Below, in pieces: positions 1-64,000 of a stretch of DNA of 64,000 nt. The translations under genes were made by a program, and so were the position numbers. Numbering within the stretch: the stretch's first letter is position 1; the number at the start of each line of letters is the position of its first letter. The DNA is from Acidimicrobiales bacterium (GTDB lineage: Bacteria > Actinomycetota > Acidimicrobiia > Acidimicrobiales > SZUA-35), in assembly GCA_020630065.1 (NCBI GenBank), contig JAHDCC010000019.1, positions 7,139 to 71,138 of the forward strand, written 5' to 3'. Under the pieces are notes generated by a model. It had not been told where the DNA came from. It was given only the letters and a program-made list of their open reading frames with translations, and did no database searches.

Positions 1-316
1 AGAAATCGTCGACACGGTCTGGGGCGTCGTTAAATACGACCGCAACGATTTCTGCCTGACCAGACTGCTCAGCCCAAGTGTCAAACTCGATCAGATCGGG
101 GTGCTCATTGATACATCCCGGGCACCACGTGGCAAAGAAATTCACCAACACCCATTTGCCTTGCGCCTCGTCGATGTCGTAGGTTCCACCATCGGTAGTA
201 GACCCAGCTACCCGAGGCACGGGTTCACCGACTAGGGTTTCTTCATCGCCTCCGATGCCAAAGGCCAACAACCCCACTAACGCCGTCAACACAACGCCGA
301 CTGCGATCGCGCTCAT
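1..316 (-). CDS. ccmG: Thiol:disulfide oxidoreductase, CcmG/DsbE/ResA-like (TlpA family). The C-terminus runs off the window edge.
   Basis: Manual translation of the minus strand from the ATG at 316 gives MSAIAVGVVLTALVGLLAF (membrane anchor) ... KWVLVNFFATWCPGCINEHPDL, with a WCPGC thioredoxin motif. The frame is open to position 1. It lies directly downstream of ccmF. Confidence 0.7.
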   Translation of the reverse strand, partial: MSAIAVGVVLTALVGLLAFGIGGDEETLVGEPVPRVAGSTTDGGTYDIDEAQGKWVLVNFFATWCPGCINEHPDLIEFDTWAEQSGQAEIVAVVFNDAPDRVDDF

Positions 317-342
317 CCGAGCTGTAGAGAGACCAGACACTG

Positions 343-2325
343 TTACCCACCCGCCGTTGAACTAGCCGAGGTCGGCGCACTGCCAGCCTTGCCGATCGGT
401 TCCGAAACGGGTTCGGTACCTCGACGGCGTTTGCCGGGGAAAAGAGCTAGCAAGGTTCCAAAAGCCATCAAACCTCCGCCGATCCAAAGCCACATCACCA
501 TTGGACGGATGACGATACGAAGCCGGATGGTGTCGTCGGCTCGTGATGGAAGATCGTCTAAGACGAGGAACACGTCGTGGGTGAATCGTGTCCGTACCGA
601 CGGTGTCGCGACAGTGGCGCCAATTCTCACATAGTTTGTGATGGCTGGAGCGTATGTGCCTTCGTCGTCGATATCGATTTCGGCGAATACTTTGGTCACA
701 CGGTCATTGTTTTCGATGCCCGGTTCGACGTAGGTGAACGTTCGGCCTTCAACCACGGCTGATTCGCCTGGTGTCAACACGACTGTCTCATCTGAGCGGT
801 ACGATTCGCTCGCAGCCATTCCAACCGCCAAAAGCACAACGCCGACATGCACAATCATGCCTCCGTTGGTTCTGCCAACGAAGCCTCGCCATCCTTGGCG
901 GCGACTCGCCAACACGACCTGTCGGACGGCTGCGCCGCCAGCAAACCCGCCAAGGCCGAACGTCAAGATCGGATAGAATCCGCGTCCTCCTAGCAGGAGG
1001 GCTCCCGCCATCGCCGCTACGCCGGCTACGGCGGGCCAGAACAGCCGTTTTGATAACAGTTCATTCGACGCTTTACGCCAAGGCAAGACCGGCGCTGCGG
1101 CCATGAGAAACAAGATAACGAGTCCGATCGGACGGCTCATCGAGTCGAAATATGGTCGCCCTACCCGTAGTCGGCTGCCGTCTAAGGCTTCGGCAATGAG
1201 CGGAAAGACCGTGCCAAGAAGTACAACAAAGGCCAATGCACCAAACAGCAGGTTATTTGCAAGAAACGAAGCTTCACGAGAGAGCGGTGAGTCGATTGAA
1301 CCGGGCGAGCTGAGTCTGTCTCCCCGCCAGCCGATCAAGAAAATACAGAACACGGCGATGACGGCAAAGAAAACTAGCAGCCATGGCCCTACCCCACCGT
1401 CGGAGAATGCGTGTACCGATTCGACTACCCCAGAGCGGGTTAGGAACGTACCAAGAATTGTGAGCGAAAACGTGGCGCAAAGCAGCGACAAATTCCAAAC
1501 CCGTAGCATGCCTCGTCGTTCTTGAACCATTACCGAATGAATGTAGGCAGTTCCGGTAAGCCATGGAAGTAGAGAGGCGTTCTCGACAGGGTCCCAACCC
1601 CAGTATCCGCCCCAGTTCAGCACCTCGTAGCTCCACCACGCTCCGAGCACGATGCCTGCGGTGAGGAAACCCCAAGCAGCTACAGCCCAACGTCTGGTCT
1701 CTACCAGCCATCCCTCGCCTACCCGTCCGGTGATCAGGGCTGCCGCTGCGAATGAAAACGGCACGGTAAACCCGACATAACCAAGGTAAAGCATCGGCGG
1801 GTGGAACGCCATCAGAATATGGTTCTGAAGTAGCGGGTTCGGTCCTGGCCCCTCGAACCCTATCGGTACGTCGGTCTGGGTGAATGGAGCAGCGGGCCCT
1901 AACATTAGCCCAAAGAAGAAGGCGGCTACCGCCAACATCACAACAAGCGCCCAGCCCCAAAGTTCGTCATCTGTACGTTTACGAAACTTGATCAGCATGG
2001 CGCCGATGTAAAGTCCGAGGATCATCGCCCACAAGATGATGGACCCTTCTAACGCCGACCATAACGCAGCAAAGTTGAACAACGCCGGTGTGTCGTCGGC
2101 GCCGACGCTCGAGACGTAGGTCAGTGAGTAGTCGCGTTGAAACAGCGCAACTTCCATGACGATAAAGGCTCCGACACCAGCGCCAACCACGATCCAGGCC
2201 CATTGTCGGACGGTTCGAAGCACGTCGGTTCGGCCGGTCCTCAGCGCAACTATTCCGCCGCCGGCACCTAGCACTGAAGCCGCGAACCCAACCACGATGC
2301 AGGTAAATCCTAGAATTGCGTTCAT
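343..2325 (-). CDS. ccmF: Cytochrome c-type biogenesis protein CcmF (heme lyase subunit)
   Basis: 660-aa polytopic membrane protein with the tryptophan-rich WGGYWGWDPVEN motif typical of CcmF/CcmC/CcsA heme-handling proteins. Size and operon context also fit. Confidence 0.9.
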   Translation of the reverse strand: MNAILGFTCIVVGFAASVLGAGGGIVALRTGRTDVLRTVRQWAWIVVGAGVGAFIVMEVALFQRDYSLTYVSSVGADDTPALFNFAALWSALEGSIILWAMILGLYIGAMLIKFRKRTDDELWGWALVVMLAVAAFFFGLMLGPAAPFTQTDVPIGFEGPGPNPLLQNHILMAFHPPMLYLGYVGFTVPFSFAAAALITGRVGEGWLVETRRWAVAAWGFLTAGIVLGAWWSYEVLNWGGYWGWDPVENASLLPWLTGTAYIHSVMVQERRGMLRVWNLSLLCATFSLTILGTFLTRSGVVESVHAFSDGGVGPWLLVFFAVIAVFCIFLIGWRGDRLSSPGSIDSPLSREASFLANNLLFGALAFVVLLGTVFPLIAEALDGSRLRVGRPYFDSMSRPIGLVILFLMAAAPVLPWRKASNELLSKRLFWPAVAGVAAMAGALLLGGRGFYPILTFGLGGFAGGAAVRQVVLASRRQGWRGFVGRTNGGMIVHVGVVLLAVGMAASESYRSDETVVLTPGESAVVEGRTFTYVEPGIENNDRVTKVFAEIDIDDEGTYAPAITNYVRIGATVATPSVRTRFTHDVFLVLDDLPSRADDTIRLRIVIRPMVMWLWIGGGLMAFGTLLALFPGKRRRGTEPVSEPIGKAGSAPTSASSTAGG

Positions 2326-2328
2326 TAG

Positions 2329-2808
2329 CTAGCAGCTACTTCCCACAGGTTTGTACGCCTCTTCGAGGCGTTCTTCGTTCGCCTCTTCATACTCCTCAGA
2401 GTGTTTGACGGTGATCAGTTCTGACTCAAAGGTGTTTTCGATCCATCGCCCTTCGATAACGACGGGGGTGTTGCATTCGAAAAGAGCTGACGGGGCATCA
2501 CCGATGTGGCGCACGTCGGCTTGCTCTCCGTTGAAGGCAACAGCAAAGAACAATGATCCGTCGTCTTTAGTGTCTGGAACGGTCGTAACCGTTCCCTGCA
2601 TGCGGAATCTTTTGTCACCGAGCTCTGACTGTTGGGCGACCGCTTCGTCGACGTTTAAGAAAAATATTCGAGCGTTAGTTAGCGCTTGGAACAAGACGAA
2701 ACCTAACGCCAAACAAATCACGCTCATTATGAGGATGTTTCGGGGGGATCGGCTACCTTTGCGAACCGTTTCGGTCCGATCTTCAGGTGTGAGATCTACC
2801 TCAGCCAA
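2329..2808 (-). CDS. ccmE: Cytochrome c maturation heme chaperone CcmE
   Basis: An N-terminal TM segment (ILIMSVICLALGFVLF) is followed by an OB-fold-like region and the C-terminal VKHSEEY motif (compare the canonical H-D-E-N-Y heme-binding His). I chose the TTG start at 2808, which overlaps the ccmD stop. The ORF track extends it to 2895. Confidence 0.8.
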   Translation of the reverse strand: MAEVDLTPEDRTETVRKGSRSPRNILIMSVICLALGFVLFQALTNARIFFLNVDEAVAQQSELGDKRFRMQGTVTTVPDTKDDGSLFFAVAFNGEQADVRHIGDAPSALFECNTPVVIEGRWIENTFESELITVKHSEEYEEANEERLEEAYKPVGSSC

Positions 2809-2938
2809 GGAACCTTCTCCGTTCTGGTGGTAGTTGTTTAGACAATGTGCGTCCTCGCCGGATGATGTAGGCGGTGTAGACACCAAGCCCCACAAAGACG
2901 AAGCTGTATCCGACGATTACAAAGTTCCAGCCGTTCAT
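2801..2938 (-). CDS. ccmD: Heme exporter protein CcmD (45 aa). Not present in the supplied ORF track because it is under 60 aa.
   Basis: Manual translation gives MNGWNFVIVGYSFVFVGLGVYTAYIIRRGRTLSKQLPPERRRFLG: a single TM followed by a basic tail, as in CcmD. Its ATG overlaps the ccmC stop (ATGA), its stop overlaps the ccmE start, and it sits in the canonical ccmC-D-E position. Confidence 0.7.
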   Translation of the reverse strand: MNGWNFVIVGYSFVFVGLGVYTAYIIRRGRTLSKQLPPERRRFLG

Positions 2939-3723
2939 GAGATCGCTCCTGTAGTTCCGTCGATGGTTCCTTCTGCTCGACGTTCGACGAGCGCCTCATC
3001 AAGTCGAGCAAGCCGTAGTTGGTGTTCGAGCCACGACACTCTGAACCGATGTATCAGCAACCAGGCAAAGACGACAGTGAACGCTACGAGACCTAAGAAA
3101 AACGAGAAAAGCATCAACCCATCAAGCTTGGTGTCGACCCCAAATGTGGCCTGTTGATGCAAGCCTCTCCACCAGTCCACCGAGTAGTGCACGATAATGA
3201 CGTTTAGGAAACTGACAATCCCAAGCACGGCTGCACGGCGTGACCGAACCCGTGGCTCAAGGTCGAGGCGGCGAACAGCCAAATAGCCTAAATACATCAC
3301 GAACATAACCGTTGTACTGGTGAGGCGAGGGTCCCATTGCCAGTACACACCCCACGTTGGTTTTCCCCAGACAGCGCCGGTGAAAAGGGTAAAGGCACAA
3401 AACAGTACCGCTATTTCGGCGGCTGACCCTGCGACTAGGTCCCAGAACTGTGAACCTTTACGTAGATAAATAATGCTAGCGACCAACGTGATTCCGAAGC
3501 CAAGGTAGGCGGTTAGCACTGACGGAACATGCACGTAAAACAGCCGGACGGCTTCACCCTGGACAACTTCTGGACCGGAATAGTAGAGCCCAAAAAGCAA
3601 CTGCAGCCCGATCGCTACCAGAGCGGCGACGCCTAATACTTTTGTCACTTTCGAACCGGTGCCAGTCGTGGTCAGACCACCGCTGGATAGCTCATGTCCG
3701 ATCTCAAGTTTTGTGTCTGTCAT
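2935..3723 (-). CDS. ccmC: Heme exporter protein CcmC
   Basis: Polytopic membrane protein with the WGVYWQWDPRLTS tryptophan-rich motif. The ATG at 3723 overlaps the ccmB stop (ATGA). The ORF track start at 3804 is probably too early. Confidence 0.85.
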   Translation of the reverse strand: MTDTKLEIGHELSSGGLTTTGTGSKVTKVLGVAALVAIGLQLLFGLYYSGPEVVQGEAVRLFYVHVPSVLTAYLGFGITLVASIIYLRKGSQFWDLVAGSAAEIAVLFCAFTLFTGAVWGKPTWGVYWQWDPRLTSTTVMFVMYLGYLAVRRLDLEPRVRSRRAAVLGIVSFLNVIIVHYSVDWWRGLHQQATFGVDTKLDGLMLFSFFLGLVAFTVVFAWLLIHRFRVSWLEHQLRLARLDEALVERRAEGTIDGTTGAIS

Positions 3724-4409
3724 GATTCCTCCAGCAGCGACCCAAATGCCATCATCCCTACACCAACAAATAACAGAGTAAAGACAGCGATAAGTAGCAA
3801 CCACGGTGTGCCGTCCGAAGTTGGACCGAAGAACGCCGCGTCAGTTGCCAGAGTAGCCCCGAGCAGGACGGGTGTGAGAACCGGGAGCACCAGCAAAGGG
3901 GCGAGGGTGTCACGTACTCTAGAACCAGCAGTTACCGCTGCATACAAGGTACCGGCCGCCGCTATGGCTGCGGTCGTTATAAGAACTGTCGTGACCAACA
4001 ACATAGCGCTACCAAGTGGGGGCCCGAACATTACCCATGCCGCTAGCCCCAAAACCACTTCTAGCAGGAAGATCTGTAACGCGACGGCCGCTGTTTTCCC
4101 TAAGAACACTCCAGCAGGGTCGATACCGGCCATTTGTAACGCATCGAGCTTTCCATCAGCCGCCTCGATAGCGAACGAACGTCCAAGCGCCATGATGGCT
4201 GCAAATAAAACCGCCAACCAGAACAGTCCAGGTGCGACTTGTTCGAGCACCGAACGTTCGGCTCCTACTACCTTTAAGTCTGGAGACAATGCGAACCCGT
4301 AAAGAAGCAGGTTCAGGATACCAAATGGGAGTATCTGGGCCAGCGTGACCCGGGTTGAGAACTCGATTCGGAGGTCCTTTTTTGCGATCAGTACCGCATC
4401 ACGAATCAT
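3720..4409 (-). CDS. ccmB: Heme exporter permease CcmB
   Basis: 229-aa protein with about 6 TM segments, lying between ccmA and ccmC. Start and stop overlap both neighbours. Confidence 0.8.
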   Translation of the reverse strand: MIRDAVLIAKKDLRIEFSTRVTLAQILPFGILNLLLYGFALSPDLKVVGAERSVLEQVAPGLFWLAVLFAAIMALGRSFAIEAADGKLDALQMAGIDPAGVFLGKTAAVALQIFLLEVVLGLAAWVMFGPPLGSAMLLVTTVLITTAAIAAAGTLYAAVTAGSRVRDTLAPLLVLPVLTPVLLGATLATDAAFFGPTSDGTPWLLLIAVFTLLFVGVGMMAFGSLLEES

Positions 4410-5476
4410 GGCGTTTCCTTTGCCGGATCGTCATCGGAAATCGACGTTGTTTTAGTAGCGCCGTCGTCGAGCAGAGACGGTGGGCGTTCGGCCGCTAACA
4501 GGTCGGCGAACAAGTCATCGACCGAATCGTCGGAGTCTGTGGGCTCCTCGACTGGTTCGTTGGTCGCTCCGATCACCCGTTTTGGTTCTTTAGTTTGTTC
4601 GTCCGGGCTGGAACCGTCTTCTGTTGCCGCATCGGGCGAGGGCGACGATGTGGCCGAATTGTCGGTCGTCTCGCTTGTGGTCGAACTATTGACAAACCCT
4701 TTGGTGATCGGTCGACCGGGGAGAGCTGAAACCGCAGGCGTTGACGCTAACGACGGCGGCTCTTCGACGGCGACAGGTTCGGTAGCCTCGACGGAGCTTT
4801 CCGATTGTTCTGAGGCGGGGGTTTGAAGAATTCGGCCGCCAGAAACGTTTACTACTCGGGTGGCTACTGCTCGGGCTCGCCGACGATCGTGAGATGCCAA
4901 AAGTACTGTTGCCCCAAACCCGACAGCCTGTTTAATAAGTGAGTCCACCGCGTCTTTACCAGCCTGGTCGAGCGCAGCATGAGGCTCATCTAGCAGCCAA
5001 ATATGGGGACGTCGCGAAATCATGATCGCCAGCGAGGTCCGCCGCCGCTGACCAGCAGATAGATCTCTCGCTTTTACCGTTCGGAGACGCCCATCAAGCC
5101 CGAGGCGATCCAGAACGGGTTCGATAGTTGATAGGTCTGAACGGTTCGCTTTGGCCCAAAACGTAATATTGTCGATGATGCTCAACTCGTCGTACAAAAA
5201 CGTTTCGTGAGCGAGCAGACCGGCTTGGCGACGGAGCTCTCGTCGTTCATCTCGGTTTGCTAGATCTTTCCCAAGTACAACACCTGATCCGGTGTGGAGC
5301 GGCAACAGGCCAGCGCAAAGCCGGAGCAACGTGCTCTTTCCGGCACCGTTTGGACCCTCGACACAGATAACTTCCCCTTTGGCCACTTCCAAGTCAAGCC
5401 CTGCTAGAGCCGGGAAATCACCAAGAAGCGCTACCGCATCAGAAAGTTCAATAATATGGCCACTGTGAACCACCAC
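4406..5476 (-). CDS. ccmA: Heme exporter ATP-binding protein CcmA with a C-terminal acidic low-complexity extension of about 140 aa
   Basis: Walker A GPNGAGKSTLL, signature LSAGQRRR, Walker B WLLDEP. After about aa 217 comes an S/T/P/D/E-rich tail with no recognisable fold. Confidence 0.85.
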   Translation of the reverse strand: MVVHSGHIIELSDAVALLGDFPALAGLDLEVAKGEVICVEGPNGAGKSTLLRLCAGLLPLHTGSGVVLGKDLANRDERRELRRQAGLLAHETFLYDELSIIDNITFWAKANRSDLSTIEPVLDRLGLDGRLRTVKARDLSAGQRRRTSLAIMISRRPHIWLLDEPHAALDQAGKDAVDSLIKQAVGFGATVLLASHDRRRARAVATRVVNVSGGRILQTPASEQSESSVEATEPVAVEEPPSLASTPAVSALPGRPITKGFVNSSTTSETTDNSATSSPSPDAATEDGSSPDEQTKEPKRVIGATNEPVEEPTDSDDSVDDLFADLLAAERPPSLLDDGATKTTSISDDDPAKETP

Positions 5477-5539
5477 CGTCTCATGATAGGTGGTGCACGA
5501 CCCTCTTAAGCCAAGCTTGTAATCTACCGATAGGAATCA

Positions 5540-6469
5540 GTGTCAAAAACCGTCGCAACACTACTCGGAGGATTAGGTCGTCTGCTGATCTCAGCGGGGC
5601 TAATTACCCTCGCTTTCGCTGTGTTTCAGCTGTGGGGCACCGGGCTTACAGAAAGCCAAGCTCAGGGTTCTCTCAACGACGAACTTAACGAAACATTACA
5701 AGCTAGAGAACTTGCGTATCAGGAAGAAAGCCCGACCGACGCTACCGCACCGGAATTGACCGGTGACGACGTCCCTAAAATCGGCCAACCTTTTGGCCGA
5801 ATCAAGATTCCGAAGATCGGTTTAGAAAAAGCCATCGTCGAAGGGGTATCGCGAGACGATTTGCGGCAGGCTCCCGGCCACTATCCAGACACTCCTCTAC
5901 CCGGCCAAGCTGGTAATGCATCAATTGCCGGTCACCGCACCACCTACGGTCAACCATTTCATGATCTAGACAAGCTGGTACCTGGCGACAAGATAGAGGT
6001 TGAAACGTTACAGGGCTCATTCACCTACGTCGTCGAGGGACACCCGGTTGATGGGCCTGAAGGGGTTACCGAAGTCGGGCACCAGATTGTTCTACCTACC
6101 GACGTTGATGTCATCGCCGACAAAGGCGACAACCGGCTGACACTTACGGCGTGTCATCCCAAGTATTCGGCCCGGGAGCGAATCATTGTTTCGGCGGTGC
6201 TCGAAGCCGAACCAGCTCCCCCCACCCCACGACCAGAACCGGTTTCCATTGACGACGAAGATTCCTTCGAAGATTCGTTGGGCTGGAACTACGACCAAAC
6301 CAAACCGACTGCGTTCTGGGCTCTGATGAGTTTGGGAGTTGTTGCGTTTGCGTACCTTGTCGGCCGCATCTGGCGACGCCGTCTGACGTACGCGTTAGCG
6401 TCACCCGGGTTTGCCGTCACCCTGTTAACGTGTTTTTTCTATCTCGACAAACTGTTACCGGCGGTATGA
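5540..6469 (+). CDS. Class E-type sortase (transpeptidase)
   Basis: N-terminal TM segment, catalytic TLTACHP (TLxTC) motif, conserved IAGHRTTYG His region, and a C-terminal double TM. This architecture is typical of actinobacterial housekeeping sortases. Confidence 0.8.
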   Translation: MSKTVATLLGGLGRLLISAGLITLAFAVFQLWGTGLTESQAQGSLNDELNETLQARELAYQEESPTDATAPELTGDDVPKIGQPFGRIKIPKIGLEKAIVEGVSRDDLRQAPGHYPDTPLPGQAGNASIAGHRTTYGQPFHDLDKLVPGDKIEVETLQGSFTYVVEGHPVDGPEGVTEVGHQIVLPTDVDVIADKGDNRLTLTACHPKYSARERIIVSAVLEAEPAPPTPRPEPVSIDDEDSFEDSLGWNYDQTKPTAFWALMSLGVVAFAYLVGRIWRRRLTYALASPGFAVTLLTCFFYLDKLLPAV

Positions 6470-6499
6470 ACGGTCAGAAAGCTCGAAGATGGCAGACCG

Positions 6500-6790
6500 T
6501 TAGAACAGAATCTCGGAGAAAACTGTTACCGGTGGCCCAGCAATAAGATCTGGTTTGAGTGCAGACGACTTTGTTTCGGTTCGCCAAGCTTTATAGGCGT
6601 GGTAATGTTCGACGGTTGACCATTCTTGAATCATCAGCAGCGTGTTGTCGCTGTCTTTTGGGGCGACGAGTCGCAGCGATTCGATTCCCTCGTATTCGTT
6701 GGTCACACTAAGGTTCGCTAACAGACCGTCCCGTAGTTCTTCGAACTTTCCGGGTGCGGCCGTAATCGTGATCGTCACAGAGATGCTCAT
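6500..6790 (-). CDS. Antibiotic-biosynthesis-monooxygenase (ABM/Dabb) domain protein
   Basis: 96-aa protein. The size and the pattern (ITAAPGKFEEL ... MIQEWSTVEHYHAYKAW) are typical of the ABM ferredoxin-like fold. Confidence 0.5.
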   Translation of the reverse strand: MSISVTITITAAPGKFEELRDGLLANLSVTNEYEGIESLRLVAPKDSDNTLLMIQEWSTVEHYHAYKAWRTETKSSALKPDLIAGPPVTVFSEILF

Positions 6791-6832
6791 GCTGACAGAC
6801 GGTACTAAGTTGAGCGGTCTGCATCAACCGAT

Positions 6833-7984
6833 TTATGTTGAAACTATGGCTAACCCGGCCCAAGTTTGGGGAATTGCTCCAAGACCGGTTCCGGTATCCG
6901 GGTTCCAATATTCGGCAAACCCAGACGTTTCGGCTCCCCTTAAAGACGAGAACTGTAGTTCCGACGCGAGTTCTTGTTCTCCAGCTCGTCTAGCCGCCAC
7001 AGAGAGTAAATAGTTGAGCTGGGGCCAGCTTGGTCCTCGCCAGTAGGTCGCCGGGTCATAGCTTGGTTCTGTCCGGCTCACACCGGCACACCCGTATTGG
7101 CTTCCGAACGCGGCGGCCGATCGTAACTGTTCAAAGCGCGCCGGTTTCGGATCGACTAACAAGCCGAGTAAACCGTCTGCGGTGGCGGCGTTGCCTGCTC
7201 GACAGTGCGAATCGTCGACCCATGTTCGATCCGGTTCACTCCATATCGCTACAAACCGTTGACGCAGTATCTGATACTCAGATTGAAGGTCACGTACAGT
7301 TGGGCGGTCGATGACCCCAGGGATGGCACAGAACTCTTCGAAGTTGAATAGGATCAGTGCGTTAAAGCCAGCCGAGCCGACCTCAAATAGCGGGTTGGCT
7401 ACTGGCGAGCCATCTGATTGGTAGACCAACGAGCCGACCATCTGGCTTTTTGTGGTACGCCAATCGTCGACGTCGAAACGGCTTGTGTGTCCTGATTTGT
7501 CGAACACATCCCATCGTGGGCTGTCATCACATCCGCTTTCCCACGGATGATAGATCGGCACGAGCCCTTGAGAAGTCCGTGTACGACTCTTCAACAGATA
7601 GTGGAATGCCTTTTCGATCCGGTACCGGAGATCTTCATCGATCTCATAGCCGCGGCGATGCAGCTCGGAAGCGGCGTGGCCAAACATAGGTGGCTGAGTG
7701 ATCGACGATGTTTTTGGTCGACCCCAGAACTCCTGATGCAGCTCTGGATGGTTCCAATACGTCATATGAGGAACAAACCCGCTTGTGTACTGGGAAGCCA
7801 GTGCTGATTCCAGTTCAACTATTGCCCGGTCATCGCCCAGCTCGGCCCACGTTATGGCATGGAAACACGAGTCCCATAACCATTGGTGGGGATACACACC
7901 CGAGTTCGGGACGCAGAATCCAGGTTCGGTCCACGCCTCATTGAGGATCGATTTAACCTGTTGACGGAGATAGGTTTCGTTCAC
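6833..7984 (-). CDS. (alpha/alpha)6-barrel glycoside hydrolase, GH63-related / MGH1-like (possible glucosyl- or mannosylglycerate-type hydrolase)
   Basis: The N-terminal YPHQWLWDSCFHA motif and the later HPWESGCDDSPRWD and YWRGPSWPQLNY motifs are characteristic of GH63/GH37-like six-hairpin glycosidases. No signal peptide. Confidence 0.5.
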   Translation of the reverse strand: MNETYLRQQVKSILNEAWTEPGFCVPNSGVYPHQWLWDSCFHAITWAELGDDRAIVELESALASQYTSGFVPHMTYWNHPELHQEFWGRPKTSSITQPPMFGHAASELHRRGYEIDEDLRYRIEKAFHYLLKSRTRTSQGLVPIYHPWESGCDDSPRWDVFDKSGHTSRFDVDDWRTTKSQMVGSLVYQSDGSPVANPLFEVGSAGFNALILFNFEEFCAIPGVIDRPTVRDLQSEYQILRQRFVAIWSEPDRTWVDDSHCRAGNAATADGLLGLLVDPKPARFEQLRSAAAFGSQYGCAGVSRTEPSYDPATYWRGPSWPQLNYLLSVAARRAGEQELASELQFSSLRGAETSGFAEYWNPDTGTGLGAIPQTWAGLAIVST

Positions 7985-8013
7985 GCCTCGAAGTATGGCA
8001 GGCTAAACGAGAT

Positions 8014-9048
8014 ATGGCTAAGACGTGTGTCATCATTTCGTTCCGTCTCGAAGGAAACGACGGGGTCGCAATCATCGCCAAAACTTGGGAACGTGTTCTA
8101 CGTACCTTGGGGTGGCAGATATGTACCGTCGCGGGGGAAAGCCCCGAAGGGCACCAACTAGATGTCAAGCTTGAAGGACTAGCGATCGAACCCACGGTCC
8201 CGGTTGACAAACAACGACTTGCCGAAGTTTTGGCGTCAGCCGATCTTGTGCTCTGCGAAAACATTTTGTCGGTCCCTATTAATCTGGAGGCGAGCCAAGC
8301 GATCGTCGAGCTGCTCCGAGGGCGGCCAGCGATACTTCATCACCATGATTTGCCGTGGCAACTCGAAAAGTACCGCACAAACGACGAACTACCAGTTGAT
8401 GATCCTGCGTGGAGGCATGTGTCGATCAACCGGCTCACCCAACACCAACTCGAAGCTCGAGGAATCAGATCGACGTTGATCTACAACGGTTTTGACACAA
8501 ACGCATCAATTGCTAACCGAAATATCTCACGCCAAAACCACGGATTCGACCCTGACGAACTGGTTGTCGCTCATCCCGTGCGGGCGATCCGACGGAAGAA
8601 CATTTCGGCCGCTGTTACCTTGACCGAACAGCTAGGGGGAACCTATTGGTTGACCGGTCCGACCGAAAACGGATACGAGTCTGAATTATCGTCGATTCTT
8701 GACAATGCGGCGTGTCGAGTTGTTCGACGGTCGGCTGAATCGCTGGCCGCCCTCTACGCAACGTCGGACCTGGTGGCGTTTCCGTCGATTTGGGAAGGGT
8801 TCGGAAACCCACCGATCGAAGCCGCTATACATCGTCGCCCAGCTGCGGTCGGAACGTATCCGGTCAGTGAGGAACTCCGACAACTCGGATTCGAATGGCT
8901 TGATCCCTACGATGCCGACTCGGTAGCCGCTGCCTTAGACCAAGACCTAACACCGATGCTCGACCACAACCAGGCGCTGGCGGCTGAACATTTCTCGCTT
9001 GACCGCTTGACTACCGCCATTGAACAACTTCTGGCTACGTTCGACTAG
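8014..9048 (+). CDS. Glycosyltransferase, GT-B fold (GT4-like)
   Basis: C-terminal AFPSIWEGFGNPPIEA motif (E-x7-E region of GT4/GT1 retaining transferases). Divergent from the GH63-like gene. Confidence 0.65.
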   Translation: MAKTCVIISFRLEGNDGVAIIAKTWERVLRTLGWQICTVAGESPEGHQLDVKLEGLAIEPTVPVDKQRLAEVLASADLVLCENILSVPINLEASQAIVELLRGRPAILHHHDLPWQLEKYRTNDELPVDDPAWRHVSINRLTQHQLEARGIRSTLIYNGFDTNASIANRNISRQNHGFDPDELVVAHPVRAIRRKNISAAVTLTEQLGGTYWLTGPTENGYESELSSILDNAACRVVRRSAESLAALYATSDLVAFPSIWEGFGNPPIEAAIHRRPAAVGTYPVSEELRQLGFEWLDPYDADSVAAALDQDLTPMLDHNQALAAEHFSLDRLTTAIEQLLATFD

Positions 9049-9106
9049 AAACCGCCAGACGCTGCCCGCAGCCAGCCCACCCGGCGGCAACCGCGTCGCG
9101 TTCAAC

Positions 9107-9160
9107 ATCAATGCCGTGTTCGATACCAATGCCGTGTTCAATATCAATGATGTGTAGAGG
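9107..9160. repeat. Three imperfect 18-bp tandem direct repeats in an intergenic region
   Basis: ATCAATGCCGTGTTCGAT / ACCAATGCCGTGTTCAAT / ATCAATGATGTGTAGAGG, located about 50 bp upstream of the 9212 ORF. Confidence 0.6.
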
Positions 9161-9211
9161 TAGCGGTTTGTTACGTCAGCGGAATCTTGACCCCGGTAGG
9201 CTGAGATAGTC

Positions 9212-9493
9212 ATGACTCAACCTTCTCAAACGGCTTCGGACGTCAATGATCCCATCTTGGCGAAACGTCAACGAATCGAACGACTCGTCGGGCTTGGGCT
9301 CAAAGCTGGCTACGGATTGTTCGGACTTGCTATGGTGCTTTTTTTTGCGGGTCTTATCGGTGACTTCCGTTCGGCTACAGCAACCATCATCATTTGGTGC
9401 TTATTGATAGGTTCGGTTATCTTGGCTCCAGCCATGGTGTTCAAATATGCGATTAAGGCTGCATATCGGGCTGATAGAGAGGATTCCTGGTAA
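9212..9493 (+). CDS. Small membrane protein (2 predicted TM segments), function unknown
   Basis: 93-aa ORF with two hydrophobic stretches (GYGLFGLAMVLFFAGLIG; IIIWCLLIGSVILAPAMVF), lying directly upstream of the kinase gene on the same strand. Confidence 0.5.
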   Translation: MTQPSQTASDVNDPILAKRQRIERLVGLGLKAGYGLFGLAMVLFFAGLIGDFRSATATIIIWCLLIGSVILAPAMVFKYAIKAAYRADREDSW

Positions 9494-9559
9494 CAACATT
9501 TCTCTTTCGGTAGCCAGGGTGCAACCGAGTACCCGAGTCCTCGTTGTTAAGATAGCTAT

Positions 9560-12211
9560 ATGAACGCCGAGACCGATGGCCACAATGCGCAGCCATCATT
9601 TGAGATCGACGGGTTCGAGCCGCTAACTAAACTTGGTGCTGGTGGGTTTGGCGTCGTCTGGAAAGCCCGGCAGAAACGTATCGACCGGCTAGTAGCGATC
9701 AAAGTCAGTAGCACGATTCTAGAGAACAAAGAGGATCAGCTCTTTTTCGACCGAGAGTGTGAATCGTTAGGGCGACTCTCAGGAACCCCGAATATTGTTC
9801 AGGTGTACACCACCGGCCATCTTGACGACGGCCGCCCTTATTTGGTTCTTGAATACATCGACGGCGGCACGTTAACCGCCAGAATAAAGAAGAAACCGCT
9901 GTCCTTCGATGATGTTCGTCAGATAGGTCTCGATCTATGTGATGGACTGACCCACGCCCACAGCTCTGGTGTTCTTCATCGCGATATTAAACCGGACAAT
10001 GTTTTTCTTCGGTCAACCGGCTCGGCGGTTCTAGGCGACTTTGGAATTGCCCAACTTCTGGACACAACAAAGTCTCGTGCTGGGACCGTCATCGGTAGTC
10101 TCCGATATATCGCTCCCGAAGTCCTCAAAGGTGACCGCCCTACGGTTTTGAGTGACCTTTACGGCGTCGGCATTACGCTCTATTCAGCTATGACCCGCAA
10201 ACCACCGTTCACGGGTGAGAGTAATCTCGTCGATCAGGTTATGCAGCGAGTCTTACATAACGAATTGCCTGAACCAGAAACGCTTGGCTACCCGAAGGAG
10301 TTGTCGGGTTTAGTGATGTCGTTGCTCAACAAATCACCCGATCAGCGCCCTCGCTCGGCGAAGGAGGTGGGACAGCGGCTGGAGTCGATTCTTGATACCG
10401 GAAATCGCCGGACCCCTAAACCGACGACGCCTCCTCCACCTCCAACAAAAAAACGCACGCCTCTAGGCGATTCAGCAAAAACCGTTTTGGCAACTACGAA
10501 CATCGCAGACCTCAAGCCAGATGGAACAAAACGGCCTCACATCGCTTCTGAACCGACGCCTTCTACGAAACCTGTTGGCGACGACGGTGAAACTACGGTC
10601 TTTGGCGAAACGTCAGTGTTCGACGAGGAAAAGGGCCGTGATGTTCAACGGTCAGCTGCTAGTCCAAATGGGACGAAACCCTATCCAACACTAGCCAAGA
10701 CCAGTGTTTTAGACGAGGGTTCGGATGACAAGCCAAAGACGCCAGACGCCACGAATATCTTTGTTGAGCAACATCACCGGGATCAACCCGACGTTGGACC
10801 GGGGGGAACCCGTATCTATCCAACTGCGCCGGAGCCGTCGCAGAACAAACCGACGTCCACACCGACGAGTAGGCAAGGTCCTACTACGCCAACGACGTCT
10901 CCGCCGAGTCCTAAACCAACACCAACCCCCAAACCCGCTGTCGCCAATCCGCCCAGTCCTAAACCAACACCAACCCCCAAACCCGCTGTCGCCAATCCGC
11001 CCAGTCCTAAACCAACACCAACCCCGAAACCAGCTGTCACGCCTACAAAACCTAAACAGTCGCCTCCGCCCCCGGTCGTGGCATCTGTCTTGTTCGAAGG
11101 TTCTGATTACAACACACCAGCAAAGTTAGCTCAAGCACTCGCTGGCAACTGGGACAAAACGATCTGGACGTTGTCACAACACCCATCGACGTTCTTTGCC
11201 GAAGAACTCACCAAAGCGGCCTATGCATGGAAACGCCCCCAACTTCCATTGCTGATCGCCCAGTTTCCGTCGGCGGCTCCTCGACGTCGCCATCAGCTAC
11301 TCACCGACCTTCTGGTAGAGCTGGACGTGCAACAGCCACCGATCTATCGGGGATACAAAATCGGAAATGCTCACCGACACGGCGCCGCCGAATTTCCTCC
11401 TGTTGTCGTTGACGAAATCCGCCGCGGCGAAATTCTTGTGAGGTGGCGTCGCAACAACGATATGAATGGCATTGTCGAAGTAGCTAGACAATGGGAGCAG
11501 AGCATTCTCGAATACGACGGCCGAAACCAACCGCTACAGATCGCCGACCAGCACGCAGGCGGGAAACTGTTGGCGGCAGCCGGAAACCCGACTGCGACAT
11601 CGACGATCAAAAAGGCGCTTCTATCTCATTCGGCCCATTCACGAGCCGGCCAACAGCGATGGTGGGCCGAACTCTACTCCGCAGGCTCCGCAGCGGCGCT
11701 CCTTTTAGCCCAAGGAACCTTAGACGTGGCGGCAGCACAAACCGCTGAAGCTGAAGCCGACGCGGCGAAAGATCAGCGCAGGCGAAACATCCGCACCGGT
11801 TCAGCAATCACCGCGGGAATAGCTTCTACCGTGATGAGCGCAGTCGTAGCGAATCGCTGGCACATGGTTGAGGGGCCAACCATCGAACGTTTCACTGGAG
11901 GCTGGATCGTTCTCGCCGTACTACCATTTCTCGTGTTCTGGTTTCTTTTAGCTACCTCAAATAGGCGAGGTGTCGTTGCTGGCGGCTGCCTCGGTAGTAT
12001 CGCCTGGCTTGTATACGCAGCAGCTTTGATTGCAGTCGGTGGGTTTATCGGGATGAACGACCAACTTGCGCCTCAGACGTCGTCGGTCGGGCTCTTTCTG
12101 ACGTTGGCTTCGGTGACGGCCCCACTCATGGCTGTACTAGTGTATCGGCGGCTTACTTCCCGACTGAAATCGCGACGTACTCCCGATATGGTGACGCACC
12201 TTTCCACGTGA
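9560..12211 (+). CDS. Hanks-type Ser/Thr protein kinase with a Pro-rich repeat linker, an unknown domain of about 300 aa, and C-terminal TM helices
   Basis: Glycine loop GAGGFGVVWKA, VAIK lysine, catalytic loop HRDIKPDNVF, DFG, and the APE-like motif YIAPE. The C-terminus has 3-4 hydrophobic helices. Confidence 0.9.
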   Translation: MNAETDGHNAQPSFEIDGFEPLTKLGAGGFGVVWKARQKRIDRLVAIKVSSTILENKEDQLFFDRECESLGRLSGTPNIVQVYTTGHLDDGRPYLVLEYIDGGTLTARIKKKPLSFDDVRQIGLDLCDGLTHAHSSGVLHRDIKPDNVFLRSTGSAVLGDFGIAQLLDTTKSRAGTVIGSLRYIAPEVLKGDRPTVLSDLYGVGITLYSAMTRKPPFTGESNLVDQVMQRVLHNELPEPETLGYPKELSGLVMSLLNKSPDQRPRSAKEVGQRLESILDTGNRRTPKPTTPPPPPTKKRTPLGDSAKTVLATTNIADLKPDGTKRPHIASEPTPSTKPVGDDGETTVFGETSVFDEEKGRDVQRSAASPNGTKPYPTLAKTSVLDEGSDDKPKTPDATNIFVEQHHRDQPDVGPGGTRIYPTAPEPSQNKPTSTPTSRQGPTTPTTSPPSPKPTPTPKPAVANPPSPKPTPTPKPAVANPPSPKPTPTPKPAVTPTKPKQSPPPPVVASVLFEGSDYNTPAKLAQALAGNWDKTIWTLSQHPSTFFAEELTKAAYAWKRPQLPLLIAQFPSAAPRRRHQLLTDLLVELDVQQPPIYRGYKIGNAHRHGAAEFPPVVVDEIRRGEILVRWRRNNDMNGIVEVARQWEQSILEYDGRNQPLQIADQHAGGKLLAAAGNPTATSTIKKALLSHSAHSRAGQQRWWAELYSAGSAAALLLAQGTLDVAAAQTAEAEADAAKDQRRRNIRTGSAITAGIASTVMSAVVANRWHMVEGPTIERFTGGWIVLAVLPFLVFWFLLATSNRRGVVAGGCLGSIAWLVYAAALIAVGGFIGMNDQLAPQTSSVGLFLTLASVTAPLMAVLVYRRLTSRLKSRRTPDMVTHLST
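10901..11044 (+). repeat. 3 x 48-bp in-frame tandem repeat inside the kinase gene (encodes PPSPKPTPTPKPAVAN)
   Basis: Units at 10901-10948 and 10949-10996 are identical except for one base. The third unit diverges at its 3' end. Confidence 0.9.
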
Positions 12212-13211
12212 ACGATTCAAACGAATAGTGCATCAAACCTAAGAAGCCGACAAATCCAAACGAGATCGGCTGGACGAGGGTAACCCCGGCCACAGAATCA
12301 AGCACCGCGTTGAACCAGCCATCGGCCACTCGTTCGAGAAACGCTGCGGCCAGTAGCGAGGCGACCGGTATCGCAAACGCCGCCGGCTGCTTATGTAACC
12401 ACCGAGACAGGGGCCGATGTAACAACGATCGTCTGCCGTGACGAAGCCGATTCGTTTCGTGGTTGATGTAAAAAACGTACGCCGTGACATCGTGGGCCAA
12501 ACGAGGGATCAGTACCGCAAAAAGGGTGTATCCGGAAACGAACATTACCGAACTGCCGATCATCATGGCGCTGTTCGCTACCAGCCAGATTCGACCCGAT
12601 TCGGGGGCCTGAAACCAAAGAACTATTGTCAGTGCAGCCACGATGACGGCTCCCCCAAAAACAATCTGGCGGATTAGGTACAGCTCAGACACGCTCGGGT
12701 TCAGCAGCACCGCAGAGTAATAAAGGGTGCCACAAGCCACCCCCACCCACGACCAAGCGACAAAAATCGGGCCTGAGAGCCGCGCCGCTATGTTGCCGAT
12801 ACCCAGCTGCTGTTTAAGAACGTGGTGGACCGTCCAACCCACAATCAAAACGACCAGCACCCATCGGGGGAACAGATATCCAAGGACCGCTAACGAGGCC
12901 AGAATGCCGACCGCTATACCAAGAATGCGCTGACGATAATGATGAACGTAATCAGGATTCGAAAAAAGAATCATATTGCTCGCCACGATGTGAGGGGTGC
13001 CAAATACCAACGCCAGAAGAAGGTAGCTTTCAGGGAAGGTTCTTAACGTGCTCCGGAGCTGACTATCGAACAAAACCCAGTCGACGGCCACAACAGCAAA
13101 AAGAATAGGAACCGACAGATACAACTGAAGAAGCTTACGCATCGGAACCGAGTGCGGCTCCACATCGGGTTCCCGGGACGTTGTCAGCCCATCTTGGGTA
13201 AGGTCAGACAT
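12153..13211 (-). CDS. Polytopic membrane protein (about 9 TM segments) with histidine-containing TM motifs, function unknown
   Basis: 352-aa hydrophobic protein. His motifs: GTPHIVASN, GWTVHHVLKQQ, AHDVTAYVFYINHE, LMHYSFESF. Its 3' end overlaps the kinase 3' end by 59 bp. Confidence 0.6.
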   Translation of the reverse strand: MSDLTQDGLTTSREPDVEPHSVPMRKLLQLYLSVPILFAVVAVDWVLFDSQLRSTLRTFPESYLLLALVFGTPHIVASNMILFSNPDYVHHYRQRILGIAVGILASLAVLGYLFPRWVLVVLIVGWTVHHVLKQQLGIGNIAARLSGPIFVAWSWVGVACGTLYYSAVLLNPSVSELYLIRQIVFGGAVIVAALTIVLWFQAPESGRIWLVANSAMMIGSSVMFVSGYTLFAVLIPRLAHDVTAYVFYINHETNRLRHGRRSLLHRPLSRWLHKQPAAFAIPVASLLAAAFLERVADGWFNAVLDSVAGVTLVQPISFGFVGFLGLMHYSFESFTWKGASPYREYVAISVGK

Positions 13212-13263
13212 CTACTCAGTGTAGGCGCTAGGCGGCAAGCGAGGTAGACACCCAGCCAGCACC

Positions 13264-14127
13264 TTAGCTAGACATTAACCCAAGTACCTGGGCGTGAAGT
13301 TCTTCGTTAGCTGAGGCCACAACAAATCCGCCGGAACGAGCAGAGCCGCCATCGAGGCCAGTAATGATTCCCCCCGCCGCTTCAATCATCGGTATCAGCG
13401 GTGCTATGTCGTAGGGTTGTAGCTGGTTTTCGATAACGATGTCGATGTCGCCGCTCGCCAACAGCCCATAGTTGTAACAGTCACCGTCATAGCGAACGAG
13501 CCGACATTTTGAAGCTACCGCCGAGAAGCGTTCTTTTTCTTTGTCGGTAACAAACATTGTTGGGTGAGTCGAAGCTAACGACGCTTCAGCTATGTGCGTT
13601 ATTCCGCTGGTTGAGAGGTCCTTTTCCATCAACGGAGACCAGAACCGGGCACGAGAGTTATTCATGGACCCAGAGCTGTCACGAATCGAAACTGCCCAGT
13701 AGCTTTCGTCGAGCGTCGGAATGTGCATAAACCCGGCCATCGGTACTGATTCGACCTCCAGGCCCAACAAGGTTCCCCACATCGGCCGTCCAGTCACGAA
13801 CGCACGCGTTCCGTCGATCGGATCGATAATCCATCGGACATTCTGCGGACCTGACTCGCCGCGCTCCTCCCCGTAGATTCCCACAGTCGGGAACCGTTCA
13901 GTCAAGAATTCACGTAGCAGGTCTTCAACGAGACGATCCGCTTTGGTAACAGGATCAAAATCGGTGGACGCAGTGGAATCGCTGCTAGCCGGGGCCAGCT
14001 TGTTTTGGACTTCCACTGGCCGACGAAACCATTCAAGAGATCGTCGACTACATCGACGCAACACGCCAACTAGTTCAGAGGTCGATCGGTCAACATCGGC
14101 AAGCAGCGCTTGAGTAGAAGAATCCAT
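13264..14127 (-). CDS. Inositol monophosphatase family protein (HisN/SuhB/ImpA-like)
   Basis: Motifs GEERG and WIIDPIDGTRAF, plus the C-terminal YDIAPLIPMIEAAGG, are typical of the IMPase/FBPase superfamily. Confidence 0.75.
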   Translation of the reverse strand: MDSSTQALLADVDRSTSELVGVLRRCSRRSLEWFRRPVEVQNKLAPASSDSTASTDFDPVTKADRLVEDLLREFLTERFPTVGIYGEERGESGPQNVRWIIDPIDGTRAFVTGRPMWGTLLGLEVESVPMAGFMHIPTLDESYWAVSIRDSSGSMNNSRARFWSPLMEKDLSTSGITHIAEASLASTHPTMFVTDKEKERFSAVASKCRLVRYDGDCYNYGLLASGDIDIVIENQLQPYDIAPLIPMIEAAGGIITGLDGGSARSGGFVVASANEELHAQVLGLMSS

Positions 14128-14286
14128 ATCCCAACAATCTACATAGGTCGATACCGCACCCGATCCATCGTGGCTAATACTTTGACACTGGCCAGATACC
14201 CGAAGTCATCCCCCGTTAACCTTCCATACCCGCAAGCTTCATTTCTCGCTGCCACAAATAGGACCGTATTCACCTACGGTAAAACC

Positions 14287-14715
14287 ATGAGCAATGATCC
14301 TTCGGCTAACCCGACGCTTCCAACCGTGCTGTTCGTTTGCATCCACAATGCCGGTCGTTCGCAAATGGCGGCCGGATGGCTACAGCACTTGGGCGCTGGT
14401 AACATCACCGTGCTCTCTGGCGGAACGCAGCCAGCGGAACAGGTAAATGCGGCTGCGGTTGAAGCTATGGCCGAAGTCGGGATCGACATAGCTGCGAGCG
14501 TTCCCAAACTTTGGAGCGATACGACGGTACAACAAGCCGACGTCATCGTCACTATGGGTTGTGGCGATGTTTGCCCCGTCTACCCAGGGAAACGTTACGA
14601 GGATTGGGAACTCGAAGACCCGGCAGGCCAAGGAATCGAAATGGTCCGCGGGGTGCGAGACGACATCAAGTCGCGGGTTGAGGCACTGCTCACTAGTCTC
14701 AATATCGACGAGTAG
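14287..14715 (+). CDS. arsC: Arsenate reductase / low-molecular-weight phosphotyrosine phosphatase family (ArsC)
   Basis: P-loop VLFVCIHNAGRSQMAAG (CX5R-S) and a downstream MGCGDVCP cysteine pair. I preferred the ATG at 14287 over the ORF-track start at 14110. Confidence 0.75.
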   Translation: MSNDPSANPTLPTVLFVCIHNAGRSQMAAGWLQHLGAGNITVLSGGTQPAEQVNAAAVEAMAEVGIDIAASVPKLWSDTTVQQADVIVTMGCGDVCPVYPGKRYEDWELEDPAGQGIEMVRGVRDDIKSRVEALLTSLNIDE

Positions 14716-15493
14716 GCCTGACACCCAATCCGACCCAGTCCAAAATCTGGTTTCTGCCTACCAACTGAAAAGGCTGATAAAGCTGACGAATCACCGTCTC
14801 TTGACTATCGAGAAACCCGGCGAGCATAGCAATGCCATTTGGTTTAACTACCGCTAGCACATCGTTGTATAGCTCGTTGTGAACCGGCAGCAACACGTTA
14901 CTGACCACCACGTCAAATCGGCGTTCTGGATCCGAGGCGATATCTGCCAGAGGTGTCGTCGAACAAACTAGGTCGACGTCGTTCTTCAACGCGTTCGCCT
15001 GCGCGGTAGCTACCGCTTGTTCGTCGATGTCTATGGCTTCGACGGCGGCTCCCAGCACGGCGGCCGCTATCGCAAGCACGCCCGAACCTGTTCCGACATC
15101 TAGCACCCGCATCTTGTCATCGACCGTTTGGCCGATCATTTCGAGCATCAATTGAGTCGTCGGATGTTTCCCGTGTCCGAAAACCTGATTGGCTTCGATC
15201 TGGACCTCGGTTAAACCGTTTGGCGTTCGCACTGTAATCGATGTGGACGTGGTGAATGGTTCCCAGGTTGTTGGGTCTACTTCTTCGGTCGAAGTAATCC
15301 AAGAGGTTCCCGGTGTCTGTCTTCTGACTATGACGCCAGCCTGTTGGGCTTGAGCTTCGTTTTCGAACCCGGCGATGATCTCACCCGACGGCAGCTCTGA
15401 GGTCCCGGTTGTTCCGGCTTCCCGTAAATAGTGATGGATCAATTCGGTGGCGTCGTGTTTGACTGTTGACGTCAACCTAAGCACATAGGGCAT
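14699..15493 (-). CDS. prmA: SAM-dependent methyltransferase, ribosomal protein L11 methyltransferase (PrmA)-like
   Basis: SAM motif VLDVGTGSGVLAIAAA, an upstream FGHGKHPTT motif and a downstream SNVL motif, as in PrmA. Confidence 0.6.
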   Translation of the reverse strand: MPYVLRLTSTVKHDATELIHHYLREAGTTGTSELPSGEIIAGFENEAQAQQAGVIVRRQTPGTSWITSTEEVDPTTWEPFTTSTSITVRTPNGLTEVQIEANQVFGHGKHPTTQLMLEMIGQTVDDKMRVLDVGTGSGVLAIAAAVLGAAVEAIDIDEQAVATAQANALKNDVDLVCSTTPLADIASDPERRFDVVVSNVLLPVHNELYNDVLAVVKPNGIAMLAGFLDSQETVIRQLYQPFQLVGRNQILDWVGLGVRPTRRY

Positions 15494-15643
15494 TCGACGT
15501 AGGTTAGCGGAGCCAGTCCTGAATCTTTGTGGTGGTTACCTCTATCCATGGTCAAAGTCAATAGCTCACGCAGAAAAAAATGTCGTCCATAATTCTGCTC
15601 ACTCGTGCCCCTCAGGGCCTGATGGTCGGTATCTTATTAAGCA

Positions 15644-16267
15644 GTGTGGTCTGAAATTTTACGCCCAATGCCTCAAGCTAACCAGGCAAAACTTGCTCGA
15701 GCAATGACTCGACGTCAGTTCAACGCGGGTGGCGTGATTTTCTGGGAAGATGACCCAGGCGAAGTCGTGTACGTGATCGACTCCGGCTATGTCCTGGTCG
15801 AGCATTCGGCCCCCAACGGAGAATCCTTGCCGTTTGCGGTTTTAGGTGCCGCCGAAATAATTGGCGAAGACGGTTTAGTTGTCGGCACCGACCGGCTATC
15901 AACCGTGAGAGCGATCACTGAAGTCAATGCCTTATCGTTGTCACGCGCGGCCTACAGCGACCTTTGTACTAACTGGCCCGGTTTTGATCACATTCCAGCC
16001 CAAACGTTGGCGATCAAAAATCGACAGCTGACCGACGCCCTGATCGAAGCTCGACATCAAGCACCGGAAGAACGTATGCGTAAGCAACTTCAGCGTTTGG
16101 GTCGAATGTTCGGCGACGAGATCCCGCTTCCTCAAGAAACGATCGCCGGATTGGCTGGAACTTCTCCGGCCACCGCAAAAGGTGTGTTTAACGCACTACG
16201 CGGAAACGGCACCATCGACATTCTGGACGGTCGCGTTTTTATTAAGACCGGAGCCGGACTCGCCTAG
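15644..16267 (+). CDS. Crp/Fnr-family transcriptional regulator (cNMP-binding domain plus C-terminal HTH)
   Basis: Beta-roll-like region (GGVIFWEDDPGEVVYVIDSGYVLV) and a C-terminal HTH-like segment (QETIAGLAGTSPATAKGVFNALR). Confidence 0.65.
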   Translation: MWSEILRPMPQANQAKLARAMTRRQFNAGGVIFWEDDPGEVVYVIDSGYVLVEHSAPNGESLPFAVLGAAEIIGEDGLVVGTDRLSTVRAITEVNALSLSRAAYSDLCTNWPGFDHIPAQTLAIKNRQLTDALIEARHQAPEERMRKQLQRLGRMFGDEIPLPQETIAGLAGTSPATAKGVFNALRGNGTIDILDGRVFIKTGAGLA

Positions 16268-17238
16268 TGCTTCAGCATAAATCTTCCCGATCAGCTCGGG
16301 CCGCCGTAATACTTCTTGGAACAGCCATCGTGGCAACGTTGGTTTCGAGTCCTGCGTTTGCGCAAAGTGACGACCCAGAGACCGCAACAGAAAGCCTCTC
16401 GATCTTCGCTGCCATCGTCTTAGGTTTAGTTGAAGGTTTCACCGAGTACCTTCCTGTTAGTTCGACTGGCCATCTACTGGTGACAAACAAAGTTTTGGGG
16501 ATCGGGCAAACCGAAGAGGCCGAAGCCGCGTTAGAGACCTACGCAATCGCCATTCAATTCGGCGCCATTTTCGCCGTTCTCGTTCTCTACAAGGAACGCA
16601 TTGCACAAATGATAGAAGGGCTCCTCGGTCGAAGCGAGGAGGGACGTAAAGTCATGCTGGCGGTCGTTGCCGCTTTTGTGCCAACAGCTATCATCGGGTT
16701 GTTGTTAAAGAACCCGGTCCGGGAGAATCTATTCGGTACCGCACCCATAGCGGCGGCCTGGATCGTAGGTGGCATAGCTATCTTGGTGGTCAGTCGCACC
16801 GGGTTCATGCGCCGCGACGGTGAAGGCCGATCCGGCATTGAGCTGCACTCGATTTCGCTCCAACAGGCCGTAATGATCGGTGTCGCCCAGTGTCTTGCTT
16901 TATGGCCAGGGACAAGTCGAAGCCTGGTAACAATTCTCGCGGCATTGGTAGTCGGTTTGTCGCTGCGAGCTGCCGTCGAGTTCAGTTTCCTTCTCGGCTT
17001 GGTCACCTTGTCGGCGGCAACGGTTCTTTCAACCTACGAAGGCGGCGCCGACCTCGTGGACCAATTCGGATACCTAAACCCAATCATCGGACTGGTCGTC
17101 GCATTCTTCGCCGCGTTGGTTTCTATCAAGTGGATGGTTTCCTGGCTAGAACAGCGAAGCTTCGACATCTTTGGTTTCTATCGAATCGCTATCGGGGTCG
17201 CCGCTTTTGTTGCCCTGTCGGTTGGCTGGCTCGACTAA
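16267..17238 (+). CDS. uppP: Undecaprenyl-diphosphate phosphatase (UppP/BacA)
   Basis: GLVEGFTEYLPVSSTGHL motif and a polytopic membrane profile. The start overlaps the Crp-like stop by 1 nt. There is an unusual N-terminal extension of about 45 aa containing a hydrophobic segment. Confidence 0.85.
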   Translation: MLQHKSSRSARAAVILLGTAIVATLVSSPAFAQSDDPETATESLSIFAAIVLGLVEGFTEYLPVSSTGHLLVTNKVLGIGQTEEAEAALETYAIAIQFGAIFAVLVLYKERIAQMIEGLLGRSEEGRKVMLAVVAAFVPTAIIGLLLKNPVRENLFGTAPIAAAWIVGGIAILVVSRTGFMRRDGEGRSGIELHSISLQQAVMIGVAQCLALWPGTSRSLVTILAALVVGLSLRAAVEFSFLLGLVTLSAATVLSTYEGGADLVDQFGYLNPIIGLVVAFFAALVSIKWMVSWLEQRSFDIFGFYRIAIGVAAFVALSVGWLD

Positions 17239-17251
17239 ACCCACTCGAGAC

Positions 17252-18424
17252 TTACCTCCCAGTCGTTGACCAATGCCACGGCTCACTCGGCAAATTTTTA
17301 AGCCCATACCTTGCGGCGTTGGCCCGCAACCACACAAACCCAGGACTTGAACGGTTGAGTATCGAACCGTTCTCGGTGAAATCGATCGCCAAACCAAGCT
17401 CATGCTGTGACCGTCCGGGACGAGCCGTCGGTGGACTACAGGTACCGGACCGTTTATCAAATATCGCCCATTCGCTGCTTCCACAATGCGATTTCCGTAG
17501 CTCGATCTGTCGACTAACTGGCCGTTGCCCCCAACCACCAAACACGATGCCGTCTTCGGCGGCGTCGGCTAGAAGCGCAGTCAACGGCTCTGCAATCGAC
17601 TGGTTGACAATGAACGGACCGACGTGGGCCAACGGGGTATCTTGGCGCTCCCCGGCAATAGCTTCGTTGCTTCTCTGTTGAATACGCTCCGCCCGAGTTT
17701 GAGCCACAACAGTAAACGCATCTTGCAGATCTGAAGCAGCCAAGAGCAAACGCTGCCTAGTCTCTTGCTCTAGTTCTAGATCAGCTTTCTCTTTCCGCAG
17801 CTGGTTTTGTATCTCGACTACTCGTTGAAGTTCAGCCGCGACCTGCGTATAGGTGGCGGTCGAATCGTCCGCTACAAGCTCGAGGGACTGCGCTGTTCGA
17901 CGTTGCGTCTCCAGTTCGTCAGATTCGGTCACCTCAATCGACATGGTGGAATAAGCTCGGTTAGCGGACCGAAAGTTCTGAATCGCTAGGCCGGAAAGCT
18001 TCTCGCTAAGAACGTCCGCTACCCGCTGCAGCTCATCTCGTTTCTTTTGTTCAGCGGCGTCGAGAATCGCCAGCTCGTCGATTGCGGGCTGAAGTTCAGC
18101 GACGTTACTTTGGCTGGAGCTGACTAGTTCGGCAATCGACTGCTGTATTTCGACGATCTCGGCGTCCGTTGCCCGGTAGGGGTCAAGGGCCGAGGCTCTC
18201 GTAGCTAGGTCCTGTCCGACAGACCCGGTCGGGAACCGTTCTGGGCCGACCGGAAACTCGGCGGGTTGACTCGCTTGTTGATCTGGGGAACCGAGGTCGA
18301 TGGAGTTATCGGCCTCGGCGGCCGACACCACATTGTTTGGCATCGCAACCACGCCAGCTACTAGAGCGATAAACGCTAGTACAAGCGCTACCGGTGTGCT
18401 TGATCGACGTCTTCTACATGCCAC
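17252..18424 (-). CDS. Secreted peptidase M15 (VanY / D-Ala-D-Ala carboxypeptidase family) with a long coiled-coil N-terminal region
   Basis: Signal/TM segment VALVLAFIALVAGVV. An E/Q/L-rich coiled-coil-like central part. The C-terminal SQHELGLAIDF and EPWHW motifs are M15 zinc-binding signatures. Confidence 0.75.
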   Translation of the reverse strand: MACRRRRSSTPVALVLAFIALVAGVVAMPNNVVSAAEADNSIDLGSPDQQASQPAEFPVGPERFPTGSVGQDLATRASALDPYRATDAEIVEIQQSIAELVSSSQSNVAELQPAIDELAILDAAEQKKRDELQRVADVLSEKLSGLAIQNFRSANRAYSTMSIEVTESDELETQRRTAQSLELVADDSTATYTQVAAELQRVVEIQNQLRKEKADLELEQETRQRLLLAASDLQDAFTVVAQTRAERIQQRSNEAIAGERQDTPLAHVGPFIVNQSIAEPLTALLADAAEDGIVFGGWGQRPVSRQIELRKSHCGSSEWAIFDKRSGTCSPPTARPGRSQHELGLAIDFTENGSILNRSSPGFVWLRANAARYGLKNLPSEPWHWSTTGR

Positions 18425-18482
18425 ATGGTGTTACGTCGGCAGGTCGCTTGAACTCCTAAGTATCTGTGTTAGATCTGTCCGA

Positions 18483-20951
18483 TCAGCGACGAAGCGGACG
18501 GGCCAATGAACGTCGAGCACCGTAGGCGGCGATCGCAACCAACATCAGGTTGAAGACGAACTGCATAAAAAAGTTGGCGCTTTGGCTGCCCGTTGTGCGG
18601 GACCATCGGCTATTTGTGCAGGATGGGGACAGACTGGCTTGTGCGTCTCCTAGGAGTTCCTCTTCACCGATTAGACCATTCGGAAGGTTGACTGGCTGTG
18701 TCCCGGCGGCTGAGCAGTTCTCGCTGCCTGGAAGATCAACAACTGATGCAGCCGCTGAACTCCCCCACTGAATCGGGTTTAGGTAGGTCATCTGCTCCAC
18801 ACCGGTCCGTCCAGAGGTTGGCACGACTAATCCCGAAAGGAGCATTGCGGGAATCACCACAAGAGGGAACATTGTGAGTGCCTTTGGGGTGTCGCTAACA
18901 AACGCTGAAATTATGAGCCCAATTCCAACGCTGGCGACCCCGATTCCGGCGATAGCCACCAGAAGCTCCAACAGCCCTGAACCGATCAGCACCCCGTCCC
19001 CTAGACGGCTTGTTTGCCGGGATGAGCCGACCAGAACAAGAACCAGAGATTGCACTAGCACTATCGAAGTAAGTACGATCCATCGGCTGAGCACAAACGC
19101 AGTGCTCGAAACACCAACAGCAAACTCGCGACGAAATACCGGACGGTCTTGCACGATCTCTCGAACGCTGTTTAACACACCAATCAATGTCATGGCAAGA
19201 ACCATTGCCACAAGGTATTCTCTCGCCGCCGACCCACTCACTGCTTCGAAGGCTCCCCGGTTGAGTACAAAAGCCAACAAGACGCCCAGAACTGGCGCCT
19301 GGGCAACCATAAACACGAGCCGCCTAGTGTCGCCACCAAGCAGTCGTATGTATCTGACTATGAGGGTCCAAAGATCGGTGGTGAATGAACGCGAACTTCT
19401 ACGAGATGCCGCTGGAGGCGCGGGCGTAGGTGCTGTGTTGACGAATCTGAAGTAGGAGCTGGTCTCAGCAAAGTGACGTTCCCACTCAGCGTTAGGACGA
19501 GACGACAGCAACGTGAACACACTGGCAAGGTCGGGTACACCAAAATGGGCAATAGCTCGATCTGGAGGGCCAACAAAAGCCAACCGTCCCCCGGGGGCAA
19601 GCACAAGAACCTGATCACAAAGCTCGACGCTTTGCACACTGTGGGTTACTACTACTGTGGTTGTTCCTCGGTTCGCAAGCTCACGCAAATTGTTCATGAG
19701 CTCACGTTCCAAGCCAGGGTCGAGCCCAGACGTTGGCTCATCGAGTATCAGTGCCTGTGGTTCGCCTACCAGCTCGTATCCGACGCTTACTCGTTTACGC
19801 TGGCCACCCGATAAGGATTTGGTTTGGGTCGCGAGACGTTCGGATAGTCCAAGCTCAAACGCCACACGTTGAACAGCCTGTTGGATTTCGTCACCCGAAG
19901 TGTCTTGAGGCAGACGCATCTTAGCGGCCGCCGTCAACGCGTGTTGAACGTTTAGATTGTTGTGTACCGGATCGTCTTGTGGGACAAACCCAATCCGTTG
20001 ACTCACCTGATCCGAACGGTCATAGATGTTACGCCCACCAAGAAAAACACTGCCGGTATCGGCTCTGCGTCGACCGGTGAGGGCATTAAGCAACGTAGTC
20101 TTTCCCGAACCGCTAGGGCCGACAATCGCCGTTAATGAACCGGCGGGAAGCGTGAACGAGATGTCCTGAAGAATTGGCGTGTTTTTGTCCACGACAACCG
20201 ACAAATTGACCGCCTGGAGTGGCAGTCCGTACGCGACGTGTTGTTCTAATTTTCCTTGCCGCAGAACCAGCTGGATACGCCCGAGCTCCACCAAGTCGCC
20301 GTCACGAATATCTAGTTTCGTGATGCGAACGCCGTTTACGTAGGTTCCGTTATCGGTTCCTAGATCAGTTATACGGGCCGAGTTCGGTCCAGTGATAACC
20401 AGCTCAGCGTGTTGGCGAGAAACCAGTGGATCTTGAACAACCAAATCGCATCGCTTCGAACGTCCGATAAGGACTCGGTTGGTTTCTGCTTCGAATACCT
20501 GTGAAAGTTCACCGAGGTTGCCAGCCAGGTTCGCAGCGTTTAGCGATGACGCTGGCTCTGGGGGCACCGAGCGTGGACGCCCAACTGACTGAGACACCGG
20601 TTCTTCCGAAGGCATCGTCTGTGTCGGCATGTCTCGTTGCTGGTGTGAACTCGACTGGACGCTAACCGCAATGTCAATATACGGGGCATTATCTTTCGGA
20701 CCCAGCCGGACGCGGGTTGTTCCTTGGGAGAGCGCAACAGAGTCGCAGCGTTGCCCGTTTAACCAAATCCCGTTGGTGCTGCCAAGGTCTCGAATCTCGA
20801 TGCCATCATGGCGTCGGCGAATTTCTGCGTGGCGGCGAGATACATCCGGATGCGAAATTATGATGTCAGATAGACGCTCTCGTCCAACGACGGCGCCTGA
20901 TTCGGCAGCCGTCGATTCACCCTTGTACCAGACAACAATCTGTTGTTCCAT
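18483..20951 (-). CDS. Fused FHA-FHA-ABC transporter (ATPase plus ABC-2/ABCG-type permease), resembling Rv1747
   Basis: Two FHA-like modules (GRERLSDIIISHPDVSRRHAEI...GSTNGIWLNG; IGRSKRCDLVVQDPLVSRQHAEL...GTDNGTYVNG). Walker A GPSGSGKTT, signature LSGGQRKR, Walker B ILDEPTSGLD. Six C-terminal TM segments. Confidence 0.85.
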   Translation of the reverse strand: MEQQIVVWYKGESTAAESGAVVGRERLSDIIISHPDVSRRHAEIRRRHDGIEIRDLGSTNGIWLNGQRCDSVALSQGTTRVRLGPKDNAPYIDIAVSVQSSSHQQRDMPTQTMPSEEPVSQSVGRPRSVPPEPASSLNAANLAGNLGELSQVFEAETNRVLIGRSKRCDLVVQDPLVSRQHAELVITGPNSARITDLGTDNGTYVNGVRITKLDIRDGDLVELGRIQLVLRQGKLEQHVAYGLPLQAVNLSVVVDKNTPILQDISFTLPAGSLTAIVGPSGSGKTTLLNALTGRRRADTGSVFLGGRNIYDRSDQVSQRIGFVPQDDPVHNNLNVQHALTAAAKMRLPQDTSGDEIQQAVQRVAFELGLSERLATQTKSLSGGQRKRVSVGYELVGEPQALILDEPTSGLDPGLERELMNNLRELANRGTTTVVVTHSVQSVELCDQVLVLAPGGRLAFVGPPDRAIAHFGVPDLASVFTLLSSRPNAEWERHFAETSSYFRFVNTAPTPAPPAASRRSSRSFTTDLWTLIVRYIRLLGGDTRRLVFMVAQAPVLGVLLAFVLNRGAFEAVSGSAAREYLVAMVLAMTLIGVLNSVREIVQDRPVFRREFAVGVSSTAFVLSRWIVLTSIVLVQSLVLVLVGSSRQTSRLGDGVLIGSGLLELLVAIAGIGVASVGIGLIISAFVSDTPKALTMFPLVVIPAMLLSGLVVPTSGRTGVEQMTYLNPIQWGSSAAASVVDLPGSENCSAAGTQPVNLPNGLIGEEELLGDAQASLSPSCTNSRWSRTTGSQSANFFMQFVFNLMLVAIAAYGARRSLARPLRR

Positions 20952-21008
20952 TTACCCCACACTGCCTTATACCGATTACCCGTTTAAAAGATCTGTTACC
21001 GCAGACTC

Positions 21009-21566
21009 TCAAACTGGTTGCAGACCTAGATCCTCATAGGTTGCTAACGGGAAGTACCGCAGTCCCCTCTTCTTAAGCTCTACCGAAGCTGTTGTACCTC
21101 GATCGATAGGAGTGGTTACCGCCACTATCTCTGCGCCCGTATCGCTTATCACATCGATCGCTGTGAGCATAGAACCGCCGGTGCTGACCGCGTCTTCTAC
21201 TACCACCACTTTACTGCCTGGCCCGATCGACGCTCCCTCGATCTGTCGACCTGTTCCTCGCCCTTTCGGTTCTTTACGGACAAAGAACCAAGAGCTAGCA
21301 GCGCACAATGCCATCCCGACCGCCAAATGATCGGCACCCATCGTTGGGCCACCTACCGCGTCGTAGGCGATGTCTGCCTGTTCGAGCTGCTCTATAAGCG
21401 CTCGACATACGACGTTTAGATCGTCAGCTTGAGCCAAACCAGCTTTGACGTCTACAAAAACATCCGACATCTTTCCCGAAGCGAGCTGTACCGGCTCGTC
21501 CAACCTCAGAACGGCCTTTTGTAGAAGAATTTCGGAGGCCTGCTGTTTCAGATTCATGGAGTTCAC
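21009..21566 (-). CDS. pyrE: Orotate phosphoribosyltransferase
   Basis: PRPP-binding motif VVVVEDAVSTGGS in a 185-aa type I PRTase, with an N-terminal region typical of PyrE (SGKMSDVFVD). Confidence 0.8.
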   Translation of the reverse strand: MNSMNLKQQASEILLQKAVLRLDEPVQLASGKMSDVFVDVKAGLAQADDLNVVCRALIEQLEQADIAYDAVGGPTMGADHLAVGMALCAASSWFFVRKEPKGRGTGRQIEGASIGPGSKVVVVEDAVSTGGSMLTAIDVISDTGAEIVAVTTPIDRGTTASVELKKRGLRYFPLATYEDLGLQPV

Positions 21567-21641
21567 TCTAGATGCAAAGCACTTCTACCCAGAAAATCCG
21601 CGAGCTTTCTTAACGTTTTTCCTGCTTTAGACATGTCGTCG

Positions 21642-21673
21642 GCACAACTGGCCCGGTCCTGGGCCAGTTGTGC
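21642..21673 (-). terminator. Perfect 13-bp stem hairpin downstream of the dodecin gene (possible terminator, no U-tract)
   Basis: GCACAACTGGCCC-GGTCCT-GGGCCAGTTGTGC, 10 bp after the dodecin stop. It lacks a T-run on either strand. Confidence 0.3.
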
Positions 21674-21682
21674 GACTAGAAT

Positions 21683-21883
21683 TTAGCCGACGATAAACGT
21701 GACCTTGAGGTTCACTTTCCATTCGGTGATCGCACCATTGTCGACGGTGACTGACTGGTCCTTGACCCACGCTGACTTGATGTTGTTAACGGTCCGGCTG
21801 GCTTCGCTGATGCCTGCCGATACTGCATCATCAAACCCTGTAGTGGAAGTTGAGATGATTTCGATTGTCTTTGCTACGCTCAT
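21683..21883 (-). CDS. Dodecin-family flavin-binding protein
   Basis: 66-aa protein MSVAKTIEIISTSTTGFDDAV...WKVNLKVTFIV, typical of dodecins. There is a GGAG RBS 8 nt upstream of the ATG at 21883. The ORF-track N-terminal extension is rejected. Confidence 0.7.
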   Translation of the reverse strand: MSVAKTIEIISTSTTGFDDAVSAGISEASRTVNNIKSAWVKDQSVTVDNGAITEWKVNLKVTFIVG

Positions 21884-22069
21884 AGTTTCTTTTCTCCTTC
21901 GTAAAGAAAACTCAGATATCGCCCAGTCGGCGGATACGTCGTCTGCATTAGGATACAAATTCGAAACATAGGCTCCAATGCTGGATTGGGTATCGCCGAC
22001 CCGCCTACTAGCCGAAGAACCGCCGCGTTGTCCTCATCGACCTGATTGCTCGGTATCGTGGACTCAGAA

Positions 22070-22170
22070 CCAAAGACGGGTGCCTGGCGTAACCAGGCTG
22101 AGATTGAGGTCTTATGCCTCGGGACCGTTCGAACCTGATACGGATAGTACCGTCGAAGGGACCAGCGGTC
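22070..22170 (+). promoter_or_regulatory. TPP (THI-box) riboswitch
   Basis: ACGGGTGCC...GGCTGAGA...ACCGTTCGAACCTGATACGGATAGTACCGTCGAAGGGA matches the conserved CUGAGA and ACCUGAUxxGGAUAAUxCCxGCGxAGGGA cores. It lies about 45 nt upstream of the thiE start. Confidence 0.85.
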
Positions 22171-22214
22171 GTGTCGTCACGCGTAGCCATGGAACTTTCA
22201 GCGGAGGAGACACG

Positions 22215-22886
22215 ATGACGTCATTTCAACCGCCTGCGGACTCTAGGCAAGCGGCCGCACCCAGATTGTATGTGGTTACCCCTGATCGTGGCGTCGACGA
22301 CTTCTTTGAGTCACTATCCACTATTGTGTCCACCGTCGATGTCATCGTACAAGTTCGCCGAAAATCGGGTTCAGAAAAAGATATTGTTGACGCCGCTCAC
22401 AAAATAACGAAGCTCTGCCACGAATTTAGTCGACTTTGTATTATCAACGATCGAGTAGATATCGCAAAAGCCGTAGGCGCTGACGGTGTTCATCTCGGCC
22501 AGACAGATCTGGCGGTACAGCAAGTCCGTGAAGACTTTGACGGCATCATCGGCAGCACCTGCCGGAATGCCACTCAGGCCAAAATCGCTGTGACCAGCGG
22601 AGCCGACTATTTGGGGGTCGGACCGACGTTTCAGTCCTCAACCAAACCAGGGCTACCTCAACCTCTTGGCGTCGACAGGGTCGCCCAGATCGCAGCCGGC
22701 GTCGACATTCCCGTCTACGCCATCGGTGGAATCACTTCAGATACCGCACCATCGTTAATCCAGCATGGGGTCTATGGAGTAGCCGTCGTAGCTGCAGTGT
22801 TTAACCAGCCCGATTCAGCCCAACAACAAGCGCAACGGCTATCCGCTGTGTTGTCTGCTGAACCCTACAGGTCAGGTGCAGAATGA
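22215..22886 (+). CDS. thiE: Thiamine-phosphate synthase
   Basis: ATG at 22215 preceded by GGAGGAGA. Motifs LYVVTPD, INDRVDIAKAVGADGVHLGQ, GPTFQSSTK and AIGGI are typical of ThiE. The ORF-track 5' extension covers the riboswitch. Confidence 0.8.
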   Translation: MTSFQPPADSRQAAAPRLYVVTPDRGVDDFFESLSTIVSTVDVIVQVRRKSGSEKDIVDAAHKITKLCHEFSRLCIINDRVDIAKAVGADGVHLGQTDLAVQQVREDFDGIIGSTCRNATQAKIAVTSGADYLGVGPTFQSSTKPGLPQPLGVDRVAQIAAGVDIPVYAIGGITSDTAPSLIQHGVYGVAVVAAVFNQPDSAQQQAQRLSAVLSAEPYRSGAE

Positions 22887-24009
22887 AAATTATTGTTGTT
22901 GGCGCCGGTGCCGCTGGACTAGCAGCGGCGTTCACGACCTCATCGGCAGGCCATGAAGTCCACGTTTTTGATCCGACCCCCGACAAAGCAGCCGCCTTTG
23001 TCGCCGCTGGCCGGCTGGCTCCAGTCGTCGAGGTAGAGTTTGGCGAAACTGCCATGATCACCTTATGTCTCGCCGCCAACAAACGATGGGACTCGTGGTC
23101 CGAGCAACTCCAACCATTTGCCCCGAACGGCGATTGGTATCAGCGTTCGGCGATGATCGTCGCCGCTAGAGACAACGACGATATCGCTTCTATCCGACGG
23201 CTGGCCGACTACCAGAGTGATCTAGGTTTACAGGTCGAGGCGCTCAACGCCCGCTCGATACGAAAACTCGAACCTGCTTTGTCCCCGAATGTCGTCGGCG
23301 GCTTGCTGGTTGAGCAAGACCATATGGTCAATAACAGAATCTTGCTCTCGGCGCTACGTGATGCGTGTCGACACTACGGCGCCACCTTCGTTGCCGAACG
23401 AGTGCATGGTGCCGGACCTCGCAACGTTGAAACGGACAACGGTTCGTTTTCAGCTGACGCCGTCATTTTGGCGGCCGGCGCTTGGATGTCTCAAATCGTT
23501 CTCGAACCGGGTCTCAAGCCGATAGCCGTACATCCGGTAAAAGGGCAAATCCTTCGCCTGGAGGGTTCGCCTACATCCATATTTCCCACTCACCCCATAG
23601 ACGGTCTCGATGTGTATTTAGTACCTAGAACCTCGGGAGAGCTGGTAGTTGGCGCATCGGTTGAAGATCTAGGGTTCGATGACACGATCACGGCAGGCGC
23701 CGTCTACGAACTACTAAAACGAGGACGAGAACTCGTCCCCGGGATCGACGAAATGAAGGTCGCGGAGACTTCTGTCGGTTTCAGACCGGCGACACTAGAT
23801 CACACACCCGTTATCGGGGCAATTGGCCCGGACGGACCGTTCGTGGCCGCTGGACTATATCGAAATGGTATTCTCCTCGCCCCAACGATCGGGGACGAAG
23901 TACTACATTGGGTCCAAGGCAGTCCCGTTAGCAAGTGGGTAGAACCGTTCACCCCACACCAAAACTCGTCGACTACAGACGCAAACCCTACTACGACACA
24001 GCAGGTCCA

Positions 24010-24013
<4 letters not shown>
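22883..24013 (+). CDS. thiO: Glycine oxidase (FAD-dependent), thiazole biosynthesis
   Basis: N-terminal dinucleotide fold IIVVGAGAAGLAAA, a DAO-family length, and a position between thiE and thiS. ATGA overlaps at both ends. Confidence 0.8.
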
Positions 24014-25016
<1,003 letters not shown>

Positions 25017-25042
25017 CTTCGTTTGATTCGAGACTTCGATTC

Positions 25043-25639
25043 GTGTTGTTGACCGATGCGTCTCAAACACGTCGTCCGCTCGTCGATGTTGTTAGCGAAG
25101 CTGTGTCTGCTGGAGTAACGACAGTTGTTGTGCGGGAAAAACATTTGCCAGAACAACATCGATCAAGCCTACTCAGCCAGATCTCCGACGTCGCTACACC
25201 AGCTGGATGCTTAGTTATAGCGGCTTCGCGATCTTCGGTCCCGGTCGATGGCCTCCACTTAGCGGCCGACGAGAAAACGCCGATCGATAGGCCAACTATT
25301 GTTGGACGATCGTGCCATAGTTTCGAAGAAGTTCAAGCGGCGGAGCGACAGGGATGCGACTATGTGACCTTGTCACCAATTTTCTTGACCCAGTCAAAGC
25401 CAGGTTATGGCCCGGCGTTGGGCACAGATTTTCTTCACCAAGTCGCACGCTCCGTGTCGATCCCCATCGTTGCGTTGGGTGGCGTAGACAGCACGAACGC
25501 TCGAAGTTGTATAACGGCCGGGGCCAGTGGCGTGGCCGTGATGGGAACTGTAATGCGAAGCAGCTCCGTCGATCGAACGGTGCGTTTATTAGGCCAAGAA
25601 CTAGCAGAATCGTCGATGTATCCTGACAGACATGACTAG
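25043..25639 (+). CDS. Second ThiE/TenI-family protein (thiamine-phosphate synthase paralog or thiazole tautomerase)
   Basis: GTG start. The LLTD...VVVREK...GRSCHS...DYVTLSPIF...ALGGV pattern fits the ThiE/TenI TIM-barrel family. It is the second copy in the same operon. Confidence 0.65.
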   Translation: MLLTDASQTRRPLVDVVSEAVSAGVTTVVVREKHLPEQHRSSLLSQISDVATPAGCLVIAASRSSVPVDGLHLAADEKTPIDRPTIVGRSCHSFEEVQAAERQGCDYVTLSPIFLTQSKPGYGPALGTDFLHQVARSVSIPIVALGGVDSTNARSCITAGASGVAVMGTVMRSSSVDRTVRLLGQELAESSMYPDRHD

Positions 25640-26498
25640 CAGATCGACGCCGCCTCGCCAGATCGTGTTCGAACCGTCTTCGTGTTCGGTCAGCGACACT
25701 CCCCCTACCGTGTTAACAATCGCTGGGTCTGATTCGGGTGGGGGCGCAGGCATACAGGCTGACATCAAGACCTTTGCTGCGTTGCAGACGGTGGGGACGA
25801 GTGCGGTTACTGCGTTGACGGCTCAAAACACCGTGGGTGTTTCCGCCGTTCACGTTGCACCACCGGAACTAGTCGAGCGCCAAATTCGGGTAGTCCTAGA
25901 CGATTTAGCCCCCCGGTCAGTTAAGACCGGCATGTTGGCGACTTCAGAAATCATTGAACTGGTAGCAGCGTTCGCTCAAGAAGGATTGTTACCTAATCTA
26001 GTAGTTGATCCAGTGATGATAGCGACGTCCGGAGACCGGCTCCTAACCGAAAAAGCCGAACGATTTTATGCAGAACAGCTTTTCCCCCATGCCGCCGTGA
26101 TCACCCCAAACGCCGTCGAAGCAGGACATTTGTGCGGGCGTACCCTTCGCTCGATCGGCGACTTACATGCAGCGGCTAAACAACTTGGCGCTTCAGGCGC
26201 TGACTATGTCGTCATAAAAGGAGGCCATATCGACGGCAGTCAGTCCGTCGACGTGGTTTGGGATGGGGTCGAAAGCCTCGAGTTGATTAGCGCGCGTTTC
26301 GACACGGTGAACACCCATGGAACCGGATGCAGTTTCGCTGCTGCTATCGCTGCTGAGCTAGCTAAGGGCTCACCGAAGCTAGACGCGATCTTAACGGCTA
26401 AGCGCTACATAGGTGACGCTATCTTTGGGGCAAAGGACTGGAAGGTCGGCCAAGGCCATGGCCCGGTTGACCATTCCATTCAAATCCGATGTGTCTAG
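25632..26498 (+). CDS. thiD: Hydroxymethylpyrimidine / phosphomethylpyrimidine kinase
   Basis: VLTIAGSDSGGGAGIQADIKTF, VKTGML and GTGCSFAAAIAA motifs. The start overlaps the upstream stop. Confidence 0.9.
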   Translation: MTSRSTPPRQIVFEPSSCSVSDTPPTVLTIAGSDSGGGAGIQADIKTFAALQTVGTSAVTALTAQNTVGVSAVHVAPPELVERQIRVVLDDLAPRSVKTGMLATSEIIELVAAFAQEGLLPNLVVDPVMIATSGDRLLTEKAERFYAEQLFPHAAVITPNAVEAGHLCGRTLRSIGDLHAAAKQLGASGADYVVIKGGHIDGSQSVDVVWDGVESLELISARFDTVNTHGTGCSFAAAIAAELAKGSPKLDAILTAKRYIGDAIFGAKDWKVGQGHGPVDHSIQIRCV

Positions 26499-26512
26499 GC
26501 CCGCCTCGATTT

Positions 26513-27868
26513 CTAAAGCCGTGAGATGACTGGCCCGTCGGCTGAGTCTTCTACCCGCCAACCTGCCTCGGTCAATTTGTCACGTAGCATGTCGGCTTGT
26601 TCAAAGTCTTTGTTGGCTCGAGCTTGGATGCGTTGTTCGGCCAGCTCTTTGATTTCGGCTGGAACATCGTCGTTTCTGCCTAACTCGAATCCTAGAATTT
26701 CTGCCATTTGTATGGCGGTGGCGGCGCAACGCTGGGCTTGGGCTAAAACCCCGTCGTCGACTGCCTGATTGGCTTGGCGTATCTGGGTGAACAGAAGGTC
26801 AACGGCCTTTGGAGTATCGAGGTCGTCGTTCATGGCGGCAACAAACGCTTCCATAACGTCGGCGTCGATTTCTGAGTTCTGGTCACAATCGGAACGCCGG
26901 ACAAACGCGTCGAGCCTTTTGACTGCTGCGTCGGCATTTTGGAGCGTTGTTTCGGTCACTTCCATCGGAGATCGATAATGTGACTGCAAGATAAGTAGCC
27001 GGTAGGCTCGCGGATCATACCGTTCTACCAGTTCGGTAACGTTCATTACGTTGCCGATGGACTTAGACATTTTCTCGCCGGAGAGTTCAACGAATCCGTG
27101 ATGCATCCAGTGCTGGGCGAACTGTTTACCTAACGCAACTGCTTGGGCTCGTTCGTTCTCGTGGTGTGGGAACATGAGGTCGAGTCCACCGGTGTGAAGA
27201 TCAAAACCTTCGCCTAGCAGGTCGAGACTCATTACGACACATTCAGTGTGCCACCCTGGACGCCCGTCGCCCCAGGGGGACGGCCAGGACGGTTCTCCTG
27301 GTTTTGTAAATTTCCAAAGTGCGAAGTCTGCTGCGTGTTTCTTCTCGGTACCAACGACCTCTCGATCACCGCCGCCTTCTACCAGGTTTTCTAATGATTG
27401 GTTTGCTAGCAGGCCGTAGTCGGCGACGTTTTCGGTGGCGATATAGATCCCATCGCTCGCTAAGTAGGCTTTGTCGACGGCGATAAGTTCGGCGATAAGG
27501 TCTACCATTTCGTCGACGTAATCGGTGGCGTGAGGGATGTGGTCTGGGCGCATAACGTGAAGCTTGTCGAGCCCATCCCACCAAGCTTGTTCGTACTCTT
27601 TAACTACATCGGTCCAACTGGTGTTGTCTGCGGCCGCTTTGTTGATGATGTTGTCGTCGATGTCGGTGATGTTTGATACGAAGGTGACATCAAGACCTTG
27701 GCTAATTAGGAACCGGCGAAGCACATCGTAAACCAAGACGTGTCGACCGTGGCCGAGGTGTGGTGGACCGTAAACGGTTGGCCCGCAAACATAAATCGAT
27801 ACCTTGTTTTCGTCCCGTAGCTGCAACGGGGCGACTTCTCGGGTGGCGGTGTTGTAGAGCCGAATCAT
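26513..27868 (-). CDS. cysS: Cysteine--tRNA ligase
   Basis: HIGH-type motif PHLGHGR, KMSKS motif, and Zn/Cys-binding region HTECV. The C-terminal helical domain ends in ...DMLRDKLTEAGWRVEDSADG, as in CysS. Confidence 0.85.
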   Translation of the reverse strand: MIRLYNTATREVAPLQLRDENKVSIYVCGPTVYGPPHLGHGRHVLVYDVLRRFLISQGLDVTFVSNITDIDDNIINKAAADNTSWTDVVKEYEQAWWDGLDKLHVMRPDHIPHATDYVDEMVDLIAELIAVDKAYLASDGIYIATENVADYGLLANQSLENLVEGGGDREVVGTEKKHAADFALWKFTKPGEPSWPSPWGDGRPGWHTECVVMSLDLLGEGFDLHTGGLDLMFPHHENERAQAVALGKQFAQHWMHHGFVELSGEKMSKSIGNVMNVTELVERYDPRAYRLLILQSHYRSPMEVTETTLQNADAAVKRLDAFVRRSDCDQNSEIDADVMEAFVAAMNDDLDTPKAVDLLFTQIRQANQAVDDGVLAQAQRCAATAIQMAEILGFELGRNDDVPAEIKELAEQRIQARANKDFEQADMLRDKLTEAGWRVEDSADGPVISRL

Positions 27869-27913
27869 GTACCTCAGACTATCGAACCTGACGCCGTTGA
27901 TTCGTCCTTTTGC

Positions 27914-28450
27914 CTACTTGTCATTGGGTATGTCGTCGAGGTACTGGCCAACCCATTCGCTGAGTCCTGAGATTGGGCTTTGGGCGAACGCTTCGTGAGC
28001 ACGGGGTAATGAGAACGTGGGAAGATAAACGTTGGCCTTTACACCGGAGAAGAGTTCTGCGGTTTGTTGAGCGGAGCGAGCGCCTCCGCCGCCTCCAGGC
28101 GACGCGGTCATGATGCCGATGTGGCGGTCTTTGAAGGTAGCGAAATCAACTCGACTAACCCAGTCGAATGCGTTTTTGAACAGGGGCGGGTAGCTGCCGT
28201 TGTATTCTGGGGTGGCTACCAGAACGCTTGAACATTGCGCAATTCGGTCGTGTAAGGCAGTGACGGCGTCTGGAATGCCTTCTGCGGTTTCGAGGTCTTC
28301 TTCGTAAAGAGGAAACGAAATGTCGTCTCCTGCTACGAGATCTACCGACACGTCGTTGTGAGTACGAATTTCTGTGACGGCTTCGTCGAGTAAAGCGCCG
28401 TTAAACGAGCCGTTACGTCGACTGCCACAAATAGCGATGATGCTTTTCAT
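27914..28450 (-). CDS. NADPH-dependent FMN reductase family protein
   Basis: N-terminal IIAICGSRRNGSFN and TPEYNGSYPPLFKNAFDW motifs are typical of the flavodoxin-like FMN reductase fold. Confidence 0.75.
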   Translation of the reverse strand: MKSIIAICGSRRNGSFNGALLDEAVTEIRTHNDVSVDLVAGDDISFPLYEEDLETAEGIPDAVTALHDRIAQCSSVLVATPEYNGSYPPLFKNAFDWVSRVDFATFKDRHIGIMTASPGGGGGARSAQQTAELFSGVKANVYLPTFSLPRAHEAFAQSPISGLSEWVGQYLDDIPNDK

Positions 28451-28553
28451 TGCCCACTTCCCATTTAGTACCGTCTTGGTATTATTTTATATTGAAACTA
28501 TACCATACGAGAAATATTCGCAAATAAAACCTTTGGTGTAAGCTAAGCACGAT

Positions 28554-29048
28554 ATGACCAATCAGTTTGATGATCCGAGATGGGACACATTTGGCCTACT
28601 AAAGGAGTCCTTTCTGGCCGTAGAAGCCGCAATGCTTCTAGATCTCGACATGTCAGAACAGTCGATTCCAGCTGAACTGAGAGACCTACTCATTCGACTC
28701 GCAAGATCCCCGCAACACTCGCTACGACCTGGAGCACTCAGCAAAGACCTATGTGTCTCCCCCAGCTCGATGACCAGAATGATCGACCACGCCGAGTCTC
28801 TAGCCCTAATCCAGCGAACACCCGACCCCGAAGACCGCCGAGCATATCTGGTAACACTCACTAAGAATGGACTACACGAAATGACCTCATGGGCGTCGAC
28901 TTCACTCGAATCCTCAGTAACTCACACCAGCGCGCACCTCACCAAAAGCGAAACCAAAACTCTGGAGTCGCTGCTCCGGAAAATCCGAAATAACGCCCAG
29001 GGATACATCGAAGACCGTCGGTCTGAGCAGGCACATGACACTACCTAA
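28554..29048 (+). CDS. MarR-family transcriptional regulator
   Basis: 164-aa protein with a winged-helix region (LSKDLCVSPSSMTRMIDHAESLALIQRTPDPEDRRAYLVTLTKNG). Divergent from the FMN reductase across an AT-rich spacer. Confidence 0.75.
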   Translation: MTNQFDDPRWDTFGLLKESFLAVEAAMLLDLDMSEQSIPAELRDLLIRLARSPQHSLRPGALSKDLCVSPSSMTRMIDHAESLALIQRTPDPEDRRAYLVTLTKNGLHEMTSWASTSLESSVTHTSAHLTKSETKTLESLLRKIRNNAQGYIEDRRSEQAHDTT

Positions 29049-29088
29049 CGAGGAAGTCGTACCCCTTCAGGCCTAAACTTTTGGCCTA

Positions 29089-29832
29089 ATGTCGCGTCGA
29101 CTTTCAACCATCTACTGGACTACGCTAGCCGCCGCCGGGCTTCTCATAGCGGCTTGTTCACCTCCCCAAAAAACGACAATCGATGTCTATGTCGCATCGT
29201 CGTTAGCCGAAGCGTTTGAGACGATTGAGGCAGACTACGAAGAACAAAACCAACAGGTCGATGTCCGACTCAACGTCGCCGGCAGCTCAACCCTGCTACG
29301 CCAAATAGAAGCAGGGGCATCACCAGATGTCTTCGCCCCAGCCGATATCGAAATTTTCGATCGCTTGACGAACGAACCTACTAGCCCCGTCGAACCGTTT
29401 GTTACCAATACCCTCACATTGGTTGTACCAACCGGGACAAAGACGAAGAACATCACAACAATCTCCGATGTCACAAACCCCGAAATCCTAGTCGCCAGAT
29501 GCGCAGCAGGTGTCCCGTGCGGTGCGGTGACCGACAAGTTTCTTCAAGCCAACGCTATTCAGCTGGTCGAAACTAGCGAGCACCTAAATGTAGGTCAGGT
29601 GGTTGAGCACGTAGCGGCAGGTGAAGCCGATGCCGGGTTTGTCTACAGAACAGATGCGAAACGCACATCTGACCGAACCCGCGAAATTAAACTCCAGAAC
29701 CCGCCGGTAGTGACCCCCGCCATCGCCGCTATGAGCGACGAACCAGAAGCGAGCCTCTTCGCCGAGTACATGATCTCCGACTCAGCTCAAGACACCTTTG
29801 CCAACTTTGGTTTTGGACGTCCCGAGGAATAA
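29089..29832 (+). CDS. modA: Molybdate ABC transporter substrate-binding lipoprotein
   Basis: Lipobox LLIAAC, plus IDVYVASSL...NVAGSSTLLRQIEAGASPDVFAPAD, typical of ModA. No modB or modC follows. Confidence 0.7.
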   Translation: MSRRLSTIYWTTLAAAGLLIAACSPPQKTTIDVYVASSLAEAFETIEADYEEQNQQVDVRLNVAGSSTLLRQIEAGASPDVFAPADIEIFDRLTNEPTSPVEPFVTNTLTLVVPTGTKTKNITTISDVTNPEILVARCAAGVPCGAVTDKFLQANAIQLVETSEHLNVGQVVEHVAAGEADAGFVYRTDAKRTSDRTREIKLQNPPVVTPAIAAMSDEPEASLFAEYMISDSAQDTFANFGFGRPEE

Positions 29833-30274
29833 CCAAGACTCGCCCACCAGATCTTACGTGACGGATTTAACAACGAGGGTGGCTGACTGAGGTTCACACC
29901 AGGTTGCGACGTTGATTCACGAACACACACCCCGCCCCAGCAGCCATGACCTCACTCAAATCCGCAACCTGGCTAATGTGGGCGACCAAACCTCACAGGT
30001 GAGATCAACGGCACAACACAGCTGATACAGCGCTTCTAGACCACCGACGTTTCACCCAACCCGGTTCTCGACATCTCGTACTCAACCCACCCGCCGGTTC
30101 TGTGTGGTTCACAAGAAAAGTTTCACGAATCTACGTTCACTTGAGCCGCTGCGGTCACCGACGCTACATCCAGCATCATCCAGCTAATAGAGCGACGTTT
30201 AACCCTCTCTTTGACGACCGACACAGGTTATCTCGCCGATATCGTTGGAGAGACGCATCAAGGAGCTTATCTAT

Positions 30275-32554
30275 ATGACCGTAGGACCGCAGACACCTGT
30301 ATCTCTCATCCAAAGCGTTTACGCCACACTCGACGAACGGGTCGGAGGTTTACGAACCCGACTAGGTCGACCGTTGACGCTAGCTGAGAAAATACTGGGT
30401 AACCATCTAGCCGATCCATCCGCAGCGCTCGAGGGATCATACGTTGATTTTCACCCCGACAGAGTCGCCATGCAAGATGCCACCGCCCAGATGGCTTGGC
30501 TTCAGTTCCAGACCGCTGGGCTGACCGAGGTAGCGGTCCCGACAACCACCCACTGCGACCATCTCATCCAAGCGCGAGAAGACGGCAAAAAAGACCTACT
30601 CGCAGCCGTCGATTCAAATGAAGAGGTCTACAGCTTTCTCGAAAGTGTAAGCGCTAAATACGGCGGCGGATTCTGGAAACCAGGCTCCGGCATTATTCAT
30701 CAGGTCGTGTTTGAGAACTACGCCTTCCCCGGAGGCATGATGATCGGAACCGACAGCCATACACCAAACGCTGGCGGTATGGGCATGATCGCTATCGGAG
30801 TCGGTGGCGCAGACGCCGTCGACGTCATGACCGGGTTTCCATGGAACGTCAAATGGCCCAAACTGATCGGCGTGAAACTGACCGGAGAGCTCAGCGGATG
30901 GTCTGCCCCCAAAGACATCATCTTGAAAGTCGCTGAGATTCTGACCGTAAAAGGCGGCACAGGGTCGATCGTTGAATACTTCGGCCCGGGCGCCGACAGC
31001 CTAAGCGCTACTGGACGGGGAACGATCTGCAACATGGGGGCAGAAATCGGGGCAACAACCAGTCTCTTTGGTTACGACGAAGCGATAGCCCGATACCTCA
31101 AATCGACCGGACGTGAAGACGCAGCCGACGCGGCCGACGCAGTGGCCCATCATCTACGGGCCGACGACGAAGTCCTCGCCGACCCAGCAGCCTTCTACGA
31201 CCAGGTCATCGAAATCGACTTGTCGACTCTGTCACCACATATCAACGGCCCCCACACCCCGGACTTGGCCCGGGAAGTACCGGCACTAGGAGCAGAAGCC
31301 GAAGCAAACGGGTGGCCTCTAGAAATCTCAGCCGCCCTCATCGGAAGCTGCACGAATTCATCGTACGAGGACATCACCAGGGCTGCTTCAATCGCACGTC
31401 AGGCAGCTGCGGAGGGTCTCACCGTCAAGACAGACCTCCTAATCACTCCAGGGTCGGAACAAGTTCGAGCAACCATCGAACGCGACGGTCTCCTCGCTGA
31501 CTTCGAAGCGCTCGGGGCGACCGTTCTAGCGAACGCCTGTGGGCCTTGCATCGGCCAGTGGGATCGTACCGGCCACATCGAGCCAGGAACCCCGAACGTC
31601 ATTGTCACCTCGTACAACCGCAACTTCCCGAAACGCAACGACGGTGACCCTCAAACACTGGCGTTTGTTACATCGCCCGAAACGGTCATGGCCCTCGCTC
31701 TTTCTGGACGGGTTGACTTCGACCCCCAGAACGACACGCTTACAAACGCCGACGGCAAAGAAGTTTCTCTATCAGTTCCCGTCGGAGTCGAACTTCCTCC
31801 AGAAGGCTTCGACCCAGGAGAAGAAACATTCCTCGCACCGCCAGAAGACGGGTCGGACGTTGAAGTTAAGGTCTCACCAACCTCGACCCGACTTCAGCTA
31901 CTAGCGCCGTTCCCCGAGTGGGACGGCAACGACTTCACCGATTTGCCGGTTCTGGTCAAGGCCCAAGGCAAATTCACAACCGACCATATTTCAATGGCTG
32001 GCCCATGGCTCAAGTACCGAGGCCACCTGGAAAACATTTCAGGCAACCTTTACCTCGGTGCCGTTAACGCGTTCGAAGGCTACGAAGTTGGCTACGGAAA
32101 GAACCAGCTCACAGGCGAAACCCAAACGTTCCCCGACATCGCCAAGTCCTACCACGAAGCAGGTCAACCTTCAGTCGTGATCGGCGACGAAAACATGGGT
32201 GAAGGCTCCTCGAGAGAGCACGCTGCTATGGAACCCCGGTTCCGTAACGTTCAGCTGATACTCGCCCGGTCGTTTGCCCGAATCCACGAAACCAACCTGA
32301 AGAAACAAGGCATCGTTCCGGCGACGTTCGCTGATCCAAGCGACTATGATCGCATCGATGAGAGTGACCGTTTAGGCACGCAGGGTCTCGCCGATCTGGC
32401 ACCCGGTAAACCTCTAACCATCACGGTAACCAAAGCGGACGGCTCGACATTTACCTTCGAAGCGAACCACACGTTCTCCGAAGATCAAATCGAGTGGTTC
32501 AAAGCGGGGTCTGCGTTGGCGGTCATTCGACGAAACGTCGAATCCGGTAGCTAA
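30275..32554 (+). CDS. acn: Aconitate hydratase (mitochondrial-type/AcnA-like, about 760 aa)
   Basis: [31 protein letters not shown] and [10 protein letters not shown] (Fe-S cysteine ligands), and the SREHAA swivel-domain motif. The ATG at 30275 is preceded by AAGGAG. Confidence 0.9.
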
Positions 32555-32577
32555 CAAACCGAAATTACTTTCATGAT

Positions 32578-32613
32578 CTGGTGCCAGCGCTAGTCGCTGG
32601 CACCAGACTTTTT
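32578..32613 (+). terminator. Rho-independent terminator after acn
   Basis: CTGGTGCCAGCG-CTAGT-CGCTGGCACCAG (12-bp perfect stem) followed by ACTTTTT. Confidence 0.85.
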
Positions 32614-32697
32614 AGCCAGTTAGACAACCCAACCCTTGACTCTAACGGACCGACAAAGTTGGTGGCAGCGCTTTAGAGCTCCAACTAAAGTACAGGT

Positions 32698-33237
32698 ATG
32701 GGAAAAGTCAAAGAAAATATCGATGCCTCGTTACAAGAATGGATCGAGGAACAACCGATGTTTTTTGTGGCGACTGCCCCAATCAAAGGACATATCAACG
32801 TGTCCCCTAAGGGCTATGACAGCCTCCGTGTCATCGATCCAACTACCGTGACCTATCTTGACCTCACAGGCAGTGGAGCAGAGACCATAGCCCATCTGAT
32901 AGAGAACCAGAGAATAACCTTGATGTGGTGTGCTTTCAGCGGAAAGCCAAATATTGTTCGGGTATACGGCAAGGCCGAGGTTCACCACATCGATAGCGAC
33001 GGGTTCACCGAGCGGTCACATCTTTTTGATGAGCTGGCAGGTGCCCGAGCGATCATCGAAACCAAAATCACTCGAGTTTCAACGTCTTGTGGATGGTCGA
33101 TACCTGAATTTGAGTATTCCAATGAGCGCCCAGCGCTCAAAGAATGGATCGACCGCCGAGGCCCCGACGGCGTTCGAGAATATCAGACCGAACGAAACCA
33201 AAGCTCAATCGACAACTTGCCGACCAATATCGTTTAG
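32698..33237 (+). CDS. Pyridoxamine 5'-phosphate oxidase-family (FMN-binding split-barrel) protein
   Basis: 179-aa protein. The N-terminal pattern (EWIEEQPMFFVATAP...INVSPKG) resembles PNPOx-like/general stress protein 26 family members. Confidence 0.55.
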   Translation: MGKVKENIDASLQEWIEEQPMFFVATAPIKGHINVSPKGYDSLRVIDPTTVTYLDLTGSGAETIAHLIENQRITLMWCAFSGKPNIVRVYGKAEVHHIDSDGFTERSHLFDELAGARAIIETKITRVSTSCGWSIPEFEYSNERPALKEWIDRRGPDGVREYQTERNQSSIDNLPTNIV

Positions 33238-33321
33238 GTCTCTACGCTCGATTTCTTACTAGCGCGTGACATCATTCTCAACCGAAACAGACTCCCGGCT
33301 TCTGTCGCTACAAATGGAACA

Positions 33322-33663
33322 GTGCGGAATGTACTTAGTTCAAAGATCCACAAAGCCACGGTCACCCATGCGGACATAGCATATGTAGGCAGTATCACAA
33401 TCGACGCTGACTTATGCGACCGGGTTGACTTGTGGGCTGGCGAGAAGGTTCTCGTGGTCAGCAACACCTCAGGTGCCCGGCTAGAAACCTACGTCATTCA
33501 TGGAGAACGAGGGTCGGGCGTAGTCAAGATGAACGGTGCAGCAGCCCACCTAGTAAATGTCGGGGACGAAATTATCGTCATCGCCTTCCAGGCGACAAAC
33601 GAACCTATCGTGCCTAAGCAAATCCTGGTAGACGGAAAAAACCAGTACGTAAAGAACCTATAA
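33322..33663 (+). CDS. panD: Aspartate 1-decarboxylase (pyruvoyl-dependent)
   Basis: [24 protein letters not shown] contains the conserved G-S self-cleavage site. The length is typical. GTG start. Confidence 0.9.
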
Positions 33664-33717
33664 ACCCATTCGATTCGAGATGGCTGCTAGAGAAGCCATC
33701 CCGAATGAGTGCGTTGG

Positions 33718-34986
33718 CTAGCGTTCGTTAACGGGAACGTAGTTTCGCTCGGCTGGGCCGGTGTAGGCCTGTCGAGGTCGAGAAATCCGGGATCCTGCTT
33801 CAAGCGATTCTTGCCAGTGTGATAGCCACCCTGGCATACGACCGATAGCAAAGAGCACGGTGTACATATTCATCGGGAACTTCATGGCCTGGTAGATAAC
33901 ACCGGTGTAGAAGTCAACGTTCGGGTACAGGTTTCGGCTCTTAAAGTACTCGTCGTTTAGAGCGATCTCTTCGAGCTTAAGCGCTATGTCGAGAAGCGGG
34001 TTTTGCCCCGTGATCTTTAGCACTTCATCAGCATGTTTCTTTACGATGGCGGCTCGTGGGTCGTAGGCTTTGTACACCCGGTGACCAAAGCCCATCAACC
34101 GGCCTTCACCAGCTTTGACCTTTTCGATGAACGCTGGAATGTTCTCATACGAACCAATGTCGCGAAGCATATGGATTACCGCTTCGTTCGCTCCACCGTG
34201 TCGAGGGCCGTAAAGAGCGGCAGCCGCTCCGGCCGCCGAAACGAACGGATCGGCGTGGGCTGACCCGATCACACGCATAGCGGTTGTAGAACAGTTCTGT
34301 TCGTGGTCAGCGTGGAGGATCAGCAGTGTGTCCAAGGCACGAGAAAGTACTGGATCTGGCTCGTACGTTGGTTCGGCGACCCGCCACATCATCGAAAGGA
34401 AGTTTTCGGTATACGAAAGCGAGTTATCTGGGTAAACAAACGGCATGCCGATCGACGCCCTGTACGCCATCGATGCAAGCGTCGGGCCTTTAGAAATCAA
34501 GCGATTAATCTGGCGGTACCGGTTCTCCGGGTCGTCTATCTCTTTAGCTTCTGGATAGAAGGTTGAAAGTGCCGCCATGGCAGAAACCAACATTCCCATT
34601 GGATGGGCGTCATGGTTGAAACCTTCATAGAATCGCTTACGCATGTTTTCATGGATAAACGTGTGGTTGGTTACGTCATCTACCCACGTGCTGTGCTGAT
34701 CAGCTGTTGGGAGTTCACCAAACAACAGAAGGTACGCTACTTCGAGAAACGATGACTTTTCAGCTAGTTGCTCGATTGGGTAACCCCGATACCGCAAAAT
34801 CCCTTCGCCGCCCTGCAGCTCGGTGATCTTACTCTCGGTAGAAGCAGTTACAGAAAAACCAGGGTCCAGGAACCATGTTCCAGGCATCAACTTGGCCCAT
34901 TCTTTGGCGTCTACCGCCCCGTCTTGAATCGGAATTTCTACTGTCTTACCCGTGCGATTGTCGGTTATCGATACTGTTTCTGCCAC
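33718..34986 (-). CDS. gltA: Citrate synthase (type II, hexameric-type)
   Basis: LLILHADHEQNCST, GPRHGGANE and GFGHRVYK motifs. I chose the GTG at 34986, preceded by AAGGAAG. The ORF-track TTG start at 35025 is also possible. Confidence 0.9.
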   Translation of the reverse strand: MAETVSITDNRTGKTVEIPIQDGAVDAKEWAKLMPGTWFLDPGFSVTASTESKITELQGGEGILRYRGYPIEQLAEKSSFLEVAYLLLFGELPTADQHSTWVDDVTNHTFIHENMRKRFYEGFNHDAHPMGMLVSAMAALSTFYPEAKEIDDPENRYRQINRLISKGPTLASMAYRASIGMPFVYPDNSLSYTENFLSMMWRVAEPTYEPDPVLSRALDTLLILHADHEQNCSTTAMRVIGSAHADPFVSAAGAAAALYGPRHGGANEAVIHMLRDIGSYENIPAFIEKVKAGEGRLMGFGHRVYKAYDPRAAIVKKHADEVLKITGQNPLLDIALKLEEIALNDEYFKSRNLYPNVDFYTGVIYQAMKFPMNMYTVLFAIGRMPGWLSHWQESLEAGSRISRPRQAYTGPAERNYVPVNER

Positions 34987-35109
34987 AAAACTTCCTTTTC
35001 CAGCGAAGGCTCTCAACGACCGCAACTCGCTGTGAAGTTCGGGGTGAGAATGCCCAATTCAAACGTTACTATTCGAACTTATCGGCCAGATTAGGTTAAG
35101 GGTCACTTA

Positions 35110-36531
35110 TCAAAGTGGTCCATTGTCATGTTGACGCCGACGTAAGGTCTCTCGTTTACTCGACAACATGGCAAATGCGGCTATAAGCTCTTTTCTCGTA
35201 TCGGCAGGATCGATCACAGATGTAATAGCCTGTCGATCGGCAGCCGGATACGGCGTCAAAAGCGTCGCCTCGTACTCTTTGACCAGCTCTTGTTGTTCCT
35301 CTGCAGACGCCTTGCGGTGCAAGATGCTGACAGCACCTTTGGCTCCCATAACGGCGACCTCGGCGGATGGCCATGCGAACATGACGTCGTTACCCATCTC
35401 GGTCGAATCCATCACAATATACGCCCCGCCGTATGACTTTCTGAGGATGAGGCCAACGCGAGGAACCGTGGCACGAGCGTACGCAAAAGCTAGCTGAGCG
35501 CCGTGGCGGATCATCCCTCGCCATTCGAGGTCTTTACCAGGCAAGAACCCGGAAGTGTCGACCAGTGTTAAAAGAGGAACGTTGAACGCATCACACATCG
35601 CGACGAACCGGGCTCCCTTTTGTGATGCTGGAATATCGATACTTCCAGCCAGAGCCTGCGTCTGGTTTCCGATTACTCCAATCGGAGTGCCCCCAACCGA
35701 GGAAAACCCGATCACCATATTGGGAGCCCAACTAGCCTTAAGCTCCAAAAATTCGCCGTCATCGGCTAACGACTCGATAACATCACGCACGTCATAGGAG
35801 CCCATAGCCGTAGTGGGCATGAGCTCCCCGGCCTCCGGGGTCAGGCGATCAAAAGGGTCGTTGGTAGATCGTCCTGGCACACACGAATCGACATGCGGAG
35901 GAAGGAACGACAGAACGTCAGCTGCAAACTCGTAGGCAGACTCAACCGAGTCTACGGTTGAAGAGGCAAGACCAGTCGTGCGGGCGTGCACACCTGCACC
36001 TCCCAGATTCGCCCCGGTGACCGGCTCGCCTGTATAGGCTTCAACCGACTTTGGGCCCGTCACAAAGGCGTAGGTATCTTCAACAAAAACACAGACATCG
36101 GCTAAACCAAGCAAAAGCGCTGGACCGGCAACCATCGGGCCGTTGACGATAAACACGGTTGGGATTACCCCCGACACCGACGTTAGTTCTTTAGCGACTC
36201 TGGCCCAGCTATCAAGCGGAGCGAGACCGTCATCGACCGAGACGGACGAAGTGGTTAGCTCGGCCACAAACGGGACCCGTAAGGCGGCGGCGCGTTGGAT
36301 GGCAGACACGAAACGGTCGCCGTGGGATCGGGAAAGAACAAACTTTTCGCCGACGGATTCAAAGACCAACGAAATGACGGTCAGTCCATCGAGTTCTCGT
36401 TGTGCCACGTTTACCCGTGTTTGCGTTTCCGCAGTCAGGTTTGTTGGGTTAACAGGGTCTCTGCCAGCCGGATCTTTCGACACAATGTCGTCAGAAAGCT
36501 CAGCAACTAGGGGCGAGGTATTGGTTGACAT
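35110..36531 (-). CDS. Acyl-CoA carboxylase carboxyltransferase (beta) subunit, AccD/PccB family
   Basis: Two crotonase-like carboxyltransferase halves. Typical C-terminal half motifs: FVAMCDAFNVPLLTLVDTSGFLPG and YGGAYIVM. The ATG at 36531 has a GGAG RBS. Confidence 0.75.
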   Translation of the reverse strand: MSTNTSPLVAELSDDIVSKDPAGRDPVNPTNLTAETQTRVNVAQRELDGLTVISLVFESVGEKFVLSRSHGDRFVSAIQRAAALRVPFVAELTTSSVSVDDGLAPLDSWARVAKELTSVSGVIPTVFIVNGPMVAGPALLLGLADVCVFVEDTYAFVTGPKSVEAYTGEPVTGANLGGAGVHARTTGLASSTVDSVESAYEFAADVLSFLPPHVDSCVPGRSTNDPFDRLTPEAGELMPTTAMGSYDVRDVIESLADDGEFLELKASWAPNMVIGFSSVGGTPIGVIGNQTQALAGSIDIPASQKGARFVAMCDAFNVPLLTLVDTSGFLPGKDLEWRGMIRHGAQLAFAYARATVPRVGLILRKSYGGAYIVMDSTEMGNDVMFAWPSAEVAVMGAKGAVSILHRKASAEEQQELVKEYEATLLTPYPAADRQAITSVIDPADTRKELIAAFAMLSSKRETLRRRQHDNGPL

Positions 36532-36634
36532 TGATGAACTCCACTCGTGCACACTTGCGCCTAAGTCTATCAACGATGGGCTACGGCAACTCGAACAGCC
36601 CATTTCGAGCGAACCGGCAGAACAGGCCGATCAA

Positions 36635-37552
36635 TCAAACCAAGATGCTGTAGAGACCAGACACATTCGGTGCCTGAGCGGCAATAATCGCCCGGATGAT
36701 TTCAATAGTTCGTTGGGCGGCAACCGACGGCATCCCCCGACGACGGGTAACTAAACCAACGGTGCGCCTAGCAAGACCCTCGACTTCAATTGGGGTCCAA
36801 GGACCACCGACCCAACCAGGCGCGGCAGTCGCCGGAACTATAGCGACACCAAAACCCTGAAACGCTAACGTCGCTAGGAGGCGAAGGCCATCGACTTCGA
36901 GCTGCGGTTTAAGTCGCAAATTCTTCTCGGCAAAAGTCTGTTCAATCTCTTTACGGAACGCTGAGGCCTCGACGGGAAGCAATAACTTGTGTTGTGCAAG
37001 ATCCTCAAGTTCGACGGGTCTACCTAGTGTGGCCAGTGGATGGTCTTTAGGTCCGACAAGCACATGGTCTTCCGTGAAGAGCGGAGACGAACTGATCTCT
37101 GGTTCGTCAACCGGCAGGCCAACAAGGCCAACATCGAGCTCACCATCAAGAATTCGGGTAGTCAACGAGGTAGTGGTGCCATCGGCGATGACCAGACGGA
37201 TCTCGGGTGCCGCCTTTGTCACCTCATCCACCAGAATCGGGGTAAACCATCGTGCAGTTGTCCCGATCACGCCAATACGGACCGTACCTCGCAACGAACC
37301 ACGCAAAGCCGACACGTCGGCTTCAAGAGAAGCCAGCTCGGACTGGACCCGACGCACACGGGTGACGACGGCTTCACCTTCCTGCGTGGGGTTCCCGGTG
37401 GCTCTGTCGATCAGGGTGGCGTCGAGTTCTCGTTCGAGCCGAGCCACGTGAGTTGAGATATTTGACTGAACGGTGTGGGTCGCTTTTGCTGCCGCGGTAA
37501 ACCCACCGTGTTCGATCACTGCCAAGAATGCTTGAAGCTGCCGTAAGTCCAT
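36635..37552 (-). CDS. LysR-family transcriptional regulator
   Basis: N-terminal HTH MDLRQLQAFLAVIEHGGFTAAAKATHTVQSNISTHVARLE, followed by a substrate-binding domain of typical length. Confidence 0.85.
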   Translation of the reverse strand: MDLRQLQAFLAVIEHGGFTAAAKATHTVQSNISTHVARLERELDATLIDRATGNPTQEGEAVVTRVRRVQSELASLEADVSALRGSLRGTVRIGVIGTTARWFTPILVDEVTKAAPEIRLVIADGTTTSLTTRILDGELDVGLVGLPVDEPEISSSPLFTEDHVLVGPKDHPLATLGRPVELEDLAQHKLLLPVEASAFRKEIEQTFAEKNLRLKPQLEVDGLRLLATLAFQGFGVAIVPATAAPGWVGGPWTPIEVEGLARRTVGLVTRRRGMPSVAAQRTIEIIRAIIAAQAPNVSGLYSILV

Positions 37553-37744
37553 CGTTATTTATGATGGCACGGATCGCGCAAGAAATACATTCCTACGCAA
37601 ATTTGAGATGACGAAGATCACGCTTGGATGATACACGGATGCGGGTGGATGTATCTAGAATAGATATCAGACGAGGCAGAGACTTAATCCCTTTGATCGA
37701 TGCCCGTCCTTCATACCAAGTCGGTCCCCCTCCGATAGTTGGTT

Positions 37745-37790
37745 AAAGAAACAGAAACCGACCTCTGCCGGGGTCGGTTTCTTCGTTTTG
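37745..37790 (-). terminator. Rho-independent terminator after the desaturase gene
   Basis: Read on the minus strand: GAAACCGACC-CCGGCAGA-GGTCGGTTTC followed by TGTTTCTTT. It starts about 10 bp after the stop at 37801. Confidence 0.7.
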
Positions 37791-37800
37791 CTGAATGTGG

Positions 37801-38967
37801 TTACGAGCTGGGTTCGGAGCCGACGGCCGGAATCGTATAAACCCAGTCGTCTTGTTCTTTAGCAACGACTACACACGATGTCCCCGCCCGCCATAACGCG
37901 ACCGGGATAGGGGTCGGGTCAAACCGATAAAGATACGGGAACGCCTCACGTACCGCTTCAGTGGCTCGCACCGCCTGATAGTGAGGAATCGCCGAATTCA
38001 AGTGATGTACAACATGGGTTGACCCAATGTTGTGATGGAGAAAATTGAACAGTCGACCATATGGGCGATCGACCGAGCAGAACGCGCCTTTCACAAACGA
38101 CCACTCGTCGGCGTCGTAGTGTGGCACATCAGAATTTGTGTGCTGAAGCCAGGTGTAGGTAACCAGCCAAGCGTTGACGACCAAGTAAGGGCCGCCATAA
38201 AGCACAAGCACGGTCGAGATACTTCCGATGCTGGTCGCCCACCAACCCAAGAGAAGAAGCGTTACTACAACACCCACCGCCGACCATAAAACTTTCGGAG
38301 CTAGCCTTTTCGGAAACAGAGAGCTTTCGAATGGGGCCCATGGCCAAAAGTGGTTCGAAACACCTCGAGCCGGTGAACCTGTAGTGCCCGAAACAAGATA
38401 CAGGGGCCACCCAATGCCCAGACGAACCACAATCGAAAGCAAGCCGTACCCGGAGGCTCCAAGCCGTTCGTGAAGACGAATCGCCCGTTGACCTCGAGCT
38501 GTGCCAGCAACCTTTGGCACGTGGGTTTCGCCTTCGGTCAAATGATTGGTTTTGGCGTGGTGGACCGCATGACTTCGCTGCCACGAGAAGTACGGCACTA
38601 ACAACGCAGAATGCAGAACGAATCCGACTGCGTTCCCAAACTTTTTGTTATCGCTAAATGCTCCATGACCGCATTCGTGAGCGACAACCCAAACACCGGT
38701 CCCCGCGGTGCCACACGCGATCGCATACATCACCCATACCGGCGCCCAGACCCACGAGACAGGAACGTACAACCAGGCGAGAATTCCAATGAGAAGTGTG
38801 AGCACTACCGAGAAACCGCCGTAAGCACACGAAATCAGGTTCGAACGTCTAAAACACTCTGCTGGGATAGCCGCTCGAACCTCTTTGGTGGAGGGAATCG
38901 CATCGTCGGCGAGAACGGACACGAGGCTCGGTGAGGCTATAGAAAGCCGTGGAGGATTACGTTTCAT
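37801..38967 (-). CDS. Membrane fatty-acid desaturase (three His boxes)
   Basis: His boxes HECGH, HAVHH and HVVHH with four TM segments, as in the Delta12/omega-type and DesA-like desaturase family. Confidence 0.85.
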   Translation of the reverse strand: MKRNPPRLSIASPSLVSVLADDAIPSTKEVRAAIPAECFRRSNLISCAYGGFSVVLTLLIGILAWLYVPVSWVWAPVWVMYAIACGTAGTGVWVVAHECGHGAFSDNKKFGNAVGFVLHSALLVPYFSWQRSHAVHHAKTNHLTEGETHVPKVAGTARGQRAIRLHERLGASGYGLLSIVVRLGIGWPLYLVSGTTGSPARGVSNHFWPWAPFESSLFPKRLAPKVLWSAVGVVVTLLLLGWWATSIGSISTVLVLYGGPYLVVNAWLVTYTWLQHTNSDVPHYDADEWSFVKGAFCSVDRPYGRLFNFLHHNIGSTHVVHHLNSAIPHYQAVRATEAVREAFPYLYRFDPTPIPVALWRAGTSCVVVAKEQDDWVYTIPAVGSEPSS

Positions 38968-39107
38968 GGAAGGTTCCTGTCGGCTTTTCTTAGCAGCTAC
39001 GAAGGGCTTAGTTTATTGAACCTGCCAGTTATCGTTGGATTCCGTGACCAACGCCACGCTACGGTCGCCGACATCCCGGAGAAGATTTCGGCGGTTACCC
39101 CCTCCGT

Positions 39108-41591
39108 TTAAGGGTTCTCGGGCCAGTCATGTTTGGGGTAACGACCCTTCATATCTTTTCGTACATCGTGCCAGCTACCAGACCAAAAGCCCGCCAAGTC
39201 GGATGTGGTTTGAACCGGGCGTTGTGCTGGTGATAGCAGTTCGAACGTCAACGGGACCTTCCCGCCTGCTAACGACGGTGACTCTGAAACACCAAACAGT
39301 TCCTGAACCCGCACCGACGCTATCGGCGCCGGCCCTGAATAGTCGATCGTTAGTTTACGCCCAGACGGTAGTCGATAGGACCGAGGAGCTAGCAGGTCAA
39401 GACGTTGTTTTGCTTCCCACCCCAGTTCATTTTCGAAAAGCTGCACTAGATCGATCTTTTCAAGATCTTTCCGACCAACAGCCGAAGAAAGCCAGGGCAA
39501 GAAGATTCGTTCGACATCGTTTTCTAACCCACTATCAGAAAGATCTGGTATGGCTTCATCCGGGCAGTGCTCGAAAACAAACTTGATGCGGGACTGGAGA
39601 TAGCGAGCGTTCTCATTCCAGTTAAGAAGAGCCAATTTTTGTAGCTTCAACTGATCAACCAGCGCGGCTGCGACCTCAGCGGAAGGAACGATCGTCTCTT
39701 CAACGGTCCCGAAATCCAACGCGCCTAGGCGACGTTCGACCCGTTGGCTCAGGTCATTACGAGCTTCGTCCCATCCAAAAAACCGACGCTCAACAACTTC
39801 GGCGTGAAACCCAAGCTCCACATCGATGCTGTCAATTCCCGCAGCGCGTCGAATCTGAGGGTTCCGCTTCTCACCGGCGATCTCGGCTACCACGATCATA
39901 GGTTCCAGCGCTAACGGGTCCGTCTGCGAAACCTGGGCACCCAACCCGGTCCGGAGACGGAATCGGCCACCTTTACCGCCACGATTCTGACCAATCCGAT
40001 CCGGGTACGCCAAAGCCAGTGTCCGGCCGAGATCACTTGGCTGGACGGAGCTTTTGCTCGCTCCGACACGTTTAGCGATATCTGTTGCTCTCGATCGAAC
40101 TGTTTTGATCGCCCGTCCGTCCGCTGCCGGAACATATTTCGATGCGGACTCGATCAACTCGACACGAGTCCACAAATCTGATGGGCGATCAACAGGACGG
40201 CCGCCAATGACATCACGTTCACTCAATAGCGCAGCAAGTACACACGCCGTCCAACCCATCGGGCCATCGCCCGAGGCCGCAACCATAGCCGCCAACCTAG
40301 GAGGCAAAGGAAGACGCAACATTTCTCGCCCAGCCGAAGTAATGCGCCCAGAGCTATCTAAGGCTCCGAGCATCGTCAAGACCTGCGACGCTTCATCTAA
40401 TGCCTTCGACGTTGGGATATCCAACAGTTTGAGTTCTGTCAACGAACCCACTCCCCATGCGGCGGCTTCGAGAGTCGCACTGGCCAAGTCGATATGTGTT
40501 ATTTCGGGTTTGTCATGCCGTCGACGCGCTGCGTGCTCTGATTTTGACCAAAGCCGGATAGCCACGCCGGGACCAAGACGGCCAGCTCGCCCAGAACGCT
40601 GCTCGGCAGATGCCCGCGAGTGTTCCACGGTCATCAATTTGTTTAGCCCTGTAGTCGGGTCGAACCGTGGTCGTCGAGCTACCCCAGCGTCGATGACGAC
40701 CCCTATTCCTTCTACGGTCAAAGACGTCTCAGCTACATCGGTCGCCACGATCACGCGTCGCCTTGTCGGGTCGAACCGTAGCGCCTCATCCTGAGCGGTC
40801 GAATCGAGCGCGCCGTAGAGCGGTAACGCCACAATGTCATTTCGATTGTCGGAAAGGGTGCTCACTACCCGACGAATCTCGCCGATCCCAGGCAAGAAAA
40901 CCAGTACATCTCCTGGTTCGGATAACGCGACATCCACAGCGGCTACAACTACGTCTTCGAGACGTTGCCGTTTCTTACGAGGCCTCCAGCGAATCGTTAC
41001 CGGATGGGTTCGGCCTGGGCAATCCACAATAGGGGCTGGATCGCCTGTGCCTATGAGGTCAGCGACCTTTTGAGCGTCGATCGTGGCTGACATGACCAAG
41101 ATCCGCAGGTCGTGCCGAATGGTGTCGGCGACGTCCAGCGTGAACGCCAAACCCATATCGGCGTGAACACTTCGTTCATGAAATTCGTCGAATATGACTA
41201 CACCAACCCCCAAAAGCTCGGGGTCTCGCTGAAGACGGGCGGTGAGAATACCTTCGGTGACGACTTCGATCCGTGTCGACGCGCTCACTTTCGCATCGTC
41301 ACGGGTTCGGTACCCAACGAGATCACCAATCCGAGTTCCCGCTAGCTCGGCCATACGCCGCGCCACCGAACGGGCGGCTACCCGACGGGGCTCTAGAACC
41401 AGGATCCGTTGTCCAGCCAACCATGGTTCATCTAAGAGCCGCAGCGGCACGATCGTGGATTTACCTGCACCAGGCTCTGCCACCAGAACAGCTCGTTTGG
41501 GGTCCACGAGATGTCCCCGAAGCTCAGGAATTGCTTGTTCAATCGGAAGATCTGTGGGAAGAGGTTGCGCAACCATAGCGAACTCCGACAC
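39108..41591 (-). CDS. hrpB: ATP-dependent RNA helicase HrpB (DEAH-box)
   Basis: Motif I GAGKST, motif II DEFHER, SAT, and QRSGRAGR. The 827-aa length includes an HrpB-type C-terminal domain. Confidence 0.85.
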   Translation of the reverse strand: MSEFAMVAQPLPTDLPIEQAIPELRGHLVDPKRAVLVAEPGAGKSTIVPLRLLDEPWLAGQRILVLEPRRVAARSVARRMAELAGTRIGDLVGYRTRDDAKVSASTRIEVVTEGILTARLQRDPELLGVGVVIFDEFHERSVHADMGLAFTLDVADTIRHDLRILVMSATIDAQKVADLIGTGDPAPIVDCPGRTHPVTIRWRPRKKRQRLEDVVVAAVDVALSEPGDVLVFLPGIGEIRRVVSTLSDNRNDIVALPLYGALDSTAQDEALRFDPTRRRVIVATDVAETSLTVEGIGVVIDAGVARRPRFDPTTGLNKLMTVEHSRASAEQRSGRAGRLGPGVAIRLWSKSEHAARRRHDKPEITHIDLASATLEAAAWGVGSLTELKLLDIPTSKALDEASQVLTMLGALDSSGRITSAGREMLRLPLPPRLAAMVAASGDGPMGWTACVLAALLSERDVIGGRPVDRPSDLWTRVELIESASKYVPAADGRAIKTVRSRATDIAKRVGASKSSVQPSDLGRTLALAYPDRIGQNRGGKGGRFRLRTGLGAQVSQTDPLALEPMIVVAEIAGEKRNPQIRRAAGIDSIDVELGFHAEVVERRFFGWDEARNDLSQRVERRLGALDFGTVEETIVPSAEVAAALVDQLKLQKLALLNWNENARYLQSRIKFVFEHCPDEAIPDLSDSGLENDVERIFLPWLSSAVGRKDLEKIDLVQLFENELGWEAKQRLDLLAPRSYRLPSGRKLTIDYSGPAPIASVRVQELFGVSESPSLAGGKVPLTFELLSPAQRPVQTTSDLAGFWSGSWHDVRKDMKGRYPKHDWPENP

Positions 41592-41599
41592 TAGCCAAC

Positions 41600-41655
41600 C
41601 AAAAACGAAACCGGGCCGACCTGGCGTATCAATCGAGATACACCGAGGTCGACCC
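41600..41655 (-). terminator. Probable intrinsic terminator after glnK
   Basis: On the minus strand, an imperfect long hairpin (GGGTCGACCTCGGTGTATC...GATACGCCAGGTCGGCCC) is followed by GGTTTCGTTTTTGG. Confidence 0.5.
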
Positions 41656-41685
41656 AGTCAAACAAATATTGTTGATTCGATAAAG

Positions 41686-42024
41686 CTAGACGGCTTCTTC
41701 GCCGGTTTCGCCAGTTCGGATTCGAGTGAGGGATTCGACTGGAACAACCCAGATCTTTCCATCACCGATTTTTCCGGTCTGAGCTGCTTCGCTAATCGTT
41801 TCAGTCACCAAAGCGACCTGGTCGTCAGCTGCAACAACTTCGACTTTAGCCTTTGGGTTGAAGTCGATTTTGTACTCTGCGCCACGGTAGGTTTCGGTGT
41901 GGCCACCCTGACGTCCGAAACCTTTGGCTTCAGTGACCGTCAGGCCAGTTACGTCAATTCCCTGCAAGGCAGTTTTGATATCTTCTACCTTGTGTGGTTT
42001 AACTATCGCTGTAATTAGTTTCAT
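41686..42024 (-). CDS. glnK: Nitrogen regulatory protein P-II
   Basis: MKLITAIVKPHKVEDIK... with the T-loop GRQGGHTETYRGAEY (modifiable Tyr51). 112 aa, immediately downstream of amt. Confidence 0.95.
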   Translation of the reverse strand: MKLITAIVKPHKVEDIKTALQGIDVTGLTVTEAKGFGRQGGHTETYRGAEYKIDFNPKAKVEVVAADDQVALVTETISEAAQTGKIGDGKIWVVPVESLTRIRTGETGEEAV

Positions 42025-42052
42025 AGTTGACTCCTCTGCGTCATTGACGGAC

Positions 42053-43474
42053 CTAAGACCCTACACCTACAAGATTGTCTGCTGGACCGTAGCCTGGCGT
42101 ACCATGTTCTGACACGTCAAGACCAGCGGTTTCTTCTTCAGCATCAACACGTAGCAAGCCAGCTGTCTTCAGTACGAAGAATAGCGCACCAGCAGCGATT
42201 GTGACAAAGACTGCGATAGCTACCAAGCCGATTAGCTGGGTAACAAGCAGCGAAGCGCCGCCACCGTAGAGCAGGCCAGCGGCCTCGTCGGCACCATTTA
42301 CAGAACTGGTGGTCGCTAGCAGACCTGTAGCTATAAGACCCCATGCGCCGCACACACCGTGTACAGAGAATGCGCCGACCGGGTCGTCGATGCCGAGGCG
42401 TTCGATGAACAGAACAGATACGACGACGAGGATGCCGGCAACAGCGCCGGTGACAAGGGTTCCGATGGCATTGAATTCGCCGATTCCAGAACAGATTGCT
42501 ACCAATCCAGCGAGGATGCCGTTACCCGTCATCGAGACGTCTGGCTTACCCATGGCCAGCCATGAAGTAGCCAATGCAAAGACGCCACCAGCGGCAGCAG
42601 CAAATGCGGTTAGGACAGCGATTACGGGAACCGCCATGTCAGCTTGAAGTTCTGATCCTGGGTTAAACCCGAACCAACCGATGAACAGAATCAATACACC
42701 GGTGATGGCCATTGGAATACTGTGACCTGGCATAGCTTGTGGCTTGTTATCTTTGAATTTACCAATACGTGGGCCGATAATGATGGCCCCCATCAACGCT
42801 GCGAAACCGCCGGTCATATGTACAAGACCTGAACCAGCAAAGTCCACAAAGCCGGTATCAAGTGATGACAAGAAGCCACCGCCCCACTGCCAGCTAACAA
42901 CGATTGGGTAGATCAAACCGGTCAACACAACAGAGTAAAGGATGTAGCCAACGAACTTGGTTCGACCGGCAACCGCACCAGAAACAATCGTTGCCGCTGT
43001 GGCCGCAAACGCAGCCTGGAAGAAGAAATCAACAGGAACCGCTAGCGGATAAAAGTCATCACTCGCAAGCGCTTCTGGGCTGATATCAACCAGATTGTTG
43101 GACAGAACACCATCGACGCCGAATCCGGCAAACCCGATGTATCCCCCGAAGTCGCCCGGGTAGGCGATCGAGAATCCGATAAGGGCGAACATCAACACAC
43201 CAATGCTGACGTCAACCATGTTCTTCATCATGATGTTGGCTGCGTTCTTGGCCCGGGTTAGCCCTGCTTCAACCAAGGCGAACCCTGGCTGCATTAGGAA
43301 CACGAGGACACCCGAGATAAAGATATAAATGTTGTCCAGAACTACCATGTTCATCGCAGCTGAGGGTTCAGTGCGATCATATTGTTCTGCTACGTCTTGA
43401 GCTGCGGCAGGGTCACTAAGCAGGAAACTCAGCCCGCCCATTACCGCAAACGCTAATAGCGTTTTTCGTTTCAC
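42053..43474 (-). CDS. amt: Ammonium transporter (Amt family) with an N-terminal signal peptide
   Basis: 473-aa protein with 11-12 TM segments. Motifs FAATAATIVSGAVAGR, DFAGSGLVHMTGG and DDPVGAFSVHGVCGAWG are typical of Amt/MEP. Confidence 0.9.
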   Translation of the reverse strand: MKRKTLLAFAVMGGLSFLLSDPAAAQDVAEQYDRTEPSAAMNMVVLDNIYIFISGVLVFLMQPGFALVEAGLTRAKNAANIMMKNMVDVSIGVLMFALIGFSIAYPGDFGGYIGFAGFGVDGVLSNNLVDISPEALASDDFYPLAVPVDFFFQAAFAATAATIVSGAVAGRTKFVGYILYSVVLTGLIYPIVVSWQWGGGFLSSLDTGFVDFAGSGLVHMTGGFAALMGAIIIGPRIGKFKDNKPQAMPGHSIPMAITGVLILFIGWFGFNPGSELQADMAVPVIAVLTAFAAAAGGVFALATSWLAMGKPDVSMTGNGILAGLVAICSGIGEFNAIGTLVTGAVAGILVVVSVLFIERLGIDDPVGAFSVHGVCGAWGLIATGLLATTSSVNGADEAAGLLYGGGASLLVTQLIGLVAIAVFVTIAAGALFFVLKTAGLLRVDAEEETAGLDVSEHGTPGYGPADNLVGVGS

Positions 43475-43604
43475 ATTATCTCCCTAGAGTTTCTCCGGAT
43501 CAGACTTTTCTGAGCCGTACCACGAAGCGGGCCGCACTGACCGCCGCAATCCACCGCCGAGGTGGGTGCTGTGTCCAACGCTAGGGTTCGAATATTTCTG
43601 CTCT

Positions 43605-43621
43605 GTTTCCTGAGTGTTAAC
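43605..43621 (-). promoter_or_regulatory. Candidate GlnR box upstream of amt-glnK
   Basis: The minus strand reads GTTAAC-ACTCAG-GAAAC, which matches the actinobacterial GlnR half-site pattern gTnAc-n6-GaAAc. It lies about 130 nt upstream of the amt ATG. Confidence 0.35.
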
Positions 43622-44067
43622 TCTCTCGCGGCAAGAAATGCTTTGTGAGTTTGAGGGCGACTCACGTTCTTCACGAGGCGTTAGTGGCTTGACCTTAGAT
43701 GTCAAAGCCGAACATAGGTGACCGTAGCACAGGTTTAACTCCTGGAGATAGTCATGTCCTGTCACTTGTCCTGTCATCAACCTGACCAGGCACCAATTCC
43801 CGGGACCCCACGACCCTCCCACCTGCAAAGATGACAGAAATATTACATATGTGTGCGGGTTAGCACGCTAAACCGGTGTGACGAATGAGTAAGCGCACCC
43901 AAATTTCTCTCCCGATTTCGACGAATTCACCCACCGTTGTTTCTTGTTAGTAACGACCCCCCACGACATTTATGTAGCTACTTGTAGAAGGTATGATTGT
44001 CCACCTTGGGAGGATGATCACTGGATCATCAAATGCGTGACCCAACTAAAGGGAGGTCCGGGTCCTT

Positions 44068-44559
44068 ATGGCTCTAACGAAACGAAACATCAAGCGAGTA
44101 ACCGTCGGTCTTGCTGCCGCTTCAACCATGGCATTTGCGGGCGTAAACCCAGCCTTTGCCGCAGAAGAAAGCGCTGAAGCATCAACCGATACAACAGTCG
44201 CTCCAACCGAAACAACCGCAGCTCCAACCGAAACTACTGAAGCAGCGGCAAAAGGTCATGCTCTCGAGCTTGACCTGACGGCTGGAACCACATGTGTTGT
44301 GACCATCCGCAACCAGTTCAGTGTCCATCCAGACACCGATGTTGAAGTAACGGTCGGAGACAAAGTCTACGTTCTAAGCGACGTCGAGGCCGACCCTGAC
44401 AAAGTCACCACAAGCGAACCGATCACGGTAGGCGACGCTGGTGCATCAGTATTCGTCAAGTACGGACCTGACGGCAAGTCAAGCCTGGGCGAAGACAACG
44501 TAAGCTGCGAGGCACCTAAGCCTGCTCCGGTAGTGGCCACACCAACCTACACCGGTTAA
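44068..44559 (+). CDS. Secreted protein of unknown function (signal peptide, Thr-rich repeats)
   Basis: Signal peptide ...AFAGVNPAFAAEE. Short repeat TTVAPTETTAAPTETTEA. A GGGAGG RBS lies upstream. Confidence 0.6.
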   Translation: MALTKRNIKRVTVGLAAASTMAFAGVNPAFAAEESAEASTDTTVAPTETTAAPTETTEAAAKGHALELDLTAGTTCVVTIRNQFSVHPDTDVEVTVGDKVYVLSDVEADPDKVTTSEPITVGDAGASVFVKYGPDGKSSLGEDNVSCEAPKPAPVVATPTYTG

Positions 44560-44579
44560 TTCCAAGCTTTAACATTCTG

Positions 44580-45392
44580 ATGGTTACTAGAAGACTACGT
44601 ACCACGGCCGCGGCGGTTGCTCTTGTTGCAACCGCCGCTGGTTGTTCCGGGCCTGAAATAGGCTACGAAGAGATCCAGCCGGCGAGTGACAATACCGCCG
44701 AAGCGACCGAGACACCAGCTTTTGACGTCTCCGGCCCAGACGGCGCAACTCAGGTCAACCGTGAGATTCTTGACTCGACATTCGTGGCTACCGTCATCGG
44801 CAGCCAAATAACTGCGTATTCAGAAGCTTCTACCGAATCAGAACCGGTTGCATCATTCGACAGCCCAAACACCTACGGTGACGTTGCTGGAAACGCGGTG
44901 ACGTTCCAATCAATAAACCACAACAGCCGACCTGCCGGATGGGTCCAGGTACTGTTACCGATCCGCCCTAACGGTTCCGTCGGATGGGTCCAAGAATCCG
45001 AAGTCACCCTAGTCGAAAACTCGTACCGAATCGAAGTTGATCGAGCCAGCCATGAACTTCGGCTCTACGAACGAGGCGAGTTAACCAAAACCTCACCCGT
45101 CGCAATCGGGACCGGCGACACGCCAACACCAACCGGGTCGTTCTATATTCACGAGCTACTTCAACCTCCCACCCCAGACGGCCCATACGGCACTTTTGCG
45201 TACGGTTTGTCCGGATTTAGCGAAACTCTTGAAGAGTTCAACGGTGGGAACGGCGTAGTTGGTATTCACGGCACCAACGATCCATCGACGATCGGCTCAG
45301 ACGTCAGTCACGGATGTATCCGACTTGAGAACGAAGTGATCGAAGAATTGGTCAACTCGATTCCGCTCGGCACGCCGGTCTACATCACCTAA
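44580..45392 (+). CDS. L,D-transpeptidase (YkuD domain) lipoprotein
   Basis: Lipobox LVATAAGC. The C-terminal YkuD catalytic motif is HGTNDPSTIGSDVSHGCIRL. Confidence 0.85.
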   Translation: MVTRRLRTTAAAVALVATAAGCSGPEIGYEEIQPASDNTAEATETPAFDVSGPDGATQVNREILDSTFVATVIGSQITAYSEASTESEPVASFDSPNTYGDVAGNAVTFQSINHNSRPAGWVQVLLPIRPNGSVGWVQESEVTLVENSYRIEVDRASHELRLYERGELTKTSPVAIGTGDTPTPTGSFYIHELLQPPTPDGPYGTFAYGLSGFSETLEEFNGGNGVVGIHGTNDPSTIGSDVSHGCIRLENEVIEELVNSIPLGTPVYIT

Positions 45393-45447
45393 CACTCGGC
45401 CGACAGTTCGCCTGCGAACTAGACAAACCTGAACTAGGGTCACGTCA

Positions 45448-46887
45448 ATGCAGACTTTTCCCGAAACAGCGAACGAGTCCGGTACTCGCCTTTGGCGTAC
45501 CCTTGGTGTCGCTGGGCTGGCTGCATTATTGCTCGGCACAGTCCCCAGTTCAACAGTCAACCTCGCAAACGATTCACGACCTTCGGGATGTAACACGTCT
45601 ACCACTGTCGGTCTTACCCAAACGGCTGACCCGTTCGACCTGGCAGTGCAAGTCTTCCCATGCGCCGAACATGTGGTAGTCGTTCCCGAAACGGCAAGCC
45701 ACGAACGGCTTCAAACAGCAGTCGTGCTGGCGATTTCGCATGAAGCCCCGCTGTTCATTTCGTCGCCCAAAACTCGACCAGATATCTTAGACGTGATCGA
45801 CAGGCTCAACGCCAAGGTCGTGGCCGTTCCGGACGATAACTCCGAACAGGGATCTGAGAAAACCATCAACGCTGCGATTCGTACACCGGCCGCCGACAAA
45901 ACCTACGTCTTGCCGACCAGGCCAACAGCAGATCAGATGGCGCTCATACCCTCGCTGGTCGCTTCCGGCATCAACGTAGTATTAGCAAAGCCTGGTGACG
46001 AAGACCGAGCCAACGAAATCGTGAAATCTCCGACAGTAGTCTTTTCGCCTGATTTCAACCCGACCGACCGGTGGCTTCTCCAACGTGACCAGATATTACC
46101 TGGCGGCGGTTTCCGCCTTTTCCCTGATCGTCGAATCGTGGCCCTCTACGGCCATCCGGGCGCTCCCGTGCTGGGTTTGCTCGGTGAGCAAGGACCACAA
46201 GCAGCTAGCGACCGTGTCTCGAAGATGCTACCTAGCTACGCCGAAGCTGGGGTTCCCACCATTGGTGGCTTTGAGATCATCTCCACCATCGCGACCGCCA
46301 AACCAGGCGATGATGGTAACTACTCCAAGAAGATCGACGTTGAACAGCTACGTCCTTGGATCGAGACCGCAGTCAGCCACGATCTCTACGTCATTCTCGA
46401 CCTCCAACCGGGACGAACCGACTTTTTGACTCAAGCAAAGTTGTATGAGGAATTTCTCAAACTCCCAAATGTTGGGCTTGCCCTCGACCCTGAATGGCGT
46501 CTACTCCCCGATCAGGTCCACCTACGACAGATCGGGGGTGTGGATGCTGCCGAAGTCAACCAAGTTGTGGACTATTTGGCCCAACTGGTCAGAGACAACA
46601 ATCTGCCCCAGAAAGCACTCGTTCTTCATCAATTTCAAACCTCAATGCTGCGAGACCGCTCAACGATCGAAACACCGCCTGAATTAGCGGTTGTCGTCCA
46701 CGTTGATGGCCAAGGCCCTCTGGGTTCGAAATTCGGGACGTGGGATAGTTTGCGGTCCGACCCGATCGGATCTAGTCAACAACTGTGGTGGGGCTGGAAG
46801 AACTTCATAGATGAGGACCTGCCAACGGCGACACCCCAGCAGGTCAACGACGTTACCCCTCTTCCAGTTGTTGTCACGTATCAATAA
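45448..46887 (+). CDS. Secreted protein with N-terminal CWB2-like cell-wall-binding repeats and a C-terminal putative glycoside-hydrolase-like TIM-barrel domain
   Basis: Signal/TM segment GVAGLAALLLGTV. There are two segments resembling cell-wall-binding repeat 2 (VVVVPETAS...AISHEAPLFIS; YVLPT...VASGINVVLA). The C-terminal part (LYVILDLQPG...GLALDPEW) resembles GHL-type domains. The functional call is tentative. Confidence 0.4.
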   Translation: MQTFPETANESGTRLWRTLGVAGLAALLLGTVPSSTVNLANDSRPSGCNTSTTVGLTQTADPFDLAVQVFPCAEHVVVVPETASHERLQTAVVLAISHEAPLFISSPKTRPDILDVIDRLNAKVVAVPDDNSEQGSEKTINAAIRTPAADKTYVLPTRPTADQMALIPSLVASGINVVLAKPGDEDRANEIVKSPTVVFSPDFNPTDRWLLQRDQILPGGGFRLFPDRRIVALYGHPGAPVLGLLGEQGPQAASDRVSKMLPSYAEAGVPTIGGFEIISTIATAKPGDDGNYSKKIDVEQLRPWIETAVSHDLYVILDLQPGRTDFLTQAKLYEEFLKLPNVGLALDPEWRLLPDQVHLRQIGGVDAAEVNQVVDYLAQLVRDNNLPQKALVLHQFQTSMLRDRSTIETPPELAVVVHVDGQGPLGSKFGTWDSLRSDPIGSSQQLWWGWKNFIDEDLPTATPQQVNDVTPLPVVVTYQ

Positions 46888-46889
46888 TC

Positions 46890-47990
46890 TCAGAGGCCGT
46901 CTAGAAGCCGATCGATCAGCAATACATCGACCTGGTCGACCGTTTCAAACTGCCAGCATGGATTGTTGTCTTTGGTGACAAGCGCCGATCGGACTCCGGC
47001 AGAAAAGTCCGACTCTCGTACGTATCGCTTAGACAATACTTCATCTGTTTTCAGCACCTCTACCGGCGTCCGCCCACGACTGAGGGCGAAGTACCGGTCA
47101 GCTACCACCAGGCTGGTTGGCGACACTTGTTTGAACGCTCTAGCTGAAGCGCTGAAGAAGTCGAACGTGTTGGCGAGTTCGTTGAGAGTTTCACCGAATT
47201 CGACGATGTCACCGGCTTGGCCTAGTCGTTCAAACTGGCCAAGATGCCCCTCAATATCCGACCCGTGGTCGCCGATAGAAAGCTCGGCCAGTACATCGTT
47301 GACTATTTCATGGTTATGGGCGGTGTCAGAAGTCCATGGTAGAACAGCTAACTGGTCCCAAAGAGTCAAATGATCGGTGTGGCTAACAAAGGCGGTAGCC
47401 AACCCAAACCTCATAGCGTCTGTTGAATCGATTACCATGCCGGTTACAGCGAATGTCCGCCCAACTCCTTCAGGCAGCTGAGATAGAAAGCTGCTTGAGC
47501 CAACATCGGGGTAAAACCCGATGTTTACTTCGGGCATCGCTATTGCCATGTTTGGGGTCACGATCCGATGCGATCCCGCCATTAATAGACCAAGTCCCCC
47601 ACCCATACAAACTCCGTGAGTAGACACGATGACGGGTTTTGTCCAGCGATGAAGCCGACTGTCAAGAAAGTACTCTTCGTCGAAACATTGGTCGACTTCG
47701 GCCTCATCAGAAGCCAGTAGCGCGTTACGAAGCGATACCACATCTCCTCCGGCGCAGAAACCCCGCTCGCCGACACCGGCGATGCCGAGACCGACGATGC
47801 CATCGTCGTGTTCCCAGCTGTCGAGTTGTCGATTCATCGCCGCGAACATTTGAGTATTCATCGCGTTGAGTTGGGCCGGACGGTTTAGCAAAATTAGGGC
47901 TAGTCGAAGATCTGCGCCAACTTCGCGGGTTCCGAAAATAACATTTGCGGTCGCCTCGGTTTCAGCGCCCGACGTCTCAGATGTGGTCAT
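46890..47990 (-). CDS. Crotonase-fold protein, 3-hydroxyisobutyryl-CoA hydrolase-like (ECH_2). Last gene of the biotin operon.
   Basis: FCAGGDV, GVCMGGGLGL and MPEVNIGFYPDVGSS motifs resemble the HIBCH-type oxyanion hole and catalytic region. The ATG overlaps the stop of the upstream di-iron gene (ATGA). Confidence 0.75.
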   Translation of the reverse strand: MTTSETSGAETEATANVIFGTREVGADLRLALILLNRPAQLNAMNTQMFAAMNRQLDSWEHDDGIVGLGIAGVGERGFCAGGDVVSLRNALLASDEAEVDQCFDEEYFLDSRLHRWTKPVIVSTHGVCMGGGLGLLMAGSHRIVTPNMAIAMPEVNIGFYPDVGSSSFLSQLPEGVGRTFAVTGMVIDSTDAMRFGLATAFVSHTDHLTLWDQLAVLPWTSDTAHNHEIVNDVLAELSIGDHGSDIEGHLGQFERLGQAGDIVEFGETLNELANTFDFFSASARAFKQVSPTSLVVADRYFALSRGRTPVEVLKTDEVLSKRYVRESDFSAGVRSALVTKDNNPCWQFETVDQVDVLLIDRLLDGL

Positions 47991-48655
47991 GTTCTACTGT
48001 CTTGAGTCTCTGCTTGGATCGCTGTCAACCAATTTGAGAAAATCTCTTGCTCAATCTCGCAGACCTTTTCAAGCCACCACTGAGGGTCTTCGAATTGTTG
48101 AGCGACAGTGTCAGCCATCTCGGCAAGATGGTTTTCTTCGTCTACCAAGATGGTGCGAACCGAAACCTCGCTCTTGTGGTCTTTCAAGAGTCGCTCGTAG
48201 TTGCCGTACAATAAATCGGCTTTCACCTCAATGGCATAGGTGACAAGAACGTAGCATGCCGAGCGGAGGTCCTGTCCGACTAACTCAAGTTCGGTCTTTA
48301 CCAGTCTGGACACCGCCGTATCCAACTTATGTAGATATTGTCGGGTAGCCGTCGGTGCCACCAGGTACGCGGGTTCGTAAGTGGGGCAAGCCACAGACGG
48401 CAGCTTTCGGATCTGTCTTTTAAGGTACCAGGCGTGCCGAGACTCTTCGACGGTATGCCGCAGTATCTGTTCGGTAACCAACTCGGGGTGTTGGGCCGCC
48501 GATATTTTTCTCGCACCAGAGTTCTCTAGAAACGAAAGCGAATTCAACCACCGACCATGAAGCGAGTCATCGGCAACGATAACGGAGATTAGTTCAACGA
48601 GTTGCCCCAGCTGATCTACTTCACTGTGGTTGACGTTTTCGTTTCTGGTGTTCAC
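47987..48655 (-). CDS. Ferritin-like di-iron carboxylate protein of unknown function, embedded in the biotin operon
   Basis: 222-aa protein. Candidate ligands are E44 (FLENSG), E71-x2-H74 (VEESRH), E143 (AIEVKA) and E173-x2-H176 (DEENH), at spacings of 27 and 30 residues. The GTG start overlaps the bioA stop (GTGA). Confidence 0.6.
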   Translation of the reverse strand: MNTRNENVNHSEVDQLGQLVELISVIVADDSLHGRWLNSLSFLENSGARKISAAQHPELVTEQILRHTVEESRHAWYLKRQIRKLPSVACPTYEPAYLVAPTATRQYLHKLDTAVSRLVKTELELVGQDLRSACYVLVTYAIEVKADLLYGNYERLLKDHKSEVSVRTILVDEENHLAEMADTVAQQFEDPQWWLEKVCEIEQEIFSNWLTAIQAETQDSRT

Positions 48656-49959
48656 CGTGCCGCCTCATCTAGTACTCGTTTGATTGCATTGACTAAAAGA
48701 TCGATGTCATCGTTACTTATCACGTAGGGAGGCATGATATAAATCAACCTTCCGAAAGGCCGGATCCAAACCCCGGAATCGACGAATATTCGCTGGGCGT
48801 CTTCGAGGTCCACCGCCTCGTTCGTTTCCACAACTCCTACCGCTCCAAGAACCCGAACATCAAAAACTTCTGGGTGGTTGACCAGGCCCGAAAGCCCGTC
48901 GTGGAGCTTCTGTTCGATACGTTTCACCTCGGTTGGCCAGTCGCTGGCCACCAAAAGGTCGATACTCGCCGATGCGACAGCACACGCTAACGGGTTCGCC
49001 ATAAACGTCGGTCCGTGCATAAACGTTGGGTTCGACCCAGCGTCGATGACGTCTACTACCTTGTCGGTGGTCAGTGTCGCCGCCAGCGTCATCATTCCCC
49101 CAGTGAGTGCTTTACCGACACACATAATGTCGGGGGTTACCTCTGCATGTTCACAGGCGAACAACTTCCCCGTTCGCCCGAACCCGGTCGCTATTTCATC
49201 TACGATCAGCAAAAGGCCTTCTCGGTCGCAGATCGAACGGATTCCACGGAGATACTCGGGATGGTAGAACCGCATCCCGCCGGTTCCCTGCAAGATCGGC
49301 TCACAGATGACGCCCGCTAATTGGCTACGATGCTCAGCGACGTTTTGTTCAATGTCGTCCAACGCTGAGACGTCCCAGGGCTCGTGGTATTCGACGGATG
49401 GACGTTCAACAAATACCTGTTTTTTTAACACCGACGAAAACAGATGATGCATGCCGTTGTCTGGGTCGCTAACCGACATGCAAGCAAACGGGTCTCCGTG
49501 ATAACCACCCCGAGGTGTTAGAAATAGCGAGCGTTCGGTTTCGCCTTTGGCATGCCAGAATTGAATCGCCATTTTTAATGCGACTTCAACCGAAACCGAA
49601 CCAGAATCGGCAAAAAACACGTATTGGAGATCGTCGGGGGTCAGTTCAACTAGCTGCGCTCCGAGCTTACTTGCTGGTTCGTGGGCGAACCCGCCAAACA
49701 TGACGTGCGACATTTTGCTGAGCTGTTGAGCGGCGGCTGCGTTTAGCTGCGGATGGTTGTAGCCATGTATGGCCGTCCACCATGATGACATTCCGTCGAC
49801 GAGCTCGGTTTCTTGCTCATCGGCCAAGGTGATGCGGACACCGTCAGCACGCTTGACCGGGTAGGTCGGGAGCGCATCTCGCATCGACGTGTAGGGATGC
49901 CAAAGATGGTTACGATCGAAGTTGTGCCAGTCTTGGGTGTTTTCGAAGTTTATGGGCAT
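48652..49959 (-). CDS. bioA: Adenosylmethionine-8-amino-7-oxononanoate aminotransferase
   Basis: NHLWHPYTSM, VDGMSSWWTAIHGYNHPQLN and DEIATGFGRTGKLFA motifs. I preferred the ATG at 49959. The ORF-track TTG is at 49971. It overlaps the bioD 3' end by about 50 nt. Confidence 0.9.
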   Translation of the reverse strand: MPINFENTQDWHNFDRNHLWHPYTSMRDALPTYPVKRADGVRITLADEQETELVDGMSSWWTAIHGYNHPQLNAAAAQQLSKMSHVMFGGFAHEPASKLGAQLVELTPDDLQYVFFADSGSVSVEVALKMAIQFWHAKGETERSLFLTPRGGYHGDPFACMSVSDPDNGMHHLFSSVLKKQVFVERPSVEYHEPWDVSALDDIEQNVAEHRSQLAGVICEPILQGTGGMRFYHPEYLRGIRSICDREGLLLIVDEIATGFGRTGKLFACEHAEVTPDIMCVGKALTGGMMTLAATLTTDKVVDVIDAGSNPTFMHGPTFMANPLACAVASASIDLLVASDWPTEVKRIEQKLHDGLSGLVNHPEVFDVRVLGAVGVVETNEAVDLEDAQRIFVDSGVWIRPFGRLIYIMPPYVISNDDIDLLVNAIKRVLDEAAR

Positions 49960-50533
49960 GTGTTTGTACAAAGTCGCACGTTACAGACGACACCTGTTCG
50001 ATGTCGGCCAATGGTTCTATTCCGCTGTATTCCAGTATGACAGTCCTGCTATCTCTATTGGCTTTACCGTTGAAAACGACACCAATTGATTCGATACCAC
50101 GGCTCTTGAGTAGTTCGATAGACAGCAACGTGTGGTTAATACTGCCCAGGTAATAGTTGGCTACCAAGACCACGGGAAATCCTAGACGCGCAACGAGATC
50201 TACTGTCAGTGTCTGCTGGTTGATCGGGACCATCAAACCACCTGCGAGTTCGACCAGTAGATTGTCGTCTGTCGGCGGCGTCAACGCTTCCAGCGTGATA
50301 CCGACGGCGTCTCGTTCCGCCGCCGCGTGTGGCGACATCGCTTCGGTGAGGCGATACCGTTCGTCATGAACGGTGCAGTCTGATGTTAGAGACGATACGA
50401 CGCTGGTGTCTGTTTGATGTAAGTCTCCGGCCTGTATCGGTTTCCAATAGTCCAAACCAAAAGCTTCACAAAACATGGCTGAGACAACGGTCTTGCCTAC
50501 GTCGGTGCCGATACCGGCAATGATCACGTTCAT
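49910..50533 (-). CDS. bioD: Dethiobiotin synthetase
   Basis: MNVIIAGIGTDVGKTVVS P-loop, and ELAGGLMVP. The ATG at 50533 overlaps the bioF stop. The ORF-track 5' extension (to 50698) lies inside bioF and is rejected. Confidence 0.85.
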   Translation of the reverse strand: MNVIIAGIGTDVGKTVVSAMFCEAFGLDYWKPIQAGDLHQTDTSVVSSLTSDCTVHDERYRLTEAMSPHAAAERDAVGITLEALTPPTDDNLLVELAGGLMVPINQQTLTVDLVARLGFPVVLVANYYLGSINHTLLSIELLKSRGIESIGVVFNGKANRDSRTVILEYSGIEPLADIEQVSSVTCDFVQTHAHKLRKHPRLAQLRS

Positions 50534-51651
50534 GGGTTTGTTCTCACTAGTGTTTCGATGAGGAGATCGATTTCTTGAGTCGTGTTGTACGAGTGGATAC
50601 AGATTCGAATTCGTTCGCTCCCGGCAGCAACCGTCGGTGGCAGAATCGCTTTGACCGTAATGCCCACACCGGACAGCGTATTTTCGATGTCGCAGCAACG
50701 TTCGGTCTCACCGACGACGAGGCCTTGTATCGGCGAACTACTCGGCAGCAGTCGGCCAGAACCCGCCGATAGCTGGGCGTTTGCGGTCTGACGGAAGTAC
50801 TCGATATTGCGGCGCAGACCTTGCCGTTGGGAGTCGGCTTCAACCATTCGTTCATGTTGATGAGCGATTGTCTGTACTGAAGAGACCGGTGGGGCTGTCG
50901 AGTAGATAAATGGGCGGCAGAAATTTATCAGATAGTTTCGCAGCCAGGAGCCTCCGGCAACGACCGCACCGTGGTAGCCCACAGCTTTGCCGAAGGTGTA
51001 CACACAAGCGGCCACCCGGCTTTGGAGGTTCAAACTAGCTACGAGACCTTCGCCCCGGTCCCCTATGACGCCGAGGCTGTGGGCTTCGTCGACGATTACT
51101 GCTGCGTCGAAACGTTCACACAGGTTGACAATCTCAACCAGCGGCGCGTGGTCGCCGTCCATCGAATAGGTGCCTTCGACGACAACAATGACGTTCCCGT
51201 CGGGGCGTTTAGCGCGAACTCGTTGCAGTTTTTCGGACAAGTTATCGAGGTTGTTGTGTCGAAAGTGGAAACGACGCGCCGTGCTCAGTCTGGCTCCATC
51301 GATCAGACTGGCGTGAGCTAACTCGTCAAGAATTAACGAGTCTGTTCGCCCGGCGATACAAGCGAGCAAGCCGAGGTTGGCGTCGTATCCAGACCCGAAG
51401 AGAAGCCCTGCTTCAAACCCATGAAATCGGGCGATCTGGTTCTCCACCTGTTCGGCTATCGCCGAGTTTCCTGAAAGAAGTCTAGAACCCGTCGACCCCG
51501 CTGGACGCACCGCAACGGTTTGAGCGGAAAGCCCAAGATAGTTGTTTGACCAGAAATCGATCTGAGTATCCGTTGACGGCAACGTTCGAAAGTTCGCCGC
51601 CCGCTTTCGCTTGTTTAGTTTCTGTTGGCTGGCGGACTCTAAACTTTTCAC
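50530..51651 (-). CDS. bioF: 8-amino-7-oxononanoate synthase
   Basis: PLP-dependent alpha-oxoamine synthase. Motifs SGYDANLG, DEAHSLGV and TFGKAVG (PLP lysine). Confidence 0.9.
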   Translation of the reverse strand: MKSLESASQQKLNKRKRAANFRTLPSTDTQIDFWSNNYLGLSAQTVAVRPAGSTGSRLLSGNSAIAEQVENQIARFHGFEAGLLFGSGYDANLGLLACIAGRTDSLILDELAHASLIDGARLSTARRFHFRHNNLDNLSEKLQRVRAKRPDGNVIVVVEGTYSMDGDHAPLVEIVNLCERFDAAVIVDEAHSLGVIGDRGEGLVASLNLQSRVAACVYTFGKAVGYHGAVVAGGSWLRNYLINFCRPFIYSTAPPVSSVQTIAHQHERMVEADSQRQGLRRNIEYFRQTANAQLSAGSGRLLPSSSPIQGLVVGETERCCDIENTLSGVGITVKAILPPTVAAGSERIRICIHSYNTTQEIDLLIETLVRTNP

Positions 51652-51656
51652 CGCCG

Positions 51657-52625
51657 CTACGAAATTTGGACCGAAACCGGCTGAGGTTCCTTCGCAGTGA
51701 GCCCTAAGAGTTCGAATAGTTGAGCGTCGTCGGCCACACTCGGATTCGGTGTCGTCAAAAGCTTTTCACCAGCGAAGATCGAATTGGCACCAGCCAGAAA
51801 ACACAGAGCTTGTTCGGAAGCAGAAAGTTCTGTCCGCCCGGCTGAAAGACGCACCACCGTCGTGGGCATCAAGATTCTGGCCGTCGCCACCATACGCAAC
51901 ATCTCCCATGCGGTGACACGTTTCTGGTCGGCAAGCGGAGTTCCTTCAACTGGAACTAGCGCATTGATGGGAACGGATTCAGGTGGGGTTGATAGGTTAG
52001 CGAGGGTTGTTAGCAGTCCAATTCGGTCGTCATCGGTTTCTCCCATCCCGATAATTCCACCGCTGCATACCGTCATACCCGCATTTCGAACATTGTCGAG
52101 CGTATCTAAACGGTCGTCGTAGTCACGGGTCGTGATGATCTGATCATAGTATTCGGCCGAAGTATCTAGATTGTGGTTGTACGCATACAGACCTGCGTCA
52201 CGCAGTTTCTGGGCTTGGGAATCCGTCAACATTCCCAGTGTGCAACAGACTTCTAAGCCTAAACCATTGACCGCTGTCACCATTTCCAGCACACGGTCGA
52301 AGTCTTTGTTGTCTTTGACTTCTCGCCAGGCGGCACCCATACACAGCCTTGAAGAACCCGAATCTTTAGCCTGCTGAGCCAGCTCTAGTACCTGCTCAAC
52401 CGGCATTAGTTTATGGACATCTACGTCGGTCTGGTATCGAGCGGCTTGAGGACAATAGGCGCAGTCTTCAGGGCAGGCGCCGGTCTTGATCGACACAAGA
52501 GTTGAGACCTGAACCTCGTTGTGAACGTTCGAATTCCGATGGACTGTTGCCGCTTCGAAGACCAACTCGAGCAACGGACGAGTGTAAATCTCTCGGACAG
52601 CTTCCAACGAAATCTTCTGATCCAT
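51657..52625 (-). CDS. bioB: Biotin synthase (radical SAM)
   Basis: [10 protein letters not shown] radical-SAM cluster motif, YNHNLDTS, and an overall 322-aa BioB pattern. Confidence 0.95.
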
Positions 52626-52687
52626 CAGATCATGGTATCAACCTGGGATTGGTAAACGTTTCGCCCGTGCAGGTCAAATGGCTCGAT

Positions 52688-52894
52688 TTATAGAGCCTGT
52701 ACTAGCGCTGAGATAGCGAGGACCGTGACACTCAGCAGCAGAGTCGCGATACCCCAAATAACAAGACCAAAAAGTAGCCGCACCCGACTTTTGCGGGTTT
52801 CGAAAACCTGTGCCTCTACCGGGTTAACTTTTTGACCCAGAATCTCGTCGATACGAAACTGTCCAGTTTCTAGCGGACCCTTGTTCACGTTCAT
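52688..52894 (-). CDS. Small tail-anchored membrane protein translationally coupled to the GT2 synthase
   Basis: 68-aa protein with a single C-terminal TM segment (LLFGLVIWGIATLLLSVTVLAISALV). Its ATG overlaps the stop of the upstream synthase by 4 nt. Confidence 0.5.
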   Translation of the reverse strand: MNVNKGPLETGQFRIDEILGQKVNPVEAQVFETRKSRVRLLFGLVIWGIATLLLSVTVLAISALVQAL

Positions 52895-54948
52895 CGGTTT
52901 ATCCCCGTCGCCGCTATCGGACGAACAGTAGCGTTGGCCGACGGCGCGCCTGGGCCCAAGGTGTGTTTGTCCTCGCTGCTTGCGTGTCGTCCGTCAACAA
53001 CTAGAAATAGGGCTCTGGCCGCTACCAAGAAGTTCAGGTAGCGGTAAAGGAAAAAATGTGGGATCGAATATGCCACAGCCGAATCTTTCACTTTGGATAC
53101 CAGTACGGCTACCCATGATGTGAAGAGTTGGATGATCATTGCCGAATACCAGATCGCGGCCAGCAAATATCGTTCTCCCGACAATGACGAAACAAGCACA
53201 AATACGTCGATGAGTGGGGTCAGAAGAGGGATGACAAAATCGGTCATGAGGCGATACGCAAGCGCTGGCAAACGGTACCGAGAGTTATTACCTCCCGGGT
53301 GCCGTTTGCGATGCTTCCACATCACTTGAAGCATGCCGTAACGGCGGTCGAGGAGGTGTTTCTTCAGTGCGGGGAGGCTGGTTTCTCCGCCAACCGACAC
53401 AGGCGCAGTTGGTTCGAATCGAAGATCCCAACCGCGAACTCCTAACGCGACAGTCAAGTCCATATCTTCGGCCGAGGTCACGTCGGGCACTCCACCAATG
53501 TCGACCAACGCTGATCGGCGGACGGCGGTTGCGGCCCCAGATATTTCCGTTCCAAGGCCGAGCATGATTTCCATCCGCTGGTTGATGTGGAACTGCGATA
53601 CTCGTTCGATGGCGGCAAGATTTCGTAGCCAAGATCCGTTCCGATTAAGTGCATGACCTGTCACCAAAGCAACTGTCGGATTCGACAACGGCCCAACTAG
53701 TCTCGCAAGCGTTTTAGGAGCGAACTCTGCGTCAGCGTAGGTGAGAATACAAATATCGTGGCTTGCGTTACGAATACCCTCGTTGACGGCAGTCGCCCGT
53801 CCAGAATGGGTTTGGGAAAGGACACGAACTCCAGGGACTTGCCTTGCTACGGACGCAGTCTTGTCGTTTGAACCATCATCGATAACGATAATTTCGATGG
53901 TCCCCGAGTAGTCAGAACGCCGTATTGATGAAAGTGTGGTCTCTAAGGTTTGGTCGGCGTTATGCGCTGGTATCAGCACTGAAACCGCAGGGTTTGTGGC
54001 TGTTTCTGATTCAGGTTTTGTTCGCACAAACCGCCGTCGACCGGCGACAAGCAGCAGCGCAAACAGGTATCTGCCGATTAGGAAAATACCGACAACGACC
54101 GCCAGTATCGCTAGTGCGGTTCGCAGGTACTGTTGAAACCCGGTACTCCACACCAATGTTTTGCTCTGGAATTGCCGGAAGAAACCAATATCGGTTGTGC
54201 TCGCCACTCCTGCGTAGTCAGACAGCGCATCCAGTTCATACTGTTCGTCGTCGAGTAGCTCTAACGTAGCGCCAACGGCATCTAGCTGACCTGGTTCGCC
54301 TAACAGTACCACCTGGCTGGTCCCGTCGAGCTCTCTGCGGTCCGACGTTGCCACCTGGTCGACGAATACGGTCACAAAACCAGCGTTCTGAAGGTTCTCG
54401 GCCGCCTTCACCTCGGCTTCAGACAGCGAAGTGGCGTCACGACTATGGGGCAACCGAACAAACCGCGGGGATTGACCGGTAACGCCTTCGACGTAACGTT
54501 GGGTCAATTTGTATTGAGCGAGTTGGTCCCCCGCTGAGAGATCTCCGATCCTGGGCCGGTTGAACGAACCTAGCCCTATCTCGTGGCCGGCGTCAGCAAT
54601 TCGTCGCAAGACGTCTTCGTTACCCGATATGTCAACCCCGGCCACAAAAAACGTAGCCCGCTTGTCTGCTTTTTCGAGAGCAGACAACAGCGAACCGGTT
54701 GAAGAGTCCGAAAGTCTGGCATCGATGACAAGCGCCGCTGTTGGACGCTCCGCAGAGACCCCGGGTTGCCCCTCGCTTGGGATGGAGTCCGGGATATTTT
54801 CGTTCGCAGCCGCCGCCGTGGGTGCAGCGCTGTCGGTTGAGCCAACTATCAGGGGATGACCAACATTGAGCAGGGTTGACAACGCCAAAAGTGCAGCTAA
54901 ACCTACCATTGCTAGGGTCAACGCCCAGCGAGTTAGAATGTTCTGCAC
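52891..54948 (-). CDS. Fused NodB/CE4 deacetylase-like domain plus processive family-2 glycosyltransferase (PgaC/MatB-like exopolysaccharide synthase)
   Basis: N-terminal TM segment and a NodB-homology region (RATFFVAGVD...AGHEIGLGSF). A TM segment follows. The GT2 core has VSVLIPAHNA, IVIDDGSNDKT, YADAEF and SAEDMDLT, and is followed by C-terminal TM helices. Confidence 0.75.
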   Translation of the reverse strand: MQNILTRWALTLAMVGLAALLALSTLLNVGHPLIVGSTDSAAPTAAAANENIPDSIPSEGQPGVSAERPTAALVIDARLSDSSTGSLLSALEKADKRATFFVAGVDISGNEDVLRRIADAGHEIGLGSFNRPRIGDLSAGDQLAQYKLTQRYVEGVTGQSPRFVRLPHSRDATSLSEAEVKAAENLQNAGFVTVFVDQVATSDRRELDGTSQVVLLGEPGQLDAVGATLELLDDEQYELDALSDYAGVASTTDIGFFRQFQSKTLVWSTGFQQYLRTALAILAVVVGIFLIGRYLFALLLVAGRRRFVRTKPESETATNPAVSVLIPAHNADQTLETTLSSIRRSDYSGTIEIIVIDDGSNDKTASVARQVPGVRVLSQTHSGRATAVNEGIRNASHDICILTYADAEFAPKTLARLVGPLSNPTVALVTGHALNRNGSWLRNLAAIERVSQFHINQRMEIMLGLGTEISGAATAVRRSALVDIGGVPDVTSAEDMDLTVALGVRGWDLRFEPTAPVSVGGETSLPALKKHLLDRRYGMLQVMWKHRKRHPGGNNSRYRLPALAYRLMTDFVIPLLTPLIDVFVLVSSLSGERYLLAAIWYSAMIIQLFTSWVAVLVSKVKDSAVAYSIPHFFLYRYLNFLVAARALFLVVDGRHASSEDKHTLGPGAPSANATVRPIAATGINR

Positions 54949-55110
54949 GCCGCCCCCGTTCGGTTACCGAAGTCGTTCCGGCCATATCCACGCCGATGGC
55001 CTCAACCAACTATTAACGATACGGCAATTACGTACTGCGACATGCAGCTAGAAGCCAACTCGGCTAAGCAAAACTACCGTCACAACTCAATATCTGGCTA
55101 ACATTCTGTT

Positions 55111-56070
55111 GTGTCAACGATTCTTGATGTAAATGTGGCAGCTTTCGAATCTGAAACTCACCGCAAGCAGCAGTCGGTAGCCGAACAAACGATGCAAAGC
55201 CTCGAGACCGGTTTTGTCTATGCGGACCACACCATTTCGAATGATCTGCTGGATACCGCCTACGAAATGTTAGGGCAGTTCTTTGCGTCGACCCAGAGCG
55301 AAAAGGACTCGGTTATCGCACGAGGTTCTAACGGTCAAACCGGCTACACCCCCGTAATGGTTGAGACGGCTGTTTCAAGCGAACTGGCGGACTGGAAAGA
55401 AATGTTGAACTGGGGCACTCAGCTACCGAAGCATCATCCGCTCCGTCGGCGGTATCCGAACCGATATGTTGACGCGGTTTTGCCGGAACACATTGTGCCC
55501 GGCATCGGTCAGGTCCTTTACGAACTTCACCACGCGTTAGTGGATTTACAGCGCCGATTTCTTCGGATCGTGGCGTTAGGTATCGGATGTGACCCATCCT
55601 TTTTCGATGGAATGACCCGTTATGGTTCCTCGCTTAGCAGGGCTATTCATTACCCTCCGATGGAACACGCCCCGAACTTCGACGGGATATCGCCGGTTTG
55701 GGCCGCTGAGCATGGCGACATCAATTTAGTTACGGCGTTGCCAAGAGCGAGCGGGCGCGGATTGCAGGTCAAAACATCTCAGGGCTGGATCGATGCCCAA
55801 CCTCCTGAAGGCCACGCAATACTTAATACGGGCATCATGCTTGAACATCTCACCAATGGGCGAATACCGACCGGTATTCACCGGGTGGTCGCTGACCCAG
55901 AACAACAAGACGGACGCCTGTCGGTTGTGCAGTTTATGCACCCAAGTCCCGCTACCATCTTGACCCCAGCCACCTCATGCATCGAACAGAGTCGCCCACA
56001 GAGATTTGGAGCCATCTCGGCCGACGACCTGTTGAACCAGGTGCTCTATGACATAAATCTACGTGAATAG
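55111..56070 (+). CDS. 2-oxoglutarate/Fe(II)-dependent oxygenase (isopenicillin N synthase-like family)
   Basis: HxD...H facial triad candidates (EHGDINLVT ... IPTGIHRVV) and an RLS motif. The length is typical of 2OG-FeII_Oxy proteins. GTG start. Confidence 0.65.
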   Translation: MSTILDVNVAAFESETHRKQQSVAEQTMQSLETGFVYADHTISNDLLDTAYEMLGQFFASTQSEKDSVIARGSNGQTGYTPVMVETAVSSELADWKEMLNWGTQLPKHHPLRRRYPNRYVDAVLPEHIVPGIGQVLYELHHALVDLQRRFLRIVALGIGCDPSFFDGMTRYGSSLSRAIHYPPMEHAPNFDGISPVWAAEHGDINLVTALPRASGRGLQVKTSQGWIDAQPPEGHAILNTGIMLEHLTNGRIPTGIHRVVADPEQQDGRLSVVQFMHPSPATILTPATSCIEQSRPQRFGAISADDLLNQVLYDINLRE

Positions 56071-56082
56071 CGGCGTCGAAAT

Positions 56083-56529
56083 CTAGGTTAGTTTCGCTTT
56101 GACCAACGTGGCCACCAGGCGACCGTCCGCACGGCCAGCAACCTTGGCGTTTATGGTCTTCATCGCAATACCCATGTCAGCTTTTGACGTCCAGGCGTTG
56201 GCTTCAAGTTCAGCGACGATAAGCGCCTCAAGCTCTTCTTCAGCCATCGCCTCGGGCAGATACGTTTCGAGAACAGCTAGTTGAGCGCGCTCGGTTTCGG
56301 CGCGGTCGCTGGCTCCACCTGCTTCGAACGCTTCAGCCGCTTCGACCCGTCGCTTTGCCTCATTGCTGATTACCTTCTCGACTTCGGCGTCGGTGAGCGT
56401 CTTCGCTGAACTTCCTGATACCTCAGCTTCTTTGACCGCCGCCATGATGGCGCGTAACGTTTGCACTTTGACTTTCTCTTTCGCTTTCATTGCGGTGGTC
56501 ATATCTTTTTTGATGGTCTCGATCAGCAT
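56083..56529 (-). CDS. GatB/YqeY domain-containing protein
   Basis: 148-aa protein, MLIETIKKDMTTAMKAKEKVKVQTLRAIMAAVKEAEV..., highly typical of the YqeY family. Confidence 0.8.
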   Translation of the reverse strand: MLIETIKKDMTTAMKAKEKVKVQTLRAIMAAVKEAEVSGSSAKTLTDAEVEKVISNEAKRRVEAAEAFEAGGASDRAETERAQLAVLETYLPEAMAEEELEALIVAELEANAWTSKADMGIAMKTINAKVAGRADGRLVATLVKAKLT

Positions 56530-56601
56530 GATTCCAACCTACATGCGTTGAGCACCGTTAGAGCCGTAAGATTGGGGTCAACCGGAACTAACATTATGTG
56601 C

Positions 56602-57123
56602 ATGGCACGATTTCTGGTATTGCTCCGAGCCGTGAACGTCGGCGGCAAGAACCGTGTGCCGATGGCGGAGCTACGAGCCGCCGCCAGCCAGTTGGGCTAC
56701 CGCAAGATCGACACGTATCTTCAGAGCGGGAATCTCGTTCTTTCCTCCGACACTGACCGTTCGTCCATACAGACGAACATAAAGCGTTGTGTCACGGAAC
56801 GATTCAGGGTCGATGTTACGGTCATAGTTCGATCAGCAGACGAAATAATGACTGTCGTAACCGACTTTCCTTACCAAGAAAGTGCACCCAATTCCTCAGG
56901 CGTTGTGTTCCTCGACCGCGAAATAGAGTTGGTTGATTCGACACGACGTTTCCTGCCCGACCGGTTCACGTCTGCAGGTTCGAACCTCTATGTCGACTGT
57001 CCGACTGGGTTTGGACAAACGAAGCTGTCGGTTAGCTGGATTGAACGGACCGCCAATTGTCGCGGTACCAGACGGAACTGGAAAACGGTTATGAAACTAC
57101 ATGAGCTACTTCAGCAAATCTGA
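56602..57123 (+). CDS. DUF1697-family protein
   Basis: MARFLVLLRAVNVGGKNRVPMAELR is the hallmark N-terminus of DUF1697 proteins. The ORF-track 5' extension overlaps the yqeY-like gene and is rejected. Confidence 0.7.
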   Translation: MARFLVLLRAVNVGGKNRVPMAELRAAASQLGYRKIDTYLQSGNLVLSSDTDRSSIQTNIKRCVTERFRVDVTVIVRSADEIMTVVTDFPYQESAPNSSGVVFLDREIELVDSTRRFLPDRFTSAGSNLYVDCPTGFGQTKLSVSWIERTANCRGTRRNWKTVMKLHELLQQI

Positions 57124-57276
57124 AGTATTTCAACAAGCAAACAATTCGGGCTAGGACCACTACCACCAACAGATAAGCATCCCGCCTTTGGAGATGTCCT
57201 TGTGTTAGGTTTTTTTCGTTTCTAGGAAGCAATTCTGAAAGATCCTACGACAGATCGGCTAACCGACAGGTATCTC

Positions 57277-58797
57277 ATGGCTCCTTACGATTTTTTACGA
57301 GTAACCGCTCTGCCAGCAAAGACGTTTACCGTCTCTGCACTGGTTCTGAGCGTGTTGACCATCATCTCTCAACCAGCGCAAGCGACCGGATTCGACACGC
57401 TGTATTCGGCGACCTCGGTGTGCCAAGAAATCCGCACGTTCCAAACCGGCGTTGGAGACGACGAAATCAACACTATTTCAATTCCGGAAGGGCCCGGGCC
57501 AATCGTCGCCGCTTTTGTCACCTGGGTTGGAGCTAACGATCTCACGCCTGATCTGGTTTCAACCCCAGGGCAGGCGGACAGCTCACTCACTATCAACGGA
57601 AGCGAAGTGTCCGGCGTTTCACCGGTCGGCGAAGCTGGGAGCCAAGAACTCGAACCGGGCAAATACTGGTATGCGTGGAACGCCGACATCGGCCCCAATG
57701 GCGCAAATATCCTCAACGGAACTTCCGCCCACGAACTTTCGATTAGCGGTTGGAAAGTCACCAACGAAGACGAGTATCACGGTCGAAACGGCGCAGAGAT
57801 AGACATTGTCTACGATGTTTCTCCTTGTTCAGAGCCGGTCGATGTCACAATATTGTCTGGAGTCGACTGGATATATGAGACGCTCGGCCAACCTCGTTCA
57901 ACGACTATGGTCTTACCGGTAGCGCCCGCTGCGAACGAGCGAACAGAAACTGTTCGTCTTAGTTTGTGGGGCGGAGAGAAACGAACCGATCGGTGCCGTT
58001 TCTCAGCATTATGGATGCTTGCTGGCTCTGACCCTTTGCCAACCGGAAGTGAGCTGAACCTGTTCACGCCGACCCCTCACCAGCCAGCATTCGGAATCAA
58101 TAACGCGGTTGAGATTGTTGCCAATCCGTTCCTTGGTCCCGATTCGACCTGTGAACATGAACCTAACCCTGAGCCGGACGTGCCGTACGACGCAGGCCAT
58201 CTCTACCCAGAAGGTGCAGCTACTGCTCCTTACAATGCGGTCGCAGTTCGTCGGCATGCGTTGACTTCGGATGCCGAGGTTCTTTCGATCGAAGTCGAAC
58301 TTCGGGTACCGGGCGACGCGTCTTGGGTAGCCTTGCAGCTCGAATCTGAGGGAGAACACTACGGAGAGTCCGGGGCTTGGACTGCTAGTTTCACGACAAG
58401 CACTACGGCTTCAGCTGCTTCTTCGACCAGTACTTCGTCGGAGCCAAAGACCTTTGTCGACAATGTGATCGTACCTGGGCTGGCCGAGGTCGAACAGCAG
58501 GCTGGAGCGTCCTCTATTTCCGAGAGTGAAGCTCAAGGCAACGTCGAAACTGAAGTTGGTGGGATCACGGTTTCCAATGACGCCGCTACGAACCAAGATG
58601 CTGCCTCAAATCAAACTGTGGCAGGCTCGATTCAAGCGAGTTCGTCAACCTCAGGCAGCGACGCGTCTTCTTCTGGCACGTTGGCACTGACCGGTACTTC
58701 TACGTTTGCTCTGGTTGTTGCTTCGTGCGCAATGATTTTCGGAGGCCTGCTTCTTCTGCGACGTCGCTCGATGTCTTTAACCTCGTCGGAAACGTAA
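57277..58797 (+). CDS. Secreted surface protein with a C-terminal LAxTG sortase sorting signal
   Basis: N-terminal signal peptide (...IISQPAQA). The C-terminus has LALTG (nt 58681-58695), then the hydrophobic stretch TSTFALVVASCAMIFGGLLLL, then RRR. An S/T/A-rich stalk precedes the motif. Confidence 0.75.
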   Translation: MAPYDFLRVTALPAKTFTVSALVLSVLTIISQPAQATGFDTLYSATSVCQEIRTFQTGVGDDEINTISIPEGPGPIVAAFVTWVGANDLTPDLVSTPGQADSSLTINGSEVSGVSPVGEAGSQELEPGKYWYAWNADIGPNGANILNGTSAHELSISGWKVTNEDEYHGRNGAEIDIVYDVSPCSEPVDVTILSGVDWIYETLGQPRSTTMVLPVAPAANERTETVRLSLWGGEKRTDRCRFSALWMLAGSDPLPTGSELNLFTPTPHQPAFGINNAVEIVANPFLGPDSTCEHEPNPEPDVPYDAGHLYPEGAATAPYNAVAVRRHALTSDAEVLSIEVELRVPGDASWVALQLESEGEHYGESGAWTASFTTSTTASAASSTSTSSEPKTFVDNVIVPGLAEVEQQAGASSISESEAQGNVETEVGGITVSNDAATNQDAASNQTVAGSIQASSSTSGSDASSSGTLALTGTSTFALVVASCAMIFGGLLLLRRRSMSLTSSET

Positions 58798-58802
58798 AAC
58801 TG

Positions 58803-59336
58803 TTAGATACCTTCGAACTGGCAGAGATAGTGGACCGATACGCCACGTTTGCGCAGAATTTTGCTGCCGTCTAGCTCTGGCAGGTCGATCACGAAACTTG
58901 CGTGGTCGACCACTCCCCCTAGTTCTTCGATCAGCTCAATGCCAGCTACTGCTGTGCCGCCGGTAGCGATTAGGTCGTCGAGCAGCAAAACTCTGTCGCC
59001 GGGTTCGATGGCGTCGTCTTGGATTTCCAGGGTTTCAGAACCGTATTCCAGTTCGTAGTCTCGCGTTATCGTTGCGCCAGGAAGTTTGCCTTGTTTGCGG
59101 ATCGGAACAAACCCAACCCCAAGTTGATATGCGACGATTCCGCCGAGCACAAACCCTCTCGCTTCAAGGGCGGCCACCTTGTCAAACCGGTGACCGTTGT
59201 AGTTCTGCACGATCTCGTCCGAGGCCAGCCGAAGCCCCTCTGCGTCACCAAACAGCGTGGTAATATCGCGGAACATAATTCCATCTTTGGGGAAATCTGG
59301 GATAGTGCGAATCAGATCTTTGATAGTTGAAGTCAT
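58803..59336 (-). CDS. apt: Adenine phosphoribosyltransferase
   Basis: [15 protein letters not shown], and the PRPP motif [14 protein letters not shown]. 177 aa. Confidence 0.9.
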
Positions 59337-59500
59337 TTGACTGACTATTGTAGCTGTATGTCTGATGGGGAACCGGACACCTCAACGCTAGACGTGTAGA
59401 CGCGGCAAATCCCGGATTAGATTCCCACCTTTGAAGGGATATATCCAATAGCCGAATTCCTCAACTAGGATTGCACCGTAGTCAAAAAGGGAGTTCGTTA

Positions 59501-60199
59501 ATGTTCGGAAGAAGCGTGGTCAAGACTTCAACCTCTTTAGGGCTAATGCTCGCCATCTCGTTGGTGGCCGCTAGCTGTGGCGCTGTGCAGGACTTAGCCG
59601 AAGAACAGACGGGTGAAACGATCTCGATCGACAGCCCCGATTTTACTGCCCCAGATTTCGAGGTGCCGGACTTTAACGCTCCCGATTTCACCGTTCCAGA
59701 CATCGTTGCCCCAGATATTGATGTGGACATCATCGAAGCGCCCGAGCTTCCAGATATTCGATTTCCTGATGCCATTGAGATTGAGGTTCCAGAAATCTCT
59801 AGCCCCGATGTGGCGGTAGAGGAAACGGAAGATGAAACGATCTACACGGTTAAAGGCCAGGTATTGTTCGAGTTTGATCAGGCAGAGATGCGGCCCGACA
59901 CCCTTAGCGTCTTGGATGAGATCTTGGACGCCATCGAAAATCGTGACTTTAACGGCGAGGTCGAGATCGCCGGGCACACCGATGCTAAAGGTACCGCGGA
60001 CTACAACTATGATTTATCTGTTCGGCGGGCTACAGGAGTTGCGCTGTGGTTCAGGGAGCGTCTACCGGAGGACCGTTCGGTTGTCGCTGTCGGCTACGGG
60101 GAAGGCCAACCAATTGCGGCGAACACTCTTCCCGATGGCAGCGATGACCCTGACGGGCGGGCCCGTAACCGACGTGTTGAAGTTATCGTTAGCAAATAA
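59501..60199 (+). CDS. OmpA/MotB-family peptidoglycan-binding lipoprotein with an N-terminal xPD(F/I) repeat region
   Basis: Lipobox LVAASC. The C-terminal OmpA-like domain has FEFDQAEMRP...GHTDAKGTADYNYDLSVRRA...NRRVEV. The ATG at 59501 is preceded by AAGGGAG. Confidence 0.8.
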   Translation: MFGRSVVKTSTSLGLMLAISLVAASCGAVQDLAEEQTGETISIDSPDFTAPDFEVPDFNAPDFTVPDIVAPDIDVDIIEAPELPDIRFPDAIEIEVPEISSPDVAVEETEDETIYTVKGQVLFEFDQAEMRPDTLSVLDEILDAIENRDFNGEVEIAGHTDAKGTADYNYDLSVRRATGVALWFRERLPEDRSVVAVGYGEGQPIAANTLPDGSDDPDGRARNRRVEVIVSK

Positions 60200-60206
60200 T
60201 GTTTAG

Positions 60207-61007
60207 CTAGCACGGTTGAGCCAACGCTTCAGATACAAGACTGAGAGCGTCGGCCGTCCCGGCCTGCACCCATTCTGTCGGGATACCGGCTGCACCGATC
60301 GTCCCGTATGACACCTCTAGCCCGGCTCGCTGACATAGAAGTACTCCCGCGGCGATGTCCCACATGTTCGTATGGTGTTCGACATAACCGTCGGTGTATC
60401 CAAGAGCGGCAAACGCTAAGCCAACTGTCGCGCATCGGTACTCTGCGATTCCCCATTTTTGCTGCCTGAATGCTCGCTCTAGTTTGTCGATATCTGACCA
60501 GTAGGGGTTCTCTCCTAGCGCAATTACTCGTATTCCTGTGTCAGCCGGGCCCATGTATGGGTTCGTGTTAAGAAACAGTGGGGACCCTTCAGCGGCTCCC
60601 ACTGTGAGACCAAGAGCGGGTAACGCTATTACGCCAACGGTGGTTTTTTCGTTCTCGACGTAGGCGATTGACACCCCCCATAGTGGTGAACCTCGAAGAA
60701 AGTTCGCTGTTCCGTCGATTGGGTCGATACACCAATATGCGTCCGTTTGGGCGCCACCTAATTCTTCACCTTGCACATCGTCGTTTGGGTACTGCTGGGC
60801 AAGGTGGTGCCGGATGTGTTCTTCAGTCGCGGCGTCGAGATCGGAGACGAACTCCCTTGGATTTTTCTGCCGAACTTCTAAACCGGAGCGGGCACGAAGC
60901 TCGGATAAGGCGAAGGTTCCGGCTTCAATGCTGGCTGCGGTGGCTAACTCAAGTCGTCGATCGAGTTCGTTGCCCATCTTTGGTTCCTGGCTTCCTGCTG
61001 ATGACAT
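60207..61007 (-). CDS. Inositol monophosphatase family protein (second copy in the window)
   Basis: GEELG, WCIDPIDGTANF and WDIAAG motifs. The true start may be the ATG at 60977. Confidence 0.8.
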   Translation of the reverse strand: MSSAGSQEPKMGNELDRRLELATAASIEAGTFALSELRARSGLEVRQKNPREFVSDLDAATEEHIRHHLAQQYPNDDVQGEELGGAQTDAYWCIDPIDGTANFLRGSPLWGVSIAYVENEKTTVGVIALPALGLTVGAAEGSPLFLNTNPYMGPADTGIRVIALGENPYWSDIDKLERAFRQQKWGIAEYRCATVGLAFAALGYTDGYVEHHTNMWDIAAGVLLCQRAGLEVSYGTIGAAGIPTEWVQAGTADALSLVSEALAQPC

Positions 61008-61150
61008 CCGACTTTCTGTTCATCGATCTAGATCGTAGCAGCCCTTTGCGAAGGCCTAACGGCCTGGTGTGGTTTGGCTCCTTTTATCGAAGCGGTTCCT
61101 TCGAGCCTGGAAGCACCAGACCCGAAGGAACATACGTTGCACTTATGGAA

Positions 61151-61369
61151 CTAAAGAGCTAACAGCTGGTCGCAGGTTCGCCAGGTTGTTGGCGAGTTCA
61201 AAGACCCGATCTCAGACTGATAGTCGCTAACTATTTTTTCGGTAACACCGGCATCGATCAACTCAGCTCGGCATGCCTCGTCGATCCATTGGCGTTCACC
61301 CTCGTTCGGACCAGACGTATACACGACCCAACCAGAACCAGGATCAGCCGACATCGCTTTCACCTCAAA
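61151..61369 (-). repeat. Copy 1 of the 72-aa two-Cys module (FEVKAMS...WRTCDQLLAL)
   Basis: The DNA is nearly identical, over about 200 bp, to 62687-62902. Confidence 0.85.
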
Positions 61370-62287
61370 CACCTCGGCGGTAGGGGGATCGACGTGTTTG
61401 TGTTTTTTCAGGTCGGTACCGAGTGTTTTGTCAACTGCTGGATCTAACAATCCATATTTGTAGATGGAAACACCGTCCGGGTTTTTCTGCCGATCTGGCA
61501 GTTGGCTGCGTTCTGCTGGGCCGTCTCCGAATTCACATTCTTCGCGCTCTTCAATGTTGCATTGGACGACGTCATCCATCGCATCTTCGTCCCAAGCCAC
61601 GATGTAGTCGGCGTGTAATGACTCTCCTTGTGTCTCAGCACTGGTATCCGACGACAGGTACCAATCGGTATCGAAATCGACGTCATATCGGATGTTGTAT
61701 TCAGCACGCGGGATTCGGTACGGATGGCTATCTGGGCAGTGATTACTGTTGCCATCTGCGGTGTCTTGATAAGCCAAGTGACTTGTGTTGTCTGGGCTCT
61801 CAAGCACCGGGTTGCCATTAGTGTCAACCGCTAGACATTGGGGGAAGTTCACCTTGAGTTGCATTCCTGTCGGATACATATTGGGATGTGGGGCAAGACT
61901 ATAAGCTTTAAAATGCTCTGGATCACTGTTCTGAACGTCCTGGTTTGCGAGCATTTTCAGACCGTTAGGTATCGGGTTAATAGTGTCTCGATCGAATTCT
62001 AGACCACCTTCAGGGATCGATTTGTAGTAGACGATAATGTCGTATGGCAAGACGGCCTCATCATTTTCGTTGAACAACGTCGGTGCCCAATATCCACTTC
62101 GGTTGTTCAGGCCGCCCTCACAGCTTGATTTACCTTCGGACAACAGACTTTCGCCGGTGGATGCGTAGTTGGTTTCTGTGTTACCCCAAAAGGTGTGCAG
62201 GTGCGCAGCGTTTGGTTCTCCCGGATAAACCACCGGATCATCGTAAGACAAATGTGAGATAGAACCCATCAATTTCGTTTTTCTCAT
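61151..62287 (-). CDS. DUF1996-like protein with a C-terminal 72-aa two-cysteine module
   Basis: The N-terminal SHLSYDDPVVYPGEPNAAHLHTFWGN matches the DUF1996 hallmark (DDPIvfPG..sHlH.FfGn). The C-terminal 72 aa repeat a module found twice in the next gene. No signal peptide is visible. Confidence 0.55.
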   Translation of the reverse strand: MRKTKLMGSISHLSYDDPVVYPGEPNAAHLHTFWGNTETNYASTGESLLSEGKSSCEGGLNNRSGYWAPTLFNENDEAVLPYDIIVYYKSIPEGGLEFDRDTINPIPNGLKMLANQDVQNSDPEHFKAYSLAPHPNMYPTGMQLKVNFPQCLAVDTNGNPVLESPDNTSHLAYQDTADGNSNHCPDSHPYRIPRAEYNIRYDVDFDTDWYLSSDTSAETQGESLHADYIVAWDEDAMDDVVQCNIEEREECEFGDGPAERSQLPDRQKNPDGVSIYKYGLLDPAVDKTLGTDLKKHKHVDPPTAEVFEVKAMSADPGSGWVVYTSGPNEGERQWIDEACRAELIDAGVTEKIVSDYQSEIGSLNSPTTWRTCDQLLAL

Positions 62288-62353
62288 CGCCCATCTCTTT
62301 CTATAGGTGGCAATATTGACCGGTAAGAACCAACGGAGCCAACAAAAGTTCCC

Positions 62354-62395
62354 AGAAAAACGACATTGGGCCGAGTTATGAAACCCGGCCCAATG
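62354..62395 (-). terminator. Rho-independent terminator after the DUF1593-like gene
   Basis: On the minus strand: CATTGGGCCG-GGTTTCATAACT-CGGCCCAATG followed by TCGTTTTTCTGGG. Confidence 0.75.
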
Positions 62396-62416
62396 TATTG
62401 CTGTGTTATGTAAACG

Positions 62417-62641
62417 CTAGTTCTGCGGCATCAGCTGTTCGCAGGTTAGCCAGTTGGTCACCGAGTCCAGCGAACCGATATCGGTCTGATAGTTGGTGAT
62501 CACCTTTTCTGTGACACCAGCGTCTGCTAGCTCGTTACGGCACGACTCAGACACCCACTGGCGTTCGCCCTCATTCGGGCCGAACGTATATACGATCCAT
62601 GCGGAACCGGGATTAGCCGACTTCACCCGCAGCTCAAACAG
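62417..62641 (-). repeat. Copy 3 (divergent) of the two-Cys module (LFELRVKSANPGSAW...WLTCEQLMPQN)
   Basis: It shares the GPNEGERQW, C-R-x-EL-x-DAGVT and W-x-TC-xQL positions with the other copies. Confidence 0.8.
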
Positions 62642-64000
62642 TGGTGTTGGTGGAGGAGGCGGTGGTGTTGTTCCGCCATCGTCAGCTAGTTCGAGTAGTT
62701 GGTCGCAGGTTCGCCAGGTTGTTGGCGAGTTCAAAGACCCGATCTCTGCCTGGTAGCTAACGACCACTGTTGAGGTGACTCCGGCATCGATCAACTCGGC
62801 TCGGCATGCTTCGTCGATCCATTGGCGTTCGCCCTCGTTCGGACCAGACGTATACACGACCCAACCAGAACCTGGACCGTCCGACATCGCTTTCACCTCA
62901 AACAATGACGTTGGAGGTGGTGGAGGTGGAGGTGTTGTTCCACCATCGCCGTCTCCGGTAATTACTATTCTCTCGTATCGTGTAAGACTTGGAGTCCCAT
63001 TATCGGTGACAGCCACAATCACGTGTACGGTCTCGCCCTCAGCTTGTTCAGGGAACGTAAACGACGTCGAGGTTCCGGTCTCAGAGCTCAAGTTAACGTC
63101 GCCGTCAAAGGTGGACGCCGGATCGTAGTGCGACCAAGCGTAACTCAGATTGTCCCCATCAGGGTCCGTGGCAGAAACTGATAGATTAACCGTCGACCCT
63201 GGTTCGACACTCAAGTCGTTGGCGCCGTTGAGGTTTACGATAGGTTCGTGGTTTGCATCTGCGTAACTGGCAGTATTGGCCCAATCGTTACGGGCTGCGT
63301 AGTCTTGTTCAGACGCAGAGAACCAGCGCGTCACGGGTTTAGTCGCGTATCCGTTTTCTGATACACCTGCGTCAGTCCAGTGAGTGTCGTCTAGACGAGG
63401 ACCTTCAAATCGTCCTCCCCAGCCTCCGAAGGTCGGGTCTTCGACCGAACGTAAACCGTTTGGTATCACATGCAAGAACGAGGGGGTATCACCCTCATGG
63501 ATCCATGGCTTTCCATCACCGGGTCCGGTGTGATTATCTGACAATGCGCCGTGGTCTTCGTAGTTTCTCTGCCATGCAGATGATCGCCACTGCCCGTCGG
63601 CGGGATCGATTGCAATCCTGTCGTAGCCGGAATTCGCTGTTCCGTATCCCATCGCCCCAAACTGGTCTTTTGAGACTATCACTTTCAACTTGCCTGGGAA
63701 CCACGTGGCTTGTTGCAGCTCGTTGAGCGATTGTCCGAAGATTGAATATACACGCAGTTTGGACAGAGCCTTGGTTTGTTCCGCTTCAGTTCGCCCCTTT
63801 AGCTCGGTCATAACATCGCCCAGAGAAGATTCTTCGAACGGACCCCACACGAGATACCAGACTTCTCGAGGGTCGTCGTCTAGAAGTTCATCAATTACTA
63901 GGTTCGTCGCCTCGGTTGTTCTATCTTCGGCCACTACCGATTCCAGGGAGCTTGCGGTTGGGTAGTCTTGATCGTGGACTTTGAGGTTTGGATAGACTTC
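62417..64000 (-). CDS. DUF1593 (nucleoside-hydrolase-like) / Ig-like domain protein with two C-terminal two-Cys modules. The N-terminus lies outside the window.
   Basis: The frame stays open upstream of the ORF-track GTG at 63934 (EVYPNLKVHDQDYPTASSLESV...). DDDPREVWYLVWGP and the following region resemble DUF1593. This is followed by an Ig-like segment (VSATDPDGDNLSYAW), poly-Pro linkers and two modules. Confidence 0.55.
   Translation of the reverse strand, partial: EVYPNLKVHDQDYPTASSLESVVAEDRTTEATNLVIDELLDDDPREVWYLVWGPFEESSLGDVMTELKGRTEAEQTKALSKLRVYSIFGQSLNELQQATWFPGKLKVIVSKDQFGAMGYGTANSGYDRIAIDPADGQWRSSAWQRNYEDHGALSDNHTGPGDGKPWIHEGDTPSFLHVIPNGLRSVEDPTFGGWGGRFEGPRLDDTHWTDAGVSENGYATKPVTRWFSASEQDYAARNDWANTASYADANHEPIVNLNGANDLSVEPGSTVNLSVSATDPDGDNLSYAWSHYDPASTFDGDVNLSSETGTSTSFTFPEQAEGETVHVIVAVTDNGTPSLTRYERIVITGDGDGGTTPPPPPPPTSLFEVKAMSDGPGSGWVVYTSGPNEGERQWIDEACRAELIDAGVTSTVVVSYQAEIGSLNSPTTWRTCDQLLELADDGGTTPPPPPPTPLFELRVKSANPGSAWIVYTFGPNEGERQWVSESCRNELADAGVTEKVITNYQTDIGSLDSVTNWLTCEQLMPQN
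62687..62902 (-). repeat. Copy 2 of the two-Cys module (FEVKAMSDGPGSGW...WRTCDQLLEL)
   Basis: The DNA is almost identical to 61151-61369. It is flanked on both sides by PPPPPP(P) linkers. Confidence 0.85.

Follow-up and report, generated by a model that had tools for sequence, protein, structure and literature searches.

A probable BioE-type biotin operon with a lineage-specific HIBCH-type crotonase gene in an Acidimicrobiia-like genome

The 64-kb stretch of actinobacterial DNA analyzed here (the window) contains a biotin operon in which bioB, bioF, bioD and bioA are followed by genes for a di-iron protein and a crotonase-fold protein, an arrangement that raises the question of where the pimeloyl thioester used by BioF comes from and what the two additional genes contribute to it. 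Our analysis indicates that the locus is very probably a BioE-type operon, bioB-bioF-bioD-bioA-bioE, with one extra 3' gene coding for a lineage-specific HIBCH-type crotonase.

The architecture of the locus described in the initial annotation, a six-gene minus-strand operon with five close junctions, was confirmed from the sequence (Table 1): the run of six ORFs reads bioB-bioF-bioD-bioA, a 222-aa di-iron protein and a 366-aa ECH_2 crotonase. The best NCBIfam model for bioF falls under its equivalog cutoff of 426 bits, and the assignment of this gene is supported by its place in the operon. The TAG stop codon of bioB is separated from the bioF GTG at 51651 by five nucleotides (CGGCG), the bioF stop and bioD start share an ATGA, the bioA stop and bioE start share a GTGA, and the bioE stop overlaps the crotonase start in a further ATGA. 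The true start of bioD is ATG 50533, yielding 207 aa as opposed to the 262 aa of the longest ORF, and the 207-aa form is also called in the sister loci L081 and L083. With bioA starting at ATG 49959, the bioD/bioA overlap amounts to 50 nt; this start is required in order to retain the conserved N-terminal 'FDRNHLWHPYTSM' motif matched by BioA models. A bioA start at the alternative M30 would exclude the conserved N-terminal WHPYT motif of BioA, which is encoded farther upstream. An equivalent overlapping bioA start has been called in L083; the gene callers took M30 in L081 and L082, leaving a 25-nt gap and truncating the N-terminal motif.

Table 1. Genes of the biotin operon, with coordinates given as positions of the window.
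Gene	Product	Coordinates	Strand	Basis
bioB	Biotin synthase, 322 aa	51657..52625	-	Radical_SAM and BATS domains; TIGR00433 398 bits (cutoff 225)
bioF	8-amino-7-oxononanoate synthase, 373 aa, GTG start	50530..51651	-	Aminotran_1_2; TIGR00858 324 bits; operon position
bioD	Dethiobiotin synthase, 207 aa, ATG 50533	49910..50533	-	AAA_26; TIGR00347 above cutoff
bioA	Adenosylmethionine-8-amino-7-oxononanoate transaminase, 435 aa, ATG 49959	48652..49959	-	PRK07986 652 bits (cutoff 625)
bioE	Predicted ferritin-like di-iron acyl-CoA/ACP oxygenase (by homology), 222 aa, GTG start	47987..48655	-	Matches to published residues
Crotonase gene	ECH_2 crotonase-fold protein, 3-hydroxyisobutyryl-CoA-hydrolase type, 366 aa	46890..47990	-	PF16113 ECH_2 291 bits; PRK05617 280.6 bits

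No BioC-, BioH-, BioW-, P450- or FabH/BioZ-like protein was found among the scanned ORFs of the window, and the sole methyltransferase detected is PrmA-like (14699-15493). The earlier observation that none of the known routes to a pimeloyl thioester is visible in these 64 kb hence stands for the ORFs scanned, namely 46 of the 62 ORFs of at least 90 aa, plus several covered through the Pfam families of their L081 orthologues, with about seven ORFs of 91-164 aa left outside. For the gene content of the genome as a whole, a single 64-kb window is a poor guide.

The 222-aa protein, for which neither Pfam, NCBIfam nor the PDB provides a sequence match, can instead be compared with BioE, a group of ferritin-like di-iron oxygenases described in December 2025 in PNAS and Adv Sci and characterized in Elizabethkingia meningoseptica, Chryseobacterium indologenes and Chlamydia psittaci (PMC12704756; PMC12915131). 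BioE cuts C14-C18 acyl-CoA/ACP at C7-C8 to give pimeloyl-CoA/ACP (PMC12704756); either EmBioE or CpBioE is by itself enough to complement E. coli mutants of the bioC/bioH pathway, and both enzymes yield pimeloyl-CoA/ACP in vitro (PMC12704756; PMC12915131). A homology search with the window protein returned 33 homologues, among them Flavipsychrobacter, Chitinophagaceae and Chlamydia proteins, with 40% identity to that of Ca. Chlamydia sanziniae (E = 4e-38). Identity to a further homologue, from the Weeksellaceae member Empedobacter falsenii, is 47% over 203 aa, and the locus of this bacterium has a bioE-F-D / B-A layout like that of E. meningoseptica. At E <= 1e-10, 564 clusters fall into the family. 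The ligand pattern E44...E71xxH74...E143...E173xxH176 is invariant in 29 homologues, and the original assignment of the protein as a di-iron enzyme is accordingly sound.

Mapping of the published functional residues, carried out with the published numbering and close relatives in place of the EmBioE and CpBioE sequences themselves, places the iron ligands of EmBioE (E26/E53/H56/E125/E155/H158) and CpBioE (E41/E68/H71/E140/E170/H173) on identical residues of the window protein at constant offsets of +18 and +3, respectively. Residues F24, R31, K32 and R87 of EmBioE are also identical at constant offset, as are 10 of the 11 acyl-channel residues of CpBioE. Overall, 10/10 published positions are kept for EmBioE and 16/17 for CpBioE, that is, 26/27 for both enzymes together (6/6 iron ligands and 20/21 others). 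The window protein further resembles published BioEs in its size (~200-225 aa), its E / ExxH / E / ExxH ligands and the location of its gene within or beside bioFDAB genes (PMC12704756; PMC12915131). Judged by its sequence, the 222-aa protein belongs to the BioE family. The initial annotation was right in envisaging a BioI-like oxidative cleavage of an acyl thioester by the di-iron oxidase of the operon, since BioE has been shown to do so (PMC12704756) and its residues are kept here; it erred in regarding such a pathway as uncharacterized, given the two papers of December 2025 (PMC12704756; PMC12915131).

By homology to the characterized enzymes, the BioE of the window would bind two irons through E44, E71-x-x-H74, E143 and E173-x-x-H176 and, using O2 and an external reductant, would cleave long-chain (~C14-C18) acyl-CoA and/or acyl-ACP oxidatively at C7-C8, releasing pimeloyl-CoA/ACP and a free Cn-7 fatty acid. 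The pimeloyl thioester would then be condensed with alanine by BioF, and the rings completed by BioA, BioD and BioB. As the source of the pimeloyl thioester, BioE would therefore stand in for BioC/BioH, BioI/BioW or BioZ. The window BioE presumably does the same overall job as BioI (CYP107H1) of Bacillus subtilis, the O2-dependent C7-C8 cleavage of long-chain acyl thioesters to a pimeloyl thioester, an analogy also drawn by the BioE authors (PMC12704756), but BioI is a haem P450, a class missing from the scanned ORFs of the window and unrelated to the non-haem di-iron helical bundle of BioE.

The linkage of this di-iron family to bioA, bioF or bioB in other genomes, put forward as a check on its role, was borne out in the Bacteroidota, where the fetched flanks contain bio genes beside bioE in 45 of 80 loci, with bioA directly upstream of bioE in 42 and no other recurrent functional neighbour. 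The B-F-D-A-E order and the bioD/bioA overlap are common to the window and several Bacteroidota, which suggests a common, possibly horizontally transferred, origin of the whole operon; the window BioB is 62-72% identical to the BioB proteins of Bacteroidota bioE loci.

The crotonase matches Shewanella 3ju1 (2e-56) and human HIBCH 3bpt (1e-44) over its full length, with the same ECH_2 architecture. It shares with canonical HIBCHs, without change, the catalytic Glu154 and Asp162 of the 'MPE...PDVG' segment and the glycines of the oxyanion hole, but not the 'PPW...HPLAD' tail with which the gammaproteobacterial homologues end. In four genomes, with BioE proteins 97, 68, 59 and 59% identical to that of the window, its start either overlaps the bioE stop or follows it after 2 nt. 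Across the loci compared, this adjacency to bioE is confined to the window's clade: none of the 80 Bacteroidota loci has the crotonase gene, nor do the nearest relatives outside the clade (BioE 50-55% identical). Because of this absence, and because EmBioE and CpBioE suffice alone, the crotonase is to be placed outside the core pimeloyl-forming chemistry, and the earlier view of the di-iron protein and the crotonase as a functional pair has to be abandoned. The crotonase is best described as a lineage-specific addition, a predicted HIBCH-type acyl-CoA hydrolase with intact catalytic residues. The chances seem evenly balanced that it was co-opted to assist BioE by hydrolysing CoA thioesters. 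In such an auxiliary role it could recover CoA from hydroxy- or oxo-acyl-CoA intermediates that stall or stray off the pathway during the multi-step oxidation or, alternatively, limit pimeloyl-CoA. Its retention within one syntenic lineage could also reflect inheritance, not function.

Appreciably less probable, yet still to be reckoned with, is an ordinary 3-hydroxyisobutyryl-CoA hydrolase of valine/3-hydroxypropionate metabolism, merely co-transcribed and without a role in biotin synthesis. Such a reading fits the PRK05617 score, which exceeds the subfamily cutoff of 274, the full-length likeness to human HIBCH with both catalytic acids present, and the absence of the gene from all other bioE lineages compared. 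It also fits the nearest outgroup, an ordinary valine-catabolic HIBCH (P0053) located in a cluster of mmsA, acyl-CoA dehydrogenase, ECH, HIBCH and 3-hydroxyisobutyrate dehydrogenase genes. The crotonase gene of the window, however, lies in a biotin operon with no other valine-catabolism gene nearby in the window, and has conserved its overlap with the stop codon of bioE. Moreover, a housekeeping HIBCH of the Acidimicrobiia would be expected to have many orthologues at 50-70% identity, as CysRS does, but in a collection of 5.8 billion proteins only three exceed 38%, all of them encoded beside bioE, and identity steps from 48% to 38%.

It is unlikely that the window's clade uses a variant pathway for which BioE and the crotonase are both obligatory. 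In such a variant the HIBCH-like enzyme might have to hydrolyse or otherwise process a BioE product or intermediate before BioF could use it, or might release free pimelate as the substrate of a ligase with its gene elsewhere. Translational coupling maintained in four genomes that have diverged to 59% (BioE) and 48-49% (crotonase), the confinement of this crotonase clade to the vicinity of bioE, its intact catalytic residues and a hotdog-fold thioesterase gene divergently upstream of the unrelated bioBFDA-bioE locus L093 would all agree with such a dependence. Against it stand the self-sufficiency of EmBioE and CpBioE, the crotonase-free Bacteroidota and non-clade loci and the lack of a BioW-like ligase among the scanned window ORFs; in addition, the functional residues of BioE are unchanged and give no indication that its chemistry has shifted.

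The AF2 model of the window BioE is a helical bundle (pLDDT 92.9) for which Foldseek returned nothing from the PDB at E <= 1e-3, and proteins of the aldehyde-deformylating-oxygenase type, MiaE, AetD and TenA resemble it only at TM ~0.5. Among solved folds, the BioE authors regard that of cyanobacterial aldehyde-deformylating oxygenase (cADO) as the nearest (PMC12704756; PMC12915131), and proteins with ADO activity (5ux1 and 8fhc) reach TM ~0.5-0.57 with a probability of 0.99; cADO and other ferritin-like di-iron oxygenases share the helical-bundle di-iron carboxylate scaffold with BioE, but attain no significant sequence or Foldseek E-value and differ in reaction and substrates. This weak and mixed fold search, the lack of a curated HMM and a canonical-gene search confined to the window leave some room for a BioE-like paralogue with another reaction (a fatty-acyl desaturase/hydroxylase or an aldehyde-deformylating-type enzyme, for instance) in a genome that makes the pimelate arm with canonical genes located elsewhere, but the near-complete conservation of functional residues, the translational coupling to bioA and an operon position matching that of many Bacteroidota bioBFDA-bioE clusters render it highly improbable.

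The BioE-type operon proposed here extends beyond the published distribution of BioE, which comprises the Weeksellaceae, Flavobacteriaceae, Chitinophagaceae, Sphingobacteriaceae, Flectobacillaceae, Burkholderiaceae and Chlamydiaceae (PMC12704756; PMC12915131), and no BioL (MocR-type) regulator is encoded in the window, as is likewise the case in Chlamydia. Its coupled, clade-specific hydrolase gene is also new, being unmentioned in both papers (PMC12704756; PMC12915131). The host differs from those published in being, as judged by one marker protein, an Acidimicrobiia-like actinobacterial (Actinomycetota) MAG: for the CysRS encoded on the same contig, all of the best named matches, 62-67% identical, come from MAGs of Acidimicrobiia, Acidimicrobiales or Actinomycetota.

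The region 46890-52625 consists of six consecutive minus-strand ORFs, comprising bioB, bioF, bioD, bioA, a gene for a 222-aa di-iron protein (bioE) and a terminal crotonase gene, with families assigned by Pfam and NCBIfam models to all but the di-iron protein. The six-gene layout and the junctions put forward in the initial annotation were each matched by our reading of the minus strand, in which bioB ends in TAG 5 nt before the GTG start of bioF, a GTGA overlap joins bioA to bioE and an ATGA overlap joins bioE to the crotonase gene. The bioF/bioD overlap is also ATGA and thus sets the bioD start at ATG 50533, giving a product of 207 aa, and bioD overlaps bioA by 50 nt when the latter is started at ATG 49959. 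This bioA start retains the conserved N-terminal WHPYT motif, which is covered by the BioA models, and the shorter start adopted by gene callers in sister assemblies cuts into it; in two sister loci (L081, 8772-10004, and L082, 7287-8519) BioA is called as a 410-aa protein beginning at a Met within the conserved WHPYTSM motif. The true structure is more likely to be the 50-nt overlap with bioD than these shorter calls. In a further sister locus (L084, 3182-4423), tblastn locates a BioA 72% identical over 416 aa between bioD and bioE; the gene calls deposited for this interval are limited to a minus-strand ORF of 170 aa, and a miscall, a frameshift or a stop in frame may account for the discrepancy. 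The stop of a convergent gene lies 2 nt from the end of the operon. A promoter and terminator consensus scan of the operon gave signals no higher than shuffle expectation, and there is therefore no evidence of an internal promoter or terminator parting bioE or the crotonase gene from bioBFDA. An alignment of four clade members revealed no clear palindrome or operator upstream of bioB, only a short conserved GTTGATA..ATGA near its start codon.

Genes and other features of the biotin operon and neighboring loci in the window
Feature	Coordinates	Strand	Assignment and remarks
BioB		-	TIGR00433, 398 bits
BioF		-	Best model TIGR00858, 324 bits, under equivalog cutoff
BioD		-	207 aa, start ATG 50533; TIGR00347
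BioA		-	Start ATG 49959; PRK07986, 652 bits
Crotonase, last operon gene		-	ECH_2, PF16113, 291 bits
Cytochrome c maturation cluster	343-5476	-	Complete system I; CcmA/B/C-like, CcmE, CcmF
Sortase gene	5540-6469		Adjoins cytochrome c maturation cluster
Thiamine cluster	21978-26498	+	TMP-TENI, FAD oxidase ThiO-like, probable ThiS, ThiG, second TMP-TENI, ThiD
TPP riboswitch	22066-22179	+	RF00059, 65 bits; precedes thiamine cluster
Acyl-CoA carboxylase carboxyltransferase subunit, LysR regulator, membrane fatty-acid desaturase	35110-38967	-	About 8-12 kb from operon
479-aa protein without Pfam family	45448-46887	+	Convergent; stop 2 nt from crotonase stop
68-aa ORF, one predicted membrane helix	52688-52894	-	ATGA overlap with stop of upstream 685-aa deacetylase/glycosyltransferase gene

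The 222-aa protein matches no Pfam or NCBIfam model, and its sole match by sequence in the PDB is a de novo designed helix bundle (E = 0.12). Among 5.8 billion proteins searched, 33 homologues were identified; they are about 200-228 aa long and come from hosts that include Flavipsychrobacter (Chitinophagaceae), Parachlamydiaceae and Candidatus Chlamydia sanziniae. When 1.84 billion cluster representatives were searched with a profile, 564 family members emerged at E <= 1e-10. Across an alignment of 29 homologues, E44, E71, H74, E143, E173 and H176 are invariant and constitute the classical E/ExxH/E/ExxH di-iron carboxylate set. The published iron ligands are E26/E53/H56/E125/E155/H158 in the BioE of Elizabethkingia meningoseptica (EmBioE; PMC12704756) and E41/E68/H71/E140/E170/H173 in that of Chlamydia psittaci (CpBioE; PMC12915131), and mutagenesis has identified carrier or substrate contacts in the former (F24, R31, K32 and R87; PMC12704756) and acyl-channel residues in the latter (W33, L37, L40, I48, L105, V135, I139, L146, Y147, Y150 and L205; PMC12915131). 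Using both numbering schemes as published, all ten named EmBioE residues (the six ligands and the four contacts) are identical in the window protein at a constant offset of +18, as are 16 of the 17 CpBioE residues (the six ligands and 10 of the 11 acyl-channel positions) at a constant offset of +3, the sole mismatch, L205 to N208, falling in an indel-bearing C-terminal stretch. EmBioE numbering is exact in the homologue of Empedobacter falsenii (Weeksellaceae), and that of Ca. Chlamydia sanziniae fits the published numbering at +2. Homology to EmBioE has been defined as more than 40% identity with more than 85% coverage (PMC12915131); with these two homologues as proxies for EmBioE and CpBioE, respectively, the window protein shows 47% identity over 203 aa and 40% identity with 82% coverage. 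The residue mapping shows the 222-aa protein to be a BioE-family member. The search of cluster representatives also retrieved a 1911-aa protein (P0298) that combines a BioE domain at residues 17-189 with an HHH motif and a Peptidase_C25 domain, most likely through gene-calling run-through rather than a real fusion.

The AlphaFold2 model of the window BioE is all-helical (pLDDT 92.9), and a Foldseek search with it against the PDB gave no match at E <= 1e-3. Among sub-threshold matches, proteins with ADO activity (5ux1 and 8fhc) and MiaE reach TM values of 0.5-0.58, with AetD and UndA, which are heme-oxygenase-like di-iron proteins, and TenA scoring similarly (TM about 0.5), so that, with no significant match, the ferritin-like and heme-oxygenase-like di-iron classes are not separable by fold. 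The authors describing BioE regard it as a ferritin-like helical bundle closest to cADO (PMC12704756), and the predicted fold is compatible with that comparison, short of proof.

BioE was defined in December 2025, from work on Elizabethkingia and Chryseobacterium, as a ferritin-like di-iron oxygenase (PMC12704756). It requires O2 and a reductant, splits acyl-CoA or acyl-ACP of chain length C14, C16 and C18 oxidatively to yield pimeloyl-CoA/ACP and a free Cn-7 acid, and can replace BioC/BioH in E. coli (PMC12704756); in the same month it was extended to Chlamydia psittaci (PMC12915131). Acyl cleavage and complementation of E. coli bioC/bioH have been demonstrated only for EmBioE, CpBioE and the Chryseobacterium indologenes enzyme (CiBioE) (PMC12704756, PMC12915131). 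By analogy with these characterized homologues, the window BioE would use O2 and an external reductant to cleave long-chain acyl-CoA/ACP between C7 and C8, the resulting pimeloyl thioester would be condensed with alanine by BioF, and BioA, BioD and BioB would complete biotin. An oxidative role in the pimelate arm had been guessed in the initial annotation from the raw sequence, in agreement with the BioE pathway; that annotation had also supposed a route without characterized precedent, which had in fact already been characterized as BioE (PMC12704756, PMC12915131). Given the experimental validation of the pathway in December 2025, the finding is sound, but it does not amount to the discovery of a new pimelate route.

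Canonical routes were searched with Pfam in 46 of the 62 window ORFs of at least 90 aa and, through the Pfam families of L081 orthologues, in several more, about seven ORFs of 91-164 aa being left out. Among the ORFs scanned there is no BioC-type methyltransferase, BioH-type alpha/beta-hydrolase, P450, BioW or FabH-like BioZ, the sole methyltransferase being PrmA-like. Since no Pfam or NCBIfam model covers BioE, automated annotation makes such operons seem to lack a pimelate arm. The same ORFs include regulators of the LysR, MarR and Crp types and no GntR/MocR protein of the BioL type, and the window thus differs from the BioE-BioL module in having no adjacent MocR/GntR-type repressor among them. 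A BioL-like MocR regulator was also sought upstream of the Empedobacter falsenii bioE (L060), where the neighbor proved to be an FAD monooxygenase-like protein. BioL is absent in Chlamydia (PMC12915131) and not adjacent in the Empedobacter locus, and hence it is not defining for BioE.

In a scan that took one genome for each GTDB species, 585 loci encoding BioE relatives were identified; the best 80 of these all belong to Bacteroidota, with identities of up to 52%, and the lineage of the window itself was not retrieved. The neighborhoods of these 80 were analyzed by tblastn with the six window proteins and by clustering of all neighbors. Bio genes occur in the fetched flanks of 45 loci, and in 42 bioA is the gene directly preceding bioE, with about a dozen sharing the B-F-D-A-E order of the window (e.g. 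L065 and L061) and L065 preserving even the bioD/bioA overlap. In the neighbor clustering only bio genes recur, no thioesterase, ferredoxin, regulator or other partner doing so, and none of the 80 loci harbors an ECH_2 homologue within 8 kb of bioE. Conservation of neighborhood, suggested earlier as a check on the two non-canonical genes, therefore holds strongly for the di-iron family and fails for the crotonase. One bioE-bearing locus (L071, CAYMRD010000017.1) is labeled as an uncultured Bifidobacteriaceae bacterium and carries a Bacteroidota-like bioBFDA-bioE operon (BioB 66% and BioE 48% identical to those of the window); its bin label is probably wrong.

Full-length alignments of the crotonase were obtained with Shewanella 3ju1 (2e-56) and with human 3-hydroxyisobutyryl-CoA hydrolase (HIBCH) 3bpt (1e-44), and PF16113 covers its residues 31-362. 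It passes the model of the HIBCH subfamily marginally (PRK05617, 280.6 bits against a cutoff of 274) and falls far under the NCBIfam equivalog cutoff for DspII. Residues E154 and D162 in 'AMPEVNIGFYPDVG' align with 'AMPETAIGLFPDVG' of 3bpt, and these two residues (motif MPE...PDVG), together with G81/G82 and G130-G132, do not vary among the clade members and the canonical homologues. In human HIBCH the catalytic Glu/Asp are E169/D177, and the glycines form the oxyanion hole; the crotonase retains both features. Its nearest outgroup consists of HIBCHs from gammaproteobacteria, and one of these, P0053, is encoded in a classic cluster for valine degradation. Unlike P0053, the window crotonase lacks a valine gene context, no mmsA, mmsB, acyl-CoA dehydrogenase or enoyl-CoA hydratase context being seen in the 64-kb window.

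Only three other proteins in the collection of 5.8 billion exceed 38% identity to the crotonase (99, 58 and 48%), and all three directly follow a bioE gene, the product of which is 97, 68 or 59% identical to the window BioE, with junctions consisting of a 4-nt overlap, a 2-nt gap and an 8-nt overlap. In a further clade member (L089, BioE 59% identical), the downstream ORF overlaps bioE by 4 nt and the contig ends 32 codons into it, its N-terminus (VIFGERDAGDG..LGLIL) resembling that of the window crotonase (VIFGTREVGAD..LALIL). Relatives with BioE 55, 52 and 50% identical have other genes downstream of bioE, and an unrelated bioBFDA-bioE locus (L093) has no crotonase. The present data establish that the crotonase is of HIBCH type in its features and that its coupling to bioE is restricted to this clade. 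Taken with the HIBCH outgroups, this distribution marks the crotonase as a derivative of HIBCH that entered the operon in a single lineage and there stayed coupled to bioE. Neither PMC12704756 nor PMC12915131 mentions a crotonase or enoyl-CoA hydratase. Divergently upstream of bioB, L093 (GCA_033852095.1, 1786-3418) carries genes for a hotdog-fold protein (4HBT/acyl-ACP thioesterase-like) and a fatty-acid desaturase, the former representing a second, unrelated thioesterase beside a BioE operon.

As to function, the crotonase may be an auxiliary CoA-thioester hydrolase for the BioE step, a speculative role to which we assign roughly even chances. That it is a passenger in the operon appears possible, though doubtful. 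An obligatory partnership with BioE is quite improbable, because BioE alone is enough in E. coli and in vitro (PMC12704756, PMC12915131) and because the functional residues of the window BioE are unchanged, save for the position of CpBioE L205. Finally, two facts weigh against a housekeeping HIBCH of the lineage: the absence of close crotonase orthologues outside bio operons, as against more than 100 matches at 61-67% identity for CysRS from the same contig, and the lack of valine-catabolism genes nearby in the window.

A bolder and rather unlikely reading is that in this Acidimicrobiia clade a second enzyme has become dedicated to the BioE route: an acyl-CoA hydrolase, derived from HIBCH, evolving fast and translationally coupled to bioE, would act on a BioE substrate, intermediate or product. 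Such an enzyme might edit stalled oxidized acyl-CoAs, or control or convert pimeloyl-CoA. If so, the fourth pimelate pathway would exist here as a two-component variant, and the crotonase would be the first enzyme of its fold with an assigned place in biotin synthesis. The conserved, clade-restricted coupled hydrolase offers a testable lead as to whether thioester editing or control of flux is required by, or of benefit to, the multi-step oxidation by BioE, a question raised by the finding that unbalanced BioE activity is harmful in Elizabethkingia (PMC12704756).

Regarding the host, synteny is common to the window and its sister assemblies, and the CysRS encoded on the same contig has its best named matches exclusively in MAGs of Acidimicrobiia, Acidimicrobiales or Actinomycetota. 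Other products encoded in the window include a sortase, a Ser/Thr kinase and an FHA-ABC transporter. Carriage of bioE has been reported in the Weeksellaceae, Flavobacteriaceae, Chitinophagaceae, Sphingobacteriaceae, Flectobacillaceae, Burkholderiaceae and Chlamydiaceae (PMC12915131), with no mention of Actinobacteria there or in PMC12704756. Its presence in an actinobacterial, Acidimicrobiia-like lineage thus lies outside the families listed so far, and the match in gene order to Bacteroidota operons bears on the spread of this O2-dependent route. The remaining novelty is the new host phylum and the lineage-specific coupled hydrolase, the relevance of which is unproven.

Several neighboring loci are also of note. 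The TPP riboswitch lies inside the longest ORF at the head of the thiamine cluster (21978-22886), so the real gene start must be downstream; the Pfam match of this ORF starts at residue 97. The convergent 479-aa gene and a YkuD L,D-transpeptidase gene keep their position in three sister loci (L081-L083), and L084 has only the YkuD gene. The 68-aa ORF, conserved in L081, L083 and L084, was considered as a BsaP-like BioB helper and rejected, being a single-pass membrane peptide that overlaps the stop of the glycosyltransferase gene and being separated from bioB by another gene in L083; we group it with the glycosyltransferase gene rather than with bioB. The acyl-CoA carboxylase carboxyltransferase subunit encoded within 35110-38967 is a partner of a biotin-dependent enzyme.

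What the first reader, a model, noticed from the sequence alone, without database searches (positions are those of the whole stretch)
47987..48655. 222-aa protein with a complete E...ExxH...E...ExxH di-iron signature, coupled to bioA
Read directly from the translation, the candidate ligands are:
- E44 in FLENSGARK.
- E71/H74 in VEESRHAW.
- E143 in YAIEVKAD.
- E173/H176 in VDEENHLAEM.

The two halves repeat with spacings of 27 and 30 residues. This is the four-helix-bundle ligand arrangement of ferritin-like di-iron oxygenases such as acyl-ACP desaturase, aldehyde-deformylating oxygenase, MiaE and RNR R2. The size is close to the small soluble members of that family. Apart from this motif I could not match the sequence to a named family by eye. 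Its position in the operon argues for a role in biotin precursor chemistry.
Basis: partly seen in the sequence, partly recalled or inferred. Interest (0 to 1): 0.8.

Follow-up and report, generated by a model that had tools for sequence, protein, structure and literature searches.

The report
BioE: diiron oxygenase starting biotin synthesis

Summary
A 222-aa ORF lies on the minus strand at 47987-48655. It has a GTG start that overlaps the bioA stop (GTGA). It carries E44, E71/H74, E143 and E173/H176, and all six residues are invariant in 31 homologs.

It is a BioE homolog. BioE is the ferritin-like diiron oxygenase shown in 2025 to cleave C14-C18 acyl-CoA/ACP at C7-C8, giving pimeloyl-CoA/ACP (PMC12704756, PMC12915131).

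Evidence:
- The ligand spacing (27/3/69/30/3) is identical to the mutationally validated ligands of EmBioE and CpBioE.
- 10 of 10 published EmBioE functional residues and 16 of 17 CpBioE residues are present at fixed offsets.
- It is 46-47% identical to a Weeksellaceae ortholog.
- The AlphaFold model is confident (pLDDT 92) and all-helical, with the ligands on four helices.
- It is the last bio gene of a bioB-F-D-A-E operon, an arrangement that recurs in many taxa.

Pfam and NCBIfam have no model for the family, which is why it looked unnamed.

What is new is modest:
- The protein belongs to a sparsely sampled clade in an uncultured, probably actinobacterial genome, outside the published range.
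- No BioL regulator is present in the window.
- A clade-specific 3-hydroxyisobutyryl-CoA-hydrolase-like gene is translationally coupled downstream. Its role is unknown, and two clade members lack it.

Function rests on homology; nothing was assayed.

The parts
47987..48655 (-). bioE homolog: 222-aa ferritin-like diiron oxygenase. GTG start overlaps the bioA stop; TGA stop overlaps the ATG of the next gene.
   Evidence: ORF and translation. No Pfam or NCBIfam family. Homologs and invariant ligands. Published BioE residues map at fixed offsets. AF2 model pLDDT 92.4. dN/dS about 0.12.
48434..48526 (-). First half-site of the metal centre: codons E44 (48526-48524) to E71 (48445-48443) and H74 (48436-48434). 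Corresponds to EmBioE E26/E53/H56.
   Evidence: Positions. Invariant in A1 and A2. Located on predicted helices 30-54 and 62-82. Mapping to EmBioE and CpBioE, using the ligand lists read.
48128..48229 (-). Second half-site: codons E143 (48229-48227) to E173 (48139-48137) and H176 (48130-48128). Corresponds to EmBioE E125/E155/H158.
   Evidence: Located on predicted helices 127-159 and 167-187. hhalign places these residues on cADO's IIEC Glu and EEYSH Glu/His, although the score is not significant.
48652..49971 (-). bioA (adenosylmethionine-8-amino-7-oxononanoate transaminase). This is the longest ORF; gene callers on near-identical contigs start it later (410 aa).
   Evidence: Pfam Aminotran_3. 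NCBIfam NF005940 bioA equivalog, 652 bits against a cut-off of 625. Gene call in L081.
49910..50698 (-). bioD (dethiobiotin synthase). This is the longest ORF; the probable start gives 207 aa (about 49910-50533).
   Evidence: Pfam AAA_26. TIGR00347 bioD, 100 bits against a cut-off of 83. 207-aa call in L081.
50530..51651 (-). bioF (8-amino-7-oxononanoate synthase), the consumer of the pimeloyl thioester.
   Evidence: Pfam Aminotran_1_2. The best NCBIfam hit is TIGR00858 bioF at 323.8 bits, below its cut-off of 426.
51657..52625 (-). bioB (biotin synthase), the first gene of the bio array.
   Evidence: Radical_SAM plus BATS domains. TIGR00433 bioB, 398 bits against a cut-off of 225.
46890..47990 (-). 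366-aa ECH_2 / 3-hydroxyisobutyryl-CoA-hydrolase-like gene, translationally coupled (ATGA) to bioE. Clade-specific neighbour whose role in the pathway is unknown.
   Evidence: Pfam ECH_2, E = 1.9e-86. NF004127, 280.6 bits against a cut-off of 274. Its only close relatives (99, 58 and 48% identity) are the genes next to bioE in L081, L083 and L084. Absent from 80 of 80 loci in other taxa, from L086 and L087, and from clade members L089 and L090.

Best explanation
The ORF encodes a BioE-type ferritin-like non-heme diiron oxygenase. It supplies the early (pimeloyl) segment of biotin synthesis for the co-transcribed late genes bioB, bioF, bioD and bioA.

By homology to EmBioE and CpBioE, it would work as follows. 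Two iron ions are bound by E44, E71, H74, E143, E173 and H176 inside a four-helix core. A C14-C18 fatty acyl-CoA and/or acyl-ACP enters a hydrophobic channel lined by W36, L40, L43, I51, L108, V138, I142, L149, Y150 and Y153. F42, R49, K50 and R105 contact the phosphopantetheine arm. With O2 and an external reductant, the enzyme carries out a multistep (net 10-electron) oxidation that cleaves the C7-C8 bond. [quoted passage not shown] BioF then condenses the pimeloyl thioester with alanine.

Shown here: homology, conserved residues, a helical fold with the ligands on four helices, operon context and purifying selection.

Inferred: iron binding, substrate, products, carrier preference and oligomeric state.
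For: 1. Residues.
- The six candidate ligands are present and invariant in 31 of 31 and 16 of 16 homologs.
- Their spacing, 27/3/69/30/3, is identical to EmBioE (E26, E53, H56, E125, E155, H158) and CpBioE (E41, E68, H71, E140, E170, H173). Alanine substitution of each of those residues abolishes function (PMC12704756 and PMC12915131).
- At a +18 offset, 10 of 10 published EmBioE residues match, including F24, R31, K32 and R87.
- At a +3 offset, 16 of 17 published CpBioE residues match, including ten acyl-channel residues.

2. Homology.
- 46-47% identity over about 204 aa to the Empedobacter falsenii (Weeksellaceae) ortholog. That ortholog has E26/E53/H56 numbering and the Elizabethkingia-type bioEFD plus bioBA layout.
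- 35-40% identity to Candidatus Chlamydia sanziniae.
- The window's near-identical relative P0001 scores 320 bits against the family profile.

3. Structure. The AF2 model has pLDDT 92.4 and pTM 0.89, with seven helices. The ligands lie on helices 30-54, 62-82, 127-159 and 167-187.

4. Context.
- The ORF overlaps the bioA stop and is the last bio gene of a bioB-F-D-A array.
- In 80 loci from other species, a bioA-like gene sits immediately upstream in 39, and all four late genes are present in 17.
- Other clades show bioBFDA-E (L086) and bioE-BFDA (L087).
- Every member of the window's own clade has bioA immediately upstream.

5. No BioC, BioH, BioG, BioW, BioI or BioZ-type gene is in the 64-kb window.

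6. dN/dS is about 0.12.
Against: - Nothing was assayed, so function rests on about 46% identity to an ortholog of the characterised enzymes.
- The EmBioE and CpBioE sequences themselves were not available. Their comparison is indirect, through family orthologs and published residue numbers.
- The window protein sits in a separate clade from every characterised BioE.
- Foldseek finds no solved structure at E <= 1e-3. cADO-like proteins (TM 0.54-0.60) do not outrank the heme-oxygenase-like diiron enzymes AetD, TenA and UndA (TM 0.5-0.6).
- hhalign against cADO gives a probability of only 1.6%.
- Model coordinates could not be read, so convergence of the ligands on a two-metal site was not measured.
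- Only 64 kb of the genome is visible, so another pimelate route elsewhere cannot be excluded.
- The coupled ECH_2 gene has no place in the published BioE pathway.
Confidence: 0.85

Rival explanations
1. It is a BioE-family paralog with diverged chemistry. Together with the coupled HIBCH-like ECH_2 enzyme, it would act on a different acyl-CoA (another chain length or a hydroxylated substrate), or yield a product other than a pimeloyl thioester. It could still feed biotin synthesis by a modified route.
For: - The window clade is distinct from all characterised BioE clades.
- A clade-specific ECH_2 gene is translationally coupled to it. That gene's only close relatives also sit next to bioE.
- No BioL regulator is nearby.
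Against: - Ten of the eleven published CpBioE acyl-channel residues, and all four EmBioE phosphopantetheine-contact residues, are conserved. This argues for the same substrate class.
- The gene is embedded in a complete late-pathway operon that needs a pimeloyl donor.
- Two members of the same clade (L089, L090) lack ECH_2 yet keep bioA-bioE, so ECH_2 is not obligatory.
Confidence: 0.08
2. It is structurally a heme-oxygenase-like diiron oxidase (HDO; the AetD, UndA, TenA-like seven-helix fold) rather than a ferritin-like diiron oxygenase. This is a question of classification, not of biological role.
For: The top Foldseek matches by E-value and TMq are AetD (TMq 0.59) and TenA (0.52-0.55), ahead of the ADO-like proteins.
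Against: - All these matches are weak (E about 0.07-0.5, rmsd about 6 Å). The ADO-like proteins and MiaE align with lower rmsd (4.6-4.8 Å) and comparable TMt (0.56-0.60).
- The ligand set is 4 Glu plus 2 His in two E...ExxH half-sites on four helices. From my own knowledge, that is the ferritin-like pattern, not the 3 His plus 3 carboxylate pattern of HDOs.
- The authors of the BioE papers model it as closest to cADO.
- The only marginal PDB sequence hits are bacterioferritin and a ferritin-like diiron-carboxylate protein.
Confidence: 0.05
3. It is a generic iron-storage or oxidative-stress protein (bacterioferritin or rubrerythrin-like), as some source annotations call its relatives, and lies next to bioA by chance.
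For: JGI and UniRef label some homologs 'bacterioferritin (cytochrome b1)' or 'rubrerythrin'.
Against: - No Pfam ferritin or rubrerythrin model matches the window protein, even at E <= 10.
- Bio-operon linkage recurs across phyla.
- Orthologs were shown genetically and biochemically to make pimeloyl thioesters.
Confidence: 0.02

Closest known systems
BioE of Elizabethkingia meningoseptica, Chryseobacterium indologenes and Chlamydia psittaci (EmBioE, CiBioE, CpBioE): ferritin-like diiron oxygenase of the fourth pimeloyl pathway (Xu et al. PNAS 2025, PMC12704756; Zhang et al. Adv Sci 2025, PMC12915131)
   Same: - Same size class (about 205-225 aa).
- The same six ligands with identical spacing.
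- Conserved acyl-channel and phosphopantetheine-contact residues.
- Clear full-length homology to Weeksellaceae and Chlamydia orthologs.
- Located in a bio gene cluster.
   Different: - It belongs to a separate, sparsely sampled clade.
- Gene order is bioB-F-D-A-E rather than bioEFD plus bioBA.
- No BioL (MocR-type) regulator is in the window. Chlamydia also lacks it.
- It has an 18-residue N-terminal extension relative to EmBioE.
- It is translationally coupled to an HIBCH-like ECH_2 gene that neither paper mentions.
- The host is probably actinobacterial, outside the published range of Bacteroidota families, Burkholderiaceae and Chlamydiaceae.
- It has not been tested biochemically.
Cyanobacterial aldehyde-deformylating oxygenase (cADO; PDB 2OC5, 4KVQ, 5UXI)
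   Same: - A soluble ferritin-like diiron protein of about 230 aa with two E...ExxH half-sites.
- A fatty-acyl-derived substrate bound in a hydrophobic channel.
- C-C bond cleavage that needs O2 and an external reductant.
- Named by the BioE authors as the most similar known FDO.
   Different: - Sequence similarity is not significant (hhalign probability 1.6%, E = 0.03), although the local alignment puts E143, E173 and H176 on cADO's ligands.
- Foldseek TM is only 0.54-0.60 to ADO-like proteins.
- The linker between the half-sites is longer: 69 residues against about 55 in the cADO sequence used.
- The reaction is different: C7-C8 cleavage of a saturated chain rather than C1 deformylation of an aldehyde.
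BioI (CYP107H1) of Bacillus subtilis
   Same: It is a functional analogue: O2-dependent cleavage of long-chain acyl-ACP at C7-C8 to give pimeloyl-ACP for biotin synthesis. The BioE authors discuss it in these terms.
   Different: It is a heme-thiolate cytochrome P450 with an unrelated fold and cofactor. This is convergence, not homology.
MiaE tRNA hydroxylase and the acyl-ACP desaturase / RNR R2 type of ferritin-like diiron oxygenases
   Same: The E...ExxH...E...ExxH ligand pattern on a four-helix core. MiaE (2itb) is a weak Foldseek match (TMt 0.56, rmsd 4.8 Å).
   Different: - No detectable sequence relationship.
- Different substrates and chemistry.
- The desaturases and R2 are much larger.
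3-hydroxyisobutyryl-CoA hydrolase (HIBCH, Pfam ECH_2), as comparator for the coupled downstream gene
   Same: - Full-length ECH_2 match (E = 1.9e-86).
- It just passes the NCBIfam NF004127 subfamily cut-off.
- The sequence AMPEVNIGFYPDVG keeps the Glu and Asp, eight residues apart, that I recall as the HIBCH catalytic pair. This rests on memory and was not tested.
   Different: - It is at most 38% identical to any named HIBCH-like protein.
- Its only close relatives are the bioE-adjacent genes.
- It sits in a biotin operon rather than a valine-catabolism context.

Membership tests
BioE (ferritin-like diiron acyl-CoA/ACP C7-C8 oxygenase) | Significant full-length sequence homology to BioE from the taxa in which it was characterised (Weeksellaceae, Chlamydia) | tested here: met
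   46-47% identity over about 204 aa (tblastn E = 2e-57) to Empedobacter falsenii L060 (Weeksellaceae). 35-40% identity to Candidatus Chlamydia sanziniae P0033. The window's 97%-identical relative P0001 scores 320 bits against the family profile.
BioE (ferritin-like diiron acyl-CoA/ACP C7-C8 oxygenase) | The authors' own operational criterion: more than 40% identity and more than 85% coverage to EmBioE (BBD33_16475) | not testable with these tools
   The EmBioE sequence could not be obtained. Indirect support: 10 of 10 published EmBioE residues coincide at a +18 offset.
BioE (ferritin-like diiron acyl-CoA/ACP C7-C8 oxygenase) | Six essential iron ligands, E-x26-E-x2-H-x68-E-x29-E-x2-H (EmBioE E26/E53/H56/E125/E155/H158; CpBioE E41/E68/H71/E140/E170/H173) | tested here: met
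   E44, E71, H74, E143, E173 and H176 have identical spacing. They are invariant in A1 (31 sequences) and A2 (16 sequences). The published ligand lists were read.
BioE (ferritin-like diiron acyl-CoA/ACP C7-C8 oxygenase) | Conserved acyl-chain channel and phosphopantetheine-contact residues shown by mutagenesis to be required | tested here: met
   CpBioE W33, L37, L40, I48, L105, V135, I139, L146, Y147 and Y150 all match at +3; only L205 differs (N208). EmBioE F24, R31, K32 and R87 all match at +18 (residue lists).
BioE (ferritin-like diiron acyl-CoA/ACP C7-C8 oxygenase) | Ferritin-like helical bundle with the ligands converging on a dinuclear site, and cADO as the closest solved fold | tested here: inconclusive
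   The AF2 model has pLDDT 92.4, is all-helical, and places the ligands on four helices in two E / ExxH pairs. Foldseek gives no hit at E <= 1e-3, and ADO-like proteins (TM 0.54-0.60) are not clearly better than the HDO-fold proteins AetD and TenA.
BioE (ferritin-like diiron acyl-CoA/ACP C7-C8 oxygenase) | Genomic association with the late biotin genes bioF, bioA, bioD and bioB | tested here: met
   The window has bioB-F-D-A-E with a 4-bp bioA/bioE overlap. The association recurs in 45 of 80 loci from other species, in L086 and L087, and in all members of the window clade.
BioE (ferritin-like diiron acyl-CoA/ACP C7-C8 oxygenase) | Absence of the other pimeloyl routes (BioC-BioH, BioI/BioW, BioZ) from the genome | tested here: inconclusive
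   None is encoded in the 64-kb window. The rest of the genome is not available.
BioE (ferritin-like diiron acyl-CoA/ACP C7-C8 oxygenase) | Cognate MocR-type repressor BioL next to bioE. This is frequent but not universal; Chlamydia lacks it. | tested here: not met
   No GntR/MocR-type gene is in the window. The regulators found are LysR, Crp and MarR types. PMC12915131 reports that functional Chlamydia BioE also lacks BioL, so this feature does not define the enzyme family.
BioE (ferritin-like diiron acyl-CoA/ACP C7-C8 oxygenase) | About 2 Fe per monomer, and O2- and reductant-dependent production of pimeloyl-CoA/ACP plus the Cn-7 acid from C14-C18 acyl thioesters | not testable with these tools
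   This needs biochemistry. It is known only for EmBioE and CpBioE.
Ferritin-like superfamily as defined by sequence models (Pfam clan: ferritin, rubrerythrin, ADO, MiaE, COQ7 and others) | A match to any curated ferritin-like profile | tested here: not met
   No Pfam or NCBIfam ferritin-like hit, even at E <= 10. In PDB profile searches, only marginal bacterioferritin and TM1526 hits appear (E about 0.2). Only one of the 120 listed relatives carries PF02915. The family is an unmodelled, isolated branch. This lowers the sequence-level membership claim, not the claim that it works like an FDO.

The most novel reading that the evidence does not exclude
In this uncultured (probably actinobacterial) clade, BioE may work with a dedicated partner. 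The partner would be the translationally coupled, clade-specific HIBCH-like acyl-CoA hydrolase/hydratase. Possible roles are hydrolysing an off-pathway or partly oxidised acyl-CoA intermediate, recycling CoA, or limiting BioE's known toxicity in the absence of the BioL repressor. That would define a two-component variant of the BioE pimeloyl pathway, in a phylum where BioE has not been reported.
Probability: 0.2. Interest if true: 0.5.

Novelty: new member of a known kind. Interest (0 to 1): 0.3.

Why it matters
The finding independently re-identifies, from raw sequence, an enzyme family whose function was only established in December 2025. It also shows that the family is much larger and more widely distributed than reported.

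- There are 4,710 clusters at 90% identity and 724 at 50% identity.
They include a gammaproteobacterial MAG, alongside the window's own undescribed clade.
- Pfam and NCBIfam still have no model, so these genes are annotated as hypothetical, 'rubrerythrin' or 'bacterioferritin'. Genome-based predictions of biotin prototrophy will therefore wrongly score such organisms as lacking a pimelate route.

The only element that could add biology is the conserved ECH_2 partner.

Tried and rejected
- **Curated profiles.** Pfam and NCBIfam scans of the ORF found nothing relevant.
- **PDB by sequence.** Searches with the single sequence and with the family profile found nothing significant.
- **EmBioE sequence for a direct alignment.** The PNAS supplement is not held. 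The profile search listed only its best 120 hits, none from Elizabethkingia. The single genome-contig scan kept only the best 80 loci. I used Empedobacter falsenii (Weeksellaceae) and the published residue numbers as proxies.
- **Naming the organism.** Exact-sequence cluster look-ups gave no names. The ECH_2 homolog search gave only distant gammaproteobacterial names. The Rfam scan gave only a TPP riboswitch. Class E sortase and general gene content suggest Actinomycetota, but this is an inference.
- **Ligand geometry.** Model coordinates are not exposed to scripts.
- **Promoter and terminator scan of the operon.** Nothing exceeded chance.
- **Fusion proteins as functional clues.** The only long family member, P0294 (1,911 aa), combines a BioE domain with a C25 peptidase. 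It looks like a gene-calling read-through, so I set it aside.
- **Correction on L084.** I first thought BioE-ECH_2 stayed paired in L084 without bioA. tblastn showed that bioA is present there.
- **Correction on ECH_2.** I considered ECH_2 an obligatory partner, and rejected this because L089 and L090 lack it.
Full report
**1. Observation**

The coordinates 47987-48655 hold a 222-codon ORF on the minus strand with a GTG start.

The GTG overlaps the TGA stop of the upstream gene (GTGA), and a GAGG lies a few bases upstream. That upstream gene passes NCBIfam's bioA equivalog cut-off. It is preceded on the same strand by bioD, bioF and bioB.

The motif alone is only moderately unlikely. A loose version appears in 3% of shuffles of this Glu-rich sequence. 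Against that, all six residues are invariant in 31 of 31 homologs spanning 35-98% identity, and the ORF evolves under purifying selection (dN/dS about 0.12).

One thing was missed. The ORF's TGA stop overlaps the ATG of a 366-aa ECH_2 (crotonase-superfamily) gene, so the ORF is translationally coupled on both sides.

**2. What it is**

Pfam and NCBIfam have no model for this protein, even at E <= 10. No PDB sequence matches it, either as a single sequence or as a family profile.

A full-text search found two papers from December 2025 that describe BioE. BioE is a ferritin-like non-heme diiron oxygenase that starts biotin synthesis in Elizabethkingia and Chryseobacterium. It oxidatively cleaves C14-C18 acyl-CoA or acyl-ACP at C7-C8 to give pimeloyl-CoA/ACP plus the free Cn-7 acid (PMC12704756). 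The same was shown for Chlamydia psittaci (PMC12915131). No further BioE papers are in the library.

EmBioE binds about 2 Fe and requires O2. It loses function when any of E26, E53, H56, E125, E155 or H158 is replaced. CpBioE's equivalent ligands are E41, E68, H71, E140, E170 and H173. Both sets have the spacing 27/3/69/30/3, which is exactly that of E44, E71, H74, E143, E173 and H176.

Applying the fixed offsets gives the following:
- 10 of 10 published EmBioE residues match at +18. These are the six ligands plus F24, R31, K32 and R87 at the phosphopantetheine contact.
- 16 of 17 published CpBioE residues match at +3. These include ten acyl-channel residues: W33, L37, L40, I48, L105, V135, I139, L146, Y147 and Y150.

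**3. Homology**

The first search of 5.8 billion proteins gave 33 homologs. They include proteins from Flavipsychrobacter, a Parachlamydiaceae bacterium and Candidatus Chlamydia sanziniae.

The best 80 are 44-52% identical and come almost entirely from Bacteroidota. One of them, Empedobacter falsenii L060, is from Weeksellaceae, the family of Elizabethkingia and Chryseobacterium. It has the bioEFD plus bioBA layout reported for E. meningoseptica, and a 205-aa protein with E26/E53/H56 at the published positions. The window protein is 46-47% identical to it.

A profile search found 4,710 clusters (90% identity) at E <= 1e-10. Almost none carry a Pfam domain, and the sources call them 'hypothetical', 'rubrerythrin' or 'bacterioferritin'. 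The exhaustive search of 50%-identity representatives found 724 clusters at E <= 1e-3. Nearly all are 190-260 aa, so these are stand-alone single-domain proteins. I could not obtain the EmBioE sequence itself, so that comparison is indirect.

**4. Structure**

AlphaFold2 with the 31-sequence alignment gives a confident model (pLDDT 92.4, pTM 0.89) of seven helices. E44 lies on helix 30-54, E71/H74 on helix 62-82, E143 on helix 127-159, and E173/H176 on helix 167-187. That is two E / ExxH helix pairs, the ferritin-like arrangement.

Foldseek against the PDB finds no match at E <= 1e-3. The best hits have TM 0.5-0.6. They include the heme-oxygenase-like diiron enzymes AetD, TenA and UndA, as well as ADO-like proteins (5ux1_D: TMt 0.60, rmsd 4.6 Å) and MiaE (2itb).

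I checked a cADO sequence recalled from memory against the PDB, and it scored 511 bits to 5uxi. hhalign of the family profile against it is not significant (probability 1.6%). Its only local alignment nevertheless puts E143 and E173/H176 on cADO's second-half ligands.

So the fold is helical and compatible with a ferritin-like diiron site. The published statement that cADO is the closest known structure is neither confirmed nor contradicted here. I could not measure ligand geometry, because model coordinates are not exposed.

**5. Context in other genomes**

Among the 80 loci from other species:
- 45 carry at least one late bio gene within 10 kb.
- 39 have a bioA-like gene immediately upstream on the same strand.
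- 17 carry all of bioB, bioF, bioD and bioA.

Two other clades show bioBFDA-E (L086) and bioE-BFDA (L087).

**6. The window's own clade and organism**

The window protein clusters with P0001-P0006, apart from the Bacteroidota, Chlamydiota and proteobacterial groups. Only a handful of metagenomic contigs carry this clade. All of them have bioA directly upstream.

No source names the organism. The window's exact proteins are on a 72-kb NCBI contig. A class E sortase, a Ser/Thr kinase, an FHA-ABC transporter and an L,D-transpeptidase suggest Actinomycetota. This is an inference. If it is correct, the lineage lies outside the published BioE range.

The window contains no BioC, BioH, BioG, BioW, BioI or BioZ-type gene and no MocR/GntR regulator. 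No promoter or terminator signal exceeded chance.

**7. The ECH_2 neighbour**

The coupled 366-aa gene is a full-length ECH_2 protein. It just passes the NCBIfam 3-hydroxyisobutyryl-CoA hydrolase subfamily cut-off.

In the 5.8-billion-protein search its only close relatives (99, 58 and 48% identity) are the genes that follow bioE in L081, L083 and L084. The next best hits are at most 38% identical and are gammaproteobacterial HIBCH-like proteins. L085 also carries it, and L088 probably does: a 32-aa start overlaps the bioE stop and resembles the window ECH_2 N-terminus.

It is absent from all 80 loci in other taxa and from L086 and L087. It is also absent from two members of the same clade. 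L089 runs from bioE straight into the convergent homolog of window ORF 45448-46887, and L090 has a different downstream gene.

So it is a clade-restricted, non-obligatory companion. Neither BioE paper mentions such a gene. Its role is unexplained.

**8. Mechanism**

Shown here: homology, conserved ligand, channel and carrier-contact residues, a helical fold, operon position and purifying selection.

Inferred from EmBioE and CpBioE: the protein binds two irons through E44, E71, H74, E143, E173 and H176. It takes a C14-C18 acyl-CoA and/or acyl-ACP. With O2 and a reductant it performs a net ten-electron, multistep oxidation that cleaves C7-C8, giving pimeloyl-CoA/ACP for BioF plus a free C7-C11 acid. 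Carrier preference and oligomeric state differ between EmBioE and CpBioE, so they cannot be predicted for this protein.

**9. Verdict**

The family has been known since December 2025, so this is a new member of a known kind. It comes from a new clade and probably a new phylum, it lacks BioL, and it has an unexplained ECH_2 companion. Interest is modest. The practical value is that an unmodelled, mis-annotated and widespread family can now be recognised in biotin-pathway reconstruction.

Noticed in passing
window 46890-47990 (-): A 366-aa HIBCH-like ECH_2 gene is translationally coupled (ATGA) to the bioE stop. Its only close relatives in 5.8 billion proteins are the genes next to bioE in three related contigs. 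It is absent from BioE loci of other taxa and from two members of the same clade. Its role is unknown.
   Followed up: yes
window 45448-46887 (+): A 479-aa ORF with no Pfam or NCBIfam family lies convergent to the bio operon, with only 2 bp between the two stop codons. It is syntenic in L081 and L083, and a homolog directly abuts bioE in L089.
   Followed up: no
window 22066-22179 (+): A TPP riboswitch (Rfam RF00059, 65.4 bits) lies at the 5' end of the first ORF of a thiamine cluster (a TMP-TENI ORF at 21978-22886, then DAO/ThiO-like, ThiG, a second TMP-TENI ORF and ThiD-like kinase). The annotated ATG at 21978 is therefore probably too far upstream.
   Followed up: no
window 343-5476 (-) and 5540-6469 (+): Components of a System I cytochrome c maturation set (CcmF/NrfE-like, CcmE, a CcmC-like Cytochrom_C_asm protein, CcmB, and an ABC ATPase) lie next to a class E sortase. 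I would not have expected this combination in an actinobacterium-like genome.
   Followed up: partly
whole BioE family: The family has 4,710 clusters at 90% identity and 724 at 50% identity, but no Pfam or NCBIfam model. Sources label members 'hypothetical', 'rubrerythrin' or 'bacterioferritin (cytochrome b1)'. This annotation gap will make biotin-pathway reconstructions miss the pimelate step.
   Followed up: partly
L084 3182-4635: bioA is present (72% identity by tblastn) but in two pieces with about a 100-nt discontinuity. The gene caller instead called a 170-aa ORF on the opposite strand. This is either a frameshifted pseudogene or an assembly error.
   Followed up: partly
L086 12043-13290: A second bioA-like gene (58% identity) followed by a second BioE-like start (50% identity over 78 aa, cut off by the contig end) lies about 4 kb downstream of the complete bioBFDA-E array. 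This looks like a duplicated bioA-bioE pair.
   Followed up: no
P0294 (1,911 aa): This is the only long family member: a BioE domain at residues 17-189, then an HHH motif and a Peptidase_C25 domain. It is probably a gene-calling read-through rather than a true fusion.
   Followed up: partly
L071 (contig CAYMRD010000017.1): This contig is labelled 'uncultured Bifidobacteriaceae bacterium'. It carries a bioBFDA-E array with identities to the window's bio proteins similar to those of the Bacteroidota loci. It may be a mis-binned contig.
   Followed up: no
window 50530-51651 (-): The bioF candidate scores 323.8 bits on TIGR00858, below that model's cut-off of 426, although bioF is still its best hit. 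It may be a divergent BioF.
   Followed up: no

Follow-up and report, generated by a model that had tools for sequence, protein, structure and literature searches.

Organization of the locus

The analysed window is a 64-kb stretch (64,000 nucleotides) of an Acidimicrobiales contig, in which three in-frame copies of a two-cysteine module of about 72 amino acids were found, all on the minus strand (Table 1). In agreement with the original prediction, one copy (A) lies at the C-terminus of a DUF1996-like protein and two copies (B and C), with proline linkers, at the C-terminus of a DUF1593-like protein. The third copy, C, had been described as diverged yet retaining the key residues, and this held as well, both cysteines, GPNEGERQW and W-x-TC-xQL being present in three of three copies. 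No fourth copy was detected by tblastn across the 64-kb window, and a degenerate DNA pattern for the module core matched exactly these three sites, with no match in 100 shuffles of the window. The poly-proline linkers preceding B (GDGDGGTTPPPPPPPTSL) and C (ADDGGTTPPPPPPTPL) form a 33-nt direct repeat with 88% identity.

Table 1. Position of the module copies, linkers and host genes in the window.
Feature	Coordinates	Strand	Details
Gene 1, DUF1996 protein with module A at its C-terminus	61151..62287	-	378 aa
Stop codon after copy A	61151-61153	-	
Module copy A	61154..61369	-	72 aa, FEVKAMSADPGSGW...CDQLLAL; C-terminal domain of the DUF1996 protein
Short linker HVDPPTAEV	61370..61396	-	joins DUF1996 body to module A; end of the strain-divergent island
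DUF1996 domain, gene 1	61592..62239	-	residues 17-232; Pfam PF09362, E=4.2e-32
Gene 2, Sde182_NH-like and Sde0182_C (former DUF1593), modules B and C at its C-terminus	62417 to beyond 64000	-	
Module copy C, second in gene 2, diverged	62423..62638	-	66-69% nt identity to A and B
Linker ADDGGTTPPPPPPTPL	62639..62686	-	joins B to C
Module copy B, first in gene 2	62687..62902	-	86% nt and 87.5% aa identity to A
Linker GDGDGGTTPPPPPPPTSL	62903..62956	-	joins beta-sandwich domain to module B
Sde0182_C beta-sandwich (PKD-like) domain, gene 2	62957..63193	-	Pfam PF21027, E=4.8e-23
Sde182 nucleoside-hydrolase-like domain, gene 2, cut by the window end	63407..64000	-	PF07632, E=2.3e-25, profile 98-268

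The product of gene 1 matched the whole of PF09362 (profile positions 1-237 of 237), thus being a member of the DUF1996 family. In the window strain it lacks a signal peptide, owing to a 162-nt in-frame deletion relative to the strains L064, which keeps all three modules, and L065; copy A may therefore be non-functional in the window strain. No relative of gene 1 was retrieved by a protein-based metagenome scan, and looking up contigs encoding that protein gave no record.

Gene 2 shows the domain order of Sde182-like proteins, a nucleoside-hydrolase-like (NH-like) domain followed by the Sde0182_C beta-sandwich (PF07632 and PF21027). The full protein has 627 aa and a signal peptide (P0038, P0001), and in the full-length relative P0001 the NH-like domain was recognized over profile positions 1-268 (E=3.2e-47). 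Sde_0182, the founding protein, has an NH-like domain that reportedly lacks activity on nucleosides (PMC8910321), and the description of the two scaffolds as catalytic was not confirmed in that wording. Gene 2 and gene 1 lie in one frame, separated by 43 stop-free codons. Their fusion by read-through was considered and rejected because a 1-nt indel is present in the L064 spacer and a stop-free stretch of this length is not unusual.

History of the three copies

Copies A and B had been called almost identical at the DNA level, which is overstated, since 30 of 216 nucleotides differ (86.1% identity; 88% over 208 nt). Identity to C was lower, 69% for A and 66% for B. The values of dN and dS were 0.09 and 0.40 for A-B, 0.24 and 1.46 for A-C and 0.28 and 1.86 for B-C, and all three copies are under purifying selection. 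Since A is nearest to B, the module would have been copied between the adjacent genes after the divergence of B and C. A recent duplication or gene conversion, as first suggested, is not supported in that wording, given a dS of 0.40 between A and B against a difference of about 1-2% in the flanking DNA of the strains. Indeed, 29-30 of the 216 nucleotides differ between A and B in L064 as they do in the window, at positions that largely coincide, indicating that the copying took place before these strains separated.

The identity of A and B is distributed as a mosaic, reaching 93-100% in nt 31-120 and 151-195 and falling to 53-63% in nt 121-165. Such a pattern might be expected if the likeness were kept by ongoing gene conversion between the neighbouring genes instead of deriving from a single old copying event. 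In favour of this, identical runs of 41 and 47 nt surround a 45-nt diverged patch, with a longest-run permutation test significant at the nucleotide level (P=0.011); at several sites where A varies between strains one of the alleles equals B; and strain L065 carries one B/C hybrid module, showing the repeats to be able to recombine. However, the run-length test restricted to synonymous-capable codons was not significant (P=0.24), the conserved blocks encoding GWVVYTSGPNEGERQW and EIGSLNSPTTWRTCDQL are explained by constraint at the protein level, and both the dS of 0.40 and the equal A/B distance in the two strains speak against it, so that ongoing conversion is considered unlikely. Besides the single old copying event, the repeated module DNA would still act as a recombination substrate, as suggested by the L065 hybrid and by the divergent DUF1996 allele of the window strain, which stops at the boundary of module A.

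Distribution and conservation of the module

An exhaustive HMMER profile search of 1.836 billion representative proteins gave 37 matches at E<=1e-3, and local iteration retained 35 proteins with 96 module instances; the two Ig-repeat proteins P0030 and P0037 were lost at this step and were discarded as carriers. A word-indexed homology search with either a 3-sequence or a 79-sequence profile returned no match although the carriers were in the collection, which reflects a sensitivity limit, and the exhaustive search was needed in its place. At 50% identity the carriers fall into 35 clusters, out of 1.84 billion representatives, each with 1-4 members and on a single contig, and the sampling of architectures is thin because the family is so rare.

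The original prediction depended on the cysteines being conserved in homologues, and they were, in 96 of 96 and 95 of 95 instances. The glycine, the tryptophan of QW, the leucine and the glycine of AG were conserved in at least 90%, and the consensus reads G-[WFY]-[VI]...(D/N)-G-T-[RK]-Q-W-[VI]-x3-C-R-x2-L-x2-A-G...W-x2-I...C-x2-L, the module of about 70 aa consisting of a core of about 53 aa and an N-terminal strand.

One to ten copies per protein were counted, at the N- or the C-terminus of more than 12 unrelated scaffolds. These comprised DUF1996 (four), Sde182_NH-like (three), GH5 (two, P0015 and P0020) and apiosidase-like proteins, GSDH, beta-helix, reprolysin-like M12 with fn3, M23 with RTX, NlpC/P60 (10 copies), S8 subtilase, gamma-glutamyltranspeptidase (gamma-GT), FG-GAP, cadherin/Big_9 and SpaA-like proteins, along with stand-alone module arrays (P0004, P0009 and P0013). 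P0015 has a canonical array of three modules at its N-terminus. The linkers were rich in G, S, P and T, and an N-terminal hydrophobic signal was present in about 30 of the 35 carriers, the exceptions being apparent fragments and gene 1 of the window. The autonomy attributed to the module from the window was thus borne out by 96 instances in 35 proteins, and the module is an autonomous and portable extracytoplasmic domain family.

At the DNA level, a degenerate pattern for [RK]QW[VI]x3CRx2Lx2AG retrieved 25 loci in GTDB genomes, five of which (six ORFs) carried true modules, while one further locus was marginal. None of 38 pattern loci in JGI metagenomes was true, and viral contigs gave no locus with this pattern and two, both false, with a relaxed one.

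Search for a known family

No named domain had been recognized in the module at first sight, and none was found in Pfam-A, NCBIfam, PHROGs or the PDB. The three window modules matched only Plectin in Pfam, below the cut-off (E=0.025). When 79 instances were compared with Pfam-A at E<=1, no family was matched by more than two members, and the Pfam CBM models, PF01476 and T7SS_ESX1_EccB were matched by none. NCBIfam gave no module match; among 73 instances compared with PHROGs no named family was hit, six members matching the unnamed phrog_23116 (best E=0.013). The module profile retrieved only noise from the PDB sequences at E<=10, neither EccB nor PlyCB being included. A sub-threshold match of P0015 to DUF3011 (E=9e-4) was absent from every single-module scan and was attributed to chance.

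It seems very unlikely that the module is not new but part of a family described before, for example among the recent CBM families of CAZy or in InterPro, CDD or Pfam-next. The searched set consisted of Pfam-A (2025 copy), NCBIfam 20.0, PHROGs v4 and the PDB, and the literature search found nothing on the module and no characterised member, with the proviso that full-text searching may miss paywalled papers; both leave room for an existing description. Against it stand the lack of any consistent sub-threshold match among the instances compared with Pfam and PHROGs, the noise obtained from the PDB, and the family's size of only 35 clusters in 1.84 billion, because of which few curators would have met it. 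From these comparisons the module would be a previously uncatalogued, very rare domain.

Predicted structure

Module A of the window was modelled by AF2 with a pLDDT of 93.3 and a pTM of 0.79, and a canonical member with 96.2 and 0.84, both having the same topology. The predicted fold is compact alpha/beta, with the order strand-strand-strand-helix-strand-helix-helix. Helix 1 bears one of the two invariant cysteines in its first turn, and the other lies where the last helix begins; these residues, Cys37 and Cys70, presumably form a disulfide. Three aromatic positions are conserved, in G-W, Q-W and W/Y-x-x-I.

No significant structural neighbour was found by Foldseek for the AF2 models (best E=1.1), and a comparison with BFVD gave nothing significant. 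The top neighbours of the canonical model, all non-significant (E 1.1-5, probability <=0.3), were the periplasmic repeats of EccB1 and EccB5 (TMq 0.51-0.55), including 4kk7 (TMq 0.52, rmsd 3.2 over 56 columns) and 7np7_B1 (TMq 0.55); PlyCB, the subunit by which the streptococcal phage lysin PlyC binds cell walls, was likewise matched non-significantly (4f87, 4zrz and 7kwt; TMq 0.44, TMt 0.47). For the model of the window module, EccB and PlyCB were not among the 50 matches listed. In the EccB1 paper, whose domain boundaries assign 51-57 residues to each repeat, the repeats form a 4-stranded sheet with two helices and are weakly similar to PlyCB, both being located in the cell envelope; the one disulfide described there lies in the central core domain, outside the repeats (PMC4769845). 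Size and secondary-structure content of EccB repeats and PlyCB agree with the module, but the superpositions (TMq 0.44-0.55) had E>=1.1 and a probability <=0.3, and no sequence similarity exists. Moreover, EccB repeats form a rigid body and PlyCB an octameric ring, whereas the module occurs in linker-separated arrays.

Proposed function

By analogy with known systems, we propose, with a probability of roughly 0.55, that the module is a new disulfide-stapled, non-catalytic targeting domain that binds an extracellular polymer. The modules are strung like beads on Pro/Gly/Ser/Thr linkers, N- or C-terminally on secreted enzymes; each would bind a repeating polymer, e.g., a polysaccharide or cell-wall glycan, multiple copies would give strong combined binding, and the attached hydrolase would thereby be retained at its substrate or at the surface of the cell, with LysM domains and CBMs as the model for such tethering. 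Wall- or glycan-binding modules are a usual part of peptidoglycan hydrolases of the M23 and NlpC/P60 types and of GH5 cellulases. A binding or anchoring role is plausible from this domain-architecture logic and from the weak fold resemblance to PlyCB and EccB repeats. In Sde_0182, the same core of NH-like domain and beta-sandwich bears three carbohydrate-binding domains (PMC8910321); in gene 2 the module would fill this slot, from which we infer support for a binding role.

The module resembles the CBMs of secreted glycoside hydrolases (Sde_0182; CBM2 and CBM10 of marine and soil cellulolytic bacteria) in being terminal, non-catalytic and discretely folded, in its low-complexity Pro/Gly/Ser/Thr linkers and often tandem arrangement, in its conserved aromatic residues and cysteine pair, and in sharing CBM-type hosts (GH5, apiosidase-like and Sde182-like proteins). 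The discrete fold inside a carbohydrate-active enzyme by which CAZy defines a CBM was found as a predicted fold on GH5 cellulase-family and apiosidase-like carriers. On the other hand, CBM2 and CBM10 are beta-sandwich or small all-beta domains, whereas the module is predicted to be alpha/beta with four strands and three helices and, unlike CBMs, also occurs on peptidases, gamma-GT and adhesin-like proteins, with no match to Pfam CBM models. The presence of such scaffolds beside glycosidases makes a substrate-specific CBM less likely than a general binder of surface or matrix.

LysM domains (CBM50) are also small alpha/beta modules, which occur singly or as arrays of several, flexibly linked, at the N- or the C-terminus. 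Like the module, they are attached to peptidoglycan hydrolases (M23, NlpC/P60), to glycosidases and to peptidases, in Gram-positive-type as well as Gram-negative bacteria; their fold is beta-alpha-alpha-beta, of about 45 aa, and bacterial forms are not known to have an invariant cysteine pair. Unlike LysM, the module has three N-terminal strands before helix 1, and PF01476 matched 0 of 79 instances.

The diversity of scaffolds, including peptidases, gamma-GT and adhesin-like proteins, would also suit a role in protein-protein docking or oligomerisation, with the modules coupling the enzymes among themselves or to a scaffold protein as partner, as dockerins do or as EccB repeats pack. The stand-alone arrays and the EccB repeats, which are the top, though non-significant, structural neighbours and pack mutually within a protein complex, point the same way. 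However, no conserved partner gene was found beside the carriers at the loci examined, neither a dockerin-like calcium-loop motif nor a Pfam dockerin or cohesin match was present, and 2-10 modules in tandem, flexibly linked, are the more usual arrangement where several copies bind a repeating polymer, making docking rather improbable. A passive element devoid of a specific ligand, either a spacer or stalk stabilised by the disulfide or a domain promoting solubility or stability, would be consistent with a small compact module with a conserved hydrophobic and aromatic core and a copy number varying from 1 to 10; yet polar, surface-type positions such as T-[RK]-Q and C-R-x-x-L-x-x-A-G show strong conservation from phylum to phylum, spacing is already provided by dedicated Pro/Gly/Ser linkers, and spacers are usually Ig- or fn3-like and common, whereas the present one is rare and without exception flanks the catalytic part at a terminus. 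We consider this explanation very improbable.

Polymer binding being the preferred reading, a bolder form of it, which we put forward only tentatively, would make the module the founder of a new fold-level family of disulfide-stapled glycan or cell-wall binders, i.e., a new CBM family, restricted to a small number of Acidimicrobiales and Gammaproteobacteria that are marine or associated with host surfaces. The ligand of the module would be a polymer outside the known CBM targets, and the module DNA would serve as a homologous anchor for swapping catalytic cassettes between genes and strains.

Significance

The general impact is limited by the extreme rarity of the module (35 clusters). Should its ligand be a glycan or a polymer of the cell wall, the module would represent a new targeting-domain family, with a predicted fold that has no significant match among solved structures, and could be employed to probe for that ligand or as an affinity tag. 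Its recognition would aid the annotation of secreted enzymes in marine actinobacterial and gammaproteobacterial MAGs and would give functional hints for DUF1996 and Sde182/DUF1593, poorly understood scaffolds that have recurrently recruited it. The locus itself is a small, concrete case in which repeated module DNA would act as a recombination substrate, as exemplified by a hybrid module and a cassette-like allele bounded by the module.

Three module copies and their host genes

To verify the three-copy, ~72-aa module of the original prediction, the window was searched by tblastn and with a degenerate DNA pattern for the module core. The copies, designated A, B and C, were the only matches of the pattern, which matched none of 100 window shuffles, and tblastn did not retrieve a fourth copy in the 64 kb. 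The co-directional host genes lie at the end of the window, with the gene 2 N-terminus extending past its edge. A G/T/poly-Pro linker is found upstream of both modules B and C, the two linkers representing a separate 33-nt repeat.

Coordinates of the module copies, their host genes and other features of the window
Feature	Position (nt)	Strand	Description
TPP riboswitch	22066-22179	+	RF00059, 65.4 bits, E=1.4e-10
506-aa secreted protein	57277-58797	+	Ser/Thr/Ala-rich C-terminal region, LALTG, hydrophobic stretch, RRRS
Inositol-monophosphatase-family gene	60207-61007	-	adjoins gene 1; intact, 266 aa
Gene 1	61151-62287	-	378 aa; full-length DUF1996 match (PF09362, E=4e-32)
Module copy A	61154-61369	-	C-terminus of gene 1
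DUF1996 body of gene 1	~61390-62259		divergent between strains
Deletion junction in gene 1	62259-62262		162 nt, in frame
Gene 2 stop to gene 1 ATG	62288-62416		43 stop-free codons, shared reading frame
Gene 2	62417 to beyond 64000	-	Sde182 nucleoside-hydrolase-like domain (E=2e-25), then Sde0182_C beta-sandwich (E=5e-23)
Module copy C	62423-62638	-	in gene 2
Module copy B	62687-62902	-	in gene 2

At nucleotide level A and B are 86% identical (30/216 differ; dN 0.09, dS 0.40), so that describing them as almost identical was too strong, while identity falls to 69% for A/C (dN 0.24, dS 1.46) and 66% for B/C (dN 0.28, dS 1.86). The A/B identity is a mosaic, with long identical runs either side of a 45-nt diverged patch.

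Elsewhere in the region, LALTG, the hydrophobic stretch and RRRS of the 506-aa protein constitute a predicted sortase (LAxTG-type) cell-wall sorting signal; the 506-aa gene in the corresponding position (13667-15187) of L064, a syntenic locus of a related strain, has no recorded Pfam match. A PASTA-domain PBP adjoins the syntenic locus. Both the sorting signal and this PBP suggest that the window probably stems from an uncultured actinobacterium.

A very rare, uncatalogued domain

Neither Pfam-A, NCBIfam and PDB sequences nor a word-indexed protein search gave any match to the module, and one-by-one scans of 79 instances against Pfam and 73 against PHROGs did not show a consistent weak match. 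When 1.836 billion representatives clustered at 50% identity were searched exhaustively with HMMER, just 37 proteins were returned at E<=1e-3. Of these, 35, carrying 96 module instances, were retained on local iteration; the two that were lost, Ig-repeat proteins, were false positives. Carrier clusters looked up had 1-4 members, each on one contig and none with a name. It is improbable that the module belongs to a family already described outside the libraries searched, and we consider it a genuine, very rare, uncatalogued domain, in agreement with the original prediction, which had recognised no named CBM or anchor domain.

The expected conservation of the cysteine pair was also confirmed, both residues being invariant (96/96 and 95/95 instances), with G(W), the W of QW, L and the G of AG conserved in at least 90% of the 96 instances. 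The window copies fall in a sub-group with P0003, P0004 and P0012, which is distinguished by a hairpin six residues longer (SGPNEGE vs DGT elsewhere) and by a Tyr replacing the third Trp.

Among GTDB species-representative genomes, the degenerate pattern retrieved true modules in five loci, all from MAGs, whereas every match in JGI metagenomes and IMG/VR was false. L011 and L013 (encoding P0014 and P0022) derive from two uncultured Acidimicrobiales MAGs, L005 and L018 both from one uncultured gammaproteobacterium, and L002 from a Thiotrichales MAG assembled from SRP065251, one of the seaweed-associated metagenome datasets of a seaweed-microbiome study (PMC10781435).

Carrier architectures

Carriers have 1-10 copies, placed directly after the signal peptide or C-terminally and separated by linkers rich in G/S/P/T. 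An N-terminal hydrophobic signal was present in about 30 of the 35 carriers, the exceptions being apparent fragments and window gene 1. The scaffolds comprise DUF1996 (four carriers), Sde182_NH-like (three), GH5 (two), apiosidase-like, GSDH, beta-helix, reprolysin-like M12 with fn3, M23 with RTX, NlpC/P60 (10 module copies), S8 subtilase, gamma-glutamyltranspeptidase, FG-GAP, cadherin/Big_9 and SpaA-like proteins, an unannotated domain of ~550 aa and stand-alone module arrays. DUF1996 carries the module at either the N-terminus (P0012, P0025) or the C-terminus (window gene 1, P0003), thus implying independent fusions.

The ~550-aa domain (NCLG-x-ND-x-F-x-SWDGG...), conserved and without a Pfam match, follows 2-3 N-terminal modules in gammaproteobacterial L005:1516-4095, L005:2-1156, L018:2056-4410 and P0016, and may represent a glycoside hydrolase-like family, so far uncatalogued, that repeatedly recruits the module.

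In multi-copy proteins, the nearest relative of 51/94 modules was in the same protein, with mean identity of 49% within and 32% between proteins. Copy A is atypical in that the module closest to it, B, sits in the neighbouring gene.

History of the copies

Positions 54600-64000 of the window are 96-100% identical to L064 and to L065, the second syntenic locus from a close relative, the one exception being the DUF1996 body of gene 1 (56-92% nucleotide identity with indels, 74% amino acid identity). Between window and L064, 9/216 bases differ in A, 1/216 in B and 5/216 in C, and the A/B distance is 29-30 differences in both, indicating that copying between the genes is older than the strain split. 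The longest identical A/B run is significant at nucleotide level (P=0.011) but not on synonymous-capable codons (P=0.24). The duplication or conversion was thus not supported as recent, and the sequences would at most hint at ongoing A/B gene conversion.

Recombination among module repeats is visible in L065, where gene 2 (L065:1085-2215; P0039 and P0040; cf. window 62423-62902) is frameshift-split and has, instead of two modules, one hybrid with a B-type N-terminal half and a C-type C-terminal half. The crossover falls within the GGTCCGAAYGAGGG stretch, inside the conserved GPNEGERQW-coding part; the hybrid reflects either unequal recombination between tandem copies or assembler collapse of the repeat.

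Compared with L064:10013-11311 and L065:2345-3643, gene 1 has a clean deletion that takes out the signal-peptide hydrophobic core and ~35 mature residues, its junction reading MRKTKLMGS...SHLSYDDP in the window and MRKTKLMGSMLLGAAGMLGTLVSPAPADA...RIYCATSHLSYDDP in the two related strains. Copy A may, as a consequence, not be secreted in the window strain. The divergent DUF1996 island extends from this deletion to the linker before module A, and may reflect a cassette replacement anchored by homology, for which module A would have supplied the homologous end. A read-through fusion of gene 2 with gene 1 was considered but is disfavoured by an indel of 1 nt in the spacer of L064. The inositol-monophosphatase-family gene is intact also in L065 (256 aa), and in L064:11485-12256 it is broken into two ORFs of 136 and 115 aa.

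Predicted structure and putative function

Models of copy A (MSA of 79 sequences, pLDDT 93.3, pTM 0.79) and of P0015 122-190, a canonical member (73 sequences, pLDDT 96.2, pTM 0.84), share a strand-strand-strand-helix-strand-helix-helix topology. Helix 1 holds the first Cys in its initial turn, and the second Cys is placed where the last helix begins. Foldseek retrieved no significant neighbour from PDB for either model (best E=1.1 each) or from BFVD. The top-ranked, non-significant neighbours of the canonical model formed two groups, the EccB1/EccB5 periplasmic repeat domains (TMq 0.51-0.55) and PlyCB (TMq 0.44, TMt 0.47). The EccB1 repeats (51-57 residues by stated boundaries, each a 4-stranded sheet with two helices) have themselves been described as weakly similar to PlyCB, the cell-wall-binding ring of phage lysin PlyC (PMC4769845). 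This modelled likeness would represent a lead and not membership.

In gene 2 the modules occupy the slot that in the founding protein, Sde_0182, holds three CBMs (PMC8910321). This position and the weak PlyCB/EccB-like fold, together with the extracytoplasmic location, the invariant Cys pair, the terminal tandem arrays on flexible linkers and the recurrent fusion to glycosidases and peptidoglycan hydrolases (M23, NlpC/P60), favour a non-catalytic targeting role in which the module would bind a repeating extracellular polymer, a reading to which we assign a probability of roughly 0.55. A protein-protein docking module appears unlikely, and a passive stabilising spacer even less plausible. The binding or anchoring role originally suggested is reasonable on this circumstantial evidence, although unproven. 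The module is an accessory module of a new and rare family.
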